Positions 1-64,000 of a DNA stretch of 64,000 bases are shown one piece after another (positions within the stretch are counted from its first letter, which is position 1; the number at the start of each line of letters is the position of its first letter). This DNA is from an uncultured Anaerolineales bacterium (GTDB lineage Bacteria; Chloroflexota; Anaerolineae; UBA7937). Made by a program: the position numbers and the translations under genes. The notes under the pieces were generated by a model, which ran no database searches, was not told where the DNA came from, and saw only the letters and a program-made list of their open reading frames with translations. The stretch lies in assembly GCA_964383935.1 (NCBI GenBank), contig CAYLIE010000006.1, forward strand, positions 35,377-99,376. Reading direction: 5' to 3'.

Positions 1-19
1 TAGAGCATCATACAACTTC

Positions 20-115
20 AGGGTTGTAGGGGAGGGGCTTGCCTGTCCTGAGCGCAGCGAAGGGTCCCCTCCCGTTTCACCCCTCCTTTTCGGGAGGCCA
101 CCAGGGCCTCCCCTA
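20..115. repeat. Partial copy of the GC-rich modular intergenic repeat family (gcttgcctgtcctgagcgc module; 8-bp inverted repeats gggagggg/cccctccc at 30-37 and 66-73; second stem gggaggcc/ggcctccc at 92-112)
   Basis: Shares the cctgtcct-agcgc module with the copy at 56134-56160 and its inverted form at 7623-7652. Seen directly in sequence. Confidence 0.3.
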
Positions 116-156
116 CATTGGTGTCAGGAGCTACATCTTGACAGTACCAAACAGAT

Positions 157-1140
157 CTACGCTATATGGTCTCGCTTCTCCCGATTGCATGTGGCGCACA
201 GGAGTTGGACATTCTTCTCAGTGTTGCTACCGCCCTTTGAGATGGGAATGATGTGGTCGAACTCTAAATCCTCAGTACTCCCGCACTTCACGCATCGACC
301 ACCATCTCTTTCCCAGACGAGCAGTCGGACCTCCTCCGGAATCCTTTCCCGCCCCCCTTGCTCAAGGGCTTCTTCGGCCGCAGCCTTGGCCTTGCCAAGC
401 CTCTCAAACTTCCTCTGCTCCCGCCTTCCTTTCTCCCATATCAAAAGCCTGGCCTCTTCTTCAGAGTACCCTGTGCTTGCCCAGAACTTATCACGGTGCC
501 ACCAGAACTTACCCTCCAGCTTGTCCTGCTTTTGGGGGAACCAAGTGCATAGGTAGATAGGTTCCTCTCTCTGGAACGCCTGGGCCTTCTCGAACACGCT
601 GGGCTTCATGTATACATGCATATAAACGCCTGAGTAGCCCCAACGATCTTTGTCCGCCAGGCGGCTATCCTCGGGGTGGAATGAAATGCAGTGCCAGCGC
701 TTCTCCGCCGTCCTCTTGCGCTGCAGAGCCTTTCTCAATTTTGTTTCGACAGTAGAGAGGGTGTCTTCGACAGTAGAGAGGTCGCTCTCCAGGGTAGCCA
801 CTTCACGCTCCAGCTCTTCGCGTCGCCGTTCACTGCTGAAAAGAGACCGCAAGCCCACCCGAGACTGGGCCAGCTTTGCTCGGGCTTTTGTGAGCTTCCA
901 TTCCAGGTCTTGCTTCTTCCTCTCTAGGGCTGACTTCTGCCACTCAAAGGTCTGCGGCGTCCTAATGGGAGCAGTGATGCGTCTCGCTGCTCTTTTGTCC
1001 AGCTCCTTCGCGACAAATTGGCCACGCGCTTCATACAGCCACCAACGACGGTGCCCACCAGACTTCATTTCAGACTGTTCCAGAGATTGGAGATCCATCG
1101 TGCCAATCGTGCCTTTGGTCAGCCTAATCGCCCTCTGCAC
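157..1140 (-). CDS. HNH (His-Me finger) endonuclease-domain protein with long coiled-coil N-terminus
   Basis: C-terminal CVKCGS...EFDHIIPISKGGSNTEKNVQLLCATCNREK is a classic HNH motif with Cys pairs. The N-terminal ~200 aa is charged coiled-coil containing an in-frame 21-bp tandem repeat (STVEDTL/STVETKL). Confidence 0.7.
   Translation of the reverse strand: MQRAIRLTKGTIGTMDLQSLEQSEMKSGGHRRWWLYEARGQFVAKELDKRAARRITAPIRTPQTFEWQKSALERKKQDLEWKLTKARAKLAQSRVGLRSLFSSERRREELEREVATLESDLSTVEDTLSTVETKLRKALQRKRTAEKRWHCISFHPEDSRLADKDRWGYSGVYMHVYMKPSVFEKAQAFQREEPIYLCTWFPQKQDKLEGKFWWHRDKFWASTGYSEEEARLLIWEKGRREQRKFERLGKAKAAAEEALEQGGRERIPEEVRLLVWERDGGRCVKCGSTEDLEFDHIIPISKGGSNTEKNVQLLCATCNREKRDHIA
746..787. 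repeat. In-frame imperfect 21-bp tandem duplication inside the HNH gene (tcgacagtagagag x2, spaced 7 bp)
   Basis: Exact 14-mer at 746-759 and 767-780. Confidence 0.85.
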
Positions 1141-1187
1141 CTTCTTACCTCCTTCCCCACCGCTCCCTGAGCCGTTAGCCAGTCAGT

Positions 1188-1436
1188 TCATTGAGATGCC
1201 TCTATCATCCTGTCGCAGGCCTCCTTCGCTCTTTTTGTGAGCAAAAGCAGACGCTCTAGTGTCTCCGGTGTCGGCTGTATCGGCATCTCTGGCGTCCCTA
1301 GGCACTTCTCCCATACGAATTGTCGCAACTCTATGAAAGCATCCTCGAAGCCTCGGACTGCCTTAACATGTTGCTCCCACAACTCTTCTTCATTCATCGC
1401 TTCCAGATTCATCTCTCTTCCCTCCTCCCCCACCAC
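1188..1436 (-). CDS. Small acidic hypothetical protein (82 aa) immediately upstream of, and co-oriented with, the HNH gene
   Basis: ORF with a 47-bp gap to the HNH start; no recognisable motif. Confidence 0.35.
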   Translation of the reverse strand: MVGEEGREMNLEAMNEEELWEQHVKAVRGFEDAFIELRQFVWEKCLGTPEMPIQPTPETLERLLLLTKRAKEACDRMIEASQ

Positions 1437-1461
1437 TCCCTGAGCCTCTTGACCCTATGCA

Positions 1462-2172
1462 TTAAAACATCTTCGTCTCGTTAATGGTCAAGACGAACTC
1501 GCAGCCCAAGAACCGCACGGCCCGCCGGGTCATGAGCATCCTGCTCATGAATATCTCGAAATACTCCATCACGCTCGATATCTCCGTGTCCACCTCCAAC
1601 TCCAAGGTGATGGTCCTATTCTCCGCGTCCACCCGCACGAAGGAGCGCTGGGCGGCGTAGTTTACCCGGTCGTGGATGTCGAAGGAGAGCATATCGGGGT
1701 TCTGCACCCGCGAACGGTGGACATCGGCCTTGTCGGCGATGATGACCGCCGCTGAAATCTCGCTCACCGGCTCACCTCGCTCCTCCTCGTGGTTGCCGAT
1801 GGCGGCCATGATCAAGGCGGTCTCCTTAGGATCCATCCCTAGACGTCGCAAGATGTCCAGGGCGATGAGGGCACTGGCGCTAGCGTGAGCATCGCGGTGG
1901 ATGGCGTTCCCGATATCGTGGAGATAGGCCGCTATGGCTGCCAGTTCCGCCCTCCTCTCGGGGTAATCGAGGCGTAAAAGGACGTTTTGGGCGATATTGG
2001 CCACCAGGCTGGAGTGTCTCTTACCATGCTCCGTATAGCCCAATGTTCGCAACTGCTCATTGGCCGATTCGAGGAGAGCGACCGCCTCCCCATCCTGCTT
2101 TACCTCATCCAGGGTGACTATCCCTTCCTTCGCTCCCTTTAACTCCGTTGGCGTCGTATTCGATTTAGTCAA
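1462..2172 (-). CDS. HD-domain phosphohydrolase
   Basis: H...YLHDIGN motif, HD superfamily signature. Confidence 0.75.
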
Positions 2173-2176
2173 TGAC

Positions 2177-3007
2177 TTATACCTCCAGACTCAGAACCCC
2201 ATCTACAAAAGGGTAAAAATGATCACAGTTCAGGCAACCCATCGCCTCGCTCCTCCTAGCCAGGGAGGAGCCACAGCGGGGACAGAGGAGAACCTCCAAG
2301 AGGTTCTGGGGAGACTCCCTTCCAGGCGAACCTCTCTTCTTGGCCCATACCAGGTCATAACACTCCTGCCACCGGTTAACCTGTACATCCTCCATGGAAA
2401 GAGCGCCCAATAGGTCCTTGAGTTCGCTCCTCCCAAAAGTTCGGCCGGGGAAGAAGAGCGCATCGCGACCCACTCGATTGCTGAGCAAGAGAACCCCGCC
2501 CGGGGCCAAGATTCGCGCCATCTCCCCCAAGGCCAATCTCTGGTGGGGTATGAACTCCAGGGCCTCGATACAGGCAACGGCGGCGAAAGAACCGTCGGCG
2601 AAGGGCAACCGAGAGGCATCCTTCCAGATCAAAGATGCCCGGCCCCCATACCCCTGGACCTTCTCCCTCGCCACCCGAAGCATCGGCAACGAGGTGTCCA
2701 AGCCCACTAGCCAGCCCTCGAACCCTGGACGGCGCACGATAGCCAGAAGCATCCTCCCCGTGCCCGTGGCCACATCGAGGATGGAGGGACACTTCCAACC
2801 TCTAAGCCTCCTCTCCAAAGGTATAGCCAGGTGCCAGGCGTCCTCGGCCACGTCGAACTTCTTGATCTCATCGTAACTCTTGGCCCCCCAGTCGTAAAGA
2901 AACCGCACTACCCTAGGGCCGAGATAGACACCCTCGGTGAGGACGAGCAACCAGTATGCCAGACCAGCTAGAAGGAGCGCCAGAGCTGCCCAGATCGCGA
3001 ACCTCAT
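2177..3007 (-). CDS. Class I SAM-dependent methyltransferase (type 11-like) with N-terminal TM helix and C-terminal CxxC...CxxC zinc ribbon
   Basis: [11 protein letters not shown] (motif I) and APGGVLLLS (post I/II). Start chosen at the MRFAIW ATG 3005-3007, which overlaps the upstream stop (ATGA coupling). The longer ORF to 3076 overlaps the neighbouring gene. Confidence 0.65.
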
Positions 3008-3900
3008 ATCGCCACCGCCAGGGCCCCAATCATCAGCCCCATCAGGGCGAAGAATTGAGTGCGCCGCAGATACCAATCGCGTCGCTTGAAAACCGGTTGA
3101 AGCAGCATCTGAGGCAGGAGCAGAAGGCCCGCGACCCCCGCAAGTATCGGCTCCTTGGTCAGAACCAGAATCGCTACCCCAAAGATCTGCACCAGATTGA
3201 GGACTCTCACCCCCCTATGTCGCTCGCCTCCATCTATGCTTTGGAAAGCGTACAGGACTCCGGTATAGATTAATGTCCAAAGGATCGCCTCACCATATCG
3301 CTGGATCGTTACTGGAGGGATGAGGGGCCTGAAAGCCAAATAACCCACAAGCCAAGCCACCCCCCCTGCATAAGAGGCTCGAAGCAGGCGACTCGGCTCT
3401 CTGCCATCATGTAAACGTAGAGATTCCCAGGCCACCAAAATCAAAGCCACGGCTATGAGCATGACTACGCTCCGGCCCAAAAGGATAGCCAGAGCAAAGG
3501 CCAAAGGAAGGGCGAAGGCTAGGCCAGCCAGAGGGGCTTCGAGCCTGGGCCAGAACCAAGAAAGCCGCTCTTCCACCCAACGGAAAAGACGATCAGCCAG
3601 GGAGCCAGGCAGAGTATAGGGTGGCGGGGAGAGCCTGGCCTTTGACCTTTCACTGAGAGAGATGGGGTTGGAGGGGGACGCTATGATAGATACCTCCCGC
3701 CAGATGGTCCCCAGGAGCGGATCTCCTAGAAAGAGGGACAAAAGAAGAACCAGAACCGTCCTCCCGTTGAACTCCAGCCTCCCGGAGGCTAAACCACCAC
3801 AGAGAACCGCCCAGGCTGGTCCCAGCCAAATGCGAGGCTTGGCCCACCAAGCCCCCAGGCCCAATAGAACGCTCTCTATCCCCCGCCCGTCTGCTTCCAA
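3004..3900 (-). CDS. Polytopic integral membrane protein, function unknown
   Basis: Multiple hydrophobic helices; no catalytic motif recognised. Confidence 0.45.
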   Translation of the reverse strand: MEADGRGIESVLLGLGAWWAKPRIWLGPAWAVLCGGLASGRLEFNGRTVLVLLLSLFLGDPLLGTIWREVSIIASPSNPISLSERSKARLSPPPYTLPGSLADRLFRWVEERLSWFWPRLEAPLAGLAFALPLAFALAILLGRSVVMLIAVALILVAWESLRLHDGREPSRLLRASYAGGVAWLVGYLAFRPLIPPVTIQRYGEAILWTLIYTGVLYAFQSIDGGERHRGVRVLNLVQIFGVAILVLTKEPILAGVAGLLLLPQMLLQPVFKRRDWYLRRTQFFALMGLMIGALAVAI

Positions 3901-3959
3901 ACACCACCTCTTCCCAATAATCTTTCGATAATTATACCATTAACACCCTCTTCCAGCCA

Positions 3960-4110
3960 AAACATGCGTTTCCTTCGGGACGCTGAGTCCCCTGGGCTGC
4001 CCGTGCTGTACGTAAAGTATCCCTCTGGGAAGCGCAGGGTGCGAAGCAAAGATCCCAGGACAGGATCTGAAGACTCAGGACGAAGTGCAGGACCGCAGGG
4101 CGGGAGACTG
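3960..4110. repeat. Intergenic repeat copy A; 50-bp core at 3999-4048 is identical to 56068-56117
   Basis: gcccgtgctgtacgtaaagtatccctctgggaagcgcagggtgcgaagca is present twice in the window (exact) and once more in inverted, diverged form at 63704-63728. Confidence 0.6.
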
Positions 4111-4120
4111 AAGATCTGAA

Positions 4121-4151
4121 CCAAAAAAGGGAGAGGGGTAACCCCTCTCCC
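4121..4151 (-). terminator. Rho-independent terminator for the 4173..5273 gene
   Basis: 10-bp perfect stem gggagagggg/cccctctccc with 3-nt loop, followed on the minus strand by TTTTTTGG. Confidence 0.65.
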
Positions 4152-4172
4152 TTAAACGGCGCTTGGGGCAGG

Positions 4173-5273
4173 CTACGATTCAGAAGTTTCTTCTTCCTCC
4201 TTCTCAGCCCTTCTACGCTGGGGCTTAGGCGCTTCCTCGGCCGCGGGCAGAGGCGGTGCCTCTTCAGGGATAGCGACGGGGGGTAGATAAGGGGTCGTCC
4301 CCAAGCGAGTGAGAATCACCGCCCCCAGCCCCCAGGAACCGGCCACCAAGGTGAAGAGGAACCCGATGCAAAGAGGTGTAGCGGAGATGAGAGTGATGAG
4401 AAAGACACCCAAGAGGACGGAGGCTAAGGGCTCCGGCTCAGCGACTTTCACCGCTTGAAGCAGTCTCTCCCCCACCACCGAACCCAAGACTATCCAGCCG
4501 TAGATGGCTGCCGCGGCCAAGGCTATAAAGAGGAGTAGCCATGCCACCCAGCCGATGCAAACGGCGATGAAAAGGATCGGGGTGAGAAGCAAGAAGACGA
4601 ATAGAGTAAGGAATCCCACCCCGATGCTGGGGAAAGGCGCGGCCTGCACCGCAGCAGCCGCTGTCTTGGCCTGCTCAGGCAAGAGGGCCACCACCAGAAG
4701 GCCTAAAGCCATCAGGGCGACAATGGTGACTATGGCTCGGAAGGCGCGAGAGAGAAAGCCAGCGAAGAGGTCTACCCTCCAACCCCTGATTCCGCCCCCT
4801 CTGAAGCCATAGAAAGGCGCAAAGCGTAACTCCGCCCCTTCCACCACCTGGCCACCCACGTACGCTCCCTCTAGCCGCTCCATCTGGCCAAAGACGGCGA
4901 CCGCGTCGTTGCCGATTCGAGCGGTGGGCTTCAAATAGATATCGCCGCCCACGCTGATCACATCGCTATCTACCTCTCCAGCGACCGTTACCCTGCCCCC
5001 GATGGCTGCCAGATCCCCCTTCACACGCCCCCCCTCATCCACGAGCACATCGCCACCGAAGACCACGGCATCGCCATCTATCCGCCCCTCGGCCTCGACG
5101 GTAAGGTCGCCGCCGAAGATGACCAGATCGCCTTCCAGTTCCTGGCCGGACTCTACCGTGTAATCTTGCCCGAAGATGACTCGGCCCTCACCACCTCCCT
5201 GGGCAAAGGCCGGGGGGACCGCGGTCACCGATAGTAGAGTAGCGATCAAGAACGCGAATAGTACCCTTTTCAT
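4173..5273 (-). CDS. Secreted/membrane protein with N-terminal bactofilin-like GD(L/V)xxFGGD(L/V)xV repeat domain, polytopic membrane region and acidic C-tail; third gene of the ECF sigma/anti-sigma operon
   Basis: Signal peptide ending AFAQ, four repeats of the GDxxxFGGDxxV type, then 4-5 TM helices. Confidence 0.45.
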   Translation of the reverse strand: MKRVLFAFLIATLLSVTAVPPAFAQGGGEGRVIFGQDYTVESGQELEGDLVIFGGDLTVEAEGRIDGDAVVFGGDVLVDEGGRVKGDLAAIGGRVTVAGEVDSDVISVGGDIYLKPTARIGNDAVAVFGQMERLEGAYVGGQVVEGAELRFAPFYGFRGGGIRGWRVDLFAGFLSRAFRAIVTIVALMALGLLVVALLPEQAKTAAAAVQAAPFPSIGVGFLTLFVFLLLTPILFIAVCIGWVAWLLLFIALAAAAIYGWIVLGSVVGERLLQAVKVAEPEPLASVLLGVFLITLISATPLCIGFLFTLVAGSWGLGAVILTRLGTTPYLPPVAIPEEAPPLPAAEEAPKPQRRRAEKEEEETSES

Positions 5274-5287
5274 TTGAACCCTCCTTC

Positions 5288-5833
5288 TTAATTTTTCAGA
5301 GGCAAAGGTGCACGGATCACCAATCTAGCCCAGACCATCATCAACCCTAGCATCAAAAAAGAGTAGGGCAAAAGGAGCCCAGGGGGTAAAGCCCCCAGAG
5401 TCGCGCCCAAGAGGAAGGAGCAAGCCTGGGCCAAGGTAGTGCTCGTTTGAATGACCCTCAGCGAGAGATCGAACCCTAGGTTCATGAGGGTAGCGGGTGC
5501 TGCCAGCGTACCCCACCAGGGGATTAGAAACCCCACGACGGAAAGCAGGGCCAAAAAAGTTAGCATGAGGGATGCAGCCACCAAAGCAGGAGCGACCCTC
5601 GTCAGGCGACGGCGAGCCTCCCTCTGGGCCAGCCTAGCCATCACTCGAGCGGTGAAACCAGGCTGCGGCGGGAAGAGAGGCGCTTCTGAGAGAAGAAGAC
5701 CCACCTCTTGTAAAGCGGTCAATTCATCCTCACACTGAGCGCAAACCGCTAGGTGCTCCTCTAGCCGCTGCTTCTCTTCCCCCACGAGTTCCCCATCCAA
5801 ATATGCGGGGATCAGTTCTCCTCGATGCACCAT
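5288..5833 (-). CDS. Anti-sigma factor (zf-HC2/RsrA-like zinc finger, single TM)
   Basis: HLAVCAQCEDEL HxxxCxxC motif near the N-terminus, TM segment; immediately downstream of the ECF sigma gene. Confidence 0.6.
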   Translation of the reverse strand: MVHRGELIPAYLDGELVGEEKQRLEEHLAVCAQCEDELTALQEVGLLLSEAPLFPPQPGFTARVMARLAQREARRRLTRVAPALVAASLMLTFLALLSVVGFLIPWWGTLAAPATLMNLGFDLSLRVIQTSTTLAQACSFLLGATLGALPPGLLLPYSFLMLGLMMVWARLVIRAPLPLKN

Positions 5834-6505
5834 TTAAGGTGCCTCCCCCATAGCCATGCTTGAACGATGGGAGGCGGATTCCCTCTCCTCCCTTAACCTT
5901 TGAACCAGCATCCTTCGGGCTCGATATAACCTGGACTTCACCGCACCCTCTCCCAACCCCATAACCTCCCCGATCTGGCGACAGGAGAGATCGTTCCAAT
6001 AGTAGAGGATGACCACCAGTCGATAATCGGGAGGGAGACACTCAAGCAACCGACGGATCTCCTCCCGCTCCTCCTTCCGTTCCACTTCCCTTTCCGGGTC
6101 TCGACCAGTTGAGAACTTGCGTCCAAGGGGGATATCCTCCAAAGAGATCGTCCAGCGTCGGCGACGGAGCCGGTCGATGCAATGATGGGCGGCGATGGCC
6201 AGAAGCCAAGAGGAGAAGTTGCGTGCCGGATCGTAACTCTGCAACCGAGAGTAGGCACGAAGGAAACTCTCTTGGGCGGCGTCCTCGGCGTCCCTAGCGT
6301 TCCCCAGCATCCGATAGGCCAGGTTGTAAACCGCTGCCTGGTACCTCTCCACCAAGCGGGCGAAGGCTTCCTCATCACCGGCCACCGCCTCCCGGACCCA
6401 GCCGCGCTCCTTCTGCCCGTCCCGAGCCTTGTCGAAGGGCCTGTCCTGAGCCTTGTCGAAGGGCATCCCATTCCCCTGCATAGTAGTATACGCATTATAA
6501 CGCAA
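5834..6505 (-). CDS. ECF-type RNA polymerase sigma factor (sigma-70 regions 2 and 4); true start may be internal (MQGNGM... or downstream)
   Basis: Region 2 FARLVERYQ...AQESFLRAY; region 4 YRLVVILYYWNDLSCRQIGEVMGLGEGAVKSRLYRAR. N-terminal extension contains a 24-bp tandem duplication. Confidence 0.85.
   Translation of the reverse strand: MRYNAYTTMQGNGMPFDKAQDRPFDKARDGQKERGWVREAVAGDEEAFARLVERYQAAVYNLAYRMLGNARDAEDAAQESFLRAYSRLQSYDPARNFSSWLLAIAAHHCIDRLRRRRWTISLEDIPLGRKFSTGRDPEREVERKEEREEIRRLLECLPPDYRLVVILYYWNDLSCRQIGEVMGLGEGAVKSRLYRARRMLVQRLREERESASHRSSMAMGEAP
6416..6463. repeat. 24-bp x2 in-frame tandem duplication (22/24 identical) encoding PFDKAQDR/PFDKARDG in the sigma factor N-terminal extension
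   Basis: cccgtcccgagccttgtcgaaggg / cctgtcctgagccttgtcgaaggg. Confidence 0.85.
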
Positions 6506-6535
6506 CTAGGTTTCAAGCCCAAAGTACCCTAGCCG

Positions 6536-6564
6536 TTGATAAGGAGCGCAAACCCTGCTATAAT
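6536..6564 (+). promoter_or_regulatory. Consensus sigma-70-type promoter for ssb (TTGATA-N17-TATAAT)
   Basis: -35 at 6536-6541, -10 at 6559-6564, 17-nt spacer, ~85 nt upstream of the ssb ATG. Confidence 0.5.
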
Positions 6565-6593
6565 ATGGGCCATAATCACTTCCCTATCCCTAG

Positions 6594-6624
6594 GAGATCC
6601 CTGTGGGACGGGATCCTGTAAGGA
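6594..6624. repeat. ATCCCTGTGGGA core with flanking gatccc/gggatc inverted repeats in the ssb 5' UTR
   Basis: Same 12-mer recurs at 7731-7742, with variants at 9463-9474, 4023-4034, 56092-56103 and the complement at 63709-63720. Confidence 0.4.
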
Positions 6625-6648
6625 CACAAATCGAGAGAGGAGGCAATC

Positions 6649-7035
6649 ATGTACCAGCGGATAGTGATCGTAGGGCGTCTAGGGGCCGATCCCGAGATGC
6701 GATACACCCCCAGCGGCTCCCCAGTCACTAACATGCGGGTGGCCACCAACCGTCGTTGGACCGATCCCGAGGGCAACCCCCGCGACGAGACCACCTGGTT
6801 CCGAGTCGTGGCTTGGGGGAGACTGGCCGAGACCTGCAACCAGTATCTCAGCAAAGGGCGAATGGTGCTGGTGGACGGGGAGATGCAACAGCGAAGTTGG
6901 GAAGATCAACAAGGGCAGAGCCGCTCCACCTGGGAACTCCGTGCTCGCACGGTCAAATTCCTTGGAGGCAGGGAGGAACGAGCACCTGAGTTTGGCCCGG
7001 AGGAGGAATCTCCCGAAGAGGAGATCCCTTTCTAA
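6649..7035 (+). CDS. ssb: Single-stranded DNA-binding protein
   Basis: OB-fold N-terminus (RLGADPEMRYTPSG...), acidic C-terminal tail ending EEEIPF (DIPF-type). Confidence 0.9.
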   Translation: MYQRIVIVGRLGADPEMRYTPSGSPVTNMRVATNRRWTDPEGNPRDETTWFRVVAWGRLAETCNQYLSKGRMVLVDGEMQQRSWEDQQGQSRSTWELRARTVKFLGGREERAPEFGPEEESPEEEIPF

Positions 7036-7041
7036 CTCTTT

Positions 7042-7593
7042 ATGAAGCGTACGAAAGTATCCCTTTGGGAAACGATAACCCTTTGCCAGACCCAAGCAGG
7101 CTGGGTAGGTTTACTCCTCTCTCCTCGAGGGCTACGAGCCCTGGAGTACCCCCGCCCCAGCGCGGAGGAGGCTCTGGCCAACCTCCAGAAGCGTTGGCCC
7201 CAGGCTTCATTTGAAAAGTCGGCTGCCGAGGGGTTGAAGGAGCAGTTGCGGCGGTATTACGCCGGGAAGCCGGTGACCTTCGCGGCGAAACTCGATCTAG
7301 AAGGCTATACCCCTTTTGAACGGCGGGTTTGGGCGGTTACCTCTCGCATCCGCTATGGCCAGACTCGCCCCTACTCCTGGGTGGCGGAAGAGGTAGGCTC
7401 GCCGCGTGCTTATCGGGCCGTGGGCGCGGCCCTGGCCAAGAATCCCATCCCCATCATCATCCCCTGTCACCGTGTGCTTCGAAAAGATGGAAGTCTGGGC
7501 GGCTATGGCGGCGGCCTGGATATGAAGCGCCGCCTCCTGGAGATGGAGGCGAAAGGGGCCCACACCCCTGTGGTGTCAGAAGTTACCTTCTGA
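7042..7593 (+). CDS. ogt: Methylated-DNA-protein-cysteine methyltransferase
   Basis: PCHRV active-site motif in IPIIIPCHRVL. Confidence 0.85.
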   Translation: MKRTKVSLWETITLCQTQAGWVGLLLSPRGLRALEYPRPSAEEALANLQKRWPQASFEKSAAEGLKEQLRRYYAGKPVTFAAKLDLEGYTPFERRVWAVTSRIRYGQTRPYSWVAEEVGSPRAYRAVGAALAKNPIPIIIPCHRVLRKDGSLGGYGGGLDMKRRLLEMEAKGAHTPVVSEVTF

Positions 7594-7619
7594 CACCACT
7601 AGCGTAGCGTCGGTCTGTC

Positions 7620-7745
7620 CCCCGGCCTAGCAAGTACCAGGACAGGCTGGCATCATTAGATCAGAGGCTTCAACCCGACGAGAAGACGTCGCCCTTTTAA
7701 CAATGAGGCTGGCCCCGGATTTTCCTTACAGGATCCCTGTGGGAG
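7620..7745. repeat. Composite intergenic repeat: inverted gccagcctgtcct/ggtacttgc module (7623-7652) plus ATCCCTGTGGGA hairpin (ccccggattt...aaatccgggg stem, 7713-7755)
   Basis: Module is the reverse complement of 56134-56155. The hairpin loop carries the 12-mer core. Confidence 0.4.
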
Positions 7746-7800
7746 AAATCCGGGGCGCGAGTGATGTGTCAGAACCAGTACCGTTGGGTTCAGCCCGCCG

Positions 7801-9357
7801 CTACCTGCCGCTTCTCGCCACCAACCTCCTCATCGCCTCCACCTCTCTAGCCCCCAAGAGCAGCGAGGCCAGGAGATAAACCCCACCCCCCAGGATCATA
7901 GCCCCCAGGGCCTGCAATACGATGTGGCTGCCCCTGGTGGCTCCGGCGAACCAGGCCACCGCTATCCCCATTAGAGCCGCCGCGGCGGTGCTCTTGACCA
8001 AAGAGGTCAAGAGTTCCCTCCCCCCCATCCCTTTCATCCGCCCTCGCAGGATAAACAGTAGCCAGACCATCTCCACCATGGTAGCCAGAGAGTTGGCAAA
8101 GGCCAACCCTCCATGGTTCAGCGGCCCTACGAGGAGGAGGCAGAGAACGATGTTAAGGATCATGGTGGCTAGACCTACCAGGACCGGCGTTAAGGTATCG
8201 TGGAGGGCGTAGAAGGCCCGGGTGACTATCTCCACTGTGGCGTAGGCGAAAAGCCCTAAAGCGTAAAATTGCAAGGCCCAAGCCACTGCGCCGGTGGATT
8301 CTAAGCCGAACCTTCCCCGCTCCAAGAGCAACCTGATTATCGGCTCCCGCAAGAGGAAGAGTCCCACCGTGGCCGGGACGGTGAGGTACCAGGTCACCCG
8401 CAGGGTTAACGAAAGAGCCCGGCGCAGGTCGCCTATTTCCCCCTTGGCCGTCAACTCGGAAAAAGTAGGAAAAGCCACCGTGGCTATGGCCATGGCGAAA
8501 ACGCCCAGGGGAAGAAACATCAAGAGCCAAGCGTAGTTTAGAGCGGCCAGACTGCCCGCTACCAGGCCCGAAGCCAGGATAGTGTTCACCAAGAAATTGA
8601 TCTGCATGGTAGCCAGCCCCAGCATGCGGGGCAGCACCAGCCACCCCACCTCCCGCACCCCCGGATGCCCAAGACCCAAGATAGGGAAGTAGCGCAGCCC
8701 TCTTTTCACCAGTTCCGGAACCTGCATCAGGAGGTGCAAGACAGACCCCACCACCACGCCTATAGCCAAGCCATAGACCCCCATAGCGGGAGCGAGGAAG
8801 AGCGCCCCTCCGATGATGGAGAGGTTATAGATGGCTGGAGCCCAGGCTGGCCAAAGGAAGTGCTGAAACGAGTTGAGGATGCCCATGGCGATCCCGCTGA
8901 CGCCGAACACGACCGAGGAGAGGAGCATGAGCCGCATAAGGCTAGTCGTGAGGGCTTGCTCTCTGGGACCAAAGCCCGGCGCCACCACTTGGGCCACCAG
9001 TTGGGGGGCGAAGATAGCAGCCAGGAGGCTGGCCATAGTCACGGCCATAAACACTATGTTGAAGATGGCGCTAGCCAGTCGCCAAGCCTCCTTCTTCTCC
9101 CCCCGGGCCAGATATTCGGTGAAGACAGGGATGAAGGCCGACCCCAGAGCACCCCGGGCGATGATCTGGAAGATCAAATCGGGTATCCGAAAGGCAGCCA
9201 GATAAGCGTCCAGTTCCCAACTGGTACCGAACTGGCTGCCAATAATCATCTCCCGAGCCAACCCCAAGGATCGGCTGGCCACAAAGGCCACCATCACCAC
9301 GCCTGCGGCCCGGGCGAGTTCTCCCGCTCGACCCTCGTCCATCCCTACCTCAACCAT
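7801..9357 (-). CDS. murJ: Lipid II flippase MurJ/MviN
   Basis: 518 aa, ~14 TM; conserved N-terminal MurJ block LAREMIIGSQFGTSWELDAYLAAFRIPDLIFQI. Confidence 0.85.
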   Translation of the reverse strand: MVEVGMDEGRAGELARAAGVVMVAFVASRSLGLAREMIIGSQFGTSWELDAYLAAFRIPDLIFQIIARGALGSAFIPVFTEYLARGEKKEAWRLASAIFNIVFMAVTMASLLAAIFAPQLVAQVVAPGFGPREQALTTSLMRLMLLSSVVFGVSGIAMGILNSFQHFLWPAWAPAIYNLSIIGGALFLAPAMGVYGLAIGVVVGSVLHLLMQVPELVKRGLRYFPILGLGHPGVREVGWLVLPRMLGLATMQINFLVNTILASGLVAGSLAALNYAWLLMFLPLGVFAMAIATVAFPTFSELTAKGEIGDLRRALSLTLRVTWYLTVPATVGLFLLREPIIRLLLERGRFGLESTGAVAWALQFYALGLFAYATVEIVTRAFYALHDTLTPVLVGLATMILNIVLCLLLVGPLNHGGLAFANSLATMVEMVWLLFILRGRMKGMGGRELLTSLVKSTAAAALMGIAVAWFAGATRGSHIVLQALGAMILGGGVYLLASLLLGAREVEAMRRLVARSGR

Positions 9358-9424
9358 TATTTGGCCTCACTATTATACTGACACTCTCCCAGCCAAAGCA
9401 AGGAGGTTCTCGGCCGCCTCGCGC

Positions 9425-10741
9425 TCAGGCACTCCCCGCTACGCGGACTTCCTCAAGGATCCCTGCGGGAAATGGATTGGGTTTTCCCCAATCGTAGCGG
9501 TTGACCGATGGTTCGGGCCAGATCGTGGGAAGTTCTCCCACTCGAACCGATACTCCGGTGCTCAAATCGAGCCCTTGGAGATACTTACGGAGAAGATTGA
9601 TAGCGCCATTGACGTCGGCATTGATGACTGCCCCACACTCCGAGCAGACGAGGAGGCCGCGATGAATACGACTGTTTCCATCTCGACAACCGCATGCACT
9701 GCACCTTCGACTGGTGTTCCGTTCGCTCACTTTGACAATTGTGATGCCGCTCAAATTTGCCTTGTAGGCCAGCATCTGAGCGAACCTATCGAAAGGCCAG
9801 GCGTGCAGCTTGAGGTTGCTAGCCCTCCCGTGATTGCGGGCCTCGCCGTTACTTTGCCATCGGATGCCCGAGAGATCGCCAAGAACAATGGTGCCTATAC
9901 CTTTCTCGATACCCATGTTCACAATGTCTCGGGAAATAGCGTGCAGGAACTGCTTCCGTCTCCCGCTTCTTTTCCGTTGCAGCTTCCTTTCACGCTTGGA
10001 TGCCGCTCGCTTTCTAGAGCCAGGCTTCCATCTGCTAGGCTTGCATTTGGCTATCTCCCTTACGAAGTAGTACTCCTGGGCCAAAAGACCTCGACCGCTG
10101 TAGAGGCCAGTGGTATCGTCGCTGTAGGCTATTGCTGCCAGATTGACGATGCCCACATCAATGGCCGCCACGCCTTCGCCTGGGGCTTCGTCAGCGCAGG
10201 GAACATCGCAGACGAGGTGGACTTCCCACCTGCCCTCTCGATGCACCAGCCTGACCAATTTGGGGTTGGAAATATCGGCAACTGGGGGCAGAGCCAGGTC
10301 GAGATAAAGATACTTCTCTCCAATCTCAGCGGTGACCGTCTCCCCCCTGGAAAGGCGGAGTCTAGTTCCTTCCAATTTGAAGCCCGATCTCTTGAAGGTA
10401 ACAGTATTCATCAACACCCGCCCCTTCCGCTTGCAATACCCGGGTGGGCGAGCTCCATAGTTGCCGTTCCTGCGCTGACTGAACCACGACTTATAGGCCT
10501 GCCAGAGCTCTTGGAGGACTGCTTGGGCAGTATGGGAAGGCAGGTGCTTGTACCAGTAGTGGGACTGAACCTCCTCCTGTACTTTGAAGGCATGTGGTAT
10601 TTTGCCTTTTCTTTCCCACACCTGGCGGGAGTGGTAAAGGGCCACGTTCCAGAGTTTGGAGCAGGCAAGACCCACTTTGTCGAGATCCCTCTCAACCTCA
10701 TCCAAGTTCTTGATTTTAGCAATGTAGGTGAGTTGTTGCAT
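9425..10741 (-). CDS. tnpB: TnpB (OrfB) RuvC-like RNA-guided endonuclease of IS200/IS605 family
   Basis: RuvC-I IDVGIVNLAA, zinc finger CSACG...CSECG, RuvC-III ADVNGAINL. Confidence 0.85.
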   Translation of the reverse strand: MQQLTYIAKIKNLDEVERDLDKVGLACSKLWNVALYHSRQVWERKGKIPHAFKVQEEVQSHYWYKHLPSHTAQAVLQELWQAYKSWFSQRRNGNYGARPPGYCKRKGRVLMNTVTFKRSGFKLEGTRLRLSRGETVTAEIGEKYLYLDLALPPVADISNPKLVRLVHREGRWEVHLVCDVPCADEAPGEGVAAIDVGIVNLAAIAYSDDTTGLYSGRGLLAQEYYFVREIAKCKPSRWKPGSRKRAASKRERKLQRKRSGRRKQFLHAISRDIVNMGIEKGIGTIVLGDLSGIRWQSNGEARNHGRASNLKLHAWPFDRFAQMLAYKANLSGITIVKVSERNTSRRCSACGCRDGNSRIHRGLLVCSECGAVINADVNGAINLLRKYLQGLDLSTGVSVRVGELPTIWPEPSVNRYDWGKPNPFPAGILEEVRVAGSA

Positions 10742-10759
10742 AGTTTGCTTTCCTTCGAG

Positions 10760-11164
10760 TTAATGCCCACTTTGGGCCTCGATGTATGCTTGAATAGTCT
10801 TGGTGGAGACATTGCCTGCTGTAGAATAGCAATAGGAGTGCGTCCAGAGGGAAGGGAGCCTCCTCAGGTGTGGGAACTCCTGTCTGAGAAGGCAGGAGCT
10901 TCGCCCCTTGACAGCTCTCACGATCCGGTAAGCGGGTTTCACAGGGTCGTCTCTTAGAAACAGATGAATGTGATCTGGACGAATAGCCAGTTCCAGAATT
11001 TCGCACTTGTTTTCGGCAGCTAGTTGCCGGATGATCTGTTCCAAGGGAGCAGCCACTCGACCCACCGGCACGGCCCTCCGATTTTTGGGACAAAAGATGA
11101 GATGGTAAACAACAAGATGGATATGATGACCGCTATTTTGATATTCCATCTGATATTTCCTCAC
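10760..11164 (-). CDS. tnpA: IS200/IS605 TnpA (Y1 HUH transposase)
   Basis: HIHLVV (HUH) and PDHIHLF motifs; ~134 aa. Confidence 0.85.
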   Translation of the reverse strand: MRKYQMEYQNSGHHIHLVVYHLIFCPKNRRAVPVGRVAAPLEQIIRQLAAENKCEILELAIRPDHIHLFLRDDPVKPAYRIVRAVKGRSSCLLRQEFPHLRRLPSLWTHSYCYSTAGNVSTKTIQAYIEAQSGH

Positions 11165-11372
11165 ACTGTTTTCTAGTATAGCACATTAGTTCTAAGAATG
11201 CAAGTCGATTTATGCGCCCTTACCTCCTAGCTTGGAGCCAGGAGCTTGCGGGCGCGGAAAGCGATCAAATCGGCTGGGGAGGAAGGGCGTTATATATGCA
11301 AACTCTCATGCTAACTGGACAAGGAGGCAGAAATCGAGTATTATTTAATCAGTTGGCAACCAGGGAGGTCTC

Positions 11373-11648
11373 TTGGCTACTACAGCATCGGCAAAGAAGA
11401 GGATCAGGTCCTCGGCCCGAAGGAGAGAGCGAAACCGGGTGTTCCGCTCTCGGGCTCGGACCTTCATAAAGAAAACGGATCGGCTCATCGCCGAGGGCAA
11501 ATTGGAGGAGGCCGCACAGACCGCACGGCAGGCTATGGGCGCCCTCGATAAGGCAGCAGTGAAAGGCGTCATCCATAAGAACAACGCTGCCCGCCGAAAA
11601 GCCCGCCTCATGAAGCGACTTAATCTAGCCCTCAAAAAAGCCGAATAA
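11373..11648 (+). CDS. rpsT: 30S ribosomal protein S20
   Basis: Basic 91-aa protein, [15 protein letters not shown]-terminus typical of bS20. Confidence 0.9.
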
Positions 11649-11696
11649 ATCCCCTGTTCGGCTACCTCGAAAAGACCCCGGAGATCGCTATTCTCC

Positions 11697-11725
11697 TTGA
11701 CATAGCACGCCTGTTCTGGTATAAT
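11697..11725 (+). promoter_or_regulatory. Consensus sigma-70-type promoter (TTGACA-N17-TATAAT) abutting the downstream ORF
   Basis: -35 at 11697-11702, -10 at 11720-11725. The -10 and following context (TATAATATGG) is identical to the ssb promoter. Confidence 0.45.
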
Positions 11726-11743
11726 ATGGAACGGGTGTTCGAG

Positions 11744-12082
11744 ATGGCCGGTAATGAGATGCAAGTGGGGCTCCTTTGGTTCGACGATGACCCGAAGAAA
11801 GAGGTCTCTCTAAAGGTTAAGGAGGCCGCTGGGCGGTACTTTGAGAAGTTCGGCCAGCGGCCCAATCTCTGCTACGTGAGCCCCGCCACCCTTCCCCTCC
11901 CGCGGGATCCTCTAGGGACGGAAGGCGTCCATCTCGATCCTTCGGATGGTGAACATCCTCAGGATGTGAACCATGGCCTGCGTGTCTTGTCCAGCCCCCT
12001 CATCCTCCCCGACCACTTCTGGGTGGGAGAGAGCCATCAATCCAAAGAGACTGGAAAAAGGGGGTCTCAAAGTCGAAGTTGA
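11744..12082 (+). CDS. Hypothetical protein (start uncertain; annotated ATG at 11726 overlaps the -10 box)
   Basis: ORF only; a possible alternative frame at the 3' end hints at a sequencing or frameshift issue. Confidence 0.3.
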   Translation: MAGNEMQVGLLWFDDDPKKEVSLKVKEAAGRYFEKFGQRPNLCYVSPATLPLPRDPLGTEGVHLDPSDGEHPQDVNHGLRVLSSPLILPDHFWVGESHQSKETGKRGSQSRS

Positions 12083-12221
12083 CGGCAAGTACCACTTCCC
12101 CATCGAGAAAAAGAGAGAGATCGATTAGAACGCAAAAAGGCTTCAAACTGAGCACCTCTGGAGGCTGGGCAGGATTTTCTAAGCCTGGTCAAGAGAGCCC
12201 ATCTGTGCTAGACTGAAATCG

Positions 12222-12950
12222 ATGCGCTATCTCGTTCTCTCCGATATCCATAGCAATCTGCCTGCCTTGGAAGCGGTCTTGGCGGAGGTCGATCTGGCTC
12301 ATATCGACGAGGTGCTCTGCCTGGGAGACCTAGTTGGCTATGGGCCTAACCCCAACGAGTGTATCGTCCGCCTCCGGGAACTCCCTCTTCGCTGCGTGGC
12401 CGGAAACCACGATTGGGCGGCCATCGGAAAGATGGATACCGCCGAGTTCAACCCCGCCGCTCGGGAGGCCTGTCAATGGACAGCAAGAGAACTGACCGCT
12501 GAGAATAGAGCCTATCTGCAAAGCCTCCCTGAGACCCTCGTTCAAGACAACTATACCTTGGTTCACGGCAGCCTCCGCGCTCCCATCTGGGAGTATGTTA
12601 CCCACCCCCTAGTGGCCCAGCGCAGTTTTGAACTTCTCAATACTCAACTTTGTTTTCATGGTCACACTCACGTTCCGGTGATCTTCCGCGAAGAGAAGGC
12701 ACACCCCCAAGCCTACATCCTCTCTCCCGGACAGAGGGTACCCCTCGATATGAACCGGTATATGATCAATACTGGAAGCGTGGGGCAGCCTCGCGATGGC
12801 GACCCTCGGGCCAGTTATCTTCTCTTCCACAGCCGAGAGGCGACACTCGAGTATCGGCGAGTGGATTACCCTGTAGAGGAGACCCGGAAGTCGATGAAAA
12901 GGGAAGGGCTCCCCGAGAGCCTCATCACCCGTCTCTCTTATGGCTGGTAG
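12222..12950 (+). CDS. Calcineurin-like metallophosphoesterase
   Basis: DIHSN, GDLVGYGP and GNHD motifs. Confidence 0.8.
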   Translation: MRYLVLSDIHSNLPALEAVLAEVDLAHIDEVLCLGDLVGYGPNPNECIVRLRELPLRCVAGNHDWAAIGKMDTAEFNPAAREACQWTARELTAENRAYLQSLPETLVQDNYTLVHGSLRAPIWEYVTHPLVAQRSFELLNTQLCFHGHTHVPVIFREEKAHPQAYILSPGQRVPLDMNRYMINTGSVGQPRDGDPRASYLLFHSREATLEYRRVDYPVEETRKSMKREGLPESLITRLSYGW

Positions 12951-13018
12951 ATCTGGGGAACCTTCAAAGGTTGGAGAGCGTCTAGAAAATAGAGAACCTC
13001 AAACCAAAGGAGAATAAG

Positions 13019-13912
13019 ATGAAAGGCAAATGGCTCTTAGCAGCGCTAACGATCGCCCTCCTGGTGCAGATTGTGGGCTGCGCCCCTGCCGCGATGCCCA
13101 CACCCGTCCCCCCAGAGTACTTTGTGGGTGCAGAGCAAATCCCCGCAGCTCTCCCTGTTGAAGAGTACGGGAGGGGTGGTGGCCCGGCCGTAGTAGTCCC
13201 AGCGGAGGAACGGCTCATCATAAGGACGGGGAATATCGCCCTCCTGGTGGAAGATACCGAGGAGAGCCTGGCCAAAATAGAGGCTCTGGCCTTGGAACTG
13301 GGGGGGTTCGTCATCGATTCCAACTCCTGGAGAGAGAATGACCAACTTCATGCCACCATAACCATCCGGGTGCCCGCCGAATCGTTCGATGAGGCCAGGA
13401 GACGCCTCAAAGAGGGCGCATTGGAGGTCCAGAGTGAGAACATCTCCGCTCAGGATGTGACCGAGGAGTATGTCGATCTAGAAGCCCGTCTCACCTATTT
13501 GGAAGAGACCGAAGAGGAACTGCGTGAACTCCTCGACTCGGCCCGGGAAAGGGGCGAAAAGGCGGAAGGCATACTAGCCATCTATCGGGAACTTTCCAAT
13601 ATCGGCATCCAGGTCGAGCAGACCAAGGGACGCATACAATACTTAGAAAGAAGCGCCGCCATGTCCGCCCTAACCGTGACCCTCACCCCCAAAGAGGAGG
13701 TGCAGGTGGTGGAGCCTGGATGGGACTGGCTGCGCACAGCCCGGGAATCTCTCCGCGACCTAGTAAAGGCCCTTCAGTTCTTAGCCGAGATAGCCACTCG
13801 CTTCATCGTCACCCTCCTGCCCATTCTGGTCATCGTAGCCCTACCCTTTGCGCTCTTGGGATGGCTGGTAGTGTGGATCTGGCGACGGCGAAGGGCCAAG
13901 AAAGAGGTCTAA
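13019..13912 (+). CDS. DUF4349-like lipoprotein (lipobox LVQIVGC, coiled coil, C-terminal TM anchor)
   Basis: Domain architecture and RIQYLERSAAMSALTVTL block. Confidence 0.45.
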   Translation: MKGKWLLAALTIALLVQIVGCAPAAMPTPVPPEYFVGAEQIPAALPVEEYGRGGGPAVVVPAEERLIIRTGNIALLVEDTEESLAKIEALALELGGFVIDSNSWRENDQLHATITIRVPAESFDEARRRLKEGALEVQSENISAQDVTEEYVDLEARLTYLEETEEELRELLDSARERGEKAEGILAIYRELSNIGIQVEQTKGRIQYLERSAAMSALTVTLTPKEEVQVVEPGWDWLRTARESLRDLVKALQFLAEIATRFIVTLLPILVIVALPFALLGWLVVWIWRRRRAKKEV

Positions 13913-13920
13913 GGCCAACA

Positions 13921-13960
13921 GAAAAAAGGGGCACGAGATCGCGCCCCTTTTTATTTTTAT
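13921..13960. terminator. Bidirectional terminator between convergent genes
   Basis: A6-ggggcacgagatcgcgcccc-T5 hairpin. Confidence 0.5.
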
Positions 13961-15186
13961 GCTGAGGGCTCTTCCGGCGCTTGTGCCGAGGGTTTTTCCG
14001 GTGGCTCTTTCTCCGCCTTCCGGTAGGCCTCAAGCCACTTTTTCAGTTGAGCGGCTTGTGCCTCCTGCTCCTTCCTCTTCTCCCTCTCACGATAGGCGTC
14101 CAGCCGGGCGAAGATCTCCTCCTGAACGCGGCGGGGGTCATGTACCCAATCGAAGGTGAACTCCCCCTCGGTAGCCGCGGTCTCTATGATCACCATGCCC
14201 ACGTTGAGAAGGTTGTAAACTATGCCGGGGATGAGATACCTCACATCCTGGATCATAGCCAGGCTAGCTTCCCTCCGCTCTTCTCGCAAGAAGAGGGGCT
14301 TCTTCTCCATGTCTATGATCCGATCATCGGTCAAGACGTAGATATCGTTCCGCCAATCCTCGTACCGGTAGAGGATGAAGAGAGCCGAGAGACTAGCGGC
14401 GGTCACGCAGAGAACCAAAGCCGAGGTTCGAGGCAGGAAAGAGACCAAGGGGAGCCCCAAAGCCACGGCCACCCCTATCTCCAAGACGAGTATTAGAAGG
14501 ACCAGAGGAGCCGCCGTCTTCCGCAAGAGAACGTACCAATGTTTCCTCCAGGTCACCTGGGAGCCCTCCTCTAAGCGTAGGCGAGGGAAAAGGTAGTCAA
14601 GGAGGAGGGGAAAAGCGCCTCTCTTTCTGGTAACGACAGCCCTCTCTTGGGGCTCAACGAGGGCCTCCTCCGGGGGGGCTTCTTCCTTTCGGGAGCGCTC
14701 CACCTGGGCCAGGATCTCCTCCTGCACCCGGTCCGCCTGGGGCAAGGCGGTAAGAACTATCTTGCCCCTAGCCCCCGCGGTCTCTATGACCAAGTTCGCA
14801 AAGCCTAGTAGTCTAGCCAAGGCATGGGGAGAGACCAAGGTCACGTTCTGGATCCTCCCTAGCGCAGCCTCGTTCCGCTCCTCATAGAGGAGCATCACTT
14901 TCTCCACATGGACTACGCGCTTGTCGGTGACCACATAGTAATCATTTTGCCAATCGAGATAGAACCACATAAAGAGAAGAGCGGCCAGAGGGCCGAGGCA
15001 AAGGTAGGCCAAGGGAAGGAGACGACCAAAGGAGCCCGGAGACAAAACCCAAAAAGCAGCGGGTAAGGTGAGCAAGAAGGCCGGGAGGAGCAAGCGAACA
15101 GCCAAGAGATAGGGGTGCCGCCGATGAAGGGAGAGAACAACCTCATCCTGATGCAACCACGAGAACCGGGGTGAAGTCTGAATCAA
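13957..15186 (-). CDS. Tandem bacterial PH-domain (bPH_2/YdbT-like) membrane protein
   Basis: Two repeats of TM pair + NDYYVVTDKRV / NDIYVLTDDRI + IIETAG blocks. Confidence 0.55.
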   Translation of the reverse strand: MIQTSPRFSWLHQDEVVLSLHRRHPYLLAVRLLLPAFLLTLPAAFWVLSPGSFGRLLPLAYLCLGPLAALLFMWFYLDWQNDYYVVTDKRVVHVEKVMLLYEERNEAALGRIQNVTLVSPHALARLLGFANLVIETAGARGKIVLTALPQADRVQEEILAQVERSRKEEAPPEEALVEPQERAVVTRKRGAFPLLLDYLFPRLRLEEGSQVTWRKHWYVLLRKTAAPLVLLILVLEIGVAVALGLPLVSFLPRTSALVLCVTAASLSALFILYRYEDWRNDIYVLTDDRIIDMEKKPLFLREERREASLAMIQDVRYLIPGIVYNLLNVGMVIIETAATEGEFTFDWVHDPRRVQEEIFARLDAYREREKRKEQEAQAAQLKKWLEAYRKAEKEPPEKPSAQAPEEPSA

Positions 15187-15196
15187 GATGCCACCT

Positions 15197-17014
15197 CTAT
15201 AGGAAATCTCGCACTTTTTGGGCCACTACCTCGTTCATCCCCTCCACGGCAGCAAGCTCTTGGAGGCTAGCCTGGCGGATCGCTTCCAGGGAGCCGAACT
15301 GTTTCAGGAGGGCCCTCCTCCTCTTGGGACCGATCCCCGGGATCTCCTCCAGAACAGTGGCCAGGCTCCTGTGCCTCCGCAACTTCTGATGGTAGCCTAG
15401 GGCGAAGCGGTGGGCCTCGTCCCGCAGTCGCTGCATCAACCGGAGGGCTGGGGAATCGTCGGGAAGCCGAAGGGGACGATCAGCCCCTGGACAGTAGATC
15501 TCCTCTCGCTCCTTGGCCAGAGCCACGGTGGGAACCTCCAAGCCATGTTCAGCCAAGACCTCTAGAGCGGCGTTCAGTTGACCCTTTCCCCCATCGATGA
15601 CCACCAGGTGGGGCAGAGTCGCCCACGCGCTCTCATCCTCATCGAGGGCTCGCCTAAACCGTCGCTGCAGCACCTCTCGTATCATGGCGTAATCGTTGGT
15701 CCCCTGGACGCTCTTGATACGGAAATGGCGGTAGGCCTCTCTCTGGGGTACACCTTTCTGGAAAACCACCATGCTCCCCGTAGCGGCCACCCCTTGGATA
15801 TTGGAGACGTCATAAGCCTCGATGCGCAAGGGGAAGGCTTCCAGTCCAAGGCGCTCCTGCAGATCGGTGAGAGTGGCCATCGCTTTCTCTTCGTCGATCG
15901 CTTCCTGAGCCTCCAGATGGGCCAAGGTTTGGGCCGCGTTCTCCTCCGCCAACTTCACCAGTCCCCGCTTCTTCCCCCGGCGGGGAACGGAAAGGGTCAC
16001 TTTCGCCCCCTTCCTCTCCTCCAGCCACGCTCTGATCACGGAGGCCTCATCTATCTCGCTCCCCAAGAGGATCTCCAAGGGGACGTAGGCCACCGCATCG
16101 TAAAACTGCTTCAGGAAAGAGGTCAGAACCTCTTTCGTCTCCTCACCCTTCGTCCCCTCCAAGAGGAACGATTCCCGACCTATCAATTTGCCCCCCCGCA
16201 CGAAGAATACCTGCGCGCAGGCCTCGCCATCCCGCCTAGCCAGGGCTATCACATCCTGATCCACCTTGGTGCGAAAGACAATCCTCTGCTTCTCCATAGC
16301 CCGCTCTATGCCTCGGATCTGGTCGCGTAGGGATGCTGCCCGTTCGAACTCCAGATCTCTTGCCGCCTCCTCCATCTGCCAGCGAAGGGAGTCAAGGATC
16401 GCCTCCTGCCTCCCCTCCAGGAAGAGGCAGACCCCCTCGATGAGGGCCCGATACTCTTCCTGGGAGATAGCCCCGATGCAAGGGGCAGGACAGCGCTTGA
16501 TGTAATAATAGAGACAAGCCCGTTGATCGGTGCCGGTGAGTTTGCGCCGGCAGGTCACGTAAGGGAAGATACGGCGCAGGGTATCTAGGGTCTGGTGCAT
16601 AGCCGCCGAGGAGGCGAAAGGGCCATAATACTTGGCTCCGTCTCGCTGGGCGCGGCGAACGATCTGGATGCGGGGGAACTCCTCCTGCCAACTGACCCTG
16701 ATATAGGGATACCGCTTGTCATCCCGGAAACGGACATTATAGCGGGGGCGGTACCTCTTGATCAAGGAACACTCCAAAACGAGGGCCTCCATCTCCGATT
16801 CGGTGACGATGAACTCGAAGTCGGCTGTCGTCCTAGCCAGATGGGCCAACTTGGGGCTTCGGGTGGGCGAAGCGGAGAAGTAGGAGCGCACCCTATTTCT
16901 CAGATTCGCCGCCTTCCCCACATAAACCACCCTTCCCTTCCCATCCTTGAAGAGATAAACGCCCGGGCCGGTGGGTATCTTCTTCACTCTCTCCGATAAG
17001 TCAGAAAAGGCCAC
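15197..17014 (-). CDS. uvrC: Excinuclease ABC subunit C
   Basis: GIY-YIG N-terminus (GVYLFKD...VVYVGKA), UvrC middle and C-terminal HhH domains, 605 aa. Confidence 0.9.
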   Translation of the reverse strand: MAFSDLSERVKKIPTGPGVYLFKDGKGRVVYVGKAANLRNRVRSYFSASPTRSPKLAHLARTTADFEFIVTESEMEALVLECSLIKRYRPRYNVRFRDDKRYPYIRVSWQEEFPRIQIVRRAQRDGAKYYGPFASSAAMHQTLDTLRRIFPYVTCRRKLTGTDQRACLYYYIKRCPAPCIGAISQEEYRALIEGVCLFLEGRQEAILDSLRWQMEEAARDLEFERAASLRDQIRGIERAMEKQRIVFRTKVDQDVIALARRDGEACAQVFFVRGGKLIGRESFLLEGTKGEETKEVLTSFLKQFYDAVAYVPLEILLGSEIDEASVIRAWLEERKGAKVTLSVPRRGKKRGLVKLAEENAAQTLAHLEAQEAIDEEKAMATLTDLQERLGLEAFPLRIEAYDVSNIQGVAATGSMVVFQKGVPQREAYRHFRIKSVQGTNDYAMIREVLQRRFRRALDEDESAWATLPHLVVIDGGKGQLNAALEVLAEHGLEVPTVALAKEREEIYCPGADRPLRLPDDSPALRLMQRLRDEAHRFALGYHQKLRRHRSLATVLEEIPGIGPKRRRALLKQFGSLEAIRQASLQELAAVEGMNEVVAQKVRDFL

Positions 17015-17056
17015 CTATACTCCCTATGCCTAACTAACCTTCTCGCTTCTCTATTT

Positions 17057-17092
17057 TACCACAAAAGAGGGCCTGGGGTTAGCCCCAGGCCC
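17057..17092 (-). terminator. Rho-independent terminator after the DUF4013 gene
   Basis: 10-bp stem gggcctgggg/ccccaggccc, loop ttag, T-run on minus strand. Confidence 0.6.
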
Positions 17093-17116
17093 TGGCCCTT
17101 TCTCGCTTTTTCGCTC

Positions 17117-17758
17117 CTATGCGGTTGCTACCGAGGCGTGGTGGAGTTGCCCGAAGAGATGGGCCATCACCAGATACCCCCAGAAGGAGGTAAAGAGCAC
17201 GCCCACTCCGCAGGCGATGACCCCCAGGCCCGCGATGAGGCCAGCCACCCAGGTCAAGAGAATGGCTATAATGTAGTTCCCCAGGTTCCCAGTGATGAGG
17301 CCGAATATCTCCCCGAAGTGGAAGGCGGATCCCAACTCCCCGGTCACCGCATAGTTAACCAGGATAGCCGGTGAGAGGACGCCGATGATAAGCCCATAGA
17401 GACCGCCCAGGCATCCCCCTCCGGTGGAGAGAAGAGTGCGGATACCTTCTTGGATTCCCTCTTCCCCTCCCACGGCCAAGCCAGCGGCCCAGAGGCAGCA
17501 CATAATCAGCCAGACGGGGATGGCGTAGACTAAGCCCATTATGAACACCATCAGCCCTTTGACGAACTTCTCGCCGAACTCCGACCATTCCGGAAGGGGT
17601 CTCTCCAAACCCTGGGCCACATTGTGGATCGTCTCCACTATGTAGCCAAAAACCGCGAAGTTCACGATGGGGATGATCCCCAAGATGCCCCCGATGAGTA
17701 TCTTCGCGATCCAACTCTCGTCATCGAAGATATAAGTAAAAGCTTTGCCGATCTCCAT
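17117..17758 (-). CDS. DUF4013-like polytopic membrane protein
   Basis: FTYIFDDESWIAKILIGG N-terminal block typical of this family. Confidence 0.45.
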   Translation of the reverse strand: MEIGKAFTYIFDDESWIAKILIGGILGIIPIVNFAVFGYIVETIHNVAQGLERPLPEWSEFGEKFVKGLMVFIMGLVYAIPVWLIMCCLWAAGLAVGGEEGIQEGIRTLLSTGGGCLGGLYGLIIGVLSPAILVNYAVTGELGSAFHFGEIFGLITGNLGNYIIAILLTWVAGLIAGLGVIACGVGVLFTSFWGYLVMAHLFGQLHHASVATA

Positions 17759-17830
17759 CTTAACCTCCCATTGAGTGATACAACCACAGGCTCAACTGAT
17801 AACGCCGAGGTTCGACTTTGCAGCCAAACA

Positions 17831-18325
17831 CTAACTAGCCTTCATCGTCTTCCAGAGGAGGCCACCCAAGGCACCCAGGATGACGGCGATAACTATGCCG
17901 ATCAGACAGCAGAGACTGCCACCCACCAACTGCCCGCCGAACCCTGTCGTCCAGCGGATGACGAGGGAGGGCTCAAGCCCCAGGTCCCGCAGCGCCCGCC
18001 ACGCCTCGGGAGGCATCTGGCTGAGAGCACTTGCCGCCGTTGTGGCCCCAAAGATGGCGGCCCTAACCAATCCAATGACGATATTCGCCACTCCGCCGAT
18101 AACCGCTGTCACCGCCCCGGCCACCGCTCCTGCGCCGGCTCCCTCACCCGCCGTTTGGATCTCCTCGCCCCCCAAACCCACCGCCCAGGCTCCGACCCCT
18201 ACCCATAGGATCAAAGTGCCAAAACAAGCGATGAGTCCACCCAAACAGGGGATCAAGCCGATCAAGGCCAGAACCACAGCGATGACTCCGCCTATGAGTC
18301 CCGCCTTCAAACCCGCTTGTACCAT
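17831..18325 (-). CDS. Small Gly/Ala-rich integral membrane protein, unknown function
   Basis: Four predicted TM helices; no motif. Confidence 0.4.
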   Translation of the reverse strand: MVQAGLKAGLIGGVIAVVLALIGLIPCLGGLIACFGTLILWVGVGAWAVGLGGEEIQTAGEGAGAGAVAGAVTAVIGGVANIVIGLVRAAIFGATTAASALSQMPPEAWRALRDLGLEPSLVIRWTTGFGGQLVGGSLCCLIGIVIAVILGALGGLLWKTMKAS

Positions 18326-18418
18326 GATGCATACCTCCCGAGGAAGATCTCTGCGCCAGGGGCCTCATCCCTGGGCAGGTTGATGCATTATATCAAGGAT
18401 GGCTCTAGTTGACAACCC

Positions 18419-19267
18419 TCAAAACGGTAGCCCTAGGAGCCTCGTTATCTGGGCTCGCGCAAAGCCAACGGTCCCTATCTCCAAGAGTGTGGTTCCCAAG
18501 CCCAAGGCTAGGGGCAAGAGAGCGTCCCTCCAGGTTCTGGCCTGTCCCTCCCGGCCGCTCACTACTAGAATCAAAAGGGTGTTCACCAGGGTGAAGATGA
18601 GTAGGACGCCTAAAGCGCTGGCCAGAGCCAAGGGGTAGAGAAAAGCATCGATCTGCGCCTGCACGATGAGAACGATGAAAAGGGTTCCCACTAAGAAGAG
18701 CGAAAGTTCCTTAAAGCCACTCAGCGCCTCGTTGGTCTCTGGTTCTCGCCAGAGGGTGAAGTTGAAAACGGGAAAGACCAAGATACTTAAAGAGAGGCCA
18801 TAAAGAGTCCCCGTGATAAGCCGCAGGCTGTTACGAGGCTCATAGAGATGAGGTGCGCCAGAGAAGAAGGAGAGGTAAGAGTTTAGGCCATCTACCCCTA
18901 TGAGTACCATGAACCCTACCAGAAGGATAAGAACTTTCACCGGAGGGAAGCGACTGGCCCTTCCCTTGGCCATGAGTCCCAAGAAGCCCCAAAAAGCCCC
19001 CAGAAAGGTCCCGGTGCAACGAGCACAGAGGGGCAACTGCCGGCCAGCCAAGTGAAAGGAGTGATCCGGCAGACGGCCGCAAACGGCGTAGGCTACCGCA
19101 TCGGCCTTGACCAGTATCGAGACCGGCCATAGAGGCGAGAGGAGCAGCGTGAATATCAAGGCTACAAGAGCGATGACTCCCCATCTCCAGAAGTGGCTAC
19201 CATAGAACACCCGCACCCCCTCTGCCATCCCCCTAACTTTGCCCCTGATCCAGTGACGCTGGCTCAA
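18419..19267 (-). CDS. DUF2085-like membrane protein
   Basis: CGRLPDHSFH...LPLCARCTG motif. Confidence 0.5.
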   Translation of the reverse strand: MSQRHWIRGKVRGMAEGVRVFYGSHFWRWGVIALVALIFTLLLSPLWPVSILVKADAVAYAVCGRLPDHSFHLAGRQLPLCARCTGTFLGAFWGFLGLMAKGRASRFPPVKVLILLVGFMVLIGVDGLNSYLSFFSGAPHLYEPRNSLRLITGTLYGLSLSILVFPVFNFTLWREPETNEALSGFKELSLFLVGTLFIVLIVQAQIDAFLYPLALASALGVLLIFTLVNTLLILVVSGREGQARTWRDALLPLALGLGTTLLEIGTVGFARAQITRLLGLPF

Positions 19268-19278
19268 GGAGAGAACCC

Positions 19279-19905
19279 CTATCGGTAAACCCCTCTATAT
19301 TTCTCGGGAAGGAGTTCTGCCAGGCGGCGCATGATGAAGTCGGAGTTAGCCCTCAGTTGCTCCTTTCGAGATCGTCCTGGGGGGCGCTCCGGCAATCTAA
19401 ACCCCGGGCCGATAATTACGCGGAGACGAGGCCGCCGGAACCGTTTCAACTTCTCAGGAGCATCTTCCGTTCCCGTGATACCAATGGGCAATATGGGAAC
19501 GCTCGCCCGCTGGGCCAGAAAGACCGGCCCCGTCTTTCCCCTTTCCAAGGCCCCGGTGACGCTTATCCTCCCTTCTGGAGCGATGACCAAGATATCTCCC
19601 CGCTCCAGAACCGCCAACGCCTTCTTGAGCGCCTCCCGGTCGTAATGGCCGCGATTCACCCAGATCGCCCCTCCCAACCTCAAAAGGAACCCTGTCACCG
19701 GTACCTCCCGAAGACCAGCCACCGCCAACCCCGTGATCCGCCAAGGTAAAGCGGCCATCAAAAGCGCCAGATCAAGGTGACCCAAGTGGTTGAAGACCAC
19801 CAAGAGAGGCCCTCTCGGGGGGAGGTTATCCCTTCCTTCTACCTCCCAGCGGGTCAAAATCTTGAGGAGCAGGATGAGAAAAGGCTTGGCTAACCGATAG
19901 AACAT
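19279..19905 (-). CDS. plsC: 1-acyl-sn-glycerol-3-phosphate acyltransferase
   Basis: NHLGHLD (HX4D) and APEGR motifs. Confidence 0.75.
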   Translation of the reverse strand: MFYRLAKPFLILLLKILTRWEVEGRDNLPPRGPLLVVFNHLGHLDLALLMAALPWRITGLAVAGLREVPVTGFLLRLGGAIWVNRGHYDREALKKALAVLERGDILVIAPEGRISVTGALERGKTGPVFLAQRASVPILPIGITGTEDAPEKLKRFRRPRLRVIIGPGFRLPERPPGRSRKEQLRANSDFIMRRLAELLPEKYRGVYR

Positions 19906-19913
19906 CGTGGGGT

Positions 19914-20939
19914 CTAGTAATGTATCACTACCAAGGTACCCGGGTTGCTAGCGCTGGAGTATATCACGTTATAGCCGGGAGGTAAAGTGGGGGTGGTCCA
20001 GTCGAAGAGCCACTGGGCATCGGAGACGGCTAGGTTCACACAGCCAAAACTCATAGGGGTGCCGAAGTTGTTATGCCAGTAGGTGCCATGGATAGCGTAG
20101 CCGCTATAAAAAAACATCACATAGGGAACATCAGGGAGATAGTAATAGCCAGAGTAGGACATATCCTTATAACGGTACTTACGCTGGATGCGATAGCGGC
20201 CGGTGACGGTGGGGCGCTCGGCTGTCCCTGTGGAGACGACGGCCGAGTATACGGCCCGGTCTCCCTCATAGGCCACCAGCTTCTGGGTGGTGAGGTTAAC
20301 GTCGACCCATCTCTCCCCTCCGCCACTCTCTGGAGAGGGCTCCTGGCCGCTCTCCTCCGATATTATCAGCCTCTGGCCCACGTAGATAAAGGAGGGGTTG
20401 GCTAAGTTGTTGGCCCTGGTCAGGGCCCAGACGGTAGTATTGTACCGTCTGGCTATACGGATGAGGATCTCCCCAGGCTGCACCAGATGGACACGAGACT
20501 CGCCTGATGGCTCCAGTGATGGCGGCGACGACGAGGGGTCTAGGCGCAGTCTCTGCCCTGCCCAGATGAAGTTGGGGTTGGAGAGCCCGTTGAGCCAGGC
20601 CAAAGTGTTAGCCGTGGTCCCGTGCCTCCGGGCTATGGAAAAGATGGTATCGCCCCGCCGCACAGTGTAGACCGTAGTCGGCGGAGAGCCCTGGGTAGGG
20701 ATAGTGAGCCTCTGGCCTGTATAGACCCAGTTGGGGTTGGCGATGCCGTTGGCGCTGGTTATCGCCTCTACGCTGGTGCCATACCTCCTAGCGATGGAAT
20801 ATATCGTCTCCCCTCGCTGAACGATATGTATGACCGGATCAACCCCCGGAGGCGCAGCCCAAACAGAGGTTACAGCAAAGGATAGAATAACAACCGAGGC
20901 AACGAAGGAACAGAATCTTGTATGCGACATCATATGCAC
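19914..20939 (-). CDS. Secreted 3xLysM + L,D-transpeptidase (YkuD) protein
   Basis: Three LysM repeats; C-terminal HGT...SFGCVNL catalytic motif. Confidence 0.8.
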   Translation of the reverse strand: MHMMSHTRFCSFVASVVILSFAVTSVWAAPPGVDPVIHIVQRGETIYSIARRYGTSVEAITSANGIANPNWVYTGQRLTIPTQGSPPTTVYTVRRGDTIFSIARRHGTTANTLAWLNGLSNPNFIWAGQRLRLDPSSSPPSLEPSGESRVHLVQPGEILIRIARRYNTTVWALTRANNLANPSFIYVGQRLIISEESGQEPSPESGGGERWVDVNLTTQKLVAYEGDRAVYSAVVSTGTAERPTVTGRYRIQRKYRYKDMSYSGYYYLPDVPYVMFFYSGYAIHGTYWHNNFGTPMSFGCVNLAVSDAQWLFDWTTPTLPPGYNVIYSSASNPGTLVVIHY

Positions 20940-20983
20940 ATAATGGTCGATTTCTAAACGCAGGTCAATAGGAAATTAGTCCC

Positions 20984-22381
20984 CTATTCCGGTATGGCCC
21001 TTGCCGTCCACTCTGTGGGATCCACACCTATCTCCCCGATCCGCGTCTCCCAATGGAGGTGAGCCCCCGTGGCTAGCCCGGTGGAGCCCACGTACCCTAT
21101 TAAGGCGCCTCTCTCCACCTCCTGCCCTGGAGCCACCGCTATCCCCGAGAGGTGGAAGTAGCCGGTATGGACCCCCAGGCCGTGATCGATGATCACCGTC
21201 TTCCCTCGCACGGTTAACTCTTCGGCCAAGGCGATACGGCCGGAGTTGGCGGCCACCACGGGAGCGCCTTCTGGAGCGGCGTAGTCCACACCCATGTGGT
21301 AACTAGCCACCGGGCCACCTTCATAAGAGCGGCGAGTGCCGAAGAGGGAGGAGACCTCCCCCTCGACGGGCACAAGAAACCGCCCTCGCCACAATTTGGA
21401 GGGGGTCACCTGAACGAAGAGAGCCTTCACCCGTGCCCATTCCGCTTGCACCAGTTCCGGATCTAGGAGCCCTTCCCGCTCAGCAGGTAGATCTATATAT
21501 TGAATGGGGAACTCAGCCGCCGTCACCAGCACAAAACCTGAGACCTCCACAGCCCGGCCCTCGTCATCGGTAGCCACTATAGACCAAGAGTGGGCTCCCG
21601 GCTCGCTCCAAGGGGGAAATCCGGCCAGAGCCCAGTACTCCCCTTCTGCCCCAGCAAAGACGAGGCTCCAGCCATCTATGCTCCCCGCCAGGCTCACCTC
21701 CTCCCCGGCCCGTACTTTGAGGAGAAGAGTATGTCCCTGAGTCACCCGGGATGGTACGAACTCTACCGCCGTAATAGGGGCAGGCAGCGTTGCCGACTGA
21801 GTGGGGATGATGAGTCGCTGACCGGGGTAGATGAGGGAGGGGTTAGCCATATCGTTGGCCACGGCCAGAGCCCAGACGGTGGTGCCATAGAGACGGGCGA
21901 TCTGAGAGAGATACTCACCGGGGCGCACAACGTGCACCTGGGCCTGGGTAGGCAACTCCGATGGCTGTTGGACGGCAGAGGGGATGATGAGTCGTTGACC
22001 GGGGTAGATGAGAGAGGGAGTAGAGATGTCGTTAGCCTGGGCTATGGCCGAAACTGTGGTCCCGAAGCGAACGGCTATGCCGCTGAGGGTGTCGCCTGGT
22101 TGCACAACGTAACTCTCTTCAGGAGCGACCGACCCCTGAGTGGGGATGGTGAGCCGCTGGCCCACATATATGAGGTTAGGGTTAGCGATGCCATTGGCCT
22201 GGACGATGACATCCACCGTCGTTCCGTAGCGAGCGGCGATGACCGAGAGGGTCTCTCCCCGCTCTACCACGTGGATGATCGTCTCCTCCGCACCAGGAGC
22301 AGCCTCCAGAGAGTGAGCGGAGAATAGAAAGAAGATGACGAGAAGGCAAAGAAACGCTCTCCGACCCCTAGTTAGCATCAT
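20984..22381 (-). CDS. Secreted 3xLysM + M23 (LytM) metallopeptidase
   Basis: HMGVDYAAP...HLHWE M23 motifs. Confidence 0.8.
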   Translation of the reverse strand: MMLTRGRRAFLCLLVIFFLFSAHSLEAAPGAEETIIHVVERGETLSVIAARYGTTVDVIVQANGIANPNLIYVGQRLTIPTQGSVAPEESYVVQPGDTLSGIAVRFGTTVSAIAQANDISTPSLIYPGQRLIIPSAVQQPSELPTQAQVHVVRPGEYLSQIARLYGTTVWALAVANDMANPSLIYPGQRLIIPTQSATLPAPITAVEFVPSRVTQGHTLLLKVRAGEEVSLAGSIDGWSLVFAGAEGEYWALAGFPPWSEPGAHSWSIVATDDEGRAVEVSGFVLVTAAEFPIQYIDLPAEREGLLDPELVQAEWARVKALFVQVTPSKLWRGRFLVPVEGEVSSLFGTRRSYEGGPVASYHMGVDYAAPEGAPVVAANSGRIALAEELTVRGKTVIIDHGLGVHTGYFHLSGIAVAPGQEVERGALIGYVGSTGLATGAHLHWETRIGEIGVDPTEWTARAIPE

Positions 22382-22488
22382 CTTGCCTGCCTGTCCTTGT
22401 AGAGATAGACTTTATTATACACGCTCTCTTTCGAAATTCAAGTTTCACCGGCGTTGACAAGCGTCAAATCCTGACATATCCTTCCTCT

Positions 22489-25311
22489 GTGATGTGGCGT
22501 GGAAAACTGATTGCAAAACAGGTTACTCTCTATATCGCTATGCTGCTCCTGGCTCTCACTCTCCACTCGGGCGAGACGATGGGTACCCCGGTCGCTGCTG
22601 AGCAGGGTGGGTTGGGCGAAATGAGGCTGACCACCGATGGCCTCTCCTACTTCGCTGCCTGGTCGCCAGATGGAAGAGAGATCCTCGTCACTCGGCCGGG
22701 GGAGGCGGTGGAGAGCGGAGAGGGATGGCAGACCATTTTCGACCTCTGGCTCCTCAGTGCCGACAGTGAAGCGGCCATAAAACTAACCGAGAACGCTGCC
22801 TATCCCCTCTTTTCGCTTGATGGGGAAGAGATCGCCTACCTCTCCTTTCAGGGGAATGGAAGAGGTCAGGTGTGGCTGCTAGATTTGGACAGCGGCCAGC
22901 AAAGGTCGATCGCCCCCGCCGACTGGGGCCTCCCCCTTGCCTGGCTGCCCGATGGCCGCCTGGCCTTCGCCCAGGGCGGACGGTTAGTTCTGGTCGACAG
23001 GCAAGGGAGGGAGGAATTGCAGGCCGTGACTCTGCCAGCCGGACGTCCTTTCCAACTATCCCCCACAGGCGAGAGGGTGGTCACCAGCGATGGCTCGACT
23101 CTGCAGGTGCAAGGGGCTGACGGAACCAACCCCAAAACCTTAGCCCATCAGGCCTTAGTTGGCCCCGTTGCCTGGTCCCCCGACGGCACCCAACTAGCCT
23201 ACATCGTTGTCGGGGACCAACTCCAGTCTCAACTTTGGGTCACCAATGCGGATGGTTCAGCCCGCCTTCCACTAGCAGAGAGCGAGAACGAGTACTTCGG
23301 AGCACCCAGCTGGTCTCCCGATGGGGAAATCATCGCTTTCTCCCGCTGCCCAAGAGGTAGTGGGACGACGCAGGCCTGCGACATCTGGTTGGCAGGCCCG
23401 GATGGCAAGAGCCTGCACACCCTGACTCCCGGCGAGAGGGAAGAGAGCGCACCCGCCTGGTCGCCCGATGGGCGATACCTGGCCTTCCAGCGGGATGGGG
23501 ACGTATGGGTTCTAGATGTGGAAAAGGCTCTGCTCAAAACCCAAAATTCGGAGGCTTCTCCTGAGCCTATCTCCAAGGGAACTCCCTTGGCTGCTCCTTC
23601 TATTGGCCTCCCAGCAAGTACGCATCTCTCGCCGCCCGACTACATCCGAGTGATTCACCACGCCTATTGTAATTGGAGTCGCAACGTCCCCGATGGTCAA
23701 ATCGACTATTTCGAACTTGATACTTATGTCAAGCATGTAGTTCCCTATGAGATGCCCCGCTCCTGGGAACCGGAGGCCTTAAAGGCCCAAGCGGTCGCGG
23801 CTCGCTCCTACGGCTGGTATTATGCCCTCAACCATCCAGTCTCCCTTCACTGGGATGTGGATGACTGCACTAACTATCAGTACATGGGCCCCAATACCTA
23901 TCCTGAGACGGACGCCGCAGTAGATGCCACCTGGGGGCAGTACCTCTGGCACAACGACTGGGATGACGGAGAGCCTCCTCTCGACTCACCTATCATCGCC
24001 ATGTACAGCGCAAATAATGGCCATCCCACCCGAACTCGAGATGACCTTCCCAATAAGTTTCCCTATCTCCAGGCCGTCAACGACCCCGTCTGCTTTGGCG
24101 ATTCTCGGTATGGCCACGGCTGGGGGCTCTCCCAATGGGGGGCACAGCGCTGGGCCTCCTGGCACGGCTGGAACTACCAGCAGATCCTGACTCACTACTA
24201 TACGGATGTCACCGTGGAAGCCCCAGGTGAGTCGGGAGACGATTCCAAACCCCCCGTGGCTAGCGTAGTCCTCCCCTGGTCGGATTTCTACCTCGCCACC
24301 AACCGGGCGCTTTTGGTAGCCAACGCCAGCGATGGAAACAGTGGTATGAAGCGGGTGGATTTTTGGGCCCGCTACGATGATGGGGTGAATATCGATTGGC
24401 ATCTCCTGGTCACAGACACTAACGGGAACGACGGTTGGAGTTATCTCTGGGACCTCTCCCCCCTCCCCAACCAGTCCCTTTCTGAGGCATCGATCCAGAT
24501 CGCCGCCATCGCCATTGACCAAGCGGACAACGTCATCCAATACGAATCCAGCCCGGCGGCTTTTGTGGGATTGGACCGAGTGACTCCCACAGGAACCGTA
24601 GGGGCCTATCAGGACCCCGGCGACCCCTCGACGGTTACCCTCTTCTCCTCCGCCTCCGATGAAGGGGGAAGCGGCCTGCAGGAGATGGCCATCAGCCACA
24701 ACTGGAGATGGGAAGGAGAGGATCTCCGCCACGAAGCGAATTCAGGGGTGAATATCTACGACCAGAACGCCCTCAACGGATACGCCTGGCAGGGTCAAGC
24801 AGGAGTGCACACCCCCGGCTACTGGTACGGCCCTTATACCTTGGACCTCTCGCCTGGCCAGGCCTATCGAGCCTACTTCCGGCTCAAGACCAGCAACGTG
24901 AACACCACCGAAGTGGCGGCTATCTTGGACGTAGTAGACCACACTACTGACTCCCAAGGCAGGTATGTGCTCCGCCAACTGGGACTCCTCCGCCTGCGGG
25001 GTATAGATTTCCGAGAGTCGAACGTCTATCAAGAGTTCGGCGTTGACCTCAACTACACAGATCAAGGAACCCTGGGGCTTGAGTTCCGCACCTACTTCAC
25101 CGGCGTCGCCGATCTGGCCTTGGACCGGGTTTTGGTGGTCTCCTACCCTGAGCCGTACCAAGATGCTATCACCACGCAACTCGCTGAAGGCGAGACGCTA
25201 GGAAGCCTACGGATAAAATTCATCGATGGAGCGGGCAACGTATCGACGGATTCCATACCTACCCTTCTCGCCCTGTCAAACAAATACTATTTTCCTTTCA
25301 TCCCCAAGTAA
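22489..25311 (+). CDS. Large secreted protein: TolB-like PD40 beta-propeller + SpoIID/LytB domain + C-terminal beta-sandwich domains
   Basis: Four WSPDG PD40 repeats; SpoIID-type block YVKHVVPYEMPRSWEPEALKAQAVAARSYGWYY. Confidence 0.6.
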   Translation: MMWRGKLIAKQVTLYIAMLLLALTLHSGETMGTPVAAEQGGLGEMRLTTDGLSYFAAWSPDGREILVTRPGEAVESGEGWQTIFDLWLLSADSEAAIKLTENAAYPLFSLDGEEIAYLSFQGNGRGQVWLLDLDSGQQRSIAPADWGLPLAWLPDGRLAFAQGGRLVLVDRQGREELQAVTLPAGRPFQLSPTGERVVTSDGSTLQVQGADGTNPKTLAHQALVGPVAWSPDGTQLAYIVVGDQLQSQLWVTNADGSARLPLAESENEYFGAPSWSPDGEIIAFSRCPRGSGTTQACDIWLAGPDGKSLHTLTPGEREESAPAWSPDGRYLAFQRDGDVWVLDVEKALLKTQNSEASPEPISKGTPLAAPSIGLPASTHLSPPDYIRVIHHAYCNWSRNVPDGQIDYFELDTYVKHVVPYEMPRSWEPEALKAQAVAARSYGWYYALNHPVSLHWDVDDCTNYQYMGPNTYPETDAAVDATWGQYLWHNDWDDGEPPLDSPIIAMYSANNGHPTRTRDDLPNKFPYLQAVNDPVCFGDSRYGHGWGLSQWGAQRWASWHGWNYQQILTHYYTDVTVEAPGESGDDSKPPVASVVLPWSDFYLATNRALLVANASDGNSGMKRVDFWARYDDGVNIDWHLLVTDTNGNDGWSYLWDLSPLPNQSLSEASIQIAAIAIDQADNVIQYESSPAAFVGLDRVTPTGTVGAYQDPGDPSTVTLFSSASDEGGSGLQEMAISHNWRWEGEDLRHEANSGVNIYDQNALNGYAWQGQAGVHTPGYWYGPYTLDLSPGQAYRAYFRLKTSNVNTTEVAAILDVVDHTTDSQGRYVLRQLGLLRLRGIDFRESNVYQEFGVDLNYTDQGTLGLEFRTYFTGVADLALDRVLVVSYPEPYQDAITTQLAEGETLGSLRIKFIDGAGNVSTDSIPTLLALSNKYYFPFIPK

Positions 25312-25323
25312 CGGTAAGGAGCC

Positions 25324-26169
25324 ATGGGCACCCTTTATCTAGTGGCCACGCCGATAGGCAATCTGGAGGATATAACCTTGAGGGCCCTCCGCACCCTTCG
25401 AGAGGTGGAGCTTATCGCTTGTGAGGATACCCGACGTACCGGAAGGCTCCTGGCCCGCTACGAGATCGAAACCCCCCTCCTCAGTTATTACGAGCACAAT
25501 AAACTCACCAAACTAGGCTATATCCTCGATATCCTGCAGACGGGAGATGTAGCCCTGGTCTCCGAAGCCGGCATGCCCGGCATCTCGGACCCCGGCTACG
25601 AACTGGTGCGGGCCGCTATCTCCGCCGAAATCGCTGTGGTCCCTATCCCTGGCCCCTCAGCCCCCATCGCTGCCCTAGCCGTCTCCGGATTCCCCACAGA
25701 CAGTTTCGTCTATTTAGGCTTCTTGCCTCGTCGGAGGAAAGGGCGCCGCCGCTTCCTCCAGGCCATAGCCAGGGAAAAGCGAACCCTCGTAGCCTTTGAA
25801 GCGCCCCATCGTCTATCGGCTAGCCTAGAGGACATAGAAGAGGTCTTAGGCGATAGAGAGATGGCCCTCACCCGGGAACTCACCAAATTACATGAGGAGG
25901 TTATCCGGGGGAGTGTCTCTCATCTGCGAGCCCATTTCAAAGAGGTGCGCCCACGGGGCGAGTTCACCCTAGTCATCGCCGGGGCGAAGGAGGGGGCCTG
26001 GGAGGAGGAAAAGGTCAGGAAGGCGTTGAGAGAACTGCGGGCTGAAGGGGTATCTGGCCGAGAGGCGACGAAAGAGGTAGCCGAACTGAGCGGCCATCCC
26101 CGAAGCGAGGTCTATCAGATCTGGCTCGACCTAACGAACAGAAGGAAAGGTTCCAGGAGGTTCCAATGA
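25324..26169 (+). CDS. rsmI: 16S rRNA (cytidine1402-2'-O)-methyltransferase
   Basis: LYLVATPIGNLEDIT...ACEDTR tetrapyrrole-methylase-fold motifs. Confidence 0.85.
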   Translation: MGTLYLVATPIGNLEDITLRALRTLREVELIACEDTRRTGRLLARYEIETPLLSYYEHNKLTKLGYILDILQTGDVALVSEAGMPGISDPGYELVRAAISAEIAVVPIPGPSAPIAALAVSGFPTDSFVYLGFLPRRRKGRRRFLQAIAREKRTLVAFEAPHRLSASLEDIEEVLGDREMALTRELTKLHEEVIRGSVSHLRAHFKEVRPRGEFTLVIAGAKEGAWEEEKVRKALRELRAEGVSGREATKEVAELSGHPRSEVYQIWLDLTNRRKGSRRFQ

Positions 26170-27215
26170 TCGATCTTGACGATGTCGGTGCCCTGAAAAG
26201 AAACGACCCCCAATCTATGGGAGAACGGATCGCCGAGTTGCCCTGGCAGTGCCGCCAGGCTTGGGAGGTTATCGAAGGTCAACGCTTCCCCGCCGACTAT
26301 GCTCAAGCGGACAGTGTGATCATCTTAGGCATGGGAGGCTCAGCCATAGGAGGGGATTTAGTTCGTACCCTGGTTAGAGATCTATGCCCAGTGCCCATCT
26401 TCGTCAATCGAGGGTACGAGATCCCCCGTTTCGTGGGCCAAGGCACGTTGGTCATAGCCTCCAGTTACTCGGGAAATACCGAGGAGACCCTTGCCGCTTT
26501 CCGAGAGGCCTCGCGCCGAGGGGCCAAACTCTTGGCCCTCACCACCGATGGCAAGTTAGCCCAGATGGCCGAAAACCTCCTCACCTTCTCGTATGTCGCC
26601 CAGCCCAGGGCCGCTCTCGGCTTTTCCCTAACCATGCTTCTGGGCATCTTAACCAAACTCGGCTTCGTCCCCGATCCCACGCCAGATCTGGAAGAGGCGA
26701 TAGAAGTGGTGGTGGGGTTGGGCAGCAAAGTGAGAGAAGAGGTCCCCACCTCCCAAAATCCGGCCAAGCGACTGGCCCTCTTACTCCAGGGCAAACTGCC
26801 CGTCATCTACGGAGCCCAGCATCTGGCACCGGTGGCTCGCCGCTGGAAGGGAGAGTTCAACGAAAACGGTAAATGCTTCGCCTTCTTCGAGGTACTCCCG
26901 GAACTCCATCACAATACCGTGGAAGCCTTCCCCTATCCTGCCGAGTTGGCGGAAAAGGGCGTGATTCTGCTTCTTATCTCCCGGCTCTACCACCCCAGAA
27001 ACATCCTCCGCTTCCAAGTGACCGAGGAGATGCTAGACCGATATGAGATATCTCATTGGTCCATGGAGGCCCAAGGCAGAAGCCCCCTCTCCCAGGTCCT
27101 CTCGACCATTCATTTCGGGGATTATGCGAGCCTATATCTCGCTGCCTTGCGAGGAGTGGACCCCTCCTCGGTGAGGACGATAGCCTATTTGAAGAAGCGG
27201 CTGGCCCAGGCCTAA
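26166..27215 (+). CDS. Bifunctional phosphoglucose/phosphomannose isomerase family (SIS domains)
   Basis: ILGMGGSAIGGDL SIS motif; size 349 aa; ATGA overlap with rsmI. Confidence 0.6.
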   Translation: MIDLDDVGALKRNDPQSMGERIAELPWQCRQAWEVIEGQRFPADYAQADSVIILGMGGSAIGGDLVRTLVRDLCPVPIFVNRGYEIPRFVGQGTLVIASSYSGNTEETLAAFREASRRGAKLLALTTDGKLAQMAENLLTFSYVAQPRAALGFSLTMLLGILTKLGFVPDPTPDLEEAIEVVVGLGSKVREEVPTSQNPAKRLALLLQGKLPVIYGAQHLAPVARRWKGEFNENGKCFAFFEVLPELHHNTVEAFPYPAELAEKGVILLLISRLYHPRNILRFQVTEEMLDRYEISHWSMEAQGRSPLSQVLSTIHFGDYASLYLAALRGVDPSSVRTIAYLKKRLAQA

Positions 27216-27299
27216 GAACCTTACTTGCGGCGTCAGCACCGGTAGGTCGGGGTTCCATACCCGACCTACGCTAGTGGTTTGGGTGGCATCAAAATGTAG

Positions 27300-27322
27300 C
27301 GTCGCCCTGAAGGGCGACGTTT
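27300..27322 (+). terminator. Terminator after pgi/pmi
   Basis: 8-bp stem cgtcgccc/gggcgacg, loop tgaa, then TTT. Preceded by a second 10-bp hairpin at 27242-27269. Confidence 0.5.
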
Positions 27323-27350
27323 CCCTTCAACCAGAACAAGTCGATGCTAC

Positions 27351-27479
27351 TTGACAGGCTGAAAGAAGAAAGGTAAACTTGTACCAGTAGATCCAGAGAG
27401 GACGGCTACGGGATTGTACCTGCCGATTAGAACTACAGGGCTGAACACCAAGGGCTGAGGTTGCCTTGGTGTTTCTTTT
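27351..27479 (+). ncRNA. Candidate short leader/small RNA: promoter TTGACA-N17-TAAACT (27351-27379) followed ~70 nt later by an intrinsic terminator (27446-27479) just before the next RBS
   Basis: 8-bp stem caccaagg/ccttggtg plus TTTCTTTT ends 5 nt before the AAGGAG RBS of the 27495 gene. Attenuator or riboswitch-like layout; no known class recognised. Confidence 0.3.
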
Positions 27480-27494
27480 AGAAAAGGAGTAACT

Positions 27495-27740
27495 ATGGAT
27501 TCGGGGATGATAGGGAAGATCCAAAAGTCGAAGCGGTACGCCGAGGAGCGGCACAGGATAAGGTTCGATGAATTCAAGGTCACCCTAGAGGGGAACCATG
27601 CCTCCCACCTGGTCTCCTTCCAAGGAGGGAAATGGACCTGCGATTGCGGCTTCTTCGCCCGTCGAGGGGTTTGCAGCCATACGATGGCCTTGGAACGGGT
27701 ATTGGGAGAGATGCTCCCTTTAGAGAAAAACACGGACTAA
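27495..27740 (+). CDS. Small SWIM-type zinc-finger protein (CxC...CxH)
   Basis: WTCDCGFFARRGVCSHTMA. Confidence 0.4.
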   Translation: MDSGMIGKIQKSKRYAEERHRIRFDEFKVTLEGNHASHLVSFQGGKWTCDCGFFARRGVCSHTMALERVLGEMLPLEKNTD

Positions 27741-27841
27741 AGGTAAGCCCCCAAAAGTAGAAACCTCGAGCGAGGACGACATGTCCTCGCTCTCTTTGTG
27801 GGCTTGGCTTTTCTTCGCCTTTTCGGGTAAGATTAGGTGCC

Positions 27842-28843
27842 ATGAGAAGAGGCCTCCGTTTTTGGCTAGGGGTATTCATCAGCCTTCTCTTCCTCTATTT
27901 CGCCCTCAAAGGACAGCGACTAGACGAGGTAGGAGAGGCCATAAAGGAGGCCAACTATTGGTGGCTCATCCCCGCTGTGGCGGTCTACTTTGTAGCCGTC
28001 ATCTTACGAACCTACCGTTGGCATTTCCTCCTCCGCCCCATAAAGGCTATCCCCCTGAGAGACCTCTTCCCGGTGGTGGTGATAGGGTATATGGGGAACA
28101 ACGTCTTCCCCTTGCGTGCCGGGGAGTTGATCCGGGCCTATGTCCTCAAAAGGAAAGAATCCGTTAGTGCCACGGCCAGTCTAGCCACCATCATCGTGGA
28201 GCGGATCTTCGATGGTATCACCATGCTCATTTTCGTCTTCGCTATCCTGCCCTTAGTCCCGGCCAACGAGGCGCTCCGCCAAATCATCCCCTTCGCTAGC
28301 CTCTTCTTCTTCGGGGCCCTCTTTGTCTTCTTGATCATCGCCTCCTCCCCAGAGAGGTTCAAGCGAACCTACGAATGGTTCATCACCCATCTAATCCCTC
28401 ACCGCTTTCAGGAGCCGGCGCGGGGCTTACTAGATAGATTTATCGAGGGGCTGGAGGTCTTACGCCGTGGGCAGGAGATCCTTCTCGTGCTGGTCATCTC
28501 GGTGCTCCTCTGGCTGGTGGAGTCAGCCAAATACTGGTTCGTCATGCAAGGGTTCCCTTTCCGGACGCCTTTCTACGCCTTGGTTTTCACCACGGCCATA
28601 GTCAATCTGGCTACCTCCATCCCCTCCACGCCTGGATACCTGGGCACCTTCGAGTTGACGGGCATCTGGAGCCTGCGCCTCTTCGGAGTGGCGCAAAAAG
28701 TGGCTACCAGTTTCATCCTCGTCTTACACGCCGCCCTCTGGTTCCCCCCCACCGCCCTGGGCTTCTTCTTCATGTGGCGGGAGAGCCTCACGTGGAGAGA
28801 GTTGCAAGTGATGCCGGTAACGTCTCAGAGTAATCGAGAATAA
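27842..28843 (+). CDS. Flippase-like / lysyl-PG-synthase-TM-region family membrane protein (UPF0104)
   Basis: ~8 TM, N-terminal LRxxLLRPIKAIPL-type block typical of the family. Confidence 0.45.
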   Translation: MRRGLRFWLGVFISLLFLYFALKGQRLDEVGEAIKEANYWWLIPAVAVYFVAVILRTYRWHFLLRPIKAIPLRDLFPVVVIGYMGNNVFPLRAGELIRAYVLKRKESVSATASLATIIVERIFDGITMLIFVFAILPLVPANEALRQIIPFASLFFFGALFVFLIIASSPERFKRTYEWFITHLIPHRFQEPARGLLDRFIEGLEVLRRGQEILLVLVISVLLWLVESAKYWFVMQGFPFRTPFYALVFTTAIVNLATSIPSTPGYLGTFELTGIWSLRLFGVAQKVATSFILVLHAALWFPPTALGFFFMWRESLTWRELQVMPVTSQSNRE

Positions 28844-28878
28844 GTGCCCTCCTGTGATCGTGGCATGAGGAGCAGAGA

Positions 28879-30909
28879 ATGGAAGTAGTGTTAGCAGCAA
28901 TTGCCGTCGTTGTCGGTTTAGGTGCGGGCATCTATGGCTTTATCCAACTATACGAGTGGGTGCAGAAAAGGCGTAAGCCACCCCCGCCTCCCCGTCCCAC
29001 CCCACAACCTCCCCGTCGCCCTGAGCCAAGTTTCATCGACCGCCATGACCGCGAAGGGCGCGACTTGGTGGAGCGGGTGAGCGAGGCGCTGGGTGCCAAT
29101 GGCCTGGTTACCGTTTGGGGTGCTGGCGGTGTGGGGAAGACCACCCTGGCCATCGAGGTAGCCCATAGCCTTTGCCCCTCACCTTACAGCGGTGGTGTGA
29201 TCTGGGACACCGCAGATAAGCATACCGATTTTACGCTGGTCAGTCTGCTGGACACAATCCTTACCGACCTAGGGCGAGAAGACGCCCGTACCTTGGCTCC
29301 CGAGGCCAAGGCTGACCTGGCTGACCGACTCCTGACTGAAGCCATGCCTTGCCTTCTGGGCCTTGACAACTTCGAGACCATCGCTGAGGAGGAGGGAAAA
29401 GTCATCACCGACTTTCTGAACGAACTATCCTGCCCCGTCCTAGTCACCAGCCGGTGGGGTCTTCTCATCGGCCAGAATATCCACGTGGGGCCGATGAGAC
29501 CAGAGGAAGCGGGGCAGTTTTTGACCTACTTAGTGCAACAATCCCCAAATCGCGACAGGCTGGCAACTCTAGACCGGGATCGTCTTGCCCGCGAGGCGGG
29601 GCACAACCCCATGCTCATGCGCTGGATGATTCGCCAGCTGGCCCACGAGATGCCACCAGAGGACGTATATGCCGGCCTAGACCGTGGCAAGGGCAAGGCC
29701 GTAGACCGCATCTTTGGCCGCACCTTCCGCCTTCTGGGCGACGATGGACAGATGGCGCTCCTGGCCTTGGCCCTCTTTGTCCCCACGGCCAGCCGAGAGG
29801 CCCTGGCTGCCGTCTGCGGCTTTGAGGACGGCAAAGACAGGGTGAACGAGGCCATCCGCAGGCTAGCCGCCTTTGACCTGCTGGATACCGCCGTTGAAGG
29901 GCACCGCCTGGGGATAGTGGCCCTCACTCGGCGGCTGACGGAGGCGCAACTGAGGAAAGACGAGCGCACCGAAGGCTTGAAAGAGCGCTTTATCCTCTAC
30001 TTCCTGGCCTACGCCGATGCCCACCCAGAGGTTACCAAAGAAGACCTGGACGCCTTAGATGATGAAAGGGAGAACCTATTGGCAGCCCTGGACTACGCCT
30101 ACGCCGCTGAGCATTGGGAAAGCCTGATAATATTAGCCAATCGGATTTGCGCTCCCGTGACAGGGTTATTGGACGTTCGGGGCTACTGGGATGAGGCCAT
30201 CAAGTCGGGAGAGCGGGTCGCCTCCGCTGCCCGCCAGGCCAACCTCCCGGCCGTGGCGGCTGCTTTTTCCGCCAACGTGGGTATAATCCGCTACCAGCGG
30301 GGCGACTACGCCCAGGCACGAGAGGCTTTCCAAAAGGGACTTCTCTTTTTCCAGCAAGAGGGCGACGAACAAAACGTTGCGGCGGCCCTCCACCAACTCG
30401 GCATGGTCGCCCAACACCAAGGCGATTACCAGGAGGCGAAAGACCTGCTTGAACAAGGCCTGCAAATCGCTAGAAATCTGGGCGACCGGGTGGGCATAGC
30501 CAAATCTCTCGGCCAACTGGGTGTGCTTGCCCAAGATCAAGGCCACTACCAGGAGGCAAAAAACCTATATCGCCAAAGCCTGGAGATACAAAAGCAGCTA
30601 GGCAATCAAGCAGGCGTCGCCTCCTCGCTCCAGAACCTCGGCACCATCGCCCAAGACCAAGGCCACTACCAGGAGGCAAAAAACTTTTATAACCAAAGCC
30701 TGCAAATCGCTAGAAATCTGGGAGCTCAGGATGGAATAGCCTTCTCCCTTGCCCAATTGGGAACGCTCGCTGAAGAGAGCGGTGAGGTGCAGGAATCAGT
30801 CCAATTCTACCGTGAGGCCCTGGCTATCTTCGAGGGAATCGGCTCGCCGGAGGCGGAGAAAGCCCGGCGGAACTTGGCCAGGGTCTCCGGAAAGCAGCCA
30901 AAGGAGTAG
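28879..30909 (+). CDS. Membrane-anchored STAND NTPase: N-terminal TM helix, Pro-rich linker, NB-ARC P-loop, C-terminal TPR array
   Basis: VWGAGGVGKTTLA Walker A, hhhhD Walker B (LLGLDNFE), six or more QGDYQEA/QGHYQEA TPR-like repeats. Confidence 0.65.
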   Translation: MEVVLAAIAVVVGLGAGIYGFIQLYEWVQKRRKPPPPPRPTPQPPRRPEPSFIDRHDREGRDLVERVSEALGANGLVTVWGAGGVGKTTLAIEVAHSLCPSPYSGGVIWDTADKHTDFTLVSLLDTILTDLGREDARTLAPEAKADLADRLLTEAMPCLLGLDNFETIAEEEGKVITDFLNELSCPVLVTSRWGLLIGQNIHVGPMRPEEAGQFLTYLVQQSPNRDRLATLDRDRLAREAGHNPMLMRWMIRQLAHEMPPEDVYAGLDRGKGKAVDRIFGRTFRLLGDDGQMALLALALFVPTASREALAAVCGFEDGKDRVNEAIRRLAAFDLLDTAVEGHRLGIVALTRRLTEAQLRKDERTEGLKERFILYFLAYADAHPEVTKEDLDALDDERENLLAALDYAYAAEHWESLIILANRICAPVTGLLDVRGYWDEAIKSGERVASAARQANLPAVAAAFSANVGIIRYQRGDYAQAREAFQKGLLFFQQEGDEQNVAAALHQLGMVAQHQGDYQEAKDLLEQGLQIARNLGDRVGIAKSLGQLGVLAQDQGHYQEAKNLYRQSLEIQKQLGNQAGVASSLQNLGTIAQDQGHYQEAKNFYNQSLQIARNLGAQDGIAFSLAQLGTLAEESGEVQESVQFYREALAIFEGIGSPEAEKARRNLARVSGKQPKE

Positions 30910-30913
30910 TCCA

Positions 30914-32248
30914 TTGCGCATCGGTATTATCGGCGGGGGCATAACCGGCCTGACCGCCGCTTATGAACTGGCAAAGAGGGGACATGAGGTCTTCCTCTTC
31001 GAGAGCGAGCCGGACCTGGGAGGCCAAGCCGCCACTTTCCCCATCGAAGGGACGCGCCTGGAGAAGTTCTACCACCATATCTTCACCAGCGATAGGGAGA
31101 TGGTAGCCCTCATCGAGGAACTGGGACTGACGGAGGAGATGCGATGGCTCCCCTCCAAGGTAGGCATCTATTACGGAGGCCAGATCTACGACTTCGTTAC
31201 CCCCTTCGACCTTCTCCGCTTCCGCCCCCTGGGCCTCTCCCAACGGTTACGGACGGGGATAGTCACCTTGTACCTGCAACGGTTCGCCGACTGGCGGAAC
31301 CTGGAAAATGTGACCGCCCTGGAATGGGTAAGGCGAAACGTGGGGCAGCAACCGTATGAAGTGATCTTTCGCCCCCTCCTGCGAGGCAAGTTCGGCCAGC
31401 ACGCCGATGAGATAAGCATGGCCTGGCTGTGGAGCAAATTCAAACACCGCGTCGCTTCCCGGGGCCCCGGGATGCAAAGGGAACTCCTGGGTTATATGGA
31501 AGGGTCATTCCAAGCCCTCATCGATAGGCTGGCAGAACGGATTTCCGAACTGGGCGGAGAGATACATCCAGGCAGCCCGGTCAAGAGGGTAATCATCGAA
31601 GGGAAGAGGGTCACAGGATTGAAGATAGAGAGCAGCGAGGGAGAGATTCCGGTTGAGCATCGCTTCCCCCTGGTCCTAGCCACGGTCCCTTCCTTCGTCT
31701 TTCTGGAGATAGCCCCAGACTTGCCTGAAGCGTATGCGGCCCGCCTGCGTCAAGTAGAGTATCTGGGTGCTGTCTGCCTGATTCTCTCGCTGAAGGAGCC
31801 CCTATCCCGCATATACTGGTTGAACATAAGCGATACCGGCTTCCCCTTTGTAGGAGCCATAGAGCAGACCAACTTCATCCCTCCTGAGGTCTACAACGGC
31901 AAACATATCGTTTACCTCACCAACTACCTTTCCCGCCATGACCCCAACTACCATCTCCCCCCCGAAGAGTTGTTGACCACCTATCTTCCCTTCCTGAAGA
32001 AAATAAACCCGGCTTTCAATGAGACGTGCATAGAGGAACTCTGGCTCTTCCGAGCCGACGCTGCCCAGCCCATCATAACCTGTGACTACTCGGAAAGGAT
32101 CTCCCCTCTCTGGACGCCCATCGAAGGGCTCTACCTGGCCAATACCAGCCAAATCTACCCTCAGGACAGGGGGATGAACTACAGCGTTCGGTTGGGCCAG
32201 AGGGCTGCCCAGATCGTGGAAAGGGTTGAAAAGGGGGGAAGCCTGTGA
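30914..32248 (+). CDS. FAD/NAD(P)-binding amine-oxidase/protoporphyrinogen-oxidase-like oxidoreductase (TTG start)
   Basis: IGIIGGGITGLTAAYEL Rossmann motif right after an AAGGAG RBS (30901-30906). The longer ORF from 30749 overlaps the upstream gene. Confidence 0.55.
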   Translation: MRIGIIGGGITGLTAAYELAKRGHEVFLFESEPDLGGQAATFPIEGTRLEKFYHHIFTSDREMVALIEELGLTEEMRWLPSKVGIYYGGQIYDFVTPFDLLRFRPLGLSQRLRTGIVTLYLQRFADWRNLENVTALEWVRRNVGQQPYEVIFRPLLRGKFGQHADEISMAWLWSKFKHRVASRGPGMQRELLGYMEGSFQALIDRLAERISELGGEIHPGSPVKRVIIEGKRVTGLKIESSEGEIPVEHRFPLVLATVPSFVFLEIAPDLPEAYAARLRQVEYLGAVCLILSLKEPLSRIYWLNISDTGFPFVGAIEQTNFIPPEVYNGKHIVYLTNYLSRHDPNYHLPPEELLTTYLPFLKKINPAFNETCIEELWLFRADAAQPIITCDYSERISPLWTPIEGLYLANTSQIYPQDRGMNYSVRLGQRAAQIVERVEKGGSL

Positions 32249-32290
32249 TATGATATCGTTTGCCTATTTCTCTTCAATCGAGGTGTTCCC

Positions 32291-33640
32291 ATGAGAAAGA
32301 TCTGCGTTATCGGCGCTGGATATGTAGGGTTAGTCACTGGAACCTGCTTCGCTGACCTGGGTAACCAAGTCATCTGCGTCGACATCGACGAGGAGAAGAT
32401 CGCCAAACTTAAAGCGGGAACCATCCCCTTTTACGAGCCCGGCCTGGAGGAGATGGTACGACGTAACGCCCAAAGCAGCCGCCTCCGTTTCACCACCTCT
32501 TCTCCCGAGGGGATCAAAGAGGCCGAGTTCGTATTCATCGCCGTGAATACCCCTTCCGGTGCTGAGGGAGAGGCAGACCTCAAATATATCCGCATGGCTG
32601 CGGAGGAGATCGCTAGGGTCATGGACCACCCCCTCATCATCGTCAACAAGAGCACCGTGCCCATCGGTACCGGCGACTGGATGGCCGAGATCGTGGAGGC
32701 GTATGCCGATCCAGAGATCGAAGTCGCCGTCGTTTCCAACCCCGAGTTCCTGCGGGAGGGAGCAGCCATCGGCGATTTCCTCAACCCCGACCGCATCGTC
32801 CTGGGCTCCACCAACCGTGACGCCGCCGAACAAGTAGCCCAACTCTATCTATCTCTGAGGGCTCCCATCATGATCACCGACTTGCGCACCGCGGAGATGA
32901 TCAAGTACGCCTCCAACGCCTATCTGGCCAACCGCATCTCCTTCATCAACGAGATCGCCTCCATCTGCGAGAAACTGGGGGCCGACGTGAAAGAGGTAGC
33001 CATAGGGATGGGGTATGATAAGCGGATCGGCCAGGCCTACCTAGATGCTGGCCTGGGCTGGGGTGGCTCCTGTTTCCCCAAGGATGTGAAAGCCCTCGAG
33101 CATATGGCCTCCATCCATGGCTGTCACCCTCAACTCCTAAGGGCGGTGATGGAGATCAATCGTGATCAAAGGAGACGGATCATACAGACCCTCCGAGAGG
33201 TCGTGGGCACCTTACACGGGAAGAGCATCGGCATATTGGGGCTAGCCTTCAAGCCCAACACCGACGATATGCGGGAGGCCCCCTCAATCGAGGTGATCCA
33301 CCTTTTGACCAATGAGGGAGCGCGCGCAAAAGCCTATGACCCCGTGGCCATGGAGGTGGCAAAGGGGGTTATGCCCGATGTCACCTACTGCTCCGACCCC
33401 TACCAGGTAGCAGAGGGGAGCGACGCTCTTATCGTGGTCACGGAGTGGAACGAGTTCAAACATCTGGATATGGCCCGAATAAAGAAACTGATGAGACAGC
33501 CTATCCTTATCGACGGTCGGAATATATACGACCCCCAGAAGGTAGACAAACTAGGCTTCATCTATCGGGGCGTGGGTCGGGGGTATGAAGGGCCCACCGT
33601 CGTCTCCGAGCTTAGAGAGGCCAAAGAGGCCGCCTCCTGA
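32291..33640 (+). CDS. ugd: Nucleotide-sugar (UDP-glucose) 6-dehydrogenase
   Basis: [15 protein letters not shown] Rossmann motif, GGSCFPKD catalytic Cys motif. Confidence 0.8.
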
Positions 33641-33650
33641 AGAGGCGACT

Positions 33651-34016
33651 ATGTTATCGGTAGGGGTGGACATAGTAGAGATTGAGCGTATCGCCAAGGC
33701 CTTAGAGCGCTTTGGCGATCGCTTTCTGGAGCGTATCTACACCCAGACCGAAGTCCACCACTGCCAGGGGAGGATAGCGGAACTCGCCGCTCGCTTTGCT
33801 GCCAAGGAAGCGATCTCCAAGGCCCTAGGAACAGGTATATATGGCCTGTCCTGGCAGGAGATGGAGATCCTCCCCGACCCCCTCGGCCAGCCCCAGGTTC
33901 ATCTGCACGACTCCGCCCTAGAGCGCGCTCGTGCTCTGGGGCTAACGGATTTCGCCGTCAGCCTCTCCCATTCGCAAGAGTACGCCCTAGCCCTCGTGGT
34001 GGCCACTGGCAAATAG
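33651..34016 (+). CDS. acpS: Holo-[acyl-carrier-protein] synthase
   Basis: GVDIVEIERI...FAAKEAISKALGTG motifs; ATG at 33651. Confidence 0.8.
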   Translation: MLSVGVDIVEIERIAKALERFGDRFLERIYTQTEVHHCQGRIAELAARFAAKEAISKALGTGIYGLSWQEMEILPDPLGQPQVHLHDSALERARALGLTDFAVSLSHSQEYALALVVATGK

Positions 34017-34049
34017 TCTCCTTTAGGTCAAAAGCGTACTATTTTCCTA

Positions 34050-37000
34050 TTGCCCCGCCTATCTAAGTCTGTTATTCTTAAGGGGATGGAAAGGCTGGGA
34101 GCACAGTACCGAATAGCCCTCCTTCTCGTGGGGCTCATCGTACTCGTTAGTATGGCTGGAGCCTTTCTTCTGCTGCCTGCATCCAGCCCTCTGAGGGGGC
34201 ACCTCTGGAAAGTCGTCCTCGTCCCAGCAACCTATATCCTCGTCCTCTATATGCTCACGCGGCACCCCGGTGTGCGGCGACTTCGCTACCTCGTCTCCAC
34301 CTCCGCGGTCCTCGCCGTCGCCGTTCTCTGCTACGACTTCAGTGAGGATGTTCCCGCGATCCTTCTCCTCTATCTCTTCCCCATCGCCACCGCTGTTCTC
34401 TTCTGGGACACGGCGACGGCCATCTTCACGGCAGTCCTGTCCACCTTGAGCCACACCACAGTGACGGCCCTTACCGCTCCCCTAACGGGCAACCTCGTAT
34501 GGAACCTCGGCCTTGAGGGAATCAGCTTTTTTCTAATGGCGGTCCTGGCTGGAATTGGTGTGGAGAAATGGAGGCTTCGAACTGAGCAACTTTCTGCCCT
34601 CAATGCCACCGCGGAGGCGGCCAGTCGTTCCTTAGATCTGGAGACTTTAGAGCAAGAGGTTTTGCAGACCATCCAGACGACGATGGATGTCGATGTGGGA
34701 GGGGTTGCCCTGATTGATGAGAAGACCCAGATGGTGGTGCCCAGCACCTTTTTCGGAATCTCTCAGGAAGCCATGGATGTCCTTGCCCCCACTCAGAAGG
34801 TGGGGGAGCCTCTCATAGGGTTGGTAGCCAGCACGAGCGAGGCCGTAGTTGTTGAAGACTTACCTAGAGAGGCGAGAAAGGTTAGCCAGGAAGTTGCGGA
34901 TTTGGTGGAGAAAGAGGGGTTGAAAGTCTTCGCTTTCTTGCCCATTAGGTCAAAGGGTAGAATCATCGGTGTCCTGGCTGCGGGGAGGAAGAGCGGCCTC
35001 AAATTCACGCCCTCAGAGGTGGAACTGTTGGCTTCCATCGGCAACCAGATCGGTATAGCCATCGAGAACGCGCGGCTCTATCAAGAGACCAAGCGAAGAC
35101 TGGATGAGATGCTAGCCTTACAGCGAACCTCCTGGGACATCACAGCACAGTTGGACCTTCCACAGCTCCTGCGATCAATCGTCGAGCGGGCTGCTGCCCT
35201 GCTAGGAGTGAAAGGGGGAGGGATATACGTCTATCATCCCGAAGTGGAAGAGCTTGAACTGGCAGTCAGCTACAACCTGGGACGGGATCTCACCGGGACC
35301 AGACTCAAGTTAGGCGAAGGCTTGTCTGGGAAGGTTGCTCAAACTGGAGAGCCTATCATCGTGGAAGACTACCGCTCTTGGGAGGGGAAGTCGGAGAAGT
35401 ACGCCCATAACCATTTCACCTCTGTGCTCGGGGTGCCTCTCAAATGGAAGGGAGAGATCCTCGGGGTACTTAACGCTACGGACGTGGCGAGGGAGGGACA
35501 AAGACCTTTCGATGAAAACGATGTTCGACTCCTGAGCATCTTCGCTGACCAGGCAGCCATCGGCATCGAGAACGCTCGTCTGTATCAGGCAGAACGGGCC
35601 AAACGGGAAGAGGCGGATACCCTGCGTCAGGCAGCCCAAACGCTGAGCGCCACCTTAGACCTACAAGAGGTCTTCAAGTCGATTCTGAGCGAATTGCAAA
35701 AGGTGGTGCCTTATGACAGTGCTTCGGTCCAACTCCTCAAGGGAGATCGCCTGGAGATCATCGGCGGCCACGGTTTTCCCAACCTCGACGAACTGCTCGG
35801 CATCTCCTTCCCCGTGGAGGACGACAACCCCAACCGCCAGGTAATGACCAGCCGAGCCCCCTTCATCGTGGAGGACGTCCCGACCATCTACAGCGCCTTC
35901 CGCGAGGAGCCTCATGCCCAGGCCGGCATCCGAGCCTGGCTAGGGGTACCGCTCTTGTTCGGAGATCGTATGATCGGGATGATCGCCCTAGACAAGAAAG
36001 TACCAGGTTTTTACACCGAGGAACACGCCCGCTTGGCGCTGGCCTTTGCTGCCCAGGCAGCCATCGCCATTGAAAACGCCCGCCTCTATGAGGAGACACA
36101 GAAACGGTTGGCGGAGACCGCACTCCTCCACAAGGCGGCGGAGGTCATCAACTCCACCCTCGATCTGCAAGAGGTGCTTCAGCGTGTGGTGGAGGAACTC
36201 TCTCAGACTTTCGGCTACCACCTAGTGGACATCTACCTCCTAGAGGAAGAGGGCTTGAGGCTCCAAGCCCAAGCGGGCTACGATGGCGAGACTATCATCG
36301 ACTTCATACCCCTAGAACGTGGAGTCATAGGTCGCGTAGCCCGGACTGGACAACCGGCTTTCATCCCCGACGTGACCAAGAACTCCGACTACATCGCTGC
36401 CTATCCCGATATCACCAGCGAAATCTGCGTGCCCATCAAGAGTGGTGAGACCATCCTCGGCATCCTCAACGTAGAGTGCCATAACAAGAGACCCTTGACG
36501 GAAGATGACCTGCAACTCCTGGTTACCCTCAGCAGCCACATCGCCGTAGCCATCGAGAACGCCCGGTTCTATGAGGAAACTAAGCGTCGGATGTCTGAGC
36601 TGGCTGCCTTGCAGGAGGTCAGTCTACAGGTCACCTCCTCCCTCGACCTGGCTAAAGTCCTGGAATCGATTGCCGAAAGCGCCTTGAAGTTAGTGGAGGC
36701 CACAGATGCACATATCTTCTTCTACGATGAAGAAAGGGGAGAATTCAGATTCGGCACCGCTGTGTGGGACAGCAGAGAGAAGGGAGGAGTGGCAGCGACG
36801 CCACGGGAGGACGGTCTCACCGCCACGGTAGCACAGCAGGGGGAACCCCTGGTCATCAACGATGCCGAAACCCATCCTCTATTCACCTCGCAAGAGGCTC
36901 GCGAATGGAAAGTGAAAGCCATAGCCGGCTTCCCCTTGAAGAGGGCCAGAAAGGTTCTCGGCGTCCTCAACGTCGCTTTCCTTGAGCCTCATACCTTTGA

Positions 37001-39149
37001 CGAGGGAGAGTTGCGCATTTTGGCCCTCCTTGCCGACCAGGCGGCCATCGCCATCGAAAACGCCCACTTCTACGAGGGTGAGAGGAGAAAAGCCACTCAG
37101 TTGGCGGTCATCAATGAGGTGGGCAGAAAGGCGGTCTCGATTCTTGACTTGCATGAGATGCTAGAGGAGGTCGCTCGTTCTATTTGCAGCGGCTTCAACT
37201 ACTACAATGTGTCCCTATTCTTGGTAGACAAAGAGCGCCACGAAGCGATAATGGAGGCCGTCACCGGAGGCTTCGAGCACATAGCGCCCGGGGGGTATCG
37301 CCAGTCTTTGGATAAGGGGATAATTGGTTTGGTTATCAGGACGGGGAGATCATGGCTGGCCAATGATGTGAGCCAGGATCCATACTACATCAAGGGCTTC
37401 CTGGAGGAGGTATTAACAAAATCAGAGCTGTGTGTTCCCATCAAATTGGGAGGAGAGGTCATCGGCGCTCTCGATATCCAGAGCGTACACCTCAACGCCT
37501 TTGACAAAACAGATGTCATGGCCATGGAGACCCTATCCGGTCAGATCGCCATCGCTATCGAGCACACACGCCTATATGAGGAGGAGCGCCGACGCGCAGA
37601 GGAACTGCACCTCCTCTTTGAGGTGACCAGCGATGCCTCCACCAGCCTCGAGCTACACGAGGTGTTGGAGTCTGTCGCTGACCACCTGTGTTCGGTGGCC
37701 AAAGCCACCAGCGGACATATCCTGATGCTCGACGAAAGCGGCGAGCGCGCAACGGTCCGTGCCCAATACTGGGGCCCAGAGGCCTCACCCCTCGAGCGCA
37801 CCCCAGATATAGGCACCGTGTATGACCTCACGCGCCATCCTACCATTCTGCAGGCTATGCGGGAGAACTGCCCCCTGGTCACCCACACGGACGATCCCAA
37901 CCTGGAGCCGGCGACACGCGATATGATGGCCGACTTCGATGGCCGTAGTGCCCTGCGCATCCCCATCTACGCGACCGGGGTACTGCGTGGCTACGCTCTG
38001 ATCTGGGATAGCCGACGGCGACACAAGTGGACTGACCAGGAAATACAGCTGTGCCAGACCCTGGCCAACCAAGCCGGTGTAGCCATCGAGAACGCCCGCC
38101 TTTATGAAGAAGAGCGGAGGCGAGCTCAGGAACTGTCAGTTCTCCTAGACACGGCTCAAACCCTTGCCTCGTCCCTCGACCTTGCGCAACTGCTTGAGAC
38201 CATAGCCAGTCAGGCCAAAGAATTGACCCAGGCCGATGGCAGCCGAATCTACCTGCTGGAGCCTGATGAGACAACCTTGAAGGCTCTGGTTGTACTAGAG
38301 AAGTATGCCGAAGAGATCATGGCCACCCCTGTTGCCGTCGGCCAGGGCATAACTGGGCACGTGGCCGCTACGGGGATTGCAGAGATCGTGAACCACGCAG
38401 AGCGCGATCCCAGAGCCATCCAGGTCCCAGGCACTCCCGAAGAGGCCCAATGTCTCATGTGTGCGCCTCTTACCAGCAAGGGAAAGGTTATGGGGGTGAT
38501 GACATTATCTCGTGAGAGTGAGAAGGAGTTCGGAGATAGCGATCTCCGGCTGGTGACCAGCCTGGCGAGCCAGGCCGCAACTGCGATCGAGAATGCCCGC
38601 CTCTATCAAGAGACTAAGCGGTTCGCCATCACCGATAGCCTCACTGGCCTCTACAACCTCCGCTACTTCTATGAGGCACTAGAGAAGGAGATCCAGCGGA
38701 GCGAACGGTACCATCGCTCGCTTTCCCTCATTATCCTCGACATCGACGCTTTGAAAGCCTATAACGACCTTTACGGCCACCTGGCAGGGGATGCTCTCTT
38801 GATAGAGTTAGCTCAACTGATGTCCAAGGTAACTAGGCAGACTGATACCTTGGCTCGTTACGGCGGGGACGAGTTCGCCATCATCCTGCCAGAGACAGAG
38901 ACAGAGCGGGCCAGGTTCCTCGCCGCGAGGCTACAACAGGAGGTGAAGGAACATCGCTTCTCAATGCAAGATAGCCAGACTATCGGTCGGATAACCATCA
39001 GCCTAGGGGTAGCCACCCATCCCCATCACGCCGATAGCGCCAAAGCCCTGGTCGATGCCGCGGATAAGGCGTTACTGGTAGCCAAGCGAGCGGGCAAGAA
39101 CCGACTCTCTGTTTGCAGGGAGGAGTTGACCGAACTCGAACCCCAATAA
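34050..39149 (+). CDS. Giant sensor diguanylate cyclase: N-terminal polytopic membrane domain, eight tandem GAF domains, C-terminal GGDEF
   Basis: Eight repeats ending AIENARLY(E/Q)E; GGDEF as RYGGDEFAIIL with upstream LTGLYNLRYF. Confidence 0.8.
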   Translation: MPRLSKSVILKGMERLGAQYRIALLLVGLIVLVSMAGAFLLLPASSPLRGHLWKVVLVPATYILVLYMLTRHPGVRRLRYLVSTSAVLAVAVLCYDFSEDVPAILLLYLFPIATAVLFWDTATAIFTAVLSTLSHTTVTALTAPLTGNLVWNLGLEGISFFLMAVLAGIGVEKWRLRTEQLSALNATAEAASRSLDLETLEQEVLQTIQTTMDVDVGGVALIDEKTQMVVPSTFFGISQEAMDVLAPTQKVGEPLIGLVASTSEAVVVEDLPREARKVSQEVADLVEKEGLKVFAFLPIRSKGRIIGVLAAGRKSGLKFTPSEVELLASIGNQIGIAIENARLYQETKRRLDEMLALQRTSWDITAQLDLPQLLRSIVERAAALLGVKGGGIYVYHPEVEELELAVSYNLGRDLTGTRLKLGEGLSGKVAQTGEPIIVEDYRSWEGKSEKYAHNHFTSVLGVPLKWKGEILGVLNATDVAREGQRPFDENDVRLLSIFADQAAIGIENARLYQAERAKREEADTLRQAAQTLSATLDLQEVFKSILSELQKVVPYDSASVQLLKGDRLEIIGGHGFPNLDELLGISFPVEDDNPNRQVMTSRAPFIVEDVPTIYSAFREEPHAQAGIRAWLGVPLLFGDRMIGMIALDKKVPGFYTEEHARLALAFAAQAAIAIENARLYEETQKRLAETALLHKAAEVINSTLDLQEVLQRVVEELSQTFGYHLVDIYLLEEEGLRLQAQAGYDGETIIDFIPLERGVIGRVARTGQPAFIPDVTKNSDYIAAYPDITSEICVPIKSGETILGILNVECHNKRPLTEDDLQLLVTLSSHIAVAIENARFYEETKRRMSELAALQEVSLQVTSSLDLAKVLESIAESALKLVEATDAHIFFYDEERGEFRFGTAVWDSREKGGVAATPREDGLTATVAQQGEPLVINDAETHPLFTSQEAREWKVKAIAGFPLKRARKVLGVLNVAFLEPHTFDEGELRILALLADQAAIAIENAHFYEGERRKATQLAVINEVGRKAVSILDLHEMLEEVARSICSGFNYYNVSLFLVDKERHEAIMEAVTGGFEHIAPGGYRQSLDKGIIGLVIRTGRSWLANDVSQDPYYIKGFLEEVLTKSELCVPIKLGGEVIGALDIQSVHLNAFDKTDVMAMETLSGQIAIAIEHTRLYEEERRRAEELHLLFEVTSDASTSLELHEVLESVADHLCSVAKATSGHILMLDESGERATVRAQYWGPEASPLERTPDIGTVYDLTRHPTILQAMRENCPLVTHTDDPNLEPATRDMMADFDGRSALRIPIYATGVLRGYALIWDSRRRHKWTDQEIQLCQTLANQAGVAIENARLYEEERRRAQELSVLLDTAQTLASSLDLAQLLETIASQAKELTQADGSRIYLLEPDETTLKALVVLEKYAEEIMATPVAVGQGITGHVAATGIAEIVNHAERDPRAIQVPGTPEEAQCLMCAPLTSKGKVMGVMTLSRESEKEFGDSDLRLVTSLASQAATAIENARLYQETKRFAITDSLTGLYNLRYFYEALEKEIQRSERYHRSLSLIILDIDALKAYNDLYGHLAGDALLIELAQLMSKVTRQTDTLARYGGDEFAIILPETETERARFLAARLQQEVKEHRFSMQDSQTIGRITISLGVATHPHHADSAKALVDAADKALLVAKRAGKNRLSVCREELTELEPQ

Positions 39150-39252
39150 CGCCCGGAGATAGTGCCCCAGGCTATAGAGCCGCGAAACCTTCCTCGCGGC
39201 TTTGCGTATTAATAGATATAATGGTAAACTAACTCTTATGGAGGGCTTTGCT

Positions 39253-40128
39253 ATGAGAAAGGTCTTGATACCGCTTATTTGTGGAGCGTTCTTGCTTGTG
39301 GGCTGCGATATCTCTTCCATCCCCGGACTACCGAAACTGGAGGTGGGCGAACTGCGCATCAAGGAACTCTTGGTCCCCTTGGGCGACGCTGAGAGCGCTG
39401 AGGTTCTTCTCCGCTTCGGGGCAGCCAACTTCCATCTGAAGCCTGGAGCCACCGAACTCTTGGAAGGAGAGGTCACCTATAACGTGGACCAACTGGAACC
39501 GGAGACGGAATATTCTTCGAGTGCGGCCAAGGCCAGGGTGGAGATAAGCCCCCGGAGAGGGACGGAGATCAGGGGCCTACCCACCGAGAGGGTGCGCAAC
39601 GACTGGGAGGTCTGGCTGACAAAGAAAATACCTTTGTCGCTGCGTATCGAGGCCGGAGCCTTCAGTGGCGATTTCGATTTGAGCGGGCTGCGCCTCACCA
39701 ATCTAGAGATGCGCACCGGCGCCGCCAGGAGCACCGTTTCCCTCGAAGAACCGAACTCCCAAGAGTTAGAGAGGATAGAGATCGAGACCGGGGCCTCGGA
39801 GTTCGATATCCTGGGGCTGGGGCACGCTAATTTCGAAGAGATGACTTTCAAGAGCGGCCTCGGCCGCTACACCCTCGATTTCACCGGGCCGCTCAACCGT
39901 TCGGCTGAGGTGAGGATCGAAACCGGGATCAGCCAGGTGACCATCATCGTGCCGAAATCTACAGGAACCAAGGTCATATTAGAAGAAGGGGTATCGGATA
40001 CGGATATCTACGGCTTCAGCAGGCTGGAAGAGAAAGAGTATGTGAACGATGCCTTCGAGGGGGCCGCGAACACCCTAGTCATCAAGGTCCGGATGGGCCT
40101 GGGTAACCTTACCCTGCGCTCAGAGTAG
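39253..40128 (+). CDS. Lipoprotein with beta-strand repeat domain (DUF4097/adhesin-like)
   Basis: Lipobox LLVGC; repeated IEAGAFSGDFDL / IETGASEFDIL / IETGISQVTII strands. Confidence 0.4.
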   Translation: MRKVLIPLICGAFLLVGCDISSIPGLPKLEVGELRIKELLVPLGDAESAEVLLRFGAANFHLKPGATELLEGEVTYNVDQLEPETEYSSSAAKARVEISPRRGTEIRGLPTERVRNDWEVWLTKKIPLSLRIEAGAFSGDFDLSGLRLTNLEMRTGAARSTVSLEEPNSQELERIEIETGASEFDILGLGHANFEEMTFKSGLGRYTLDFTGPLNRSAEVRIETGISQVTIIVPKSTGTKVILEEGVSDTDIYGFSRLEEKEYVNDAFEGAANTLVIKVRMGLGNLTLRSE

Positions 40129-40184
40129 ATGGGGTAAGATCAGGCATCGGAGAGGAGCCTCTTGGCTCCTCTTTTCTCTTAGGC

Positions 40185-40994
40185 TTAGGGGACAAAGGCT
40201 AGATGGAGAAGGGAGGCTACGGTAGCTCCCAAAAGCGAACTGGCAAAATTGACCAGGTCGTTGTTAAACCAACGCCAGCCACGGATATGGGTGGTCTGGT
40301 AGCCACAACGGTGCAAGGCCCTCTCCGTCTCCACCCGGCACCGAGGACAAAGATAGATGCCTTGAAGCGTAGCCCCTAGAAGGCTGTCGAAAAGGGAACC
40401 CAAAAGACCGCTCAGGGAAGCCAAAAGAAGTATGGATACCGAGGTGGCTGTCCCTTCTAGAGCCAGAAGTAGCCAAGCGACGCCCCCCATGGTCAACGCT
40501 CCCTCTATAGAGGCCATTATGCCCCATAGGGTGATACCTCCTGAGGTCCCCACGGCCACCACCTTCCCCGTGGTGACGAGACGAGGCGAGCGGGGGCTCA
40601 GGACCCCTAGTTCGGTAGCCCAAGTATCGGCACTTACCGCGGCCATGCTCCCCAAGAAGGCGGTAAACAAGAGATCGTTCGGTCGGAGGAAATGGAGAGT
40701 AGCGAGAATGGCTCCCAAGCCTCCATTGGCCAGGACCTGCCCTAAATCCCTCCGGTGTCCCTTGGCGAACTTCTCCGCCAGCGCTTGCTTCTGGCTCCTC
40801 TTATAATGAGATAAGAGAGTAGCCAGGACAAAGAAGGCTATGAGCAATAGACCCCAGCTCCAGCCTCCCAGCCCAAAGGTGATGGTGCCCACCAGTATGG
40901 CTCCCAAGACCCCGCTTCGGGAGAGGGAGCGGCCCTCATAAGCAACAACAGATATAGCCAGACTCAAGAGAAACCCACCAACTAAGTCAAGCAT
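40185..40994 (-). CDS. DUF92/TMEM19-family integral membrane protein
   Basis: GGLGAILA and SADTWATELG blocks. Confidence 0.5.
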   Translation of the reverse strand: MLDLVGGFLLSLAISVVAYEGRSLSRSGVLGAILVGTITFGLGGWSWGLLLIAFFVLATLLSHYKRSQKQALAEKFAKGHRRDLGQVLANGGLGAILATLHFLRPNDLLFTAFLGSMAAVSADTWATELGVLSPRSPRLVTTGKVVAVGTSGGITLWGIMASIEGALTMGGVAWLLLALEGTATSVSILLLASLSGLLGSLFDSLLGATLQGIYLCPRCRVETERALHRCGYQTTHIRGWRWFNNDLVNFASSLLGATVASLLHLAFVP

Positions 40995-41666
40995 CTAGAC
41001 CGCCAACAAGAGATAAAGGAGCCCCGTAGAGAAGAAGGGCACGCTAAGGTTGTCCAGACCCCAGGGAGAGAAAGCCTCCACCAGGGTAGCCCCTAGAGCT
41101 ATGAGGAAGGAGTAGAGAAAGCCCTCGGCTGGGGAGAGGGGCAAACCTACCAGGAGCAAGACCACAAAGGTGGCCGACAGGCTGAAGAGGAACATGGTCA
41201 CCGAGCCCTCCCAGGAGCGACGGCTGCCCAGAACCTGGTACCGGTGGCGTCCCCATCGCACTCCTATCAAAGAGGCGAAAGCGTCCCCCCAGGTCATGGG
41301 CATGACCCCCGCGGCGACTATCCCCTCTTGACCCCGCGGCCAGAGGAGGAGGAGAAGAATGGTGATGGAGAGGGCGAAATAGACGGTTCCCGGCGTCGAA
41401 CCCCGGGTATCCATCGCTTTGAAGATAGTGAAGCGATAAAAGATATAGTTGAGGATCACGAAACTGGCCGTAGGGACGACCCCCCACCACCAATGGTCGA
41501 AGATGTAAATGATGCCTACCACCCAGGAACCAGCCGCGATATGAATAACCTTACGGGTGAACTCCGTAGGCCAACCTCGCCAAGCCCTCACCACCTCCGC
41601 CAACCCTATGAGGCCGAAAGCGAAGACGTAAGAGAGGACCAAGCCTAATATATCCTGTCCTGACAT
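40995..41666 (-). CDS. CTP-dependent polyprenol/diacylglycerol-kinase-like protein (CTP_transf_1 / dolichol-phytol kinase family)
   Basis: WGDAFASLIGVRWGRH C-terminal motif, polytopic; abuts the DUF92 gene (stop/start adjacent). Confidence 0.45.
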   Translation of the reverse strand: MSGQDILGLVLSYVFAFGLIGLAEVVRAWRGWPTEFTRKVIHIAAGSWVVGIIYIFDHWWWGVVPTASFVILNYIFYRFTIFKAMDTRGSTPGTVYFALSITILLLLLWPRGQEGIVAAGVMPMTWGDAFASLIGVRWGRHRYQVLGSRRSWEGSVTMFLFSLSATFVVLLLVGLPLSPAEGFLYSFLIALGATLVEAFSPWGLDNLSVPFFSTGLLYLLLAV

Positions 41667-41825
41667 GCTAACCCTCCCATACGGGAATCACTGCCGCGCC
41701 CAGAAAAAAAAGCGCCCAACAGGAATGGCAGCCCCACCCGGGGTCTGGCGACGTGCTCCATCGTAGCTACTGCGCGCCGAAACTGAAGGCGAGGCCTATT
41801 ATTGTGCGCAGGGCAAACAGGTTGA

Positions 41826-42743
41826 CTATGGCGCCCTCCCCGAGCGAATCCTCCTCAGGAGGCTCCAGAGATATTGATCGGCCTGCACTACAAAGACGCC
41901 AAAAACAACGACCACTAGACCTACAACCATCCTAAGCGTCAGTTCCTCTCCCAGAAAGAGCCAGGCCCAGAGGGCTATCTGCAAGGGCATAGTATTCGCC
42001 ACCATAGCCTGCTCAAAGGCCCTGAGGTGTTCCAGGGCATGATTCCAGAGCAGATAGGCGAAGGCCGTGTTAGCCACAACCAGCCAGAGGAGGATCGCTA
42101 TACCGGTCATGGTCAGTCGAGGCAGGGGTTCAGAAGCCGCAGGCAGAAAGAGGAGCCCGCCTCCTATCCCCAGGCTGATGATGGTCAACCATAAGGGGCC
42201 GGGGATACCATCCCGGGAGAGATCTCGAACGAGTATCATCTGATAGGCAAAGGAGAGCGCTGCCCCCAGGGCGATGATGATCCCCATAGCCTGCCCCGCG
42301 GCCACGTCAAGGGGGAAGAAGATGTAGGCCCCGATCAAGGCCAAACCTATCCCCCCAGCCTGGAGGAGCGAGGGGCGCTCGCGGAGGTGGACCACCCCCA
42401 AGAGCGCTACCAGAAGAGGTATCAGGCCCTGTATAAAGGAAGCCATCACCGCAGGGATCATGGTGAGCGATAAGAAGAGTAAGCCATTGCCCAGGGTATA
42501 TTGTGCGATGCCTATCCCCACCACCTTGGCCCATCTGCGGAGCCCCAGATTTTGGGGCGGCCCCTGCCTCCTCAGCGCCAGGACGAAAGCCAGAAGGACC
42601 AAGAAGCCCCCGAAATAGCGCAGGCCAGCGAAGAGGAAAGGAGGCAACTCCTCCAAGCCCCACTTGATGAGAACGAAAGAGAATGACCAGAGGATGGTGA
42701 CCAGCGTGGCTTCTAGCAAGGCGAGGAGATGTAGACTGATCAT
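41826..42743 (-). CDS. DMT-superfamily (EamA) transporter
   Basis: Two EamA repeats, 10 TM. Confidence 0.7.
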   Translation of the reverse strand: MISLHLLALLEATLVTILWSFSFVLIKWGLEELPPFLFAGLRYFGGFLVLLAFVLALRRQGPPQNLGLRRWAKVVGIGIAQYTLGNGLLFLSLTMIPAVMASFIQGLIPLLVALLGVVHLRERPSLLQAGGIGLALIGAYIFFPLDVAAGQAMGIIIALGAALSFAYQMILVRDLSRDGIPGPLWLTIISLGIGGGLLFLPAASEPLPRLTMTGIAILLWLVVANTAFAYLLWNHALEHLRAFEQAMVANTMPLQIALWAWLFLGEELTLRMVVGLVVVVFGVFVVQADQYLWSLLRRIRSGRAP

Positions 42744-42948
42744 CTCTCCACTCTTACGTAACGTCGCCCCTTGTGCGCGACGTATGCCCCCCTTTCTCGA
42801 CTACTCACCGCTCCCAAGTGATACTATTAGAGAACACTAGGGCGATTCTTCCCGCTACTATACCATAACCAGCCTCAAACCTCTATCTCCGAGAATGAAA
42901 AGGCGGCCTCACTATGGAAGCCGCTCTTCCGCGCTCTCCACCTGATCT

Positions 42949-43557
42949 TTATTTCTCCGGCTCCAGAATCCGCACCTCGCAACTGCAAAGCCACTTGAAC
43001 TTCTCTGCATCGGCTCGGGAGCCCACGATCTCCCCGTAATGCATGGGGACGGCCACTTGGGGGTTGATCCTCTCCGCGGCCTGGGCTGCCTCCTCAGCAG
43101 TCATGGTAGGTCCCGCCACAGGGAGAAGGGCTATGTCAGCCTCGATCCCGTCCATCTCCGGGATCAAATCCGTATCCCCAGCATGGTAGATACGGCTCCC
43201 GCCCATCTCGATTATGAAGCCCACCCCACCAGCAGCCTTAGGATGATTGGGCTTATCGGTATTATAGGCGGGCACGGCCTCGATAGTCACCTCGTCTATC
43301 TTTAGACTATCCCCAGGCTTCAAGATGCGCACGTCACCCCTGAACTTACCAGCGCAGTCGGCCACAGTGACGATCACCGTCCCCTCTTTTTGCAACTTAG
43401 CCACATCTTGAGGTGAACAGTGGTCGTAGTGGGAGTGAGTGACCAATATTATATCTGCCGGCTCTGCCCTGCCCAGTTTCCAAGGGTCGATATAGACCAC
43501 CTTATCGTCCACGATCTTGAAACTGGCGTGCCCCAGCCAACTGATCTTCTCTATCAT
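42949..43557 (-). CDS. MBL-fold metallo-hydrolase
   Basis: ILVTHSHYDH motif. Confidence 0.75.
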   Translation of the reverse strand: MIEKISWLGHASFKIVDDKVVYIDPWKLGRAEPADIILVTHSHYDHCSPQDVAKLQKEGTVIVTVADCAGKFRGDVRILKPGDSLKIDEVTIEAVPAYNTDKPNHPKAAGGVGFIIEMGGSRIYHAGDTDLIPEMDGIEADIALLPVAGPTMTAEEAAQAAERINPQVAVPMHYGEIVGSRADAEKFKWLCSCEVRILEPEK

Positions 43558-43578
43558 CCAACCACCTCAATTCAAGAA

Positions 43579-44277
43579 CTAGAAACTACATCTGAATGTT
43601 ATGTTCTGATGATGTCCTGAGCCCCACCATTTGTAGCGGAAGCTCTCCCTTATGGATAAAGCTGGCGCACCAGGATCGCAACTCCCCTTAATAGTGAGAT
43701 AATATTGCATGTCTGGGCCAGCCGGAGCCCAGAATTCGTGCTTCCAGAACCCAGGCTCCCAGTACTTGCTGGGATCCCCAGTGACCACACAGGCAGTGCC
43801 CAGATTCTGATGCTCAAAATAGACACCGTAATCATTGAGAGGGTTGCCAGCGGCATCGATGATGTAACCTTCAAAGATAGAGGAGGGCTGGCCTTCGCCC
43901 GGCTTCCCAGCCGCCGACGCCTTCTTGCTACCCGCCACATAGGAGCAAGCGTGAACCACTGGTGTAGGGGTATGAGTGGGGGTAGCGGTTGGAGGGGGAG
44001 GCGGCGGAGGGATAGGGGTGTTGGTAGCTGTAGGCATCGCCGTCGGCGAGGCGGCCGGGGTGGGAGTATCGGTGGGAACGGTGACTGGGGTATTCGTGGC
44101 TGTGGGAGTAGCCTCCGGAGTCGGTGTCTCTGTGACCAAAGGGGTGAAGGTGGGCTTAGGTGTCCTAGAGGGTGTAGGGGTCGCTGTGGGTGCTTGAGAG
44201 ACCAATTGACCAAGGGCACAGCCAGAGATTCCAATAAGGATAGAGATGGCGGTCAAAAGGGCGATCCCTTTTCTCAT
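43579..44277 (-). CDS. Lipoprotein with Thr/Pro-rich linker and Cys-containing C-terminal domain
   Basis: Lipobox ISGC; (TPTP)n low-complexity linker. Confidence 0.5.
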
Positions 44278-44400
44278 GGAGCGGCTCCTCTTCTTTCCCT
44301 CGAATTAAACGAGACCCCTATAGACAGTAAGTGAAACGATGGTGGGAAAAGGTTACCTGAGGACAAAGACCACTCATCAAACAAAAACGAACCCGGAGGG

Positions 44401-44751
44401 CTACCCCGGCACCTCGAACCGGTATCCTACCCCGCGCACCGTTCGCAGGTATACCGGCTTGCTCGGGTTATCCTCGATCTTCTCGCGGAGCCATCGGATG
44501 TGAACATCCAAAGTCCTTGTATCCTCCGTCCAGTCGGTTTCCCACACCTTCTTCATAAGGAACTTGCGGGTAAGCACCGCACCGCCGTTGTTCATGAAGG
44601 TCTGGAGCAAAGCACACTCCTTGGGCGTCAACCGAACGGTCGCCTTGCCCTTGATAACACAGCGATTCTCGAGGTCTAAAGATATACCCCCAGCCTGGAG
44701 ATGCCCAGCCTTTCTTTTCCTGCGGGTTCGAGGGGTTTTTCGCTTTGCCAT
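44401..44751 (-). CDS. Stand-alone OmpR/PhoB-type winged-helix DNA-binding protein (no receiver domain)
   Basis: LTPKECALL...LMKKVW...DVHIRWLREKIE...YLRTVRGVGYRF effector-domain motifs; basic N-terminal tail. Confidence 0.55.
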   Translation of the reverse strand: MAKRKTPRTRRKRKAGHLQAGGISLDLENRCVIKGKATVRLTPKECALLQTFMNNGGAVLTRKFLMKKVWETDWTEDTRTLDVHIRWLREKIEDNPSKPVYLRTVRGVGYRFEVPG

Positions 44752-44944
44752 TCGGTTGACCTTGTTACCCGCATCCGCGGGAATACAGAGGAAAAGACGT
44801 TCCTAGTATACAACGATGTCGCCCAACTGTCAACATCATCCATTATATAACAGCCTTTCTTCTCTTGGCAACCTTTGGCTATCGAGAGGAGAAAGGGCCA
44901 TCGCTATTCGATGGCCCTTGAAAATCGATCCTCCCCGCCTACAT

Positions 44945-45784
44945 CTAATGGCGGCCCCTGCCCTTTCCGCGGTCTTCGGGAGGGCCAATGCCTTCTTTCT
45001 TCTCCTGTCCGGGTGGCACCTCGGGCCGCCCTTGTTGGATAGCCTCCCTAGCCCGCTCATGGCCCCGTCTTGAAACCTCAAGAGCCCTTTCTAGAGCAGG
45101 CTTAGCCTGCTCCGGAACGCGGCTCTGGACCCTTTGAAGCACCTCCTGCTGACGCTCGGTAAGATCGACCATTTTCTCAAAGAGGGGCTCGCGATTCCCT
45201 TCCGGGGCTACCTCTATCTCCTCCAGGGTTCCTTCCGTTTCCGTGGCCAGTTCCACTAAGACGCTTTCCTCCACTTCTTCGCCCCTGTTATCCAACGCTT
45301 CTATCTCCTCCATCCTACGCCTTGCGAACTCCAAGCGGAGATGAGTCTTACCAGGCGGGTCACGAACCACCAGGAGCCCTAGCCTTTCGGTCACCCTCTT
45401 TACAGGATACAAGGGGTCTCCGGGTATACTGCTTTGCGCGGCGATGGCGGTACCGGCACTGGCTAGCGCCAGGGCCAGGATCACGGCCCAGACGGCTGCC
45501 CATCTCCTCGCCCTTCCAGGGGAAAAGATAGGAGTCAAGTACCGATCCCAGAGAGAGCGCCTCCTGGCTCGCTGTAGAGCCTTCGCCTTCTCAACTAGGC
45601 GTTTTTCCAAGTCGCCCACGAAGGCCTCTGTTGGCGGGACTGAGACCTTCTGGATTCGACTAGCAAGTTTCAGAAGAGGCCTTATCTCCTCGGCCAAAGG
45701 CTCCAGATTTTCGCCCTTGCGAAGACGCTCTAAACTTTCATCCAACAACGATTCAAAACCCTTTTTCACCACGCGGTTCTCCAC
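44945..45784 (-). CDS. Putative anti-sigma factor (single TM, extracytoplasmic coiled coil), downstream of ECF sigma
   Basis: Position and topology only. Confidence 0.35.
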   Translation of the reverse strand: MENRVVKKGFESLLDESLERLRKGENLEPLAEEIRPLLKLASRIQKVSVPPTEAFVGDLEKRLVEKAKALQRARRRSLWDRYLTPIFSPGRARRWAAVWAVILALALASAGTAIAAQSSIPGDPLYPVKRVTERLGLLVVRDPPGKTHLRLEFARRRMEEIEALDNRGEEVEESVLVELATETEGTLEEIEVAPEGNREPLFEKMVDLTERQQEVLQRVQSRVPEQAKPALERALEVSRRGHERAREAIQQGRPEVPPGQEKKEGIGPPEDRGKGRGRH

Positions 45785-45879
45785 CCGTTCACTATGCCTC
45801 TTTACGGAGTCTTTCCTCGAGACCTCTTAATCCCAAGAGATGACCATCAGTTCCCAAAACCCTCCCCCGGTTCTCTCCC

Positions 45880-46416
45880 TCATCCTTCCTTCTCCAAGAA
45901 TCGCCTCAGCGAGACCAAGGCCCGATGCTGAAGAGATTTCACTGCTCCTTCGCTCTTCTCCAACAACCGCCCTACTTCCGCATTGGTGAGCCCTTCTCCA
46001 AACTTGAGAACTATCACCTGCTGTTGCCCCTCCGTCAACCGCCCGAAGGCCTGGCGAAGGCGCTCCCTGGCCAACGCCGCCTCGGTCATAGCCGCGGGAC
46101 CTTCGCCAGGAGCGCTAAGCCTCTCACTCAGGGAAACGGTTTCTTTCCTGGCCTGACGGCGAAAGTAGTCCACCACTCGATCATGGGCGATGCGGAAGAG
46201 CCAGGCGGCGAAAGGCACCCCTCGATAGCCAAACGACTCTATCCCCTCCAGCATTTTAAGGAAGACATCGGCAGTCAGATCCTCCGCCAGATCCTCCCGG
46301 CCAACCCGTAGATGGATATACCGGTAGATAGCGCCCACGTGGTGGCGATAAAGCAGAGCGAGAGCCTGGGGATCGTACTCCCTGGCCCGCCGGATAAGCC
46401 CTTCCTCATCTGGCAC
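45880..46416 (-). CDS. ECF-type RNA polymerase sigma factor
   Basis: Region 2 and 4 motifs (FLKMLEGIESF..., AEVGRLLEKSEGAVKSLQHRA). Confidence 0.8.
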   Translation of the reverse strand: MPDEEGLIRRAREYDPQALALLYRHHVGAIYRYIHLRVGREDLAEDLTADVFLKMLEGIESFGYRGVPFAAWLFRIAHDRVVDYFRRQARKETVSLSERLSAPGEGPAAMTEAALARERLRQAFGRLTEGQQQVIVLKFGEGLTNAEVGRLLEKSEGAVKSLQHRALVSLRRFLEKEG

Positions 46417-46614
46417 TTTCCAAACTCGCTATCTGTTATCTTATACCGCTACAGAGTGTGAAAAGATACGGATATTGCCCCTTAGCAGATCAGATTTATA
46501 TACCCGTATCCTTTTATCCTATCGTACGGTATTAGCTATGAAAAGGCCCAGGTTCTGGCATAGTCTTCTTAACATTATAGCATGAATCAAATTCTTAGAT
46601 GGGAGAGAAAAGGG

Positions 46615-47148
46615 ATGCGAAAGAAGATCTTGACTCTGGCACTCCTTGTGGGAGCGATGCTTCTCCTGACGGCAACGGGAGTGTTGGCGGCCTCCCCTGC
46701 AGTCAGCAACCCCCACCCTATTCTCCAAGAGCCGCCGCCCCCTGAAACTATAACTAACCCCGTGGCGGCCATGATCGCCGCCTTCTTCGGCCTCGACTAC
46801 ACGCAAGTGCAGGCCTGGCACGATGACGGGACGGGCTATGGCAACATGACCATCGCTCTCTTCTTCGCTGAGGCCAGCGGATTGACTTTCGGCCAGATAA
46901 TGGCCATGAGGGGACGAGAGGAAGGTGGAGGTTGGGGCTACATCATTAAGGAACTTGGATTGGATATCAAGAGAAGAGATACGAATCTGGGAGCCATCAT
47001 GTCCGGGCGAGCCCTGACGGACACCATGACCGGGACTCTCCAAGTAGAAGCAAAAAGAGGCAGAGGCCGACCGCAGGTCCCTCCTGGCTGGGAGCGCGGG
47101 AGGGGACTGGGGCTAGGCAGAGGCCCCGGACGAGGGCACAACCAGTAA
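46615..47148 (+). CDS. Secreted hypothetical protein with Gly/Arg-rich C-terminus
   Basis: Signal peptide; start moved to the ATG after the GGGAGAG RBS. Confidence 0.4.
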   Translation: MRKKILTLALLVGAMLLLTATGVLAASPAVSNPHPILQEPPPPETITNPVAAMIAAFFGLDYTQVQAWHDDGTGYGNMTIALFFAEASGLTFGQIMAMRGREEGGGWGYIIKELGLDIKRRDTNLGAIMSGRALTDTMTGTLQVEAKRGRGRPQVPPGWERGRGLGLGRGPGRGHNQ

Positions 47149-47245
47149 CCCACTCTTCCCAAAAATGGACATGCGAGGAGGGGAGATTTGTAATATACTA
47201 TATTTGGACGGTTTGTTTTCGATTCACAGAAGAAGGTGGGAATTA

Positions 47246-48031
47246 ATGAAGGGGCTTTTCTTCCCCATCTTGATAAGTTTGCTACTAGCAGCCTGTGGTA
47301 CCACTCCCACCTCCGATGTAGAGGCAACTATCCAAGTTGGCATTGCAGCCACACTGACCGCACAGCCGACTGATACGCCTGTGCCGACGCCGAAAGCAAC
47401 TCCCACACCAACAGAGATACCAACCCAGACGCCAACCCCAAAGCCATTCCCTCCTTTTCATCGTCCATCGCCGGGAAAAGAAACCTCTCCCTCCACTTAC
47501 TCCTTAGAAACCTACGAAGGTCAATGGTTCTCATTTCAGTATCCACCCAATGCTCGGGTGGAAAACGTCGCCCCCTTTCCTCCCGAAACAAGCGAGATTC
47601 ACGTTATTGGCCCCATAGTTTGGGTCAAACCAGGTGATGCGGACTGGGGTTGGAACGGCCCAGCCTACAAGTTGATCATACTGACCTACGAGAACCCTGA
47701 TGGGCTTGATTCAGAATCGTGGGCGCGGGACTATATCCTTAATACTTGGAAGGAGGCCAGAGAACGGAACGAGCCATGGGGGTCGTTGCCAGTGTCTGAG
47801 GAGGGAGTGATAGAAGAAGATAGCGTGGGAAGTTCCGTTGTAGCTGGTCAGCCTGCATTCTGGGTTAATTACTTCGCTTTTGACTCTTCCTATCCCACCT
47901 TCTACCTGACCGGCAATGGCCAAGTAGTAGCACTGAGTTTCAACGATTACCCTTTGGAGAACCAGCCGTTGGCAACGATGCAACAGGACGTTTATGCGTT
48001 GATCATCGACACTTTCCGTTTTAACAAGTAG
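47246..48031 (+). CDS. Lipoprotein with Thr/Pro-rich linker, unknown function
   Basis: Lipobox LLAACG. Confidence 0.45.
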   Translation: MKGLFFPILISLLLAACGTTPTSDVEATIQVGIAATLTAQPTDTPVPTPKATPTPTEIPTQTPTPKPFPPFHRPSPGKETSPSTYSLETYEGQWFSFQYPPNARVENVAPFPPETSEIHVIGPIVWVKPGDADWGWNGPAYKLIILTYENPDGLDSESWARDYILNTWKEARERNEPWGSLPVSEEGVIEEDSVGSSVVAGQPAFWVNYFAFDSSYPTFYLTGNGQVVALSFNDYPLENQPLATMQQDVYALIIDTFRFNK

Positions 48032-48043
48032 AGCGTTCTTCCC

Positions 48044-48088
48044 AAAAAACAAACGGACATGTGTGTACGTCGCACGTCCGTTTTTTTC
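48044..48088. terminator. Bidirectional intrinsic terminator between convergent genes
   Basis: A-run, acggacatgtg...cacgtccgt hairpin, T7. Confidence 0.6.
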
Positions 48089-48103
48089 TAGAAACTACAG
48101 TTG

Positions 48104-50668
48104 TCACGTCACTCGCGGCACCCGGGCCAAGATCTCGGAGACCACCTCGTAGTTAATGGTGCCTAACTTATCCGCCACCTCTTCAGCGGTGATCCTCTCT
48201 TCCCCTTGCTGGCCGATAAGAACCACCTCATCCCCCTGACGGACCCCGGGGATATCGGTGACATCGATCATACTCATATCCATACATACCCGCCCCACCA
48301 CCGGAGCCCGCTGGCCCCGCACCAAGACCTCGCCCCAGGTTCTGGGCCCCCTGCGGAAGCCATCGGCGTAGCCTACGGGGATGACGGCGATGGAGGAAGC
48401 TCTCTCGGTGCGATAGGTACAGCCATAACTTATGCAACTCCCTTCCGGCAGCCGTTTCACCTGGGCGATCTGGGTCTTGAAAGAGAGAACCGGTCTAAAA
48501 CTATCAGGACAACGAACCTCTGGGGAAGGGTCGAGCCCATAGATCGCTATCCCCGGCCGCACCAGGTTGAAGTAGGATTCAGGGAGAGTGAAGATGGCAG
48601 CGCTATGAGCCGCATGGATGAGGGGGATATGGATGTCGTTAGCCTCCAGCTCCCTCACTACCCCTTCGAAGACCTCCAGTTGGCGGAGCGTGTACTCCTT
48701 CCCCCAGCCGGGGATGCCGTGGGCATCCTCCGCGTCGGCGATGGCGAAATGGGTAAAGATCCCCTCGACCACAAGGTTGGGTAACCCTTGGAGCGCCTGC
48801 ACGAAGGGGAGAACGTCAGAGGGAAGGTGGCCCAGCCGGCCCATGCCCGTATCCACCTTGATGTGCACCCACACCTGAGAGTTGAGAGCCACGGCAGCGC
48901 GGGAGAAAGCCCTGGCCACATCTAGAGAGAAGACGGTGGCTGTGACATCGTGAAGGACGATATCTCTAGCCTGCCAAGCAGGGGTATAGCCCAGAATGAT
49001 GATGGGAGCGGAAATGCCAGCCTTCCTGAGGGCTACCGCCTCGCCGAGGCAAGCCACCCCCAGCATAGTGGCCCCGTTGGCCAGAGCGGTGCGCGCTACC
49101 TTGACCGCGCCATGGCCGTAAGCGTCAGCCTTGAGGGTGACGATGATCCCCACCCTCTCCCCCACTATCCTCTTGATCTCCCGCACATTATAGGCTAGAG
49201 CCCCCAGATCGATCTCTACCCAGGTAGGGCGATCGGGAGCGATGATGTGAATCCGCTTCCAAGCCGGGCTCTGCCGGACGAGGAGGTTCTCTGCCTGCGA
49301 GGGGTCGGCCAGTAGTTTCTCCACCACCCTCTCCATGCGAGCCTCCATCGACCCCTTCACCAGCACTATATCGCCGGGGGTTATCCTTTCGGCTATGCTC
49401 CGGACCGCCTCCTCCGTAGTGTAGGTCACAAAGATCCGCTCCTCTGTCAAGCCGCATCTTCCCGCCTCGTCGGCCACGATAGTGGCCCGCTCACCCTTGG
49501 TGACCAGATAATCCACCACCTGGGCGGCCCGGCGCCCCACCTCCCTATGTCCCTCCTCCTCGTAGGCCCCCAGTTGCAACATATCTCCCAAGATGGCAAC
49601 CCTTTCTCCTCCCTCCATTTGGGCTAAGAGGTCGAGGGCTGCGAGGGTCGAGGTCGGGTTAGCGCTGTAACTGTCGTCCAAGAGCAGACTGCCGTTTATC
49701 CCCTCCAAAGGCTTCAAGCGCCCCCTAATAGGCTTGAGTTCTTCCAGGCTTTGAGCTGCCTCCTGCAGGGAGAGACCGTAGAGAGTTCCCACCCCTATGG
49801 CCGCAAGAGCGGTGTAGACGTTATGGCTACCCAAAAGAGCAAGCCGGACTTGAGCACGCTCATCTTGATAGCGGACGAAAAATCGCACACCCTCACGATT
49901 GGTGGCGATTTCGCAGGCGTAGAGATCGGCCTTGGGGTCCGTCCCGAAGGTGAGCACCTGGGCTTTGGTCCTGCCGGCCATGGCTCGAACCCGGGGGGCA
50001 TCGAAGTTGAGGAGAGCGTAACCCTCCTCAGGCAAGGCTTCGATCAGCCTCCCCTTCTCCCGGGCTATATTCTCCAGGCTGCCCAGATACTCCAGATGAG
50101 CGGCGTTCACGCTCGTCACCACTCCTATGCGGGGCGAGGTCATCTGAGCCAACTCGGCGATCTCGTTGAAACTATCGCAGGCCATCTCCAAGACCGCGAT
50201 TTTGTGCCCCGGGCGAAGCCTCCCCAAAGCGATGGGCAACCCATACCGCCCGTTATAGTTGGCGTGGTTCCTGAAGACGGGAAAAACCTTTTCCAGAACC
50301 TTGGCGATAGCCTCCTTGGTGCTGGTCTTCCCAGTGCTCCCCGTTACCCCGATGACCTCAGGGGCGTATTTTTTGATTATATATTCGCCCCAATGGCGAA
50401 GGGCTTGTTGGGTATCGGGCACCATCACACAGGTCACACGGTGAGGAGCGAGGTCTATCTCCCGCTCGCAGAGCACCCCTGTCGCCCCATCGCGACAGGC
50501 CTCAGCGATATAATCGTGGCCGTCGCCCTTCTCCGTCTTCACCGCCAAGAAGAGTTCTCCTGGCTGGAGGATGCGGGAGTCATAGCAGAAGTCGTCGAAC
50601 TCCTGAGCGAACACAGGGCCATAGGTCCGACCACCAGTGGCCGCGAGGATATCAGACAGGTAGATCAT
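48104..50668 (-). CDS. murF: Bifunctional UDP-MurNAc-tripeptide:D-Ala-D-Ala ligase (MurF) / alanine racemase (Alr) fusion
   Basis: N-terminal ~460 aa has Mur ligase motifs (GVTGSTGKTSTKE). C-terminal ~390 aa is Alr (RPTWVEIDLGALAYNVREIK...TLKADAYGHG). Confidence 0.85.
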   Translation of the reverse strand: MIYLSDILAATGGRTYGPVFAQEFDDFCYDSRILQPGELFLAVKTEKGDGHDYIAEACRDGATGVLCEREIDLAPHRVTCVMVPDTQQALRHWGEYIIKKYAPEVIGVTGSTGKTSTKEAIAKVLEKVFPVFRNHANYNGRYGLPIALGRLRPGHKIAVLEMACDSFNEIAELAQMTSPRIGVVTSVNAAHLEYLGSLENIAREKGRLIEALPEEGYALLNFDAPRVRAMAGRTKAQVLTFGTDPKADLYACEIATNREGVRFFVRYQDERAQVRLALLGSHNVYTALAAIGVGTLYGLSLQEAAQSLEELKPIRGRLKPLEGINGSLLLDDSYSANPTSTLAALDLLAQMEGGERVAILGDMLQLGAYEEEGHREVGRRAAQVVDYLVTKGERATIVADEAGRCGLTEERIFVTYTTEEAVRSIAERITPGDIVLVKGSMEARMERVVEKLLADPSQAENLLVRQSPAWKRIHIIAPDRPTWVEIDLGALAYNVREIKRIVGERVGIIVTLKADAYGHGAVKVARTALANGATMLGVACLGEAVALRKAGISAPIIILGYTPAWQARDIVLHDVTATVFSLDVARAFSRAAVALNSQVWVHIKVDTGMGRLGHLPSDVLPFVQALQGLPNLVVEGIFTHFAIADAEDAHGIPGWGKEYTLRQLEVFEGVVRELEANDIHIPLIHAAHSAAIFTLPESYFNLVRPGIAIYGLDPSPEVRCPDSFRPVLSFKTQIAQVKRLPEGSCISYGCTYRTERASSIAVIPVGYADGFRRGPRTWGEVLVRGQRAPVVGRVCMDMSMIDVTDIPGVRQGDEVVLIGQQGEERITAEEVADKLGTINYEVVSEILARVPRVT

Positions 50669-50689
50669 GAAAAACAGCCTCTCAAGAGT

Positions 50690-50875
50690 CTAGCCCCTTC
50701 GGTAGAGAAGCCCGCCGATTATGACCGCCACCGCTCCCACCAGGCTGCCCCCCATCTGCTGGTAGCCGAATCCCGGGTCACGCCCCAACCCTATCATATC
50801 CGCGCTCACTGATATAAGAAGAAGGGCGATGCCCCCTACGAGGAGAAGCAAGCCTATGAGCCTGGTGGTACTCAT
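50690..50875 (-). CDS. Small two-TM membrane protein
   Basis: ORF only. Confidence 0.3.
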   Translation of the reverse strand: MSTTRLIGLLLLVGGIALLLISVSADMIGLGRDPGFGYQQMGGSLVGAVAVIIGGLLYRRG

Positions 50876-50996
50876 GCTATCCCTCCTAATGGCCGTACAA
50901 ACATTCTAACACTCTGGCCCCCAGGGCGCAACCTTGCCTATTGAGAGCATAATTGCTAGAATTTAGTTCAACAAGGTTGAGGGTTAAGAGAGTACC

Positions 50997-52040
50997 ATGA
51001 TGCGGGTGGGAGTGCTATTTGGAGGAGCCTCCTCAGAACGAGAGGCCTCGCTGGCTAGCGGGCGACAGGTTTGCTTTCAACTAAACCCCCAGAAATATAG
51101 TTGTCTTCCCCTCTTCGTGGACACAGAGAACAGGTTCTGGGAACTTCCCAAGAAACTTATCGTTCAGAACACCACTTCTGATATCATCGCCCGCTTGGAG
51201 AGCGAAGCGAAACGCATCCACTACGAGGATCTGAAGGATCTCATCGATTTCGCTTTCATCGCCCTCCATGGCAAATACGGCGATGATGGCTGCATCCAAG
51301 GACTCCTCGAACTTTTGGGGATACCCTATACCGGCTCTGGGGTCCTGGCCTCGGCCCTCTGCATGGACAAAACCATGGCCCACCGGGGGCTCAAAGCCTC
51401 CCAGTTGGAAGTGGCCCAGGAGATGGTGGTCCAAGAGACCGATTGGGAACGAGACCCGCGAGGAACGCAAGATGAGATCGTCGAGGAGATCGGTCTCCCC
51501 TGCGTGGTCAAACCCAGCCGCGAAGGCTCAAGCATCGGGGTGTCGGTGGTAGAGAAGGAGAAAGATATCGGCCGGGCTCTGGAAATAGCCTTCGAGTGGG
51601 ATAACTCGGCCCTCATAGAAGAGAAACTGGATGGCCTGGAGTTCTCTTGCATCGTCTTGGGGAATGAGGAACTTTGGCCCATGCCTCCCACAGAGACAGT
51701 GGCTACCCATGAGTATCTAACCTATGACGACAAATATATGCCCGGCCGCTCCCAGAAGATCACCCCGGCCCGGGTATCGGAGGAGACGATCAGGCATATA
51801 CAAGAAGAGGTGATGAAAGCCTATAAAGTCTTGGGCTTCAAGAACTATGGCCGCCTGGACGGCTTCCTCCTAGAGGATGGCCGGATACTCCTCACCGATC
51901 CCAACACCTCTTCCGGGATGGCCCCTTCATCCTTCATGTTTCACCAAGCGGCGGAGATAGGGCTGAACGCTACCATGCTCTTCGATAGGATAATCGAGCT
52001 GGCCCTGGAGGCCCACGAGAATAAAAGAGGGCCGCTATAG
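50997..52040 (+). CDS. ddl: D-alanine--D-alanine ligase (paralog 1)
   Basis: VGVLFGGASSEREASLASG N-terminus, ATP-grasp motifs. Confidence 0.85.
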   Translation: MMRVGVLFGGASSEREASLASGRQVCFQLNPQKYSCLPLFVDTENRFWELPKKLIVQNTTSDIIARLESEAKRIHYEDLKDLIDFAFIALHGKYGDDGCIQGLLELLGIPYTGSGVLASALCMDKTMAHRGLKASQLEVAQEMVVQETDWERDPRGTQDEIVEEIGLPCVVKPSREGSSIGVSVVEKEKDIGRALEIAFEWDNSALIEEKLDGLEFSCIVLGNEELWPMPPTETVATHEYLTYDDKYMPGRSQKITPARVSEETIRHIQEEVMKAYKVLGFKNYGRLDGFLLEDGRILLTDPNTSSGMAPSSFMFHQAAEIGLNATMLFDRIIELALEAHENKRGPL

Positions 52041-52085
52041 AGAGACGAAAGATTATGTATAGAGAGCCAGGGAGGGAGAGAAAAA

Positions 52086-53637
52086 ATGCCTAAGAGTGGT
52101 GTAAACATCCGAAGACTTGCTCAAAATATTGCGGACCAATATCCTTTCGAACCCGAGGTCGCTACCTTGATCGAATTAGTAGCGAATGCACTTGACGCCA
52201 AAGCTCGTGTAATCAACATCCAGATTTCAGATGCAATCCTCCGAGTAATCGACGACGGTGTTGGAATGACACGAAAGCAGTTCAAGGAGTACCACGATTT
52301 CGCTACGACCACTAAGGAGAGGGGTGCCGGAATCGGCTTTGCAGGACAGGGCGCCAAACTGGCACTAAACTTCTGCGATAAGATCATCAGTGAGACTCGC
52401 AGCAAGAACTATCATGACACAACTATATGGAGATTGCAGGATGATGATGCTCCATATCATTACATTGAGGAGAGAACACTATCAGAGACGGGAACGCGAG
52501 TCTCTCTATATCTGGAAGAGGATCGCAAGTCATTCTATACACCCGCTCTAGTGAAGCAAGTCCTCGAAGAGCATTATTTTCCACTACTTGATCGGCAATT
52601 ACTCTATGTCTATACCGGAGAGCGTCCCCTTTTGAAAGGTGGAAAGGGCAGGCTTGAACGCTATCGAGAACTGTACAGGAAAGGCCTGAAATTCATCGTG
52701 AACGGCTCGGTGATCACTCTTGACCCTATCGAAGCGACAGTGGAGCATCAGAAAGAGTTCTCCATTCTCCGCTACAGAAAAGCACAGGGGTGGGGATTCT
52801 TTGGGCTAGCAGAACAGGCCCTCCCCGAACATCTTCAAGGGGTGGGGATAGCAACATACGGTAAGGTCATAGAGCGAACCTGGTTCAAAAAAGAGCCACG
52901 CCATAAGAATCGAATTTTCGGATGGATGGAGGCGCCATATCTCATCAAGGCTGTTACAACGGACAAGTGCCGATTCCAGAGAGGAAATAAGAATTGGGAG
53001 AGTTTCTTTCGCAAGGCGCAAAGGGAATTCTCAACATGGCTGGAGGAAGCAGGCCTGATGGAAAGGCCCGAACCTCGACCACTCGCCTTTACAGAACTGG
53101 AACGTGAAATCAACCGGATACTGAAACAGATTCCATCACTTACCTTCTTCGGAACTCGGACGCTGGCAAAGGTTGCGATTCCCGACGAACTTGGCGAAGA
53201 AAGACTCGTAGGCAAGGGAACACAAAAGGTCCAGGGCACTAAAGGTCCAGGGCACTAAGGGTGGCGAGGGTGAGGGAAAAGGCGTTGATATCTATCCAGG
53301 GCCAGAGGAAGGACTTGCACCCAGTCTCGAGCTTGGAACCGACAAACCAGCCAAAGAACATCAGCGGGTTATTCGTGGAGGCATTCGTCTTGCTTTTGAG
53401 CAAAGACCGGACCTCTCCAGCGAAGGGCGGTTTGATGGCGAAACCGTCTTTATCAATGAGGCTCATTCTGCATACGCCAAAGCTTCGGGAGACAAGCAGG
53501 CAGCAAACTATCACGTTCTTAAGACCACTGCTCTAGAACTCACAAGATTTGCGATGGAACGAGATCCCGAACCATCATATCAGAAAGCCTTCGATCTTAT
53601 GGGCCAGTTTTTCACACTTTGGGGAGAGCAACGATGA
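52086..53637 (+). pseudogene. GHKL/Bergerat-fold (HATPase_c, MORC/MutL-like) ATPase, ~511 aa if intact; frameshifted by a 16-bp tandem duplication (annotated ORF stops at 53258)
   Basis: ELVANALDA (N-box) and DDGVGM (G1) motifs. Removing 53242-53257 restores an open frame ending at the TGA at 53635-53637, giving ...GTKGGEGEGKGVDIYPGPEEG...LWGEQR. Confidence 0.6.
53226..53257 (+). repeat. Perfect 16-bp tandem duplication (aaggtccagggcacta x2) creating a frameshift
   Basis: Read directly from the sequence. Confidence 0.9.
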
Positions 53638-54128
53638 CACAACTCAAAATCGGTTTCAAGGTTCAAAAGATCGATTCACCTGAGGGCAAGGAAACCTTCA
53701 CGGCTACCGTCCCGTTAGCTTCTATATTCGAAAAAGAGATGGTCGCTCATGACATGAAAACATCTCTCAAGGCCCTAGAGCACGACTATACAGCTCTAGT
53801 TGCTGACCTATTAGATATCGCAAGTGCGCTAAGAAGCCGGAGCGCTTCAGAACCGCGAGTCCTCCTGTACTGGCAGTTTGGCGACAGGATACAACAATAT
53901 GAAAATAAATATGAAAATAGCCTCTTCTTCCTGGACGGAATGACCAAGTATCTAGTAAGAGACGTTGGCGTCTCAGACAAGATGATCAGTCGGTGCCGGC
54001 GCTTCCGTAGACTTTACCCGGATAGGGATAGAATCGATCCCAATCTTTCGTTTGATCGCTACGTGTCTAGTTTTGAAGGTGGATATATATCGGCTAAACG
54101 CAAGCGAAAGCGTGGTAGCAATGTCTAA
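53634..54128 (+). CDS. Hypothetical 165-aa protein, translationally coupled to the GHKL ATPase (ATGA) and overlapping the ddl-2 start (ATGTCTAA)
   Basis: ORF with start/stop overlaps on both sides; low GC like the ATPase gene. Confidence 0.45.
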   Translation: MTQLKIGFKVQKIDSPEGKETFTATVPLASIFEKEMVAHDMKTSLKALEHDYTALVADLLDIASALRSRSASEPRVLLYWQFGDRIQQYENKYENSLFFLDGMTKYLVRDVGVSDKMISRCRRFRRLYPDRDRIDPNLSFDRYVSSFEGGYISAKRKRKRGSNV

Positions 54129-55179
54129 AGCCAGGCTCCTCCGCGTAGGCGTCATCATGGGCGGCATCTCATCGGAGCGGGAGATATCGCTGGAAAGCGG
54201 AAGGAACATCTTCAACAACCTCGACCCCACCAAGTACGAAGGCATCCCCATCTTCCAGGACAGCAAAGGGCGACTTTGGGAGATGACCCTCTCCCTTTTG
54301 GTCCAGAACACCACCGCTGATATCGAGGCCAGACTAGAAAAAGAAGCTGCCCGCATCCCCTACGAGAGGTTGAAGGAACTGGTCGATTTCGTCTACATCG
54401 GACTCCACGGCAAGTATGGAGAGGATGGCTGCCTCCAGGGCCTTCTGGAACTCCTCAATATCCCCTATACCGGCTCCGGGGTCCTGGCCTCGGCTATCGG
54501 GATGGACAAACATATGACCCGCCGCCTCCTCGTCGCCGCCGGCATCCGAGTCCCAAGATACCTGACCATCTCCCAGAAAGCGTGGCAAGAGCGAAGAGAG
54601 GAGATAGAGAAGAATATCGAGGAGACCCTGGGCTACCCCTGCGTGGTGAAGCCCACGCGAGAGGGGTGCAGCACCGGTCTCTCCGTGGTACGCGAAGGGG
54701 AAGGGTTAGCCCCGGCTATGGAAAAAGCCTTCCAGTGGGACACCACCTGTTTAGTGGAGGAGTTGCTGAGGGGCACGGAGATCACCTGCGGAGTGATAGG
54801 CAATGAAAACCCCATCGCCTTTCTCCCTACCGAGACACCTCCGCGCGGCGATTTCCTCACCGTGGAGGAGAAGTTCTTGCCCGGTGAGGGAGAGAATATC
54901 ACCCCCGCTCGCCTCCCCCCAGAGATGATAGAGAAGGTACAGAAGGTAATGGTTGAGGCCTACAAAGCCTTGGGGACAAAAGTCTATGCCCGCCTCGACG
55001 GCTTCGTGATCGATGGGGAGGTGATAGTCACCGAGACCAACACCCTCCCCGGCATGACCCCCTCCACCTGTATCTTCCACCAGGCGGCCGAAGAGGGGAT
55101 GAGCCCCATGGACTTGGTCACCAAAGTAATCGAGCTATCCTTGGAAGCTCATAGCCGAAAGAAAGGGCCGCTCGATTGA
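54121..55179 (+). CDS. ddl: D-alanine--D-alanine ligase (paralog 2)
   Basis: VGVIMGGISSEREISLESG; ~60-65% identical to paralog 1 in the blocks compared by eye. Confidence 0.85.
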   Translation: MSKARLLRVGVIMGGISSEREISLESGRNIFNNLDPTKYEGIPIFQDSKGRLWEMTLSLLVQNTTADIEARLEKEAARIPYERLKELVDFVYIGLHGKYGEDGCLQGLLELLNIPYTGSGVLASAIGMDKHMTRRLLVAAGIRVPRYLTISQKAWQERREEIEKNIEETLGYPCVVKPTREGCSTGLSVVREGEGLAPAMEKAFQWDTTCLVEELLRGTEITCGVIGNENPIAFLPTETPPRGDFLTVEEKFLPGEGENITPARLPPEMIEKVQKVMVEAYKALGTKVYARLDGFVIDGEVIVTETNTLPGMTPSTCIFHQAAEEGMSPMDLVTKVIELSLEAHSRKKGPLD

Positions 55180-55235
55180 GCGGCCAACCAGAGAGGCATC
55201 GATCCAGCAGGCAAATGCCTACTGGCCCTGCTATC

Positions 55236-55949
55236 TCAATACCCCTTCAACGCCTCCTTCTGCGCCACCAGCAACTCCTCTATGCCCTTCTGGGCCAGGT
55301 CCAAGAGCCCATCCATCATCTGGCGAGAGAAAGCCCCACCTTCTCCGGTGCCCTGCACCTCCACATACTCCCCTTCCGCGGTCATCACCACGTTAAAATC
55401 TACCTGTGCTTGATGATCCTCCTCATAGGTGAGATCTAAGAGGGGCTCGTCCTGCAACACTCCCACGCTGATGGCCGCCACTTGGGTCTTGAGCACCCTG
55501 GCCGGGAGGAGCCCCCCTTTTATCAGCCTGCGCAGGGCTATGGCCAGGGCCACGTAGCCCCCAGTGATAGCGGCGGTGCGCGTCCCCCCATCGGCCTGGA
55601 GGACATCGCAATCTATGATCACCGTCCTCTCTCCCAAGAGACGGAGGTCCACGGCCACGCGCAAGGCTCGGCCGATGAGACGGCGGATCTCCAGCGTGCG
55701 GCCGCCCAAGCCCCGGGTCTCCCGGGGGGTGCGCTGGCGAGTGGAGCGGGGCAACATGGCGTACTCGCCGGTGACCCACCCCTGCGCTTGTTCCTTCAAC
55801 CAACGGGGTACCGTCTCCTCCACGCTAGCAGCACAGATGACGCGGGTCTCCCCCACCTCTATGAGCGCTGACCCCTCCGGATAGTCTAGATACCCTGGGG
55901 TGATCTTCACCGGTCGCATCTCATCGTATTTCCGACCATCGAAACGCAT
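55236..55949 (-). CDS. rph: Ribonuclease PH
   Basis: RPVKITPGYLDYPEGSALIEVGETRVIC..., 237 aa. Confidence 0.9.
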   Translation of the reverse strand: MRFDGRKYDEMRPVKITPGYLDYPEGSALIEVGETRVICAASVEETVPRWLKEQAQGWVTGEYAMLPRSTRQRTPRETRGLGGRTLEIRRLIGRALRVAVDLRLLGERTVIIDCDVLQADGGTRTAAITGGYVALAIALRRLIKGGLLPARVLKTQVAAISVGVLQDEPLLDLTYEEDHQAQVDFNVVMTAEGEYVEVQGTGEGGAFSRQMMDGLLDLAQKGIEELLVAQKEALKGY

Positions 55950-56055
55950 CCTCGCTCCCTTCTAAGCCCATACCATCAATCGCAGCCTCATCCGGGGTAA
56001 ACTGAGACCCCATATTAAGGCAAACACAAATTCTTAATTTCCAGTGGCGTCAGCC

Positions 56056-56203
56056 CGCCCCCTGGCCCGCCCGTGCTGTACGTAAAGTATCCCTCTGGGA
56101 AGCGCAGGGTGCGAAGCATTGATGCCAGGACGGGCCGGTACTTGCCAGCCTGTCCTAGCGCGCCTGCCCCAAGGCGTACCAGGCCGGGGTGACAGGCCAG
56201 GGG
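56056..56203. repeat. Intergenic repeat copy B, bounded by imperfect inverted repeats gccccctggcc/ggccaggggc; contains the 50-bp core at 56068-56117
   Basis: Core identical to 3999-4048; module 56134-56155 shared with 63821-63842 and inverted at 7623-7652. Confidence 0.55.
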
Positions 56204-56306
56204 CCAGGGATGTTACCATCTGACGCTTTTGGCTAGCACCGGAATAAGGTGAAGCAGGGAGAGAGCGCCTCGTCACACTCTCCCCCAAAATCACTCGTCA
56301 CTCATT

Positions 56307-57344
56307 CTACCCTATCTTGGTTCCGCAGTTGGGACAGAATTTGGAGCCCGCGGGGACATCAGCCTTGCAGTTGGGGCAGATCATCTCCTCCCCGATCTTG
56401 GCCCCGCACTGAGGACAGAACTTCGAGCCGGCCGGGATCTGGGCCGAGCAACTGGGACAGAGCATGGTGGGCTGAACTCCGGGCTGCATGGCCTGGGTCA
56501 TCATCCCGGCCATCATAGCCCCCATCCCCACACCAGCCCCCAGGCCCATACCCGCCTGGGCCAAGCCTCCCGCGCCCTCGGGGGCGGGGGCACCTGCCGC
56601 CTCCTCCAAGGCCCGCGCTGCCTTAAACTGGAGATAGGCCTGCATGTTGCCGATGGCTCCCATGGCCGCCCTCTCGTCGATAGCCTTGGCCGTCTCCTCC
56701 GTGGGCGAGATATTGCTCACGTAGAAGGTCTTCAGATCGATCCCCAAGGCCTCGAAGTCATCCTGGGCCTTGACCTTGGTCCCCGCCCCCAACTCATCGT
56801 ACAGACTGGGCAACTCGAAGAGGGACTTCTGCGTCTCCCCTAAGAGGTCGGTGAGGTCGGAGATCAGGATGCTGCGCAAGAAGTTGCTTATATCCGCGGT
56901 CTCATAGAGACCCTGAGTCCCCACGATCTTGGTGACGAAGAGTTGGGGCTCTTTTATCTGCATAGAATAGGTGCCAAAGGCCCGCAGCCGCACCATCCCC
57001 AAGTCAGTGTCTCGCAGAGCGATCGCTTCCGGGGTTCCCCACTTCTGATCCAGGAACTCTCGCATATTGACGAAGTAGACTTCGGCCTTGAAGGGGGTCT
57101 CGCCGCTGAACACCTTGCCGATGAGGTTCACTAGTAGCGGTATGTTGGCCGTGGCTATGGTATGTCTCCCTGGCCCGAAGGTATCCAGTGCCTTGCCATC
57201 GCGGAAGAAGACCGCTGCCTGGGCCTCCCGGACGATCACCTGGGAGCCGATGCGGAAATCCCCAGAGCCATGTTCCGGGATACGGTGGGCCATCTCCCTC
57301 CCCGAGGGGTCGAACCACTCGATTATGTCAAATATCCTGACCAT
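56307..57344 (-). CDS. SPFH/band-7 domain protein with two C-terminal CxxC...CxxC zinc ribbons
   Basis: SPFH fold blocks; LCPSCSAQIPAGSKFCPQCG and ICPNCKADVPAGSKFCPNCG. Confidence 0.7.
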   Translation of the reverse strand: MVRIFDIIEWFDPSGREMAHRIPEHGSGDFRIGSQVIVREAQAAVFFRDGKALDTFGPGRHTIATANIPLLVNLIGKVFSGETPFKAEVYFVNMREFLDQKWGTPEAIALRDTDLGMVRLRAFGTYSMQIKEPQLFVTKIVGTQGLYETADISNFLRSILISDLTDLLGETQKSLFELPSLYDELGAGTKVKAQDDFEALGIDLKTFYVSNISPTEETAKAIDERAAMGAIGNMQAYLQFKAARALEEAAGAPAPEGAGGLAQAGMGLGAGVGMGAMMAGMMTQAMQPGVQPTMLCPSCSAQIPAGSKFCPQCGAKIGEEMICPNCKADVPAGSKFCPNCGTKIG

Positions 57345-57384
57345 CTTTCTCTCCTCCCTTATCTGATTTGATGCCCTGCCCCAA

Positions 57385-57966
57385 TTAACCCTCCTCGCTG
57401 GCTGTGGTCTCCGCCAGGCCGAGTATCACATCCATCCTCCTGCTGAAGGTGGTATTGATCTCCTCCAGGACGGAGGCCAGATCCTCGCCGGCCGCGGCTA
57501 TCACCTCCGCAGCCGTGGCGGCTGCCAGACTATCCAACTTCTCGGACAACCGATCCACTCCCCCAGCGAGAGCGTAGTCATAACTATAGAGGGCATCCAA
57601 CTCCTGCTGCTTCACCTTCACCGCGTCAAAGAGACCGGCATGGCCATAAGCGGCTGTCTTAAGGCGATCGATGAGGAGTTGTAGCCTCATCATGGCCCGC
57701 TCTAAGACCACCACGGCCTTAAGTTCCCCCGCCTCGACAAGTCGAGACTGAACCCCGGTGAGCCTTCTCCGCTGTTCCTCGAAACGGCGTGCCAGGTGCA
57801 TTCGCAGGAGTTTGTCCGCTTCCCGACGCAACTCCTTCTCTTTGTACCCTTTGTAGCCGGGGATGGCCCTTGCGAGCCTCTCCAAGGCTTCCTGGGCACC
57901 GACTACCCTTTCTCTCAGATCCACATCTCCCTCCTTATAAGAATAGTTCCGCCCCACAGTATTCAC
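57385..57966 (-). CDS. Coiled-coil hypothetical protein (193 aa)
   Basis: ORF in the SPFH/DUF2207 operon; overlaps the upstream gene by 32 bp. Confidence 0.35.
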   Translation of the reverse strand: MNTVGRNYSYKEGDVDLRERVVGAQEALERLARAIPGYKGYKEKELRREADKLLRMHLARRFEEQRRRLTGVQSRLVEAGELKAVVVLERAMMRLQLLIDRLKTAAYGHAGLFDAVKVKQQELDALYSYDYALAGGVDRLSEKLDSLAAATAAEVIAAAGEDLASVLEEINTTFSRRMDVILGLAETTASEEG

Positions 57967-58453
57967 ACTTGACTATGCCTTTACCCACGAACTCCCTGGT
58001 AGCACCACAGTTGGGGCACTTGTTGGTCTCCATCTCGGCCGCTTCCTTGGCGTAGAGGACCCCTTCCTTCCAGTCGATATAGCCGGTGAAGAGCCCCTTC
58101 CCCACCAGGTCGTAGATGTAATCTTTCACCTGGTCGCGACTCACATTCAGTTCTAAAGCCACGTCGGAGACCCGCACCCTTCCTTGGGTCTGAACCATAT
58201 TTAGGACCCTCTTTTCCTTCTCCACCCCGGCGAACTCTCGGGCTTCCTCCCGGCCTCTGATGAGCATGAAGGTGCCAGCGCCCAGGGTGGGAGCCACCAG
58301 AACTATAAGCACCAGGGCCAGCCCCAGGATGAAACCCGTTATCTGCAACTGGCCACTGGCTACGTTGGAGAGAAGCCAGAGGCCTGCTACCACTCCCAGT
58401 GCTAGACCGACGAGGATAAGGATCAACCCAGAGAGCCTTCCTTGCCCGATCAC
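57935..58453 (-). CDS. Two-TM membrane protein with cytoplasmic wHTH-like segment and C-terminal zinc ribbon
   Basis: CPNCGA...CEYCG. Confidence 0.4.
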   Translation of the reverse strand: MIGQGRLSGLILILVGLALGVVAGLWLLSNVASGQLQITGFILGLALVLIVLVAPTLGAGTFMLIRGREEAREFAGVEKEKRVLNMVQTQGRVRVSDVALELNVSRDQVKDYIYDLVGKGLFTGYIDWKEGVLYAKEAAEMETNKCPNCGATREFVGKGIVKCEYCGAELFL

Positions 58454-58481
58454 GATCTCTGCCTCCTTGAGAGATTAGACT

Positions 58482-60347
58482 TTAGCCGGCACCACCTCCG
58501 CCGCCACCACCGCCACCGCCACCGCCGCCTCCACCTCCGCTCCAGCCGCCACCACCGCCCGAACTGCTAGGAGCGCTGGAGAGGGTGGAGCCAGTGGAAT
58601 TGAGAAGCGAGACCAGCCCATCGCTCATCGACTGAAGCGAGGAGGCCATACCGTCGCTCACCCCTTGCAGGGAGGGCATCCCCCGACCGGCGCCAGTCCC
58701 AACCCCTTCCCCAGTGCGACGTCCCGGCGTACCGTAGACCAGGGGGGGATAGGGCATATACCAGTCAGGAGCAGGGGCACCCGCGGCGGCGAATTTCTTC
58801 ACCCATCCTTCCTCCAGACCAAAGGCGATAGCGTAGGGGAGATATTTGTCGAAGATATCCTTGGCTTCCTTGAGGTCTGTGTACCGCTCGATCTCCTGCA
58901 AGTAACGCTTGAAGGCTCGCCATTTCGCCGCCGCCATCGACCCTTCACCGGTCTTACGAGGCATGAACCGCCCAAAGATCACCACACCCAGGAAGGCTAA
59001 CCCCAGCCCGATGAAGGGAAAGATCGCCAGGGCGGTGATGCCACTCAAAGCACCCATGATACAGAACCCCAAAACCCCGGAGAGGACCATCCCCATCACA
59101 CCCAAGCCGGTGTAGATTTTGCGCGTCCGATCCGGGCTCTGGGTGAAGAAGCCCAGTTTCACCACTTCCTCATACAACTCTCCCTGCAACTTGGGGATGA
59201 CCTTGTAGAACTTGTTCTTCAGATCGGACAACTCCTTCCTGCTGCCGTGGCCGAAAATCTTCCGAATGAGGGTGCGTTCATATCCCCTTAGATCTTTCTC
59301 CTGGCCGGTCCGCTCGAAGGTGAAATCTCGGTGAGTGCCAATGCCCAAGAAGCCTCTCTCCTCGACCTCCTGCATGCGTATTACGCCCCGCCGGGCCAGA
59401 TCCACGATGGTGGCTATGATATCTTTCATATCGGCCCGCTCATCCAGAAGGGTGCCCACCGCACCGGCGGGAAGGTCACTGGGCGGCTCGGTGAGGTAGT
59501 CGGCGGGCATCCGGATGGGGCGATCCCGCCCCCTGGTATACCAGAGGATATAGAGCCCCAGGAAAGCGGCTAGCGGTATGAAGACGCCCAGGCAAAGAGA
59601 GCCCAAGTCAGCCCAGGGACCAACTCTGGCTCTAAAATCCTCCGCTGCTTGCCAAGAGGGAGGGCTCCCCTCGATGATGCCATGAGGGAACTGCACCCTA
59701 ACCTCCAACTCCCGCCCAGGGCTTATGTCCTGGGCCACAAAGACTACCGTCCTTGAGTCGCGGACGTCGACATAAGCGTCCCAGCCATATGCGGCCACGT
59801 TCTGTACCTCTTCTACCTTCTCCGGCAGATGGACGGTCACCGTCGAGGAACGAACCATGAAATTCCGATCGCGGAAGACCGCCTTCCACCAAAGTTGATC
59901 GCCACCTTCGTAGATGCGGAGACCGCCTTGCACTATGTAACTGATGACATAGGTATGGGTAGAGTCCTGGGTATAGGGGAAATAGACCTTCACTACGTAG
60001 TCGCCATCATCGTAATAGGTCTCATAGGTATAGGGGGTCTCCCGACCAGGCACCGACTTCTGGCCATCGACCGACACCTCCGCCAGGCTTATATCCTCCA
60101 AGCGATCAGTGGGGATATTGCGATAGATGAAATGGAAACTGCCTTCCGTATAGGTGAGTTCCCAGGTCTCGGTAACCAGGATGTCGGAGTTCTCCTGCAC
60201 GGTGATATCCACGTCCAGTCGGTTCCAATAGTACTCTTTGTCCTGAGCCTGGACACCCCCTACTAGACCTAAGAACACGATAAGGATCAGCGCTATAGAG
60301 ACCTTTCTATTCATCGCTTCTCTCCTCCCACGTGGGATAAGAATCAA
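58482..60347 (-). CDS. DUF2207-family membrane protein with extracytoplasmic N-domain and C-terminal poly-Gly tail
   Basis: Topology and size; terminal run of 17 or more Gly encoded by GCC/ACC simple repeats at 58485-58560. Confidence 0.5.
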   Translation of the reverse strand: MILIPRGRREAMNRKVSIALILIVFLGLVGGVQAQDKEYYWNRLDVDITVQENSDILVTETWELTYTEGSFHFIYRNIPTDRLEDISLAEVSVDGQKSVPGRETPYTYETYYDDGDYVVKVYFPYTQDSTHTYVISYIVQGGLRIYEGGDQLWWKAVFRDRNFMVRSSTVTVHLPEKVEEVQNVAAYGWDAYVDVRDSRTVVFVAQDISPGRELEVRVQFPHGIIEGSPPSWQAAEDFRARVGPWADLGSLCLGVFIPLAAFLGLYILWYTRGRDRPIRMPADYLTEPPSDLPAGAVGTLLDERADMKDIIATIVDLARRGVIRMQEVEERGFLGIGTHRDFTFERTGQEKDLRGYERTLIRKIFGHGSRKELSDLKNKFYKVIPKLQGELYEEVVKLGFFTQSPDRTRKIYTGLGVMGMVLSGVLGFCIMGALSGITALAIFPFIGLGLAFLGVVIFGRFMPRKTGEGSMAAAKWRAFKRYLQEIERYTDLKEAKDIFDKYLPYAIAFGLEEGWVKKFAAAGAPAPDWYMPYPPLVYGTPGRRTGEGVGTGAGRGMPSLQGVSDGMASSLQSMSDGLVSLLNSTGSTLSSAPSSSGGGGGWSGGGGGGGGGGGGGGGGAG

Positions 60348-60400
60348 AAAACATTATACCCCAATTGGGGACTCAAGGGAAATAGCCAGAAAGTCTTAGC

Positions 60401-60970
60401 CTAATGGGGCTCCCGCCCTGATTCTTTGAGCGAATAGAAGCAAAGCAGAGTGCTCCCATATCTTCTACGCTCTTGGAGTCCCAAGGTTTCAAGCCTCAAC
60501 TCCTGATACTCCTTGGGATGCATCTGGGCGATAATCAACCCTTCTGGCTTCAGGACCTCCCCATGGCTGTCCAAAGCCCGCAAGGTCTCGGCCCATAGCC
60601 CTCGATACTGAGGCGGTGCTAGATATACGATATCGAAGGAGGCCAGTATCCCCTTCCGGACAAAGCGAAAGACATCCTGCCGTATGACTCGGGCTCTATC
60701 CGTCAAGCCGGTGAGAGCCAGGTTCTCCTTGATCAACCCAACCGCCTTTCGGCCCTGATCCACGAAGACGGCTCTTTCCGCACCCCGACTGAGGGCCTCT
60801 ATCCCCACGCTTCCCGTGCCCGCGAAAAGGTCAAGGAAGTGTGCTCCCTCCACCCTAGGCCCCAGGATGTCGAAAAGGGCCTCCTTCACCCGGTCGGTGA
60901 TAGGACGGGTAGTAGTGCCAGGCAGAGATTTCAGCCGTCTCCCCTTGGCTGCTCCGGCGATAACCCGCAC
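60401..60970 (-). CDS. rsmD: 16S rRNA (guanine966-N2)-methyltransferase
   Basis: MRVIAGAAKGRRL...LDLFAGTGSVGIEALSRGA. Confidence 0.8.
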   Translation of the reverse strand: MRVIAGAAKGRRLKSLPGTTTRPITDRVKEALFDILGPRVEGAHFLDLFAGTGSVGIEALSRGAERAVFVDQGRKAVGLIKENLALTGLTDRARVIRQDVFRFVRKGILASFDIVYLAPPQYRGLWAETLRALDSHGEVLKPEGLIIAQMHPKEYQELRLETLGLQERRRYGSTLLCFYSLKESGREPH

Positions 60971-63688
60971 CTACGAAAGTCCCTCCAACTTCTCCAAGAG
61001 CCTCTCTTTCTCCTCCTCAAATCTGGCCAGTTTCTCTCGCTCCCGCTCTTGCACATCTAGAGGGGCCTTGGCCCTGAAATTCTCATTGTCTAGCAGGGCC
61101 TTCGCCCTGGCGATTTCCCCATCCAGTCGCAAAATCTGTTTGCTCAGAAGCTCTCGTTTCTCCTCTCTATCTATTTCCATCTTCAAACTGGTAGAGAATG
61201 GACCGGTTACGATGGGAATGCCCTCAATGGGCTTTGCTAGCGATATCACCCAATCCTGCTCTTGCACTCCGGCTAACCTCTCGAAAGTTGCTCTCTCTCC
61301 CATAAATAACTCGTGGCTTATCACCGTGTGCGCCAGGGGCACGACTCCAGGCTCCAACCTCTCCTCCGCTTTCCAGTTGCGGATGGCCCGGATATGCTCC
61401 CAGAGGGTCTCCTGTGCTCGCTCCACCTCCTCGTCTATCGGTCCCGCTTCCGGCCAGGGAGCGATTATGAGGCTCTCCCCCTCATGGGGCAGATGTTGCC
61501 ATATCTCTTCGGTGACGAAGGGCATGAAGGGGTGCAAGAGCCGCAAAGTGCGCTCTAACACGTAGACTAGAACGTAGCGCGTCCTCTCCTTCGCCCTCTC
61601 GTCATCGCCGTAGAGGGCCACCTTACTGGCCTCGATGTACCAATCGCAATACTCCCCCCAAAGGAACTCATATATCTGACGCCCCGCCTCACCGTACTGA
61701 TACCCCTCCATGAGGCGGTTCACCTCACTTATGAGACGGTTATGCCGGCTGAGGATCCAACGATCAGTCGGGGTAAGATCCCACTTCCAGGAATCGCCTT
61801 CAGGCAATTCGTACTCCTCAGGTAGATTGCCGGTCACGAAGCGAGCGGCGTTCCATATTTTATTGGCGAAGTTGCGGCTAGCCTCCACTTGCTGCAGAGA
61901 GAGCCTCATATCGTTACCCGGAGTGCTGCCGGTCATGAGGGTGAAGCGCAAGGCGTCGGTGCCGTACTCGTCCATCACCTCCAAGGGATCGATAACGTTG
62001 CCCTTGGAGCGGCTCATCTTCTCACCACCTTCATCCCTGACCAGGCCATGCAGATAGACGATATGGAAGGGGATATCGCCCACACACTCCAACCCCATCA
62101 TGATCATCCGGGCCACCCAGAAGAAGAGGATATCATAGGCTGTCTCCATCACCGTCGTGGGGTAGAAATAGCGCAGATCCTCGGTATCATCGGGCCAGCC
62201 CAAGGTCGAGAAGGGCCATAGCGCCGAGGAGAACCAGGTGTCCAGGATATCGGGATCCTGGCGAAGGTTCGTCCCCTTGCAACTTGTACACTCGCGGGGT
62301 TCATCAGTAGAGACGATAACCTCTTGACAATCGTTGCAGTACCAGACGGGGATGCGGTGCCCCCACCAGAGTTGCCGGGAGATACACCAGTCGCGGATAT
62401 TCTCTAGCCAGTTGTAGTAGACCTTGGTGAACCGCTCAGGGATGATCTCGATCCGTCCCTTGCGCACCACATCCAAGGCCTGCTCGGCCAAGGGCTTTAT
62501 CTTGATGAACCACTGCTCGGAGATGAGGGGCTCGATCATGGTATGGCAACGCTGACATCGCCCCGGCGCATGAAGATGATCTTCGACCTTGATCAACAGC
62601 CCTTCCTTCCCCAAGTCAGCCAGCAACCGCTCCCTAGCCTCATACCGATCCAACCCGGCGTAGGGGCCTGCCTCCTCGCTCATGGTGCCATCTGGGTTCA
62701 TCGCGTTAACGATAGGTAGATCATGGCGCTGGCCGATTTCGTAGTCGTTGGGATCATGGCCTGGGGTGATCTTCACGGCTCCAGTGCCGAACTCCATATC
62801 CACCGCTCGGTCAGCGATGATGGGGATCCTGCGACCCAAGAGAGGTAAGATAGCCGTCTTACCCACTAACCGATTGTAGCGCTCATCATTGGGATTGACG
62901 GCCACCGCCGTATCCCCCAGGATCGTCTCCGGCCTGGTTGTAGCCACCTCGATATACCCGCCCTTCCCTCGTCCCTCGGGATCCCTGCGGGAGGATCCTT
63001 TACGGACGGCCAGCGGGTAGCGCACCCAGTAGAGTTTGCCTCGCTCCTCCTCGTGCTCCACCTCCAAGTCTGAGATAGCCGTCCCACAGCGAGAGCACCA
63101 ATTGACGAGATACTTGCCCCGATAGATCAAACCTTCTTCATAGAGGCGGACAAAGGCCATTCGGACCGCTCGGGAAAGGCCTTCGTCCATGGTGAAGCGT
63201 TCCCTCGTCCAGTCGCAGGAGGCCCCCAGCCGTCGGAGTTGCTGGTTTATGTAACCTCCGTGTCTCTCCTTCCAGGCCCAGCCCAACTTGACAAACCACT
63301 CCCTGCCCAGATCATGGCGAGCCAGCGGTCGACCATCCGAGGGCACCGGATACCCTATCTCCCTGAGAAGATCGTCCAGTTCTCGCTCTTCCAACCCTCT
63401 CTCAATCACATTGTGAGTAGCGATACTAGCGTGGTCGCTACCTGGCAGCCAGAGGGTAGGCTCGCCCCGCATCCGGTGCCAACGGATCATGATGTCCTGG
63501 ATGGTTATAACGAGGGCATGGCCGATATGCAGTTCCCCCGTGATATTGGAAGGAGGCATGGAGATTACAAAGGGCCTCCGCTCCCGGTCGACCTGGGGGG
63601 TCAAATAGCCCCTGCTTTCCCAAAACCTGTAGAGCCGCCCCTCAGTCGTTTTAGGATCGTAGGTCTTAGACATCTTCTGCTTAGCCAT
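60971..63688 (-). CDS. valS: Valine--tRNA ligase
   Basis: HIGH (ELHIGHAL), KMSKS, C-terminal coiled coil; 905 aa. Confidence 0.95.
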   Translation of the reverse strand: MAKQKMSKTYDPKTTEGRLYRFWESRGYLTPQVDRERRPFVISMPPSNITGELHIGHALVITIQDIMIRWHRMRGEPTLWLPGSDHASIATHNVIERGLEERELDDLLREIGYPVPSDGRPLARHDLGREWFVKLGWAWKERHGGYINQQLRRLGASCDWTRERFTMDEGLSRAVRMAFVRLYEEGLIYRGKYLVNWCSRCGTAISDLEVEHEEERGKLYWVRYPLAVRKGSSRRDPEGRGKGGYIEVATTRPETILGDTAVAVNPNDERYNRLVGKTAILPLLGRRIPIIADRAVDMEFGTGAVKITPGHDPNDYEIGQRHDLPIVNAMNPDGTMSEEAGPYAGLDRYEARERLLADLGKEGLLIKVEDHLHAPGRCQRCHTMIEPLISEQWFIKIKPLAEQALDVVRKGRIEIIPERFTKVYYNWLENIRDWCISRQLWWGHRIPVWYCNDCQEVIVSTDEPRECTSCKGTNLRQDPDILDTWFSSALWPFSTLGWPDDTEDLRYFYPTTVMETAYDILFFWVARMIMMGLECVGDIPFHIVYLHGLVRDEGGEKMSRSKGNVIDPLEVMDEYGTDALRFTLMTGSTPGNDMRLSLQQVEASRNFANKIWNAARFVTGNLPEEYELPEGDSWKWDLTPTDRWILSRHNRLISEVNRLMEGYQYGEAGRQIYEFLWGEYCDWYIEASKVALYGDDERAKERTRYVLVYVLERTLRLLHPFMPFVTEEIWQHLPHEGESLIIAPWPEAGPIDEEVERAQETLWEHIRAIRNWKAEERLEPGVVPLAHTVISHELFMGERATFERLAGVQEQDWVISLAKPIEGIPIVTGPFSTSLKMEIDREEKRELLSKQILRLDGEIARAKALLDNENFRAKAPLDVQEREREKLARFEEEKERLLEKLEGLS

Positions 63689-63703
63689 TTGAACCTCCCT
63701 TCC

Positions 63704-63873
63704 CTTCCCACAGGGATACTTTACGTACGGGACAGGTTGTGCAAGGGCATCATCGGCCCCTGGCCTGTCATCCCTTCCCCCGGGATCCCATAAGGATAAG
63801 GAAGACCCTGTCGGCCTGCCCCGGTACTTGTCAGCCCGTCCTGCCTGCCCTGGCGATGGCAGGCCAGGGGCAT
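63704..63873. repeat. Intergenic repeat copy C, between the valS T-box terminator and the valS RBS; inverted core 63704-63728; 12-bp inverted repeats gcccctggcctg/caggccaggggc at 63756 and 63860
   Basis: Core cttcccacagggatactttacgtac is the reverse complement of the A/B core with one mismatch. Confidence 0.5.
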
Positions 63874-63896
63874 CAGCGGGCCAGAGGGCAGGCTCC

Positions 63897-64000
63897 TATA
63901 AAAACCCCTTCCATCTCCAGGACGGAAGGGGCCGCGGTACCACCTCGATTCCGGCTTAAACCGGCACTCTTCGCTATAACGGGCTCACCCGAGAGAACTT
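63897..64000 (-). promoter_or_regulatory. T-box riboswitch leader of valS (3' part; specifier region probably beyond the window edge)
   Basis: Minus-strand aatcgaGGTGGTACCGCGG T-box motif (63932-63950), followed by an 11-bp terminator stem ccccttccgtc/gatggaagggg plus TTTTTATA (63897-63931). Confidence 0.6.

What the first reader, a model, noticed from the sequence alone, without database searches (positions are those of the whole stretch)
157..1436. HNH nuclease with repeat-bearing coiled-coil N-terminus plus small upstream partner ORF at the window edge
The 327-aa protein couples a textbook HNH/His-Me finger to a ~250-aa N-terminal region. This region is highly charged and coiled-coil, contains an in-frame 21-bp tandem repeat (746-787), and has a Trp/Tyr-rich middle segment (WGYSGVYMHVYMKP…YLCTWFPQ…KFWWHRDKFW) that I cannot assign to a family. 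An 82-aa acidic ORF sits 47 bp upstream on the same strand. The architecture (nuclease effector, repeat-variable N-domain, small co-transcribed partner) is reminiscent of stand-alone defence or selfish nuclease modules. The element's left boundary lies beyond the window.
Basis: partly seen in the sequence, partly recalled or inferred. Interest (0 to 1): 0.55.

Follow-up and report, generated by a model that had tools for sequence, protein, structure and literature searches.

The report
Strain-variable HNH nuclease with undescribed N-terminal module
This is a real, probably active DNA-cutting enzyme (HNH type) joined to a protein module not found in Pfam 2025 or the PDB, sitting as a swappable accessory gene between housekeeping genes of an Anaerolineae-like bacterium; the small upstream gene is an independent neighbour, not its partner.

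Summary
Both ORFs lie on the minus strand: a 327-aa HNH protein (157-1140) and a small acidic ORF 47 bp upstream (1188-1436, more likely 74 aa starting at the ATG at 1412). The 21-bp in-frame duplication is real.

- The "Trp/Tyr-rich segment" is a conserved module of about 95 aa with no match in Pfam or the PDB. It is usually followed by this HNH subtype, occurs in 1-6 tandem copies, and is occasionally joined to an Mrr nuclease or a RuvB-like ATPase.
- The coiled coil is a predicted helical hairpin in an N-terminal region seen only in close relatives.
- The small ORF has just two homologues. One is certainly, and the other probably, followed by an unrelated gene, so the two ORFs are not a conserved pair.
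- Both ORFs, and about 60 unrelated small ORFs in related metagenomes, are preceded by the same near-invariant 26-31-nt leader.
- The slot downstream of the same housekeeping HD gene holds different genes in related genomes, so the HNH gene is an exchangeable accessory gene.
- I saw no defence-island, phage or integron signature.

My best guess is a solitary restriction-like nuclease whose fast-evolving N-terminus senses a nucleic-acid feature. That function is inferred, not shown.

The parts
157..1140 (-). Gene for the 327-aa HNH nuclease (GTG start at 1140, stop at 157-159)
   Evidence: ORF list. An identical 327-aa protein, P0001, is in the protein collection (sources NCBI and Logan) and is a called gene on Logan contigs L001/L002. 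The AF2 model has mean pLDDT 88.
160..348 (-). HNH catalytic domain plus its N-terminal helix (aa 265-327), with a CxxC...DH...N...CxxCN zinc-finger active site
   Evidence: Pfam HNH E 9.2e-13. Nearly invariant C283, C286, D295, H296, N310, C315, C318, N319. Foldseek gives local matches to EcoKMcrA 6ghc and Gme HNH 4h9d at probability 1.0 and rmsd 2.1-3.5 A. It is 84-89% identical to the syntenic orthologues.
349..705 (-). Undescribed Trp-rich module plus long linker helix (aa 146-264). Predicted order: beta-beta-alpha-beta-beta-beta, then a helix of about 35 residues. Motif KFWWHRDKFW...YSEEEARLLIWEK.
   Evidence: A profile of this segment finds 560 proteins at E<1e-3 among 1.84 billion representatives, with 1-6 copies per protein. 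The domain-only AF2 model has pLDDT 89.5. There is no Pfam, PDB-sequence or significant PDB/BFVD fold match.
706..1140 (-). Hypervariable, very basic N-terminal region (aa 1-145, pI 10.6). Short beta strands (aa 4-46) are followed by a helical hairpin (aa 49-94 and 104-144, nt 709-996).
   Evidence: AF2 secondary structure. This region cannot be aligned with the syntenic orthologues L003 and L004, although flanking genes are 83-95% identical. pI.
745..786 (-). In-frame 21-bp tandem duplication (two copies, 17/21 identical) that duplicates one heptad (LSTVEDT/LSTVETK) in the second hairpin helix
   Evidence: It is absent from all homologues.
1143..1173 (-). Leader copy 2: GGCTCAGGGAGCGGTGGGGAAGGAGGTAAGA, containing the ribosome-binding site. 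It ends 2 nt before the HNH GTG start.
   Evidence: Direct repeat D1. Only two copies occur in the 64-kb window, with none expected by chance. The same leader precedes about 60 unrelated ORFs in related contigs.
1188..1412 (-). Small acidic ORF, 74 aa from the ATG at 1412 (82 aa if read from the GTG at 1436). An orphan gene.
   Evidence: three proteins in total, counting itself. No family match in Pfam, PHROGs, PADLOC or NCBIfam. pI 4.7. Its two homologues are followed by other genes.
1416..1446 (-). Leader copy 1: GGCTCAGGGAGTGGTGGGGGAGGAGGGAAGA. It ends 3 nt before the ATG of the small ORF.
21..129 (-). Conserved non-coding element of about 110 nt downstream of the HNH gene, with two GC-rich hairpins (GGGGAGGCC/GGCCTCCC and GGGAGGGG/CCCCTCCC). 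It forms the other edge of the variable slot.
   Evidence: The same element ends the cassette run in L007. Logan contigs L001 and L002 end within its 23-nt repeat core (window 42-64) and L007 about 34 nt past it. No Rfam match.
1462..2172 (-). Context: housekeeping-type HD-domain gene that forms the fixed upstream edge of the variable slot. A terminator-like hairpin lies at 1472-1497.
   Evidence: Pfam HD E 1.4e-9. It is 87-95% identical in L003 and L004. Its 3' end precedes a leader in L003, L007 and L026. Hairpin.

Best explanation
The 327-aa protein is a stand-alone, strain-variable accessory nuclease.

Shown:
- It carries a catalytically intact McrA/Gme-type HNH zinc-finger nuclease domain at the C-terminus.
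- A long helix links that domain to a module of about 95 aa (beta-beta-alpha-beta-beta-beta-alpha, motif WWxYRDxFW) that matches nothing in Pfam 2025 or the PDB.
- The module is followed by this HNH subtype in 95 of the 150 best-scoring proteins. In single examples it is joined to an Mrr-type nuclease or to a RuvB-like ATPase plus HNH.
- Upstream of the module lies a very basic region found only in close relatives, with a predicted helical hairpin.

Inferred:
- The N-terminal half recognises a nucleic-acid feature, such as a modified base or an unusual DNA/RNA structure.
- The helical hairpin dimerises the protein, so that two HNH domains can cut both strands.
- The enzyme therefore works like a solitary, type-IV-restriction-like nuclease, and its sensor evolves fast.

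The small upstream ORF is not a functional partner. It is a separate neighbouring gene that shares the same conserved 26-31-nt translation leader. The slot between the HD gene and the 110-nt element exchanges such leader-headed genes between related genomes.
For: Nuclease: Pfam HNH E 9e-13 and conserved catalytic and zinc residues. Foldseek local matches to McrA and Gme HNH.

Module:
- 560 hits for its profile; 1-6 tandem copies per protein; 95 of the top 150 carry HNH.
- P0245 is the module plus Mrr_cat. It matches PADLOC's type IV REase model PDLC03663 at E 2.3e-95 over model positions 150-530, so the module (aa 28-132) precedes, with a short overlap, the part of P0245 (aa 100-481) that matches model positions 150-530.
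- P0210 is the module plus a RuvB-like AAA+ ATPase plus HNH, an arrangement that parallels reader-ATPase-nuclease enzymes.
- Published screens find that modification-dependent nucleases are built as an N-terminal sensor plus a C-terminal HNH or PD-(D/E)XK domain (PMC6765204).

Fast-evolving sensor: identity to the syntenic orthologues is 84-89% for the HNH domain, 56-61% for the module and unalignable for aa 1-145, while neighbouring genes are 83-95% identical. aa 1-145 has pI 10.6.

Accessory status: the content of the same slot differs between the window, L003, L004, L007 and L026.

No partner. Relatives are solitary in L014, L016, L062, L063 and L064.
Against: - No biochemical evidence exists. 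Nothing shows what the module binds, or that it binds nucleic acid at all.
- The module has no significant structural match. The best hits are weak dsRNA-binding-domain-like ones (E>=1.1, probability <=0.21).
- No defence genes, DNA methyltransferases, phage genes or mobile-element genes are consistently nearby.
- PADLOC hits to the window protein cover only the HNH core, at 18-22 bits.
- The Mrr and RuvB-like fusions are single examples among 150 proteins.
- Dimerisation through the hairpin is pure inference.
- Tandem arrays of up to six modules are unusual for a base-specific reader.
Confidence: 0.4

Rival explanations
1. Selfish, homing-type endonuclease gene. The HNH enzyme cuts an empty or alternative version of this slot, or the shared leader, and so promotes its own copying into genomes that lack it. 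That would explain the presence/absence pattern at a fixed site between housekeeping genes.
For: The gene is present or absent at the same locus in related genomes. It is flanked by repeated leader sequence that could support recombination. Relatives sit alone in gaps between housekeeping genes. Many PHROG 'HNH endonuclease' families match at E down to 3e-19.
Against: There are no relatives in 2.9 million viral contigs, and the leader is absent there too. There is no intron, intein or phage context. The PHROG hits cover only the HNH core. The N-terminus is hypervariable, whereas a homing enzyme must keep recognising one conserved target. Orthologues at 56-89% identity at the same site point to long vertical residence.
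Confidence: 0.15
2. Toxin-immunity (or toxin-antitoxin) pair. The small acidic 74-aa protein neutralises the basic HNH nuclease, as Im9 does for the colicin E9 DNase.
For: The small ORF is acidic (pI 4.7), while the nuclease is basic (pI 9.5). The two genes are adjacent on the same strand, 47 nt apart, with identical leaders. In L003 an acidic-looking (by eye) 108-aa ORF follows the HNH gene.
Against: The small ORF's only homologues are followed by non-HNH genes. HNH relatives elsewhere lack any such neighbour. A phmmer search found no distant paralogue of the small ORF in any fetched locus. It matches no toxin, immunity or antitoxin family. The HNH protein has no secretion or translocation domain.
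Confidence: 0.08
3. A DNA repair or recombination nuclease (for example one that processes branched DNA) working with a RuvB-like motor, i.e. a housekeeping function rather than a conflict function.
For: In L004 the orthologue is followed directly by a divergent RuvB-like gene. Many proteins fuse a RuvB-like AAA+ domain to this HNH subtype, and one also carries the module. There are weak endonuclease VII profile hits. The chromosomal context is syntenic and made of housekeeping genes.
Against: L007 and L026 carry unrelated genes in the slot directly after the HD gene; both contigs are short (about 1.1 and 2.2 kb), so absence of the HNH gene from those genomes is not shown. The N-terminus is hypervariable. 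No RuvB-like gene is seen next to it in the window, L003, L014, L016 or L062-L064. Most RuvB-like fusions lack the module and have a degenerate Walker B motif (EQID).
Confidence: 0.1
4. An integron-type gene cassette. The two ORFs are promoterless cassettes captured by an integron integrase at attC sites.
For: Small, mostly orphan ORFs occur in tandem arrays, each headed by the same conserved sequence, and in different orders in different genomes.
Against: The spacer between ORFs is only 47 nt. By eye it lacks the inverted-repeat attC architecture and the GTTRRRY core site. No tyrosine-recombinase gene was seen in the flanks examined. The conserved sequence lies at the 5' end of each ORF and includes the ribosome-binding site, whereas attC lies at the 3' end of a cassette.
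Confidence: 0.05

Closest known systems
Type IV (modification-dependent) HNH restriction enzymes, e.g. EcoKMcrA, ScoMcrA, TagI/ScoA3IV (SRA-HNH), TspA15I (PUA/EVE-HNH)
   Same: Both are single-chain enzymes with an N-terminal sensor region and a C-terminal HNH zinc-finger nuclease. The HNH core superposes on McrA (6ghc, rmsd 2.1 A over 62 columns, 32% identity). Both are often solitary genes with no adjacent methyltransferase (PMC6765204).
   Different: The N-terminal module matches none of the known reader folds or families (SRA, PUA, EVE, YTH, DUF3427, the McrA N-domain): there is no Pfam, PDB-sequence or significant fold match. It can occur in up to six tandem copies. Modification dependence is untested.
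Gme HNH nicking endonuclease (PDB 4H9D) and other small stand-alone HNH proteins (Pfam HNH / HNH_5)
   Same: It has the same HNH subtype: 34% identity and Foldseek probability 1.0 over 67 columns. The CxxC/CxxC zinc finger and the DH...N...N catalytic pattern are the same.
   Different: Those proteins are about 100 aa and consist of the catalytic core only. Here about 260 further residues precede the core.
Mrr-family type IV restriction enzymes (PADLOC mREase_IV PDLC03663)
   Same: One member of the module family (P0245) is a strong member of this enzyme family (E 2.3e-95). In P0245 the module lies N-terminal to the part that matches model positions 150-530.
   Different: The window protein has an HNH catalytic domain, not a PD-(D/E)xK one. 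The link rests on a single protein.
Colicin E9/Im9-type HNH DNase with immunity protein
   Same: Both combine a basic HNH nuclease with an adjacent small acidic protein.
   Different: The adjacency is not conserved. There is no translocation or receptor-binding domain and no similarity to immunity proteins.
Integron gene-cassette arrays
   Same: Both are arrays of small, mostly orphan ORFs separated by a conserved sequence, with different orders in different genomes.
   Different: The conserved sequence is a 5' leader with a ribosome-binding site, not a 3' attC hairpin. The spacers are too short for an attC site, and no integrase was found.

Membership tests
HNH / His-Me finger endonuclease superfamily (Pfam PF01844, PF14279) | Profile match above the curated threshold | tested here: met
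   HNH 48.6 bits against a cut-off of 21.4; HNH_5 45.0 bits against 27.5.
HNH / His-Me finger endonuclease superfamily (Pfam PF01844, PF14279) | Catalytic His (the DH dyad), the Asn metal/structural residues and the two CxxC zinc ligands are all present | tested here: met
   C283, C286, D295, H296, N310, C315, C318 and N319 are present and at least 90% conserved in 35 homologues.
HNH / His-Me finger endonuclease superfamily (Pfam PF01844, PF14279) | Beta-beta-alpha-metal fold | tested here: met
   In the AF2 model the C-terminal domain has pLDDT 82-97. It aligns locally to McrA 6ghc (rmsd 2.1 A) and Gme HNH 4h9d.
Type IV modification-dependent restriction endonucleases (McrA-like, SRA/PUA-HNH) | Two-part architecture: N-terminal sensing domain plus C-terminal nuclease | tested here: met
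   AF2 domain layout. The module precedes the HNH domain in the domain hits mapped (P0001, P0002, P0004, P0008, P0015, P0125, P0127).
Type IV modification-dependent restriction endonucleases (McrA-like, SRA/PUA-HNH) | The sensing domain belongs to a known modified-base reader family (SRA, PUA/EVE/YTH, DUF3427, McrA-N, SBD) | tested here: not met
   No Pfam family recurs in 78 module instances even at E<=10. A profile search of PDB sequences finds nothing at E<=1. Best Foldseek PDB hit E 1.1.
Type IV modification-dependent restriction endonucleases (McrA-like, SRA/PUA-HNH) | Cleavage requires modified DNA | not testable with these tools
   This needs enzyme assays on modified and unmodified substrates.
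Type IV modification-dependent restriction endonucleases (McrA-like, SRA/PUA-HNH) | Match to a curated type IV model | tested here: inconclusive
   PADLOC mREase_IV PDLC03656 matches at E 3.6e-4 (18 bits), on the HNH core only. A module-bearing relative, P0245, matches PDLC03663 at E 2.3e-95.
HNH toxin with cognate immunity/antitoxin gene | Conserved adjacency of nuclease gene and small partner gene across relatives | tested here: not met
   The partner's two homologues precede other genes. Relatives of the nuclease lack it.
Free-standing homing endonuclease genes | Association with phage genomes, introns or inteins | tested here: not met
   No relatives in IMG/VR. No BFVD fold match. Flanks consist mainly of cellular housekeeping and metabolic genes.
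Free-standing homing endonuclease genes | Presence/absence polymorphism at one conserved site | tested here: met
   The same HD-gene junction carries different content in the window, L003, L007 and L026.
Integron gene cassettes | attC recombination site (imperfect inverted repeats with a GTTRRRY core) at the 3' end of each cassette | tested here: not met
   The spacer is 47 nt. No inverted repeat was found there. By-eye reading of the consensus of 61 instances shows no attC boxes.
Integron gene cassettes | Adjacent integron integrase (intI) and attI | tested here: inconclusive
   None was seen in the available flanks. However, the window and most contigs end near the arrays.
Multi-gene defence systems that use an HNH effector (Septu PtuB, Zorya II ZorE, CBASS Cap5, Cas9) | Significant match to the system's HNH component, together with the partner genes | tested here: not met
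   PtuB E 0.02-0.04; SAVED-HNH E 0.01-0.04; the Cas9 hits cover the HNH insert only. Among the neighbours scanned against Pfam/PADLOC/NCBIfam (small ORF, HD gene, methyltransferase) there is no ATPase, SAVED or CRISPR partner.

The most novel reading that the evidence does not exclude
The WWxYRDxFW module would be a new nucleic-acid sensor domain, possibly with a core like a dsRNA-binding domain. It would define a widespread but unrecognised family of single-chain restriction-like nucleases, with a canonical form of about 178 aa and versions of up to 700 aa carrying six tandem modules. In addition, the near-invariant 26-31-nt leader would mark a previously undescribed system in Anaerolineae-like bacteria for exchanging and expressing small accessory genes at chromosomal hot spots. 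The HNH gene here would be one cargo of that system.
Probability: 0.2. Interest if true: 0.7.

Novelty: new variant of a known kind. Interest (0 to 1): 0.4.

Why it matters
If the module is a nucleic-acid reader, it adds a new sensing fold to restriction-like nucleases. New sensing folds in this class have been a source of tools for mapping DNA modifications. The tandem-array versions would need a different recognition logic from known readers.

The leader-headed, shuffled small genes point to an uncharacterised way in which a poorly studied phylum (Chloroflexota, class Anaerolineae) organises or regulates its accessory genes.

Taken strictly as submitted (HNH nuclease plus partner ORF as a defence or selfish module), the finding is fairly ordinary. 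Uncharacterised N-terminal extensions on HNH nucleases are common, and the proposed partnership does not hold.

Tried and rejected
- Tandem Repeats Finder found nothing at 1-2500. The 21-bp duplication had to be confirmed with the repeat finder and my own count.
- PADLOC, PHROGs and NCBIfam matched only the generic HNH core. The small ORF matched nothing.
- The idea that the protein holds two copies of the module was not confirmed. The '2 stretches' are the module plus a short EEVRLLVWERD match at the start of the HNH domain. The N-terminal RRWWLYE scores only 0.4 bits.
- The genome-contig scan returned only two loci: an Anaerolineae MAG and a Thermoleophilaceae MAG. The window's own genome is not among the species representatives, so the region to the left of position 1 could not be recovered.
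- The leader as a structured RNA: no Rfam hit. A CCUGGGU/GCUCAGG hairpin is present in many copies but not in the two window copies, and fold z-scores are unremarkable.
- Integron reading: rejected, because there is no attC-like structure and the spacers are too short.
- The Methylomonas homologue P0094 has the same HNH subtype but lacks the module, so its context was not used as evidence for the family.
- Composition: the two ORFs are only 3-5 GC points below their neighbours, which is not decisive for horizontal origin. No sigma-70-like promoter was found.
- Literature searches for RuvB-HNH fusions and for Anaerolineae integrons found no description of this family or of the leader.
Full report
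**1. What is in the sequence**

Both ORFs of the finding are on the minus strand. The nuclease gene is 157..1140: 327 aa, GTG start. The small ORF is 1188..1436: 82 aa from the first GTG. The gap between them is 47 nt. NCBI's own gene call for the small ORF is 74 aa (P0121). That corresponds to an ATG at 1412, three nucleotides after a GGAGG-containing sequence.

Pfam places an HNH domain at aa 283-323 (E 9.2e-13). The zinc ligands and catalytic residues (C283, C286, D295, H296, N310, C315, C318, N319) are nearly invariant in 35 homologues.

The 21-bp in-frame duplication lies at 745-765 and 766-786 and matches at 17 of 21 positions. Tandem Repeats Finder missed it. It is still the only such event in 64 kb, against 0.01 expected from shuffles. 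It duplicates one heptad, LSTVEDT/LSTVETK. It is private to this protein, and the two other samples that carry the gene encode an identical protein.

**2. Architecture of the protein**

AlphaFold2 with 35 homologues gives a confident model, mean pLDDT 88. From N- to C-terminus it predicts:
- short strands at aa 4-46;
- a helical hairpin, helices 49-94 and 104-144;
- a beta-rich unit with one short helix, aa 148-223;
- a long helix, aa 227-261;
- the HNH domain.

The C-terminal domain aligns locally with EcoKMcrA (6ghc) and the Gme HNH nicking enzyme (4h9d). Nothing else in the PDB matches significantly.

Many homologues are only 176-230 aa and cover just the C-terminal half of the query. A profile of aa 146-264 therefore isolates a unit of its own. 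Searched against 1.84 billion representative proteins, it finds 560 proteins at E<1e-3. These include proteins with three, four, five and six tandem copies (P0124-P0130).

Of the 150 best hits, 95 carry this HNH subtype. Most of the rest are short and may be fragments or module-only proteins. Single examples carry other domains:
- an Mrr_cat nuclease (P0245);
- a RuvB-like AAA+ ATPase plus HNH (P0210);
- CarD_TRCF_RID, DnaJ, or an HTH domain.

P0245 is a strong member of PADLOC's type IV restriction model PDLC03663 (E 2.3e-95). The match covers aa 100-481 of P0245 and model positions 150-530, and the module (aa 28-132) lies N-terminal to that stretch with a short overlap.

The module matches no Pfam family. 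None recurs among 78 instances even at E<=10. It matches no PDB sequence. A domain-only model (pLDDT 89.5) has no significant fold match in the PDB or in BFVD. The only recurring weak hits are dsRNA-binding domains (probability <=0.21). They share the alpha-beta-beta-beta-alpha core order, and I treat this as a lead only.

The idea that aa 1-46 is a degenerate second copy of the module is not supported by sequence.

**3. Genomic setting**

The exact protein was found on two short Logan contigs. L001 and L002 end inside a repeat about 110 nt downstream of the stop codon. The window begins 40 nt further on, probably near a contig end.

Related genomes keep the same gene order upstream: ECF sigma factor, anti-sigma factor, two conserved proteins, a methyltransferase, then the HD-domain protein (L003 and L004). 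L004 belongs to an Anaerolineae MAG. What follows the HD gene differs between genomes:

| Source | Content after the HD gene |
|---|---|
| Window | 74-aa ORF, then HNH gene |
| L003 | HNH gene directly, then ORFs of 108 and 42 aa, then AspRS |
| L004 | 211-aa ORF, HNH gene, a divergent RuvB-like gene, then AspRS |
| L007 | 73-aa ORF, then a Zn-ribbon/coiled-coil/membrane protein; no HNH gene |
| L026 | a 412-aa protein |

In the window and in L007 the variable stretch ends at the same conserved element of about 110 nt (window 21-129).

Flanking proteins are 83-95% identical among the window, L003 and L004. The nuclease is different: the HNH domain is 84-89% identical, the module 56-61%, and aa 1-145 cannot be aligned.

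So the gene sits in a hot spot, and its sensor end evolves far faster than its neighbours. In more distant lineages, module-HNH genes are solitary and lie mainly among housekeeping or metabolic genes, with no recurrent partner gene (L010, L014, L016, L062, L063, L064). A MazE/PIN toxin-antitoxin pair lies about 2 kb from the gene in L063. No relatives occur in viral contigs.

**4. The small ORF and the shared leader**

The small ORF has only two homologues among 5.8 billion proteins, at 81-86% identity. Neither is followed by an HNH gene. It matches no family, and a phmmer search found no distant paralogue in any fetched locus.

A 31-nt direct repeat explains why the two ORFs look like a unit. 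Its copies lie at 1143-1173 and 1416-1446 and are 90% identical. One copy sits immediately upstream of each start codon and contains the ribosome-binding site. Only these two copies occur in the 64-kb window.

A scan of public metagenomes with the core of this sequence found 45 contigs. The ORFs are mostly unrelated:
- an RNase H;
- an MtlR-like protein;
- Zn-ribbon proteins;
- proteins that look membrane-bound or secreted by eye;
- many orphans.

The instances often form tandem arrays. The same genes recur in different orders: the 74-aa ORF, the Zn-ribbon protein, an 'MQRII...WKSG' membrane protein and the HNH gene (L006-L008, L017, L030, L031, L034, L036, L058).

The leader is not in Rfam. 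It has no convincing conserved fold. It is absent from viral contigs. It does not look like an integron attC site. Its role (shared translational control, recombination site, or both) is unresolved.

**5. Most likely function**

Shown:
- an intact HNH nuclease domain;
- a conserved, repeatable N-terminal module that is found almost only with nucleases;
- a very basic, hypervariable N-terminus (pI 10.6);
- accessory, exchangeable status at a housekeeping locus.

Inferred:
- the N-terminal half senses a nucleic-acid feature;
- the hairpin dimerises the enzyme;
- the protein acts as a solitary restriction-like nuclease. This follows the N-terminal-sensor plus C-terminal-nuclease pattern described for modification-dependent enzymes (PMC6765204).

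I put this at about 0.4. The rivals are a homing-type selfish gene (0.15), a RuvB-linked repair nuclease (0.1), a toxin-immunity pair (0.08) and an integron cassette (0.05). The remainder is 'something else'.

**6. Comparison with known systems, and novelty**

The protein is a secure member of the HNH superfamily. It works like a type IV restriction enzyme in layout. It fails the membership feature 'known reader domain', and modification dependence cannot be tested here. It is therefore not filed as a type IV enzyme.

I rate it a new variant of a known kind: an ordinary nuclease core joined to a module that Pfam and the PDB do not cover. As submitted, the finding is of moderate interest (0.4). 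The module family and the leader-headed gene arrays are the parts worth following up.

Noticed in passing
window 1143-1173 and 1416-1446 (-); L017-L061: A near-invariant 26-31-nt leader, (CCCTCCTGGGTGCAGA)GGCTCAGGGAGTGGTGGGGGAGGAGG, ends at or just before the start codon of about 50 mostly unrelated small ORFs (52 of 68 instances) in Anaerolineae-like metagenome contigs. It often occurs in tandem arrays whose gene order is shuffled. It is not in Rfam, not in viral contigs and not attC-like. Its function is unknown.
   Followed up: partly
window 21-129 (-); L007 990-1090: A conserved non-coding element of about 110 nt with two GC-rich hairpins closes the variable slot. Logan contigs L001 and L002 end within its core CCTGTCCTGAGCGCAGCGAAGGG and L007 about 34 nt past it, which suggests a multi-copy repeat in these genomes, although the window has only one copy.
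   Followed up: partly
P0052, P0053, P0059, P0060, P0065, P0069, P0082, P0091; L004 8817-9785: A family of proteins fuses a RuvB-like AAA+ domain to this HNH subtype in place of RuvB's winged-helix domain. Several have a degenerate Walker B motif (EQID instead of DEIH), and some have an N-terminal region of repeated CxxC units. In L004 a separate, divergent RuvB-like gene directly follows the HNH orthologue.
   Followed up: partly
P0124 (699 aa), P0125 (600 aa), P0126 (466 aa): These proteins consist of four to six tandem copies of the Trp-rich module. P0125 ends in an HNH domain, whereas P0124 has no detectable nuclease domain.
   Followed up: partly
window 325-360 and 421-462 (aa 227-240 and 268-279 of the HNH protein): The start of the linker helix (YSEEEARLLIWEKGRRE) resembles the first helix of the HNH domain (IPEEVRLLVWERDGGR). 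HMMER reports it as a weak second match in every close homologue. It may be an internal duplication or chance.
   Followed up: no
window 1472-1497 (-): A terminator-like hairpin followed by a T-rich tail overlaps the last codons of the HD gene, just upstream of the first leader. This hints that the two accessory ORFs are transcribed separately from the HD gene, although no sigma-70-like promoter was found.
   Followed up: no
L062 4444-5250: In an unrelated lineage, an 81-aa GIY-YIG protein is encoded 22 nt upstream of a 179-aa module-HNH gene, so two different small nuclease genes lie side by side.
   Followed up: no
L055 891-1394: One leader-headed ORF is an MtlR-like protein with an R-x4-H motif (IRNRFAH), which resembles HEPN-type nucleases. 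The leader-headed gene pool may therefore include other conflict-type genes.
   Followed up: no
start codons after the leader: window 1140, L007 410, L008 409, L006 3733: The first 7-10 residues of otherwise unrelated leader-headed proteins resemble one another (V/M-QRAIRLT, VAEIIRLT, MQRIIRLW, MKRVITI). The conserved or recombining segment may extend into the first codons.
   Followed up: no

Follow-up and report, generated by a model that had tools for sequence, protein, structure and literature searches.

The window, that is, the whole 64-kb stretch of DNA analysed, carries three composite repeat loci, A, B and C. Element A sits between the terminator of a bactofilin-like gene (4127-4153, minus strand) and the −35 of the membrane-protein gene 3004..3900. 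The hairpin at 4127-4153 is an intrinsic terminator for the minus strand only, and the membrane gene has a strong promoter-like site (TTGGCT-18-TATAAT, 3960-3931, minus strand). Element B separates rph from a band-7/SPFH gene, the two being minus-strand genes, and region C belongs to the 5' leader of valS. The larger features are given below; M1 and M4 are the smallest units and are described further on, and L numbers denote comparison loci.

3965..4105, plus strand: element A, a 141-nt composite insertion
3989..4064, plus strand: K-core module, copy A, which includes an exact 50-nt core and is 92% identical to copy B
56044..56226, plus strand: element B, a shell hairpin (GTGGCGTCAG ... GATGTTACCATCTGACGC) opened by ~150 nt of nested modules
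56059..56134, plus strand: K-core module, copy B, the 76-nt repeat partner of copy A
56135..56156, plus strand: module 2 (CCGGTACTTGCCAGCCTGTCCT), exact, also in L005 and L024
56147..56202, plus strand: module 5 (GCCTGCCCCAAGGCGTACCAGGCCGGGGTGACAGGCCAGGG), found separately elsewhere
63689-63900: region C, between the valS ATG (63688) and the 3' part of the T-box leader
63758..63892, minus strand: mosaic of region C, 135 nt, with module 3 twice, module 2 and an M4-like unit
63821..63842, plus strand: module 2 copy with 2 mismatches, whose orientation to M1 is the reverse of that in element B
63915..64000, minus strand: 3' part of the valS T-box leader (Rfam RF00230, E = 2.4e-7), 5'-truncated by the window end
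26..116, plus strand: GTAG-tagged REP doublet (REPIN-like), a separate family
7570..7599: shell-family hairpin (GTGGTGTCAGAAGTTACCTTCTGACACCAC), overlapping the ogt stop codon
7620..7652, minus strand: module-2-like block with permuted sub-blocks, from direct reading and a match to L024

A repeat search of the window returned a direct repeat of 76 nt with 92% identity (3989-4064 and 56059-56134), and these 76 nt are the only sequence common to A and B. The exact 50-nt core described in a first-pass annotation of this DNA is contained in the 76-nt module. Its sequence and first copy were as described, and its second copy lies at 56069-56118 instead of 56068-56117, a slip of 1 nt. The 25-mer GTACGTAAAGTATCCCTCTGGGAAG occurs at 4008-4032 and 56078-56102 on the plus strand and, with 1 mismatch, at 63704-63728 on the minus strand, where an inverted core with one mismatch had been proposed; 0 matches were expected by chance (100 shuffles). 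Module 2 is likewise exact, at 56135-56156 and not at 56134-56155, and its proposed copy at 63821-63842 is present with the 2 mismatches listed above. The inverted and permuted copy proposed for 7623-7652 could be read there as two sub-blocks. A "partial" copy at 36-54 turned out to be of another family, being part (the loop) of the GTAG-tagged REP doublet. The bounding inverted repeats of the gcccctggcc type are real, with TGACAGGCCAGGGGCC at 56190-56205 (plus strand), at 63755-63770 (minus strand) and, with 2 mismatches, at 63857-63872. All copies had been placed just 5' of minus-strand genes, which holds for A, B and C; the block at 7623-7652 has the 3' ends of the convergent genes ogt and murJ on either side.

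These modules are also found outside the window. The K-core is present in L005, L024, L038 and L048, and module 5 matches L036:3609-3664 with 93% identity over 56 nt and L040 with 27/27. The BIME-like mosaics measure 135-185 nt. The K-core, the shell hairpin and modules 2, 3 and 5 are larger palindromic modules which carry, or are split by, M1 and M4 units.

Element A was missing in the orthologous spacers of L049, L050 and L051, which were obtained through homologues of the 3004..3900 membrane protein, and the flanks aligned base for base (3/3). All three empty spacers read terminator-ggttcagg, the junction, and then tgttttggctgg-promoter, and the window shows identical flanks plus 141 nt.

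Element B showed another pattern of variation. At the same site, after tgctagccaGaa, L045 and L048 have a short hairpin (GCGTCAGATGGTAACATCCCTGG...CTGACGCCAC) with a filling of 47 nt (L045) or 20 nt (L048), and L042 and L047 have no shell element at the band-7/rph site. Intact shell hairpins (GTGGCGTCAGATGTTACCATCTGACGCCAC) were found in L025, L034 and L035, and a shell with a 27-nt filling at L042:9515-9570. A near-identical B-like composite stands in an unrelated neighbourhood in UBA3082 (L005/L038). The content of element B was different in every relative compared, and element B has grown through accretion within an older shell hairpin. The shell hairpin contains CGTC, which is paired there.

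In the valS leader, the T-box terminator hairpin lies at ~63905-63934 and region C follows downstream of it. We compared the syntenic loci L042 (= UBA3082), L045, L047 and L048, obtained through valS homologues (86-91% identical), in all of which the full T-box leader is conserved. L042, L047 and L048 pass from terminator to ATG in ~45 nt (gccgatgatgccctcgcacaacctgtgcc ggggaggtt..ATG) with no mosaic. L045 has a mosaic of ~125 nt after 'ataggag' and no M1, and the window has a variant of the mosaic plus M1. The window M1 was inserted between 'cctgtccc' and the valS ribosome-binding site, and it is absent at this position in L045, L042, L047 and L048. The T-box-controlled valS leader of the window is expanded by 160 nt.

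The smallest unit, M1, is a 22-nt block inside the 76-nt module (TACGTAAAGTA+TCCCTGTGGGA) which consists of two mini-hairpins with the layout TAC-GTAAA-GTA + TCCC-TGT-GGGA. A sister family, M4, has 21-22 nt, the layout TCC-N4-5-GGA + TCC(C)-N3-GGGA and a centre at GGATCC; its loops are more variable and its stem bases are kept. The M4 family sites of the window are 6580-6624, 7723-7744, 9450-9470, 11898-11918, 62965-63006 and 63776-63796, and 9 units in the 64-kb window compare with ~0.7 expected. The units and their surroundings are as follows.

4009..4030, plus strand: M1 unit (TACGTAAAGTA+TCCCTCTGGGA, two mini-hairpins), nested in K-core A
56079..56100, plus strand: M1 unit, nested in K-core B
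63706..63727, minus strand: solo M1 unit, just upstream of the valS ribosome-binding site
7050..7070, plus strand: old M1-like unit (TACGAAAGTATCCCTTTGGGA), codons 3-10 of ogt
6580..6624: pair of M4-type units that follow a TTGATA-17-TATAAT promoter in the 5' leader of ssb
7713..7755: the M4 unit of 7723-7744 with its outer stem (CCCCGGATTT/AAATCCGGGG)
9450..9470: M4-like unit at the 3' end of tnpB of an IS605-type insertion sequence
62965..63006, minus strand: two nested 21-nt M4 units in the valS coding sequence, encoding VRKGSSRRDPEGRG
63776..63796: M4-like unit in the C mosaic (TCCTTATGGGATCCCGGGGGA on the minus strand)

The fourth M1 copy, within the first ogt codons (7050-7070), is kept in L049 and L051, and the ogt N-terminus of L050 differs. 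The ssb leader changes its size stepwise (L050 < L051 < L049 = window). The M4 22-mer of 7723-7744 occurs exactly in 6 loci, and the ogt-murJ spacer in which it lies in the window is unrelated in L049, L050 and L051. The M4-like unit of the C mosaic has TCCTTACAGGATCCCGAGGGA as its counterpart in L045.

Two comparisons point to a role of the hairpins as such. The M4 variant TCC-GTAAA-GGA (valS, L045) and the first half of M1 are the same apart from a compensated stem change, C..G to A..T, and both stem differences between the shell hairpin at 7570-7599 and GTGGCGTCAGATGTTACCATCTGACGCCAC are compensated. These changes are suggestive of hairpins that matter, each of them being effectively a single event and so non-statistical. 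The predicted folds of element A (z = −3.1) and element B (z = −3.1) were more stable than those of shuffled sequences. A z value near −3 is what any palindromic repeat gives.

Units of the M4 family were also observed inside genes. In ValRS they occupy a surface loop before the ATTRPET motif, and the number of M4 units per valS was 0 (L047, L048), 1 (L045), 2 (window) or 3 (L042). The protein alignment showed YPLV-EG-GYIEV in 4 homologues, 7 additional residues in 5, 14 in the window and 21 in UBA3082. At the DNA level, each 21-nt M4 unit lies in the centre of the previous one, giving TCCGTAAAGGATCCCGAGGGA, then TCCCGCAGGGATCCCGAGGGA, then TCCCAAAGGGATCCCGTGGGA, and the loop bases of the new units differ from those of the neighbouring units. 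The unit counts are out of step with valS identity (L045 91%, L042 89%), which implies precise loss or recurrent gain. M1 and M4 were both found inside an IS5/IS1182-type insertion sequence in L033, where an M4 unit breaks the transposase in frame (..VSLQDPVGKG..). The present data document both the double mini-hairpin skeleton and the stacking of 21-nt units, in frame, within a housekeeping gene.

When the genome collection was scanned for exact matches, the 24-mer turned up in Anaerolineae/Chloroflexi MAGs alone (UBA3082, UBA7937, W31_47 and b3.sp3_bin.49). The genome-collection matches comprised 7 loci from 4 MAGs, and the metagenome scan added 33 more contigs. When all copies were aligned on the motif, the similarity broke off abruptly on either side of (G)TACGTAAAGTATCCCTGTGGGAA, in unrelated flanks. 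The 22-mer is identical across species, a uniformity that is partly ascertainment because the copies were collected by exact pattern. In L011, L029 and L039, M1 follows a tRNA gene directly and precedes the terminator of that gene. In the L008 group it stands 10 nt ahead of the ATG of a pyruvate:ferredoxin oxidoreductase (POR) gamma-subunit gene, and other copies lie upstream of ftsY, dehydrogenase and dehydratase genes. The orientation of M1 to the neighbouring genes is mixed, with ~9 independent contexts antisense and ~6 sense by our count.

In three independent filled/empty pairs, M1 is present or absent as a block of ~22 nt without target duplication. The first pair is the valS leader, filled in the window and empty in L045. 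The second is L002 against L018, with a 25-nt M1 difference; in L002, a second nearby M1 has decayed by a 5-nt deletion. In the third pair, L010 against L014, the 22-nt TACGTAAAGTATCCCTGTGGGA lies in the loop of an M4 mini-hairpin (TCCCA^CAGGGA). No duplication of more than 1-2 nt was detected in any filled/empty pair compared. A further decayed copy, a truncation, occurs in L048. The direction of change, insertion versus precise deletion, was assigned by parsimony over 4-5 genomes.

The first-pass annotation had read the loci as modular MITE/REP-like mobile or recombining elements or, alternatively, as structured RNA. The mobile or recombining reading is borne out by the discrete insertions and by the same modules in unrelated flanks. 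Orthologous regions are not conserved UTRs: A, the C mosaic and M1 behave as discrete present/absent blocks, and B by accretion. The search beyond the window likewise found the motif dispersed in unrelated flanks of other Anaerolineae. That these are miniature elements also stands, with two corrections: the target-site duplications of classical MITEs were not seen, and the mobile unit, at 21-25 nt, is much smaller than had been assumed. The structured-RNA alternative found no support, as there was no Rfam family match, the orientation was mixed, and the contexts included a terminator-promoter gap, a 5' leader, a tRNA trailer and coding sequence.

We compared the units with known small repeats. 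The GTAG- and CGTC-tagged REP superfamilies are established, and REPs and REPINs are mobilised by RAYT (Y1/HUH) transposases (PMC3733652; PMC3116915). GTAG REPs in Chloroflexi (Thermomicrobium) and REPs inside genes were reported by Di Nocera et al. (PMC3733652). The elements described here are similar in being palindromic, 20-40 nt long, mostly intergenic, often clustered and occasionally in genes, without target duplication. The lineage also has a bona fide GTAG doublet (26-116), and the GTAG REP family of that doublet flanks a RAYT-like Y1_Tnp gene in UBA3082 (L042:1616-2173). M1 and M4, at 21-22 nt and with two mini-hairpins, are short palindromes in many copies. They differ from REPs in having two mini-hairpins of 10-11 nt and not one stem of 8-15 bp. 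An unpaired GTAG or CGTC end tag was found neither in M1, which begins (G)TACG, nor in M4, which begins TCC; only the 26-116 family starts with GTAG. The M1 copies are singletons, and the 26-116 GTAG family is a doublet. No M1, M4 or K-core was found beside the L042 Y1_Tnp gene in the ~440 kb examined. Membership in the RAYT-REP system thus fails on tag, doublet organisation and RAYT flanking.

Small dispersed repeats (SDRs) were reportedly described by Elhai et al. in 2008 in heterocyst-forming cyanobacteria. SDRs are ~21-27 nt long, form discrete insertions without target duplication, and nest in each other and in MITE-like repeats. We know of no established mechanism that mobilises them. 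The present units share the blocks of 22-25 nt, the lack of target duplication and the nesting, here in the M4 loop, the K-core and insertion sequences. They belong to another phylum and are probably unrelated in sequence, and the likeness is one of size, mode of insertion and nesting. The BIMEs of E. coli are intergenic mosaics of palindromic units and short motifs in varied order and orientation; their components are Y and Z REPs joined to defined linker motifs, and IHF, gyrase and Pol I bind to them. The order and orientation of modules in the A, B and C mosaics resemble this arrangement, and here the mosaics demonstrably come from nested insertion. The behaviour agrees with that of REP/REPIN and BIME-type mosaics, and it is most like that of cyanobacterial SDRs (for the 22-nt units) and E. 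coli BIMEs.

Two other groups were considered. Rickettsia palindromic elements (RPEs) resemble the units in being palindromic repeats that lie in frame in coding genes and are tolerated in surface loops. RPEs have a length of ~100-150 bp; the units described here, in contrast, have 21 nt and stack. RPE-4 and RPE-6 have been classified as CGTC REPs (PMC3733652). Classical MITEs and IS200/IS605-derived PATEs are similar in being non-autonomous and structured and in forming composites with inverted-repeat ends. Despite such ends, MITE target-site duplications were not found in the filled/empty pairs, and the ends showed no similarity to those of the window IS605 or to the IS5-like terminal repeats of L033. 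Classical MITE membership therefore fails on target duplications and on IS-derived ends. An origin from an IS end in L033, where M1 lies near a DDE transposase, was rejected because the terminal repeats are at 1266-1281 and 2691-2706, which makes M1 internal. An origin as PATEs was rejected as well, since the window IS605 ends have no other copies in the sequence examined. A literature search found neither the motif nor any description of REPs or MITEs in Anaerolineae.

Three other explanations were weighed. M1 and M4 could be functional regulatory cassettes (a portable promoter, operator or 5'-UTR element) dispersed through selection for regulation. On this view, the neighbouring gene would be acted on by the mini-hairpin and by −10-like hexamers, TAAAGT in forward and TACTTT in reverse orientation. 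The position of several copies fits this. At valS and the POR gamma-subunit gene, forward M1 directly precedes the ribosome-binding site, at a distance of 10-16 nt from the ATG, reverse M1 lies 32-130 nt upstream of several genes, and M4 lies just before the ribosome-binding site of ssb and other genes; the identity of the 22-mer across species points the same way. For the several M1 and M4 copies at 10-35 nt upstream of starts (valS, POR, ssb), a regulatory role could be as good an explanation as an insertion preference. Against a regulatory function, inspection of the flanks of ~25 independent copies revealed no conserved −35, promoter scans found nothing at the M1 copies, and no sigma-70 promoter (−35/−10, 16-18-nt spacing, gene-facing) was found there. 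Element A lies in a terminator-promoter gap, upstream of and antisense to a good TTGGCT-18-TATAAT promoter. At valS, the cassette would bypass T-box control, and 4 relatives do without M1 at this position. One copy stands between a tRNA and its terminator, others lie in coding sequence and in insertion sequences, orientation is mixed, and the functions of the neighbouring genes are unrelated. We rejected a promoter as the general explanation on the lacking −35 and the mixed orientation, and consider regulatory cassettes quite unlikely overall. Elements A and B might also be small structured RNA genes on the plus strand, for example an RsmZ-like GGA-rich protein sponge. Their folds exceed those of shuffles (z ~ −3), several AGGA motifs occur in 4050-4100, and a weak PrrB/RsmZ match was obtained at 4050-4154 (15.8 bits, where the gathering score is 44; E = 0.13). 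However, Rfam searches of the window at gathering score and of A, B and C at E <= 1 returned no match at threshold and none in B, so that A and B match no curated covariance model at gathering score; among known RNA families, only the T-box beside C is real and the RsmZ match is sub-threshold. The conservation with covariation expected of an RNA family at orthologous loci was not seen, A being missing in the 3 orthologous loci and B and C variable. The adjacent 4127-4153 hairpin serves as terminator for the minus strand only, A and B share just 76 nt, and their stability is expected of any palindromic repeat. We regard RNA genes as highly improbable.

The units might, thirdly, arise locally and in the manner of minisatellites, by replication slippage, template switching or unequal exchange between GGGATCC/GGGA microhomologies. 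Several observations would suit such a process: GGGATCC direct repeats flank the 16-nt step of the ssb leader, a single hotspot holds the stacked ValRS units, whose junctions show repeats of 6-7 nt, and neither target duplication nor a dedicated transposase was found. It cannot, however, put an identical 22-nt M1 into unrelated sequence (valS leader, L002), nor supply a 141-nt composite with a 76-nt core 92% identical to one 52 kb away, and the loop bases of the new ValRS units are unlike those of their neighbours. Local origin is therefore an improbable source of the units as a whole. Part of the M4 length variation, such as the 16-nt ssb step, may nevertheless come from slippage or unequal exchange. 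No tRNA or tmRNA genes were found in the window, and inspection revealed no regular CRISPR-like repeat-spacer arrays around the copies. The motif ACAGGGAU in reverse M1 and M4 resembles the CsrA SELEX consensus; the GGA lies within the stem and the orientation is mixed.

We consider it likely that the loci are non-coding, non-autonomous, hairpin-forming short interspersed repeats which were inserted recently and repeatedly inside one another. The best reading is that of REP/MITE-like, lineage-specific selfish repeats, a known kind of element not previously described in Anaerolineae. New units often enter an existing one at its loop or centre. Sites that tolerate them are terminator-promoter gaps, 5' leaders, a tRNA trailer, another insertion sequence and coding sequence, the last of these in the form of 21-nt blocks of 7 codons. 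No indication of a host function was found, and any influence on the length of the valS leader, on promoter spacing or on the ValRS loop would be a by-product.

For selfish repeats of this kind, we infer that the units would be copied in trans as single-stranded hairpin DNA by a host- or IS-encoded enzyme. The most plausible candidate would be an HUH/Y1 tyrosine transposase of the RAYT/IS200 type. Such enzymes come to mind first, since small hairpins are their substrates and their action leaves no duplication behind. The window contains a complete IS605-type element, with tnpA at 10760-11164 (Y1_Tnp, E = 8e-33) and tnpB at 9425-10741. None of the Y1 genes in the lineage was linked to M1, M4 or the K-core in the ~440 kb examined. 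That a Y1 enzyme moves the units is thus possible and, in our judgement, doubtful. A bolder proposal, which we think unlikely, is that M1 and M4 form a distinct class of ultra-small (21-22-nt) mobile DNA. In it, the double mini-hairpin would be the whole recognition and transfer substrate, insertion would prefer hairpin loops and make no target duplication, and the enzyme, so far linked to no repeat family, would be a Y1 protein of untagged REPs or a non-RAYT protein. If this were true, M4, being 21 nt long, would also supply essential proteins such as ValRS with loop insertions of 7 residues.

The lineage offers a clean natural filled/empty series for elements of 21-25 nt, including 0-3 in-frame units in a loop of an aminoacyl-tRNA synthetase. 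With several recently active families and candidate Y1 enzymes in one lineage, the question of how the units are copied is testable. In annotation, such patches in this Anaerolineae lineage should not be labelled as sRNAs, riboswitch extensions or promoters. The organism occurs in the read set SRR14802574. The repeats also fragment short-read assemblies: an 18.6-kb Logan contig from a short-read assembly of the same genome ends inside the M1 at 56079-56100.

The valS region carries repeat units inside the coding sequence and a regulatory leader upstream of it, for which the following features were recorded (coordinates without a locus handle refer to the window; L042, from UBA3082, L045, L047 and L048 are syntenic valS loci of relatives):

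63915-64000, minus strand, running on past the window end: T-box leader (RF00230) controlling valS, 5'-truncated by the window edge
62965-63006 (valS CDS), L042:10670-10730 and L045:10683-10703: 21-nt repeat units, nested and in frame, within a surface loop of ValRS

The full T-box leader is conserved in L042, L045, L047 and L048. The ValRS loop holds between 0 and 3 of the nested units across close relatives, and the unit number per genome does not track valS identity, which implies that units were either lost precisely or gained repeatedly at a single hotspot. Coding sequence is also formed by an M1-like unit at 7042-7071, which encodes ogt codons 1-10 (MKRTKVSLWE); this start is kept in two relatives, and a third (L050) has a different N-terminus.

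Mobile elements and their associated repeats were located as follows:

9358-11300, minus strand: complete IS200/IS605-type insertion sequence (tnpA and tnpB), adjoining murJ
10760-11164, minus strand: its tnpA, Y1 transposase
9425-10741, minus strand: its tnpB, OrfB_IS605 with Cas12f-like TNB
L033:1266-2706 (comparison locus): IS5/IS1182-type IS with 16-nt terminal inverted repeats
26-116, L042:1560-1615 and 2110-2190, and L042:9350-9460: GTAG-tagged REP doublets (GTAGGGGNGGGGCTTGCC... / CGGGAGGCCACNAGGGCCTCCCCTAC)

An M4-like unit (9450-9470) lies within the 3' end of tnpB, at the place expected for the omega/reRNA scaffold. The L033 IS showed M1 at the transposase start and M4 in frame inside the transposase; its conserved C-terminal coding region additionally contains CAGGGATACTTTAC (2441-2454), which matches M1 exactly over 14 nt in inverted orientation. 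In UBA3082, a 185-aa Y1_Tnp (RAYT-like) gene is flanked by the GTAG-tagged doublets, and this arrangement looks like a REPtron in Anaerolineae. The doublet of the window lies just downstream of an HNH-endonuclease gene (157..1140, 327 aa).

At comparison locus L006:6100-6180 (identical to L009), a 17-nt direct repeat (cggtaacattWtcattt) was observed on both sides of M1 plus 16 nt. This M1 is the only copy with any semblance of a long target duplication, and the repeat may be a local tandem duplication.

The AGGA-rich part of element A, the 141-nt composite insertion, gave a sub-threshold Rfam match to PrrB/RsmZ (4050-4154, plus strand; 15.8 bits, E = 0.13). Reverse M1/M4 also include ACAGGGAU, which is similar to the CsrA-binding consensus. 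Both signals are probably due to chance.

One contig assembled from short reads of this genome (Logan, SRR14802574) terminates within the M1 of element B, the nested composite (L041:1-25); the repeats break up assemblies.

Longer repeats were found in ORFs of the window:

34050-39149, plus strand: 1699-aa ORF with eight internal repeats of ~504 nt (family D2)
20355-22240: diverged repeats of ~160-180 nt (families D1 and D5) in two neighbouring minus-strand ORFs

The former looks like a multi-domain sensor protein, and the latter two probably encode repeat-domain proteins.

Follow-up and report, generated by a model that had tools for sequence, protein, structure and literature searches.

A two-gene cassette of a frameshifted MORC-like GHKL ATPase and a small helical partner between tandem ddl genes of an Anaerolineales bacterium

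Results

Organization of the ddl1–ddl2 locus

The window analyzed here is a 64,000-nucleotide stretch of contig CAYLIE010000006.1 (positions 35,377 to 99,376) from an uncultured Anaerolineales bacterium, and all coordinates refer to it. Its forward strand carries two D-alanine--D-alanine ligase genes, ddl1 (50997..52040; 347 aa) and ddl2 (54121..55179; 352 aa), that form the left and right borders of an insertion containing an ATPase gene and a small partner gene. The ligases, proposed as paralogs in an earlier note on this DNA, are genuine Ddl paralogues with 51% amino acid identity; ddl1 scores above cut-off with Pfam Dala_Dala_lig_N/C and TIGR01205, and ddl2 was identified by the same profile searches. 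A 45-nt spacer (52041..52085), in which we read a Shine-Dalgarno-like GGGAGGGAGAG ahead of the ATPase start, separates ddl1 from the 5′ part of the ATPase gene (52086..53258), which encodes GHKL (Bergerat) and S5-fold transducer domains. The 3′ part (53257..53637) encodes a zincin-like, HExxH-less C-terminal domain, is without a usable start codon, and ends with TGA at 53635-53637. The partner gene (53634..54128) is intact, and its product, of 164 aa rather than the 165 counted earlier, is helical, HTH-like, and a remote stand-alone relative of DUF1016_N. The cassette has no third gene.

Both gene overlaps described in the earlier note are present: the partner ATG overlaps the ATPase stop in the ATGA at 53634-53637, and the partner stop overlaps the ddl2 start in ATGTCTAA (54121-54128). 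The translational coupling read from the ATGA holds solely for the intact allele found in other loci. A sigma-70-like site with 9/12 hexamer matches upstream of ddl1 (50934..50962, forward strand) is the candidate single promoter for all four genes, although the evidence is weak, with one such site found in 50600-55400 versus 3.0 expected by chance.

The cassette has the lowest GC content in the window

The 2088-nt stretch starting at 52001 has a GC content of 48.7%, the minimum among all stretches of that length in the window (mean 57.2%, SD 2.1), and the dip lies exactly over 52041-54128. The GC3 values of the N-terminal part of the ATPase (0.50), its C-terminal part (0.42), and the partner (0.49) fall below those of all other ORFs in the window, with z-scores of -3.5 to -5.1 relative to the mean of 0.688 (SD 0.053) for 40 window ORFs. 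The low-GC island described in the earlier note is real, but milder than the claimed 35-45% GC, with 46-53% found in 300-nt windows, and the flanking ddl genes measure 55-58% rather than about 63%.

A 16-bp tandem duplication disrupts the ATPase gene

The ATPase gene had been taken as one open reading frame, but the frame that opens at 52086 stops at 53258 after 390 aa and the remainder lies in the +1 frame, because of a perfect 16-bp tandem duplication (AAAGGTCCAGGGCACT twice; 53225..53256). Deleting one copy of AAAGGTCCAGGGCACT yields a 511-aa ATPase with full-length homologues. The duplication falls inside a disordered, Gly-rich linker (aa 377-404) for which the AF2 model has a pLDDT below 50. 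By alignment it is absent from four homologous loci, and intact 511-aa alleles occupy the same ddl site in L011 (93% nucleotide identity; pair at 102-2128); the pair is also intact in L001 (10001-12036). Two other metagenome assemblies carry the duplication (L009 and L010; Logan assemblies of two runs), both 100% identical. Programmed frameshifting at the duplication is unlikely, given the lack of a slippery motif, a CAC-TAA context unlike that of prfB, and sister alleles without the duplication.

The 3′ part of the gene still has a dN/dS of 0.25-0.35, and the lesion is therefore recent. A dS of 0.06-0.10 for the ATPase compared with 0.50 for the partner suggests recombination. Because the gene is frameshifted, the copy in this genome is most likely defunct; judged from its sequence, it is most likely a recently inactivated relic to be annotated as a pseudogene. 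Independent truncations within the ATPase family were also found in P0112 and P0117.

The ddl1–ddl2 spacer is a variable slot

In congeners whose flanks are 89-93% identical at the nucleotide level (L118-L120), the slot between the ddl genes holds an unrelated 187-aa membrane-protein gene; for L118, homology stops at 52041 and resumes at 54136, which are the breakpoints. In the more distant relatives L034 and L036, ddl1 and ddl2 are directly adjacent with spacers of 40-56 nt, the empty site that the earlier note had suggested looking for. Universal presence of the pair between ddl genes with host-like composition, which that note had set against its own proposal, was not seen; the slot varies and the GC content is low. 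Because the slot holds another gene in congeners and is empty in distant relatives, the cassette is, by sequence comparison, an insertion unrelated to cell-wall synthesis.

Across related lineages, the spacer between the tandem ddl genes takes four different states and serves as a swap-in cargo slot.

Two loci in unrelated contexts (L001 and L008) share 76-78% DNA identity with the cassette over 52085-54091 only; this homology begins at 52085/52086, with the start codon of the ATPase gene, and stops within the 3′ end of the partner gene. In another genome, a copy of these two genes and no others, 78% identical, lies between a type IIG restriction-modification (R-M) gene and a serine recombinase. 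The cargo swap in congeners and the adjacent ddl genes of distant relatives bear out the proposal of a cassette foreign to the ddl operon, and the GC and GC3 outliers, the insertion polymorphism, and the copies in unrelated contexts do the same for its horizontal acquisition. As to the vehicle, the cassette contains no recombinase gene, and neither direct nor inverted repeats of note flank it, ruling out transposon-like borders; terminal repeats, a target-site duplication, and an integrase or transposase, which would mark a mobile element, were not found. A phage or plasmid origin was likewise set aside, with no relatives in IMG/VR, INPHARED, or PLSDB.

The ATPase combines GHKL and S5-fold domains with a zincin-like domain

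The GHKL motifs reported for the first gene, ELVANALDA and DDGVGM, are present, and the ATPase matches the Pfam models HATPase_c_3 (45.1 bits; cut-off 25) and HATPase_c (34 bits; cut-off 26.4). Membership in the GHKL superfamily was judged by motifs I-IV, namely ExxxNxxD, DxGxG, GxxGxG, and a conserved Thr/Gly lid. Among 109 sequences, residues E30, N34, D37, D56, G58, G60, G84, and G89 are strictly conserved and T137 almost so; the protein is a GHKL (Bergerat-fold) ATPase. The GHKL domain is followed by an S5-fold transducer whose conserved lysine, K294, is also invariant in the 109 sequences, which is the GHKL+S5 layout of MORC and paraMORC proteins with its conserved basic residue. The AF2 model (pLDDT 82.6) has MORC3 and MORC2 as its best structural matches. 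The S5 consensus, GxxI(C/A)TYGKVI, approximately fits the GhXhhpXXRhl signature that PMC2292703 gives for the MORC family proper, with K260 invariant in place of the arginine.

Structure comparison assigned the C-terminal domain to a zincin-like fold shared with the Wss1/Spartan DNA-protein-crosslink proteases, but HExxH and a YbeY-type His triad are both missing from it, setting it apart from zincin metalloproteases of the Wss1/SprT/YbeY kind. A match to MutL, which would have made the ATPase a housekeeping protein, is ruled out by profile scores: the best model, TIGR00585, reached 27.5 bits against a cut-off of 180, with all MutL NCBIfam models far under cut-off. The MutL_C dimerisation/endonuclease domain was not found with Pfam, and the ATPase family differs from MutL in not being universally distributed and in its zincin-like C-terminal domain. 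In sequence, the GHKL domain comes nearest to the N-domains of the Hsp90 family (aa 8-200; PDB sequence search, E 1e-9). HtpG identity was rejected, with models scoring 24-25 bits against cut-offs of 371-455; the N-domain alone matches, and the Hsp90/HtpG middle and C-terminal domains are lacking.

The partner is a helical protein with remote similarity to DUF1016_N

The AF2 model of the partner (pLDDT 85) is helical, with weak fold matches to ParB and TetR. Its Pfam DUF1016_N score of 17 bits lies below the gathering threshold of 32.8; such sub-threshold matches recur in 26/45 partner members, and a remote relative, P0376, combines DUF1016_N with SNase. The best match to models of the PADLOC candidate PDC-S02 is weak (E 3e-6). 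A PDB sequence search with the partner returned only noise, and profile searches detected no STAS domain in it. No nuclease or other effector domain is recognisable in either protein.

The pair is strictly co-encoded, rare, and found in diverse contexts

About 20 other loci encode the two genes, always together; most are from Chloroflexota, and the rest are scattered over other phyla and archaea. Its proposed conservation as a unit holds: the partner lies directly downstream of the ATPase in all loci with room for it (20 distinct loci), and the family sizes are alike, with 160 ATPase clusters and 192 partner clusters. Among 185,579 species genomes, 22 loci were found, and the phyla represented are Chloroflexota, Bacteroidota, Thermotogota, Atribacteria, WOR-3, Coatesbacteria, and Aenigmatarchaeota. 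The GC content of the pair is below that of the host in most loci, and none of the approximately 20 other loci has a ddl gene nearby.

Some of these loci belong to restriction/defence islands. R-M genes or nucleases adjoin the pair in L008, L012, L013, and L019; the neighbours include an AlwI-type REase, an MTase, and GmrSD_N (L008); a PD-Lambda-4_A-like gene, a type IIG R-M gene, a serine recombinase, and an S24 repressor (L001/L012); and a type IIG gene with a pAgo-associated gene (L019). The third gene is a BsaWI-like REase in L013 and encodes an RHH+Mrr_N protein in five loci (L015, L016, L019, L020, and L029), of which L015 and L016 are near-duplicates. L021 provides a single observation of a partner fusion, to an AlkZ-like glycosylase. 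Across the loci there is neither a conserved upstream third gene nor a universal downstream one, and a superfamily II (SFII) helicase does not recur near the pair. Apparent MADS neighbours were rejected, the mad2 matches having been traced to methyltransferase-domain cross-matches from type IIG enzymes; mad3 and mad8 matches were left out of the evidence.

Housekeeping genes (uvrA, secA/polX, gatB, ddl) form over half of the non-redundant contexts. In seven Anaerolineae loci, uvrA lies 1.2 kb upstream of the pair, which has a host-like GC content and a divergence that tracks that of UvrA (65-96% identity for the ATPase versus 78-97% for UvrA). In four Dehalococcoidia-type loci, it lies between secA and polX, where a 230-248-aa protein was considered as a third gene and rejected, since it travels with polX and not with the pair. 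Stable vertical inheritance at the uvrA and secA/polX loci is unusual for defence genes and speaks against a defence role.

Discussion

The interpretation that we favour, and to which we give about an even chance, is that the window holds a decaying copy of an uncharacterised, horizontally acquired defence module of paraMORC type, restriction-like and DNA-targeting. The two genes would have inserted horizontally into a variable cargo slot between ancestrally tandem ddl genes. In such a module, the small partner would bind DNA and recruit or gate the ATPase, which may dimerise through its N-terminal domains upon ATP binding, as in MORC and MutL, with the C-terminal domain holding the dimer together. 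The ATPase would then clamp or remodel the bound DNA, licensing any nuclease or other effector encoded by a neighbouring gene. In this genome, the linker duplication truncates the ATPase ahead of its C-terminal domain, and the intact partner stays wedged in the ddl operon. An improbable variant is a self-sufficient, nuclease-free prokaryotic MORC system in which the partner marks invading or aberrant DNA and the ATPase clamps and compacts it, silencing rather than cutting; neighbouring nucleases, the Mrr_N reader, and the AlkZ-like glycosylase would be optional add-ons, and bacteria and archaea would have a counterpart to the MORC-mediated silencing of transposons in eukaryotes.

The housekeeping contexts raise a different, though unlikely, explanation: a DNA-repair or genome-maintenance module, in which a MutL/MORC-like ATPase matchmaker and a lesion-DNA-binding partner work with repair enzymes. 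The uvrA-side loci with their host-like GC and parallel divergence, the Dehalococcoidia-type loci with a PolX-family polymerase adjacent and an HhH-GPD glycosylase nearby, the AlkZ-like fusion, and the Wss1/Spartan fold of the C-terminal domain all point this way. Against it, the family is rare and patchy, archaea included, unlike a core repair function; approximately 1.2 kb with opposite-strand ORFs separates uvrA from the pair; the relatives closest to the window copy sit in R-M/recombinase islands; and pair GC is mostly under host GC. The protease-like domain is also without HExxH, the fusion was seen once, and the independent truncations (window, P0112, P0117) are expected of dispensable accessory genes.

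The HTH-like character of the partner, the variable genes downstream of the pair (Mrr_N protein, BsaWI-like REase, unknowns), and the overlap of the partner stop with the ddl2 start could also fit a sensor-regulator module, in which a GHKL ATPase or kinase would modify or remodel a partner repressor and thereby turn on adjacent cargo genes, by analogy with CapK-CapS. We consider this quite unlikely: as described in PMC13373217, CapS is a repressor with a STAS domain and CapK a kinase of the anti-sigma-factor type, whereas the ATPase here is of MORC type and has an S5 transducer as well as the conserved lysine that typifies ATP-hydrolysing clamps, STAS was not detected, and many loci have only housekeeping genes downstream. 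A cell-wall role tied to the ddl genes, such as a regulator or chaperone of D-Ala-D-Ala ligase, would suit the embedding in ddl1-X-Y-ddl2 with its overlapping or short junctions and one promoter-like site, as well as the Hsp90-like sequence of the GHKL domain. It is highly improbable, however, and by sequence comparison appears largely refuted already: pair loci elsewhere are without ddl, relatives with the same tandem ddl genes are without the pair, other lineages carry unrelated cargo in the slot, and the ATPase is broken here with both ddl genes intact.

If the intact pair is active, it would define a compact two-gene MORC-type module with an unusual obligate partner, a stand-alone DUF1016_N-like domain, and a degenerate zincin-like domain at the C terminus of the ATPase. 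It would also give a function to a DUF1016_N-type domain and provide a biochemically tractable prokaryotic relative for the MORC/SMCHD1 family, in which the mechanism of DNA clamping is important for gene silencing in eukaryotes. The pair occurs mainly in uncultured Chloroflexota and in scattered other phyla, and the phage, plasmid, and defence-system libraries that were searched do not contain it. The duplication here and the truncations elsewhere illustrate how accessory modules of this kind decay.

Comparison with known systems

As the earlier note had suspected, the pair corresponds to no named defence system. PADLOC-DB v2.0.0 returned only a Bergerat-fold match to TmtA (E 8e-5, 65/1552 model positions) and the weak PDC-S02 match; neither protein has a family match in PADLOC-DB v2 or PHROGs, NCBIfam gave nothing specific, and our search of the literature on GHKL/MORC/DUF1016 defence pairs found no description of it. 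Type I-D Shedu VcSduA (PMC12137116) and Tiamat TmtA share with the ATPase an N-terminal GHKL domain and a proposed control of DNA-directed activity. In VcSduA, however, this domain is fused to a DUF4263 nuclease in one polypeptide, and the pair is without DUF4263 or another nuclease, a domain content that rules out membership; TmtA models exceed 1500 positions, of which the ATPase matches about 65 residues over the Bergerat fold. CapK-CapS is likewise a two-gene unit of a GHKL-superfamily protein and a small DNA-binding partner beside variable immune genes (PMC13373217), but domain content excludes the pair from it, the ATPase being MORC-type with an S5 domain and the partner DUF1016_N-like with no STAS match. 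The partner resembles the N-terminal helical domain of DUF1016/YhcG-type PD-(D/E)XK nucleases (PDC-S02), with consistent sub-threshold matches; unlike them, it ends after that domain, has no nuclease domain, and is always paired with the ATPase.

The closest likeness is to the prokaryotic MORC/paraMORC GHKL+S5 ATPases, which Iyer, Abhiman & Aravind (2008; PMC2292703) assign to R-M-type systems with SFII helicases, DNA methylases, and restriction-fold nucleases as conserved neighbours. Shared with these are the N-terminal GHKL domain with all ATP-binding motifs, the S5 fold with a conserved basic residue, a family-specific C-terminal extension, the proximity of some copies to R-M genes and nucleases, and a sporadic yet wide spread in bacteria and archaea. 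The pair differs in having no recurrent SFII helicase, in its many copies in housekeeping neighbourhoods, and in its obligate small DUF1016_N-like partner, which sections 4-5 of that paper do not describe; its ATPase ends in a degenerate zincin-like fold, whereas paraMORC3-5 have RE-fold nuclease, TIR, or HxH domains. The earlier suggestion of an undescribed system applies to the pair, which matched no named system, but not to its kind, GHKL+S5 ATPases in restriction-type contexts being already known as paraMORCs.

A low-GC two-gene cassette between ddl paralogues

Between ddl1 (50997-52040, +) and ddl2 (54121-55179, +), which encode D-alanine--D-alanine ligase paralogues, lie an ATPase gene starting at 52086 and the gene for a 164-aa partner (53634-54128). 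An earlier note, made from the sequence alone, had quoted GHKL motifs in the first gene, an ATGA junction at 53634-53637, and an overlap of the partner stop with ddl2 (ATGTCTAA at 54121-54128), all of which are present. Its hand counts of 35-45% GC against 63% in the flanks were too extreme, but the compositional break itself is real and significant. The sliding-window profile falls to 46-53% over about 52000-54100 versus ~55-62% around it, and the 2088-nt stretch from 52001, at 48.7%, is the minimum of the 64-kb window (mean 57.2%, SD 2.1). GC3 is 0.50 and 0.42 in the 5' and 3' parts of the ATPase gene and 0.49 in the partner gene, compared with a mean of 0.688 (SD 0.053) for the 40 other ORFs of the window (ddl1, 0.68; ddl2, 0.75); the cassette parts thus have z-scores of -3.5 to -5.1 and fall below all other window ORFs. 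Ranking second-lowest in GC across the window (50.5%; GC3 0.53) is an ORF at 47165-48031 (+) for a putative lipoprotein with a Pro/Thr-rich linker, which may be another acquired or fast-evolving gene.

A recent frameshift in the ATPase gene

The earlier note had read the first gene as a single intact ORF, whereas it is frameshifted: the ORF from 52086 closes early, at a TAA at 53256-53258 (52086-53258, +; 390 aa), and the remainder, ending with the TGA at 53635-53637 (+), is open in the +1 frame only, with no in-frame start codon before 53554. The frame is shifted by a perfect 16-bp tandem duplication, two copies of AAAGGTCCAGGGCACT at 53225-53256, which is the sole indel there when the window is aligned with four homologous loci. 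Removal of one copy restores a 511-aa ATPase that matches homologues of 509-511 aa at 100% coverage (identities of 94, 85, 81, and 78%). The Logan assemblies of SRR14802574 (4.4 kb shared) and SRR30905122 (3.2 kb shared) match the window at 100% identity, duplication included, and gene callers also give a 390-aa ATPase in both; the lesion is therefore reproduced, at the assembly level, from two other sequencing runs. Reading the sequence around the duplication, we saw no slippery sequence that would suggest programmed frameshifting.

The duplicated 16 bp lie within a Gly-rich linker, disordered in the AlphaFold model (pLDDT <50, aa 377-404), and cost the ATPase its entire C-terminal domain. 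In this genome, the module is therefore probably non-functional. The out-of-frame 3' part still has a dN/dS of 0.25-0.35 against intact alleles, which indicates that inactivation was recent; the window copy of the pair is most likely a pseudogenised relic. Two further ATPase-family proteins are also cut short: in P0112, the tail is frameshifted after ~aa 373, within the same linker, and P0117 diverges from ~aa 338 on. These truncations are independent of that in the window and suggest that the family decays repeatedly, with the Gly-rich linker possibly a weak spot.

The ddl spacer as a variable cargo slot

Tandem ddl1-ddl2 genes occur in dozens of metagenomic relatives and are the ancestral arrangement in the clade. 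We compared the slot of the window (52041-54135) with those of loci L034, L036, L038-L054, and L118-L120. The earlier note had proposed looking for an empty site, and one exists: in L034 and L036, the closest by Ddl sequence (71-74% aa), the two genes are adjacent, separated by only a 40-56-nt spacer. Three congeneric contigs (L118-L120) share sigma-factor/murF-alr/ddl/rph/Band-7 synteny with the window and are 89-93% nt identical in the flanks, with homology breaking off at 52041 and restarting at 54136; their slot holds an unrelated gene for a 187-aa multi-pass membrane protein. The pair is not universal between ddl genes. In at least nine lineages, the slot gene encodes a ~260-aa beta-rich protein with a signal peptide and ending in F. 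Across these loci, the spacer acts as a slot for changing cargo and is seen in four states: empty, the ~260-aa gene, the 187-aa gene, or the GHKL pair. We found no border repeats or recombinase at the cassette, and the one promoter-like site tentatively recognised in the region lies upstream of ddl1.

L011, whose flanks match the 3' end of ddl1 and the 5' end of ddl2, has an intact pair in the slot. Judging by cassette identity, L007 probably holds the pair there too, on a short contig that reaches neither ddl gene. The 93% overall nt identity between the window and L011 is a mosaic: the ATPase genes are 96-97% identical (dS 0.06-0.10), and the partner and ddl flanks ~85% (partner dS 0.50, omega 0.15). 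Such a pattern suggests a cassette already present before the two lineages diverged, followed by a recent recombinational exchange of the ATPase allele between them. In the copies at L001 and L008, DNA identity to the window (76-78%) begins at the ATPase start codon (52085/52086) and extends to 54091, stopping inside the partner 3' end with nothing beyond.

Two further features of the neighbourhood were observed. Divergent from ddl1, an 854-aa ORF (48104-50668, -) encodes a fusion of MurF (Mur ligase domains) with an entire alanine racemase, as also in L118 and L119. The congeners have an additional gene between ddl2 and rph, for a 506-aa PQQ-repeat beta-propeller protein (L118 8766-10286); it is missing from the window (55175-55235), which makes this a second presence/absence polymorphism adjoining the cassette.

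Domain structure of the ATPase and its partner

Pfam matches in the ATPase were confined to HATPase_c_3 and HATPase_c (aa 28-145), and the AlphaFold2 model had a mean pLDDT of 82.6. Residues 1 to ~350 form a GHKL+S5, MORC-like ATPase module. In an alignment of 109 sequences, the GHKL motif residues (E30, N34, D37; D56, G58, G60; G84, G89) and K294, in the motif TTDKCRFQ, are invariant. The consensus GxxI(C/A)TYGKVI resembles the MORC S5 signature GhXhhpXXRhl (PMC2292703), with Lys replacing Arg. MutL and HtpG models scored far below their cut-offs, leaving no match to a housekeeping family of the MutL kind, which the earlier note had considered. The zincin-like C-terminal domain conserves N452, H455, Y458, Y470, H471, and K474; because HExxH is absent from the family in the same alignment, we regard this domain as presumably non-proteolytic, and it probably serves in dimerisation or partner binding.

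The partner (model pLDDT 85) has an N-terminal beta-hairpin followed by helices. It matches Pfam DUF1016_N below threshold (E 0.006), as do 26 of 45 partner-family members, and the DUF1016-type PADLOC candidate PDC-S02 (E 3e-6). Only 135 partner clusters emerged when 1.84 billion representative proteins were searched exhaustively by profile; one of them, P0376, is a bona fide DUF1016_N protein that also carries a fused staphylococcal-nuclease domain. By these matches, the partner is a remote, stand-alone relative of a helical N-terminal domain usually found ahead of nuclease domains.

Distribution and genomic contexts of the pair

A scan of 185,579 species-representative genomes identified 22 loci with the pair, most in Chloroflexota (Anaerolineae, Dehalococcoidales) and others in Bacteroidota, Fervidobacterium, Atribacteria, WOR-3, Coatesbacteria, Clostridia, and one Aenigmatarchaeote, with additional protein matches in Caldarchaeum, Omnitrophica, and Acidobacteria; there were no relatives in IMG/VR, INPHARED phages, or PLSDB plasmids. 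The partner gene lies directly 3' of the ATPase gene in every locus with downstream sequence, usually with overlapping stop and start. One Chloroflexi MAG (L033) has two divergent ATPase paralogues ~9 kb apart (9-611, -; 10001-11443, +).

The contexts are of two kinds. Restriction or defence islands contain an AlwI-type REase, MTase, and GmrSD_N (L008); a PD-Lambda-4_A-like gene, type IIG R-M gene, serine recombinase, and S24 repressor (L001/L012); a type IIG gene and a pAgo-associated gene (L019); or a nearby MNT/HEPN pair (L117). In housekeeping neighbourhoods, the pair lies ~1.2 kb downstream of uvrA in seven Anaerolineae loci, with host-like GC and divergence parallel to that of UvrA, or between secA and polX in four Dehalococcoidia-type loci (L003, L014, L114, L116), at ~40% GC versus ~55% for the host. 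In the latter, prs-secA-pair-polX-valS synteny is kept across SecA divergences of 63-74%, and the GC gap persists despite apparent long residence, possibly through repeated hotspot insertion or a composition constraint.

No upstream or downstream gene was universal across the compared loci, and the third gene, sometimes next in the operon, is variable: an RHH+Mrr_N protein in five loci (L015, L016, L019, L020, L029, of which L015 and L016 are near-duplicates) and a BsaWI-like endonuclease in L013. The L021 partner is encoded as a fusion with an AlkZ-like DNA glycosylase. Loci L022-L024, L027, L028, and L031 of the uvrA-linked Anaerolineae clade share a gene directly downstream of the pair, coding for a conserved 566-582-aa protein (for example, L023:12049-13752) that matched nothing in Pfam or PADLOC. 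L025 has a homologue as well, ~1.5 kb downstream and past a serine dehydratase gene. The protein may be a third component specific to the clade or a mere syntenic neighbour. The MAGs behind L015 (Bacteroidota) and L016 (Fervidobacterium), from one study, are assigned to different phyla; their loci are closely related, with the genes around the pair in identical order and a small flanking ORF sharing 98% aa identity, which points to very recent transfer or binning error.

Possible function of the pair

If it works like MORC, MutL, and other GHL ATPases (PMC2292703), the ATPase would be a constitutive dimer held by its C-terminal domain, in which ATP binding would close the N-terminal gate and K294 would sense the gamma-phosphate. 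The partner is likely a DNA-recognition or adaptor subunit, since it is DNA-binding-like and related to a domain otherwise preceding nucleases; the optional neighbours (Mrr_N reader, BsaWI-like nuclease, AlkZ-like glycosylase) would read or cut DNA. These neighbours, the patchy, HGT-prone spread, the low GC, and the defence islands in which the nearest relatives sit lead us to favour a restriction-like, DNA-targeting conflict module. A role in DNA repair is a serious rival, for which the linkage to uvrA and polX and the vertical inheritance in Anaerolineae argue. A regulatory role of the CapK/CapS type is a weaker rival, and the comparative data essentially exclude a cell-wall role.

As a family, the pair is of moderate interest. 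The earlier note could not match it to a named defence system, and PADLOC-DB v2 indeed holds no model of it; nor did Pfam, NCBIfam, PHROGs, or the searchable literature yield a model or description of this specific pairing, in which a MORC-like ATPase whose C-terminal domain is of a degenerate zincin-like type goes obligately with a stand-alone DUF1016_N-like protein. The kind of ATPase is already known: GHKL+S5 'paraMORC' ATPases in R-M-type contexts have been on record since 2008 (PMC2292703), and Shedu I-D, Tiamat, and further defence proteins likewise contain GHKL domains (PMC12137116).

Follow-up and report, generated by a model that had tools for sequence, protein, structure and literature searches.

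A 16-bp tandem duplication frameshifts an Hsp90/MORC-like GHKL ATPase gene: a probable recent loss of function in an uncurated two-gene module

The stretch of DNA analyzed here (64,000 nucleotides from a Chloroflexota strain, hereafter the window) contains a gene for a GHKL ATPase whose reading frame is interrupted by a perfect 16-bp tandem duplication, and we consider it probable, at roughly 78%, that the gene has genuinely lost its function through a single duplication event that is recent in evolutionary terms. An initial sequence-only reading of the window had offered three options for the origin of this arrangement: (i) a very recent inactivating mutation in a costly gene, (ii) a reversible slipped-strand ON/OFF switch, or (iii) an assembly error. 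Given that the residues invariant in the family are intact on both sides of the lesion and that the ATPase gene in the window carries no second stop or indel, the lesion looks recent, and the first of these options is the one favored by the present analysis.

The duplication and the disrupted reading frame

The unit AAGGTCCAGGGCACTA occurs twice, head-to-tail, at positions 53226-53257, and has no other occurrence on either strand of the 64-kb window (Table 1). By chance, 64 kb of sequence with the same composition would be expected to contain approximately 2e-5 perfect 16-bp tandem duplications. Tandem Repeats Finder delineates a somewhat longer region, 53221-53262, with a period of 16, 2.6 copies and 92% matches. 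When all perfect tandem duplications with a unit of 8-40 bp were collected from the window, the 16-mer was accompanied only by an in-frame 12-mer at 53896; the latter was rejected as a second duplication because it corresponds to no indel relative to the homologues.

The length of the unit, 16 bp, is not divisible by 3, so that the second copy shifts the frame and a stop codon is reached three codons beyond the last native residue; the resulting 390-aa product consists of native residues 1-387 followed by Pro-Gly-His. Deletion of one copy yields an uninterrupted frame of 511 aa, the TGA of which (53635-53637) overlaps the ATG (53634-53636) of the next gene in an ATGA arrangement. The central observation of the sequence-only reading, namely that a perfect 16-bp duplication frameshifts the GHKL ATPase gene and that 511 aa are regained when one copy is removed in silico, is thus borne out, and the coordinates it gave for the duplication, the TAA and the TGA/ATG overlap all proved exact on recheck. 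The frame downstream of the lesion is open from 53212 to 53637, and its first in-frame start is the ATG at 53554, which leaves 27 aa. A separately translated C-terminal fragment was accordingly rejected, there being no in-frame start codon before 53554, and the C-terminal domain, having no start codon of its own, would not be separately producible. For annotation purposes, the 390-aa ORF is best marked as a 511-aa gene that has been disrupted.

Table 1. Features of the ATPase locus in the window (positions of the whole stretch)
Feature	Coordinates	Strand	Remarks
ddl1, D-Ala-D-Ala ligase paralogue	50997..52040	+	Upstream, 45 bp from the ATPase start
Truncated GHKL ATPase ORF, 390 aa	52086..53258	+	Keeps the N-terminal Bergerat-fold domain, the predicted Hsp90/MORC-like middle domain and part of the linker
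Perfect period-16 tract, 34 bp	53225..53258	+	Points to 2 bp (AA) of microhomology where the copies join
First unit copy, AAGGTCCAGGGCACTA	53226..53241	+	Matches the single ancestral copy of the relatives
Second unit copy, inserted	53242..53257	+	Lies opposite a 16-bp gap when the closest relatives are aligned
Canonical G-quadruplex motif, GGGCACTAAGGGTGGCGAGGGTGAGGG	53250..53276	+	Overlaps the 3' end of the duplication; may have promoted slippage
Premature TAA	53256..53258	+	Arises from the frameshift
3' remainder of the ATPase gene, cut off by the frameshift	53259..53637	+	In the +1 frame; codes for residues 388-511 of the restored protein (remaining linker plus conserved C-terminal domain)
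Intact partner gene, 164 aa, DUF1016_N-like, basic C-terminal tail	53634..54128	+	Start codon shares bases with the TGA of the restored ATPase gene
ddl2, D-Ala-D-Ala ligase paralogue	54142..55179	+	13 bp downstream of the partner gene; 52% identical to ddl1

Homologues and the native form of the gene

With the restored protein as query, 160 homologues were retrieved; of the 120 listed, nearly all are 495-535 aa long and cover 97-100% of the query. Whether the homologues are full-length, and whether related strains carry one copy or two, were among the checks proposed with the initial reading, and both gave a definite answer. Among approximately 150 homologues, none ends at the shorter position save for broken or fragmentary ones. 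In a codon-level DNA alignment, four relatives (L001, L006, L002 and L007, at 94, 85, 82 and 78% identity, respectively) have a single copy, with a 16-bp gap at the position of the second one; L001, a relative from JGI, carries the identical 16-mer once, and another relative at ~94% (L008) encodes an uninterrupted 511-aa protein. A repeat array was found in none of the close relatives compared, and the duplication is absent from all of them. On this comparison, the long form is the native form of the gene, and the duplication is to be placed after the split from the relatives at 94%. The exact restored protein of the window haplotype is absent from a collection of 15 billion proteins, and the cluster at 90% identity consists of three sequences, the truncated product itself and two relatives at ~94%. 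Two exact-pattern scans of a metagenome contig collection for the single-copy or the duplicated junction gave no match, not even to L001, so that short contigs of this kind are evidently missing from that collection.

Domain architecture and the region lost by truncation

The ATPase assignment follows from two Pfam matches above their cut-offs, HATPase_c_3 (45.1 vs 25 bits) and HATPase_c (34 vs 26.4 bits). On the ATPase side, the residues that are invariant in an alignment of 40 sequences are E30, N34 and D37, which we take to be motif I, together with D56, G58 and G60, G80, G84 and G89, and T137, which would presumably represent motifs II, III and IV, respectively. In the region lost by truncation, the same alignment contains the invariant residues R422, E441, N452, A457, Y470, H471, F504 and W507, all of which are still encoded in the window, along with many near-invariant ones.

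In the AlphaFold model of the restored protein (mean pLDDT 78.5), the N-terminal GHKL domain and the middle domain (residues ~1-350) are confident, with pLDDT above 80 over residues 20-330. Residues 355-426, with pLDDT below 50, form a predicted disordered linker, within which the duplication (residues 381-386) would fall, and residues 427-511 make up a C-terminal domain that is again confident. The solved structures closest in sequence are the N-domains of Hsp90 and endoplasmin (E 1e-8). Foldseek matched the model to the N+M modules of TRAP1, GRP94 and HSP90 and to the ATPase of MORC4 over ~390-420 columns, with E-values from 3e-16 to 1e-13 and TMt up to 0.55, and the middle domain is accordingly predicted to adopt the fold of the Hsp90 middle domain or the MORC S5-like (transducer) domain.

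The C-terminal domain, when its ~85 residues are modelled alone (pLDDT 89.1), comprises three strands, a short helix and two long helices. Comparison of this model with solved structures produced no significant match; the weak ones include the C-terminal dimerization domain of HtpG, and no nuclease is among them. A profile of the domain found 214 proteins among 1.84 billion representative proteins, and in the 150 of these that were listed the match lies at or near the C-terminal end, the full-length proteins being ~460-570 aa long and the rest fragment-like. No full-length homologue lacks the domain, which, outside the catalytic part, is the best-conserved region of the protein. By weak analogy with Hsp90/HtpG, it is probably a constitutive dimerization or partner-binding module. 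GHKL ATPase cycles generally depend on a constitutive dimerization module. Given that the duplication removes a conserved C-terminal domain which is not separately translatable, the allele is most likely null, as judged from the conservation of the domain and from this general dependence on dimerization.

Alternative explanations

An assembly or sequencing artefact, that is, single-copy source DNA in which 16 bp were duplicated by the assembler or the polisher, has to be considered insofar as the contig is metagenome-assembled and indel errors occur in such assemblies. However, the same 32-bp structure was recovered in two Logan assemblies of different runs and in an NCBI contig. The Logan contig of SRR14802574 (12,001 bp) is 100% identical to window positions 44086-56086 and that of SRR30905122 (3,230 bp) is likewise 100% identical to the window, the independence of the two runs being judged from their far-apart accession numbers only; each contains both copies, with no break at the duplication site. 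The exact 390-aa product is also encoded on the NCBI contig, which is 99,614 bp long. Moreover, repeats are usually collapsed, rather than created, by short-read assemblers, and the 34-bp periodic tract is shorter than 16 + 31 bp, so that no 31-mer should be repeated and the site should therefore be unambiguous for a de Bruijn assembler. With the identical duplication in two Logan assemblies and the NCBI contig, an artefact appears very unlikely indeed, and option (iii) of the initial reading is strongly disfavored. Every assembly of the strain has the two-copy allele as its consensus, and this allele thus would be the fixed, or at least the majority, form. A full-text literature search for the run and assembly accessions returned no paper.

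Under the switch scenario, copies would be gained and lost by slipped-strand mispairing at a useful rate, and the population would in this way hedge the expression of the ATPase module. The unit that is not a multiple of 3, the perfect copies with 18 bp of register-shifted identity, and the preservation of all invariant residues, such that a precise deletion would give a fully intact gene, are all compatible with this scenario; repeated inactivation of the ATPase in other lineages (see below) would fit fluctuating selection, and there are precedents for phase variation in other bacteria. In Neisseria, restriction-modification systems undergo phase variation through changes of repeat number in defense genes (PMC6789123), and in M. 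tuberculosis the copy number of tandem repeats switches at 1e-2 to 1e-3 per chromosome (PMC12817950). However, there are only two copies in the window, and the close relatives have a single copy and no array; all three assemblies of the strain represent the OFF form and run through the site unbroken; the 15-billion-protein collection lacks the intact protein of this haplotype, the 90% cluster having only three members; and in the other lineages the gene was inactivated by lesions of an irreversible kind (nonsense, insertion, +1) and not by repeats. Classical contingency tracts, with their many copies, slip far faster than a pair of 16-bp copies does. Given the two copies, the lack of an array in relatives and the OFF form in all assemblies, option (ii) has no positive support and we regard it as quite unlikely; occasional precise reversion of the two-copy duplication by slippage is physically possible in principle.

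It is also conceivable that the allele still functions, either because the 390-aa variant works in spite of the domain loss or because +1 recoding at CAC-UAA-G produces the full-length protein with five additional residues. The ATPase and middle domains are intact with all their invariant residues, a C-terminally truncated GHKL protein could retain partial or altered activity, the lesion lies in a predicted disordered linker in which five extra residues would be tolerable, and the downstream frame is already open ahead of the duplication, from 53212 onwards. These points have to be set against the occurrence of the C-terminal domain, with its eight invariant residues, in every full-length homologue, and against the position of the profile match at or near the C-terminus of the family members (150 listed). 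As for recoding, a slippery codon is absent, re-pairing of the P-site tRNA-His from CAC to ACU is impossible, folding of the stretch as single-stranded DNA predicts no stable structure (z = 0.08), and the arrangement is unique to the strain, so that there is no conservation behind it. Recoding was rejected because P-site re-pairing is impossible and the arrangement is not conserved, and a functional allele of either kind appears highly improbable.

Origin and age of the lesion

Genuine and recent loss of function thus being the preferred reading, the lesion could be traced to one replication-slippage or template-switch event that would have generated the 16-bp tandem copy with the 2-bp AA microhomology. 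This event would have taken place beside a G-rich, G4-capable stretch, inside the sequence coding for the predicted disordered linker of the 511-aa Hsp90/MORC-like ATPase, and it could plausibly have begun with replication stalling at the G4 and ended with a switch of template at the AA microhomology; the window contains 16 canonical G-quadruplex motifs on both strands together. A hairpin behind the slippage was considered as well and rejected, given that DNA folding revealed no structure (z = 0.08). The frameshift product would keep the ATPase and middle domains and would lack the C-terminal domain.

On the window branch, the ratio of synonymous to non-synonymous substitutions is 8:6 upstream and 2:5 downstream of the lesion, which does not amount to significant relaxation. 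The 5 non-synonymous against 2 synonymous changes downstream give a hint of relaxed selection, from counts that are too small for dating.

Recurrent inactivation of the ATPase in other lineages

The ATPase gene is disrupted in other lineages of the family as well: by a TAG at approximately residue 124 in L025, by a 1-bp insertion (+1) at approximately residue 460 in L028, by an AT-rich insertion of ~138 bp with terminal inverted repeats at approximately residue 338 in L037, and by a TAA at approximately residue 227 in L038/L039, where it is found on 8 contigs. The partner gene is intact in each of these cases. All five disruptions are located in the ATPase and none in the partner, an outcome for which the 3:1 ratio of target sizes alone gives a chance of about 1 in 4.

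Given that the ATPase is broken in at least four other lineages, it appears to be dispensable and, possibly, costly; the costly gene invoked in the initial reading is only suggested by these four further independent disruptions. Most of the lesions are irreversible, so that the family-wide pattern is one of gene loss and not of switching, and the lesion in the window would be one more case of the recurrent decay of the same ATPase. These naturally broken alleles would indicate that the ATPase and its C-terminal domain are dispensable for viability.

The two-gene module and its genomic neighborhoods

The partner gene is located directly downstream of the ATPase gene in 21 of 23 loci from species-representative genomes, the other two loci ending at a contig edge, and the partner protein is well conserved. 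The module shows a patchy distribution across Chloroflexota, Thermotogota, Atribacterota, Bacteroidota, WOR-3, Omnitrophota and archaea. A conserved third gene was not found: the downstream ORFs of 220, 248 and 249 aa in three loci are unrelated, and an Mrr_N-domain protein is encoded 3' of the pair in 5 loci only. In NCBIfam, both the ATPase and the partner fall below every family cut-off and, in PHROGs and PADLOC, neither has a full-length match, so that neither protein belongs to a curated family.

The neighborhoods are of two kinds. Defense-type neighbors include Eco57I-type restriction-modification genes in L009 and L016, the latter locus also encoding a PLD-SNF2 helicase and a Schlafen/AlbA_2 protein, and AlwI restriction-modification genes together with GmrSD in L007. 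Housekeeping or DNA-repair neighbors are uvrA in eight Anaerolineae loci, secA, valS and PolX in Dehalococcoidia, an AlkZ-like fusion in L018 and the two ddl genes in the window. In L009, the module is flanked by a direct repeat of ~70-100 bp and lies beside a large serine recombinase, which suggests that it was inserted there in the manner of a cassette.

By analogy with MORC/paraMORC and GHKL-Shedu proteins, the module is a candidate defense or DNA-surveillance system, in which an ATPase clamp would act together with a DNA-binding partner; the nuclease by which those proteins are defined is lacking here. A literature search for DUF1016 in combination with GHKL and for TmtA provided nothing usable. 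The mutation itself, a textbook tandem-duplication frameshift, is of low importance. The useful by-product of the analysis is a compact, uncharacterized two-gene module that combines an Hsp90/MORC-like GHKL ATPase, equipped with a family-specific C-terminal domain, and a small basic DUF1016_N-like protein; uncurated, and with its ATPase knocked out independently at least five times, this module is a candidate defense or DNA-maintenance system for experimental study. The boldest interpretation, that it is a new, widely transferred defense or DNA-surveillance module whose costly ATPase is repeatedly silenced, in the present case by a revertible 16-bp duplication that would serve as a de facto re-arming switch, is a long shot.

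Comparison with known systems

Among known ATPases, the Hsp90 family (HtpG, TRAP1, GRP94) shares the N-M-linker-C layout with the window protein, and the Foldseek match to the N+M modules reaches an E-value of 3e-16 with TMq of ~0.4. The likeness of the C-terminal domain to the dimerization domain of HtpG is weak and non-significant (TMq 0.41-0.46, E >1). The window ATPase differs from the Hsp90 family in its low sequence identity (12-17%), in its smaller size (511 vs ~620-700 aa) and in its constant association with the DUF1016_N-like gene, and it does not reach the Hsp90 family proper, scoring 26.7 bits vs 371 for NCBIfam HtpG and 26 vs 455 for the HSP90 family.

The prokaryotic MORC and paraMORC GHKL ATPases, which belong to restriction-modification systems and are characterized by a GhXhhpXXRhl motif in the S5 domain and by linkage to SF2 helicases and nucleases (Iyer, Abhiman & Aravind 2008, PMC2292703), resemble the window family in the combination of a GHKL domain with an S5-like middle domain, in their sporadic presence across distant phyla and in some restriction-modification neighbors; the ATPase of human MORC4 is among the fold matches (E 6e-14, TMt 0.53). 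In contrast, a conserved fused or neighboring nuclease or SF2 helicase is lacking in the 23 loci of the window family (PLD-SNF2 is found in L016 only), the partner is small and non-enzymatic-looking, and many of the loci are in housekeeping or DNA-repair surroundings. Within this group, VcSduA has been described as a GHKL-Shedu protein, paraMORC3 (PMC12137116); no match to DUF4263, the C-terminal PD-(D/E)xK nuclease domain of such proteins, was detected with Pfam in the window ATPase, which is therefore not assigned to Shedu type I-D/paraMORC3 (VcSduA-like). In PADLOC-DB v2.0.0, no significant full-length match was found, residues 30-94 of the ATPase, which contain the GHKL motif, being similar to TmtA with an E-value of 8e-5.

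The partner protein shows weak similarity to the DUF1016/YhcG family (PADLOC candidate PDC-S02). It matches PDC-S02 models weakly (best E 3e-6), and 15 of 22 homologues of the partner match DUF1016_N (best E 2e-4), every Pfam match staying under the gathering threshold (17 vs 32.8 bits); the PD-(D/E)xK nuclease half of DUF1016/YhcG is absent from the partner.

With respect to the lesion itself, phase-variable loci are similar in that the coding region of a possibly defense-related gene contains a repeat with a unit not divisible by 3 and in that loss of a copy would re-activate the gene, whereas the window has only two copies of a long, unique unit and shows no variation in copy number between assemblies. 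The closest counterparts are spontaneous short tandem-duplication frameshifts: the perfect head-to-tail copy, the 2-bp microhomology and the absence from relatives place the duplication in the same class, with nothing essential that would set it apart.

Lesions and repeats in the module genes

Independent nonsense or frameshift lesions were identified in three other members of the ATPase family, and in each of these loci the partner gene located 3' of the broken ATPase gene is intact. A further ATPase homologue, in L037, is disrupted by an AT-rich insertion of ~138 bp that bears terminal inverted repeats (GGAGCGTGTCC ... GGACAGACTCC) and is possibly a miniature transposable element. In the window, the 3' end of the 16-bp duplication that frameshifts the ATPase gene is overlapped by a G-quadruplex motif, one of 16 of the canonical type in the 64 kb when both strands are counted. 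The partner gene also contains a perfect 12-bp tandem repeat; given that the partner homologues are equal in length at this site, a recent duplication is ruled out as its origin.

Coordinates of features in the window and in homologous loci (L-numbers) of other genomes or contigs
Feature	Locus	Position	Details
murF-alanine racemase fusion gene	Window	48104-50668	minus strand; upstream of the ligase/module block
D-Ala-D-Ala ligase paralogues	Window	50997-52040; 54142-55179	both on the module's strand
G-quadruplex motif	Window	53250-53276	GGGN6GGGN6GGGN3GGG; coding strand
12-bp tandem repeat	Window	53896-53919	AATATGAAAATA x2; in-frame; encodes QYENKYEN
valS (valyl-tRNA synthetase)	Window	about 60791-63699	
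valS	L009	16588-19356	
valS	L032	13581-16256	
valS	L038	10828-12846	
Direct repeat	L009	9806-9876; 12039-12108	Anaerolineae MAG W31_47, DAOULQ010000005.1
Mrr_N winged-helix protein	L012	11976-12512	178 aa; equivalents in L013, L015, L016, L026
Partner/AlkZ-like ORF	L018	4978-6531	517 aa; DNA glycosylase domain, Pfam E 1e-64
ATPase lesion	L025	10355-10399	
ATPase lesion	L028	about 11360	
ATPase lesion	L038	about 5960	
ATPase insertion	L037	about 7147-7284	JGI 3300035660 Ga0373629_0000340

Additional domains and genomic context

In one Anaerolineae genome (L018), the partner protein reads as a fusion with an AlkZ-like domain, which is either a real fusion or the result of a lost stop codon. Directly 3' of the gene pair, five loci encode a protein with an Mrr_N domain, which may be an optional third component of the module.

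The window module is separated by only 45 bp and 13 bp from the two flanking D-Ala-D-Ala ligase paralogues, which share 52% protein identity and 74% DNA identity over 230 nt, and its G+C content is lower than that of the flanks (0.47-0.52 vs 0.57-0.62). The same flanks are present in the relative with 85% DNA identity (L006). At a larger scale, four distinct genomic settings within the Chloroflexota have valS within 1.5-8 kb of the module, and in the Dehalococcoidia loci secA is located upstream; the module may occupy an ancient position of conserved synteny or a hotspot for insertion. In L009, a direct repeat of ~70-100 bp (93% over 54 nt) is found on both sides of the homologous module, with an Eco57I-type restriction-modification gene and the gene for a large serine recombinase close by, an arrangement that looks like a cassette insertion with a duplicated target.
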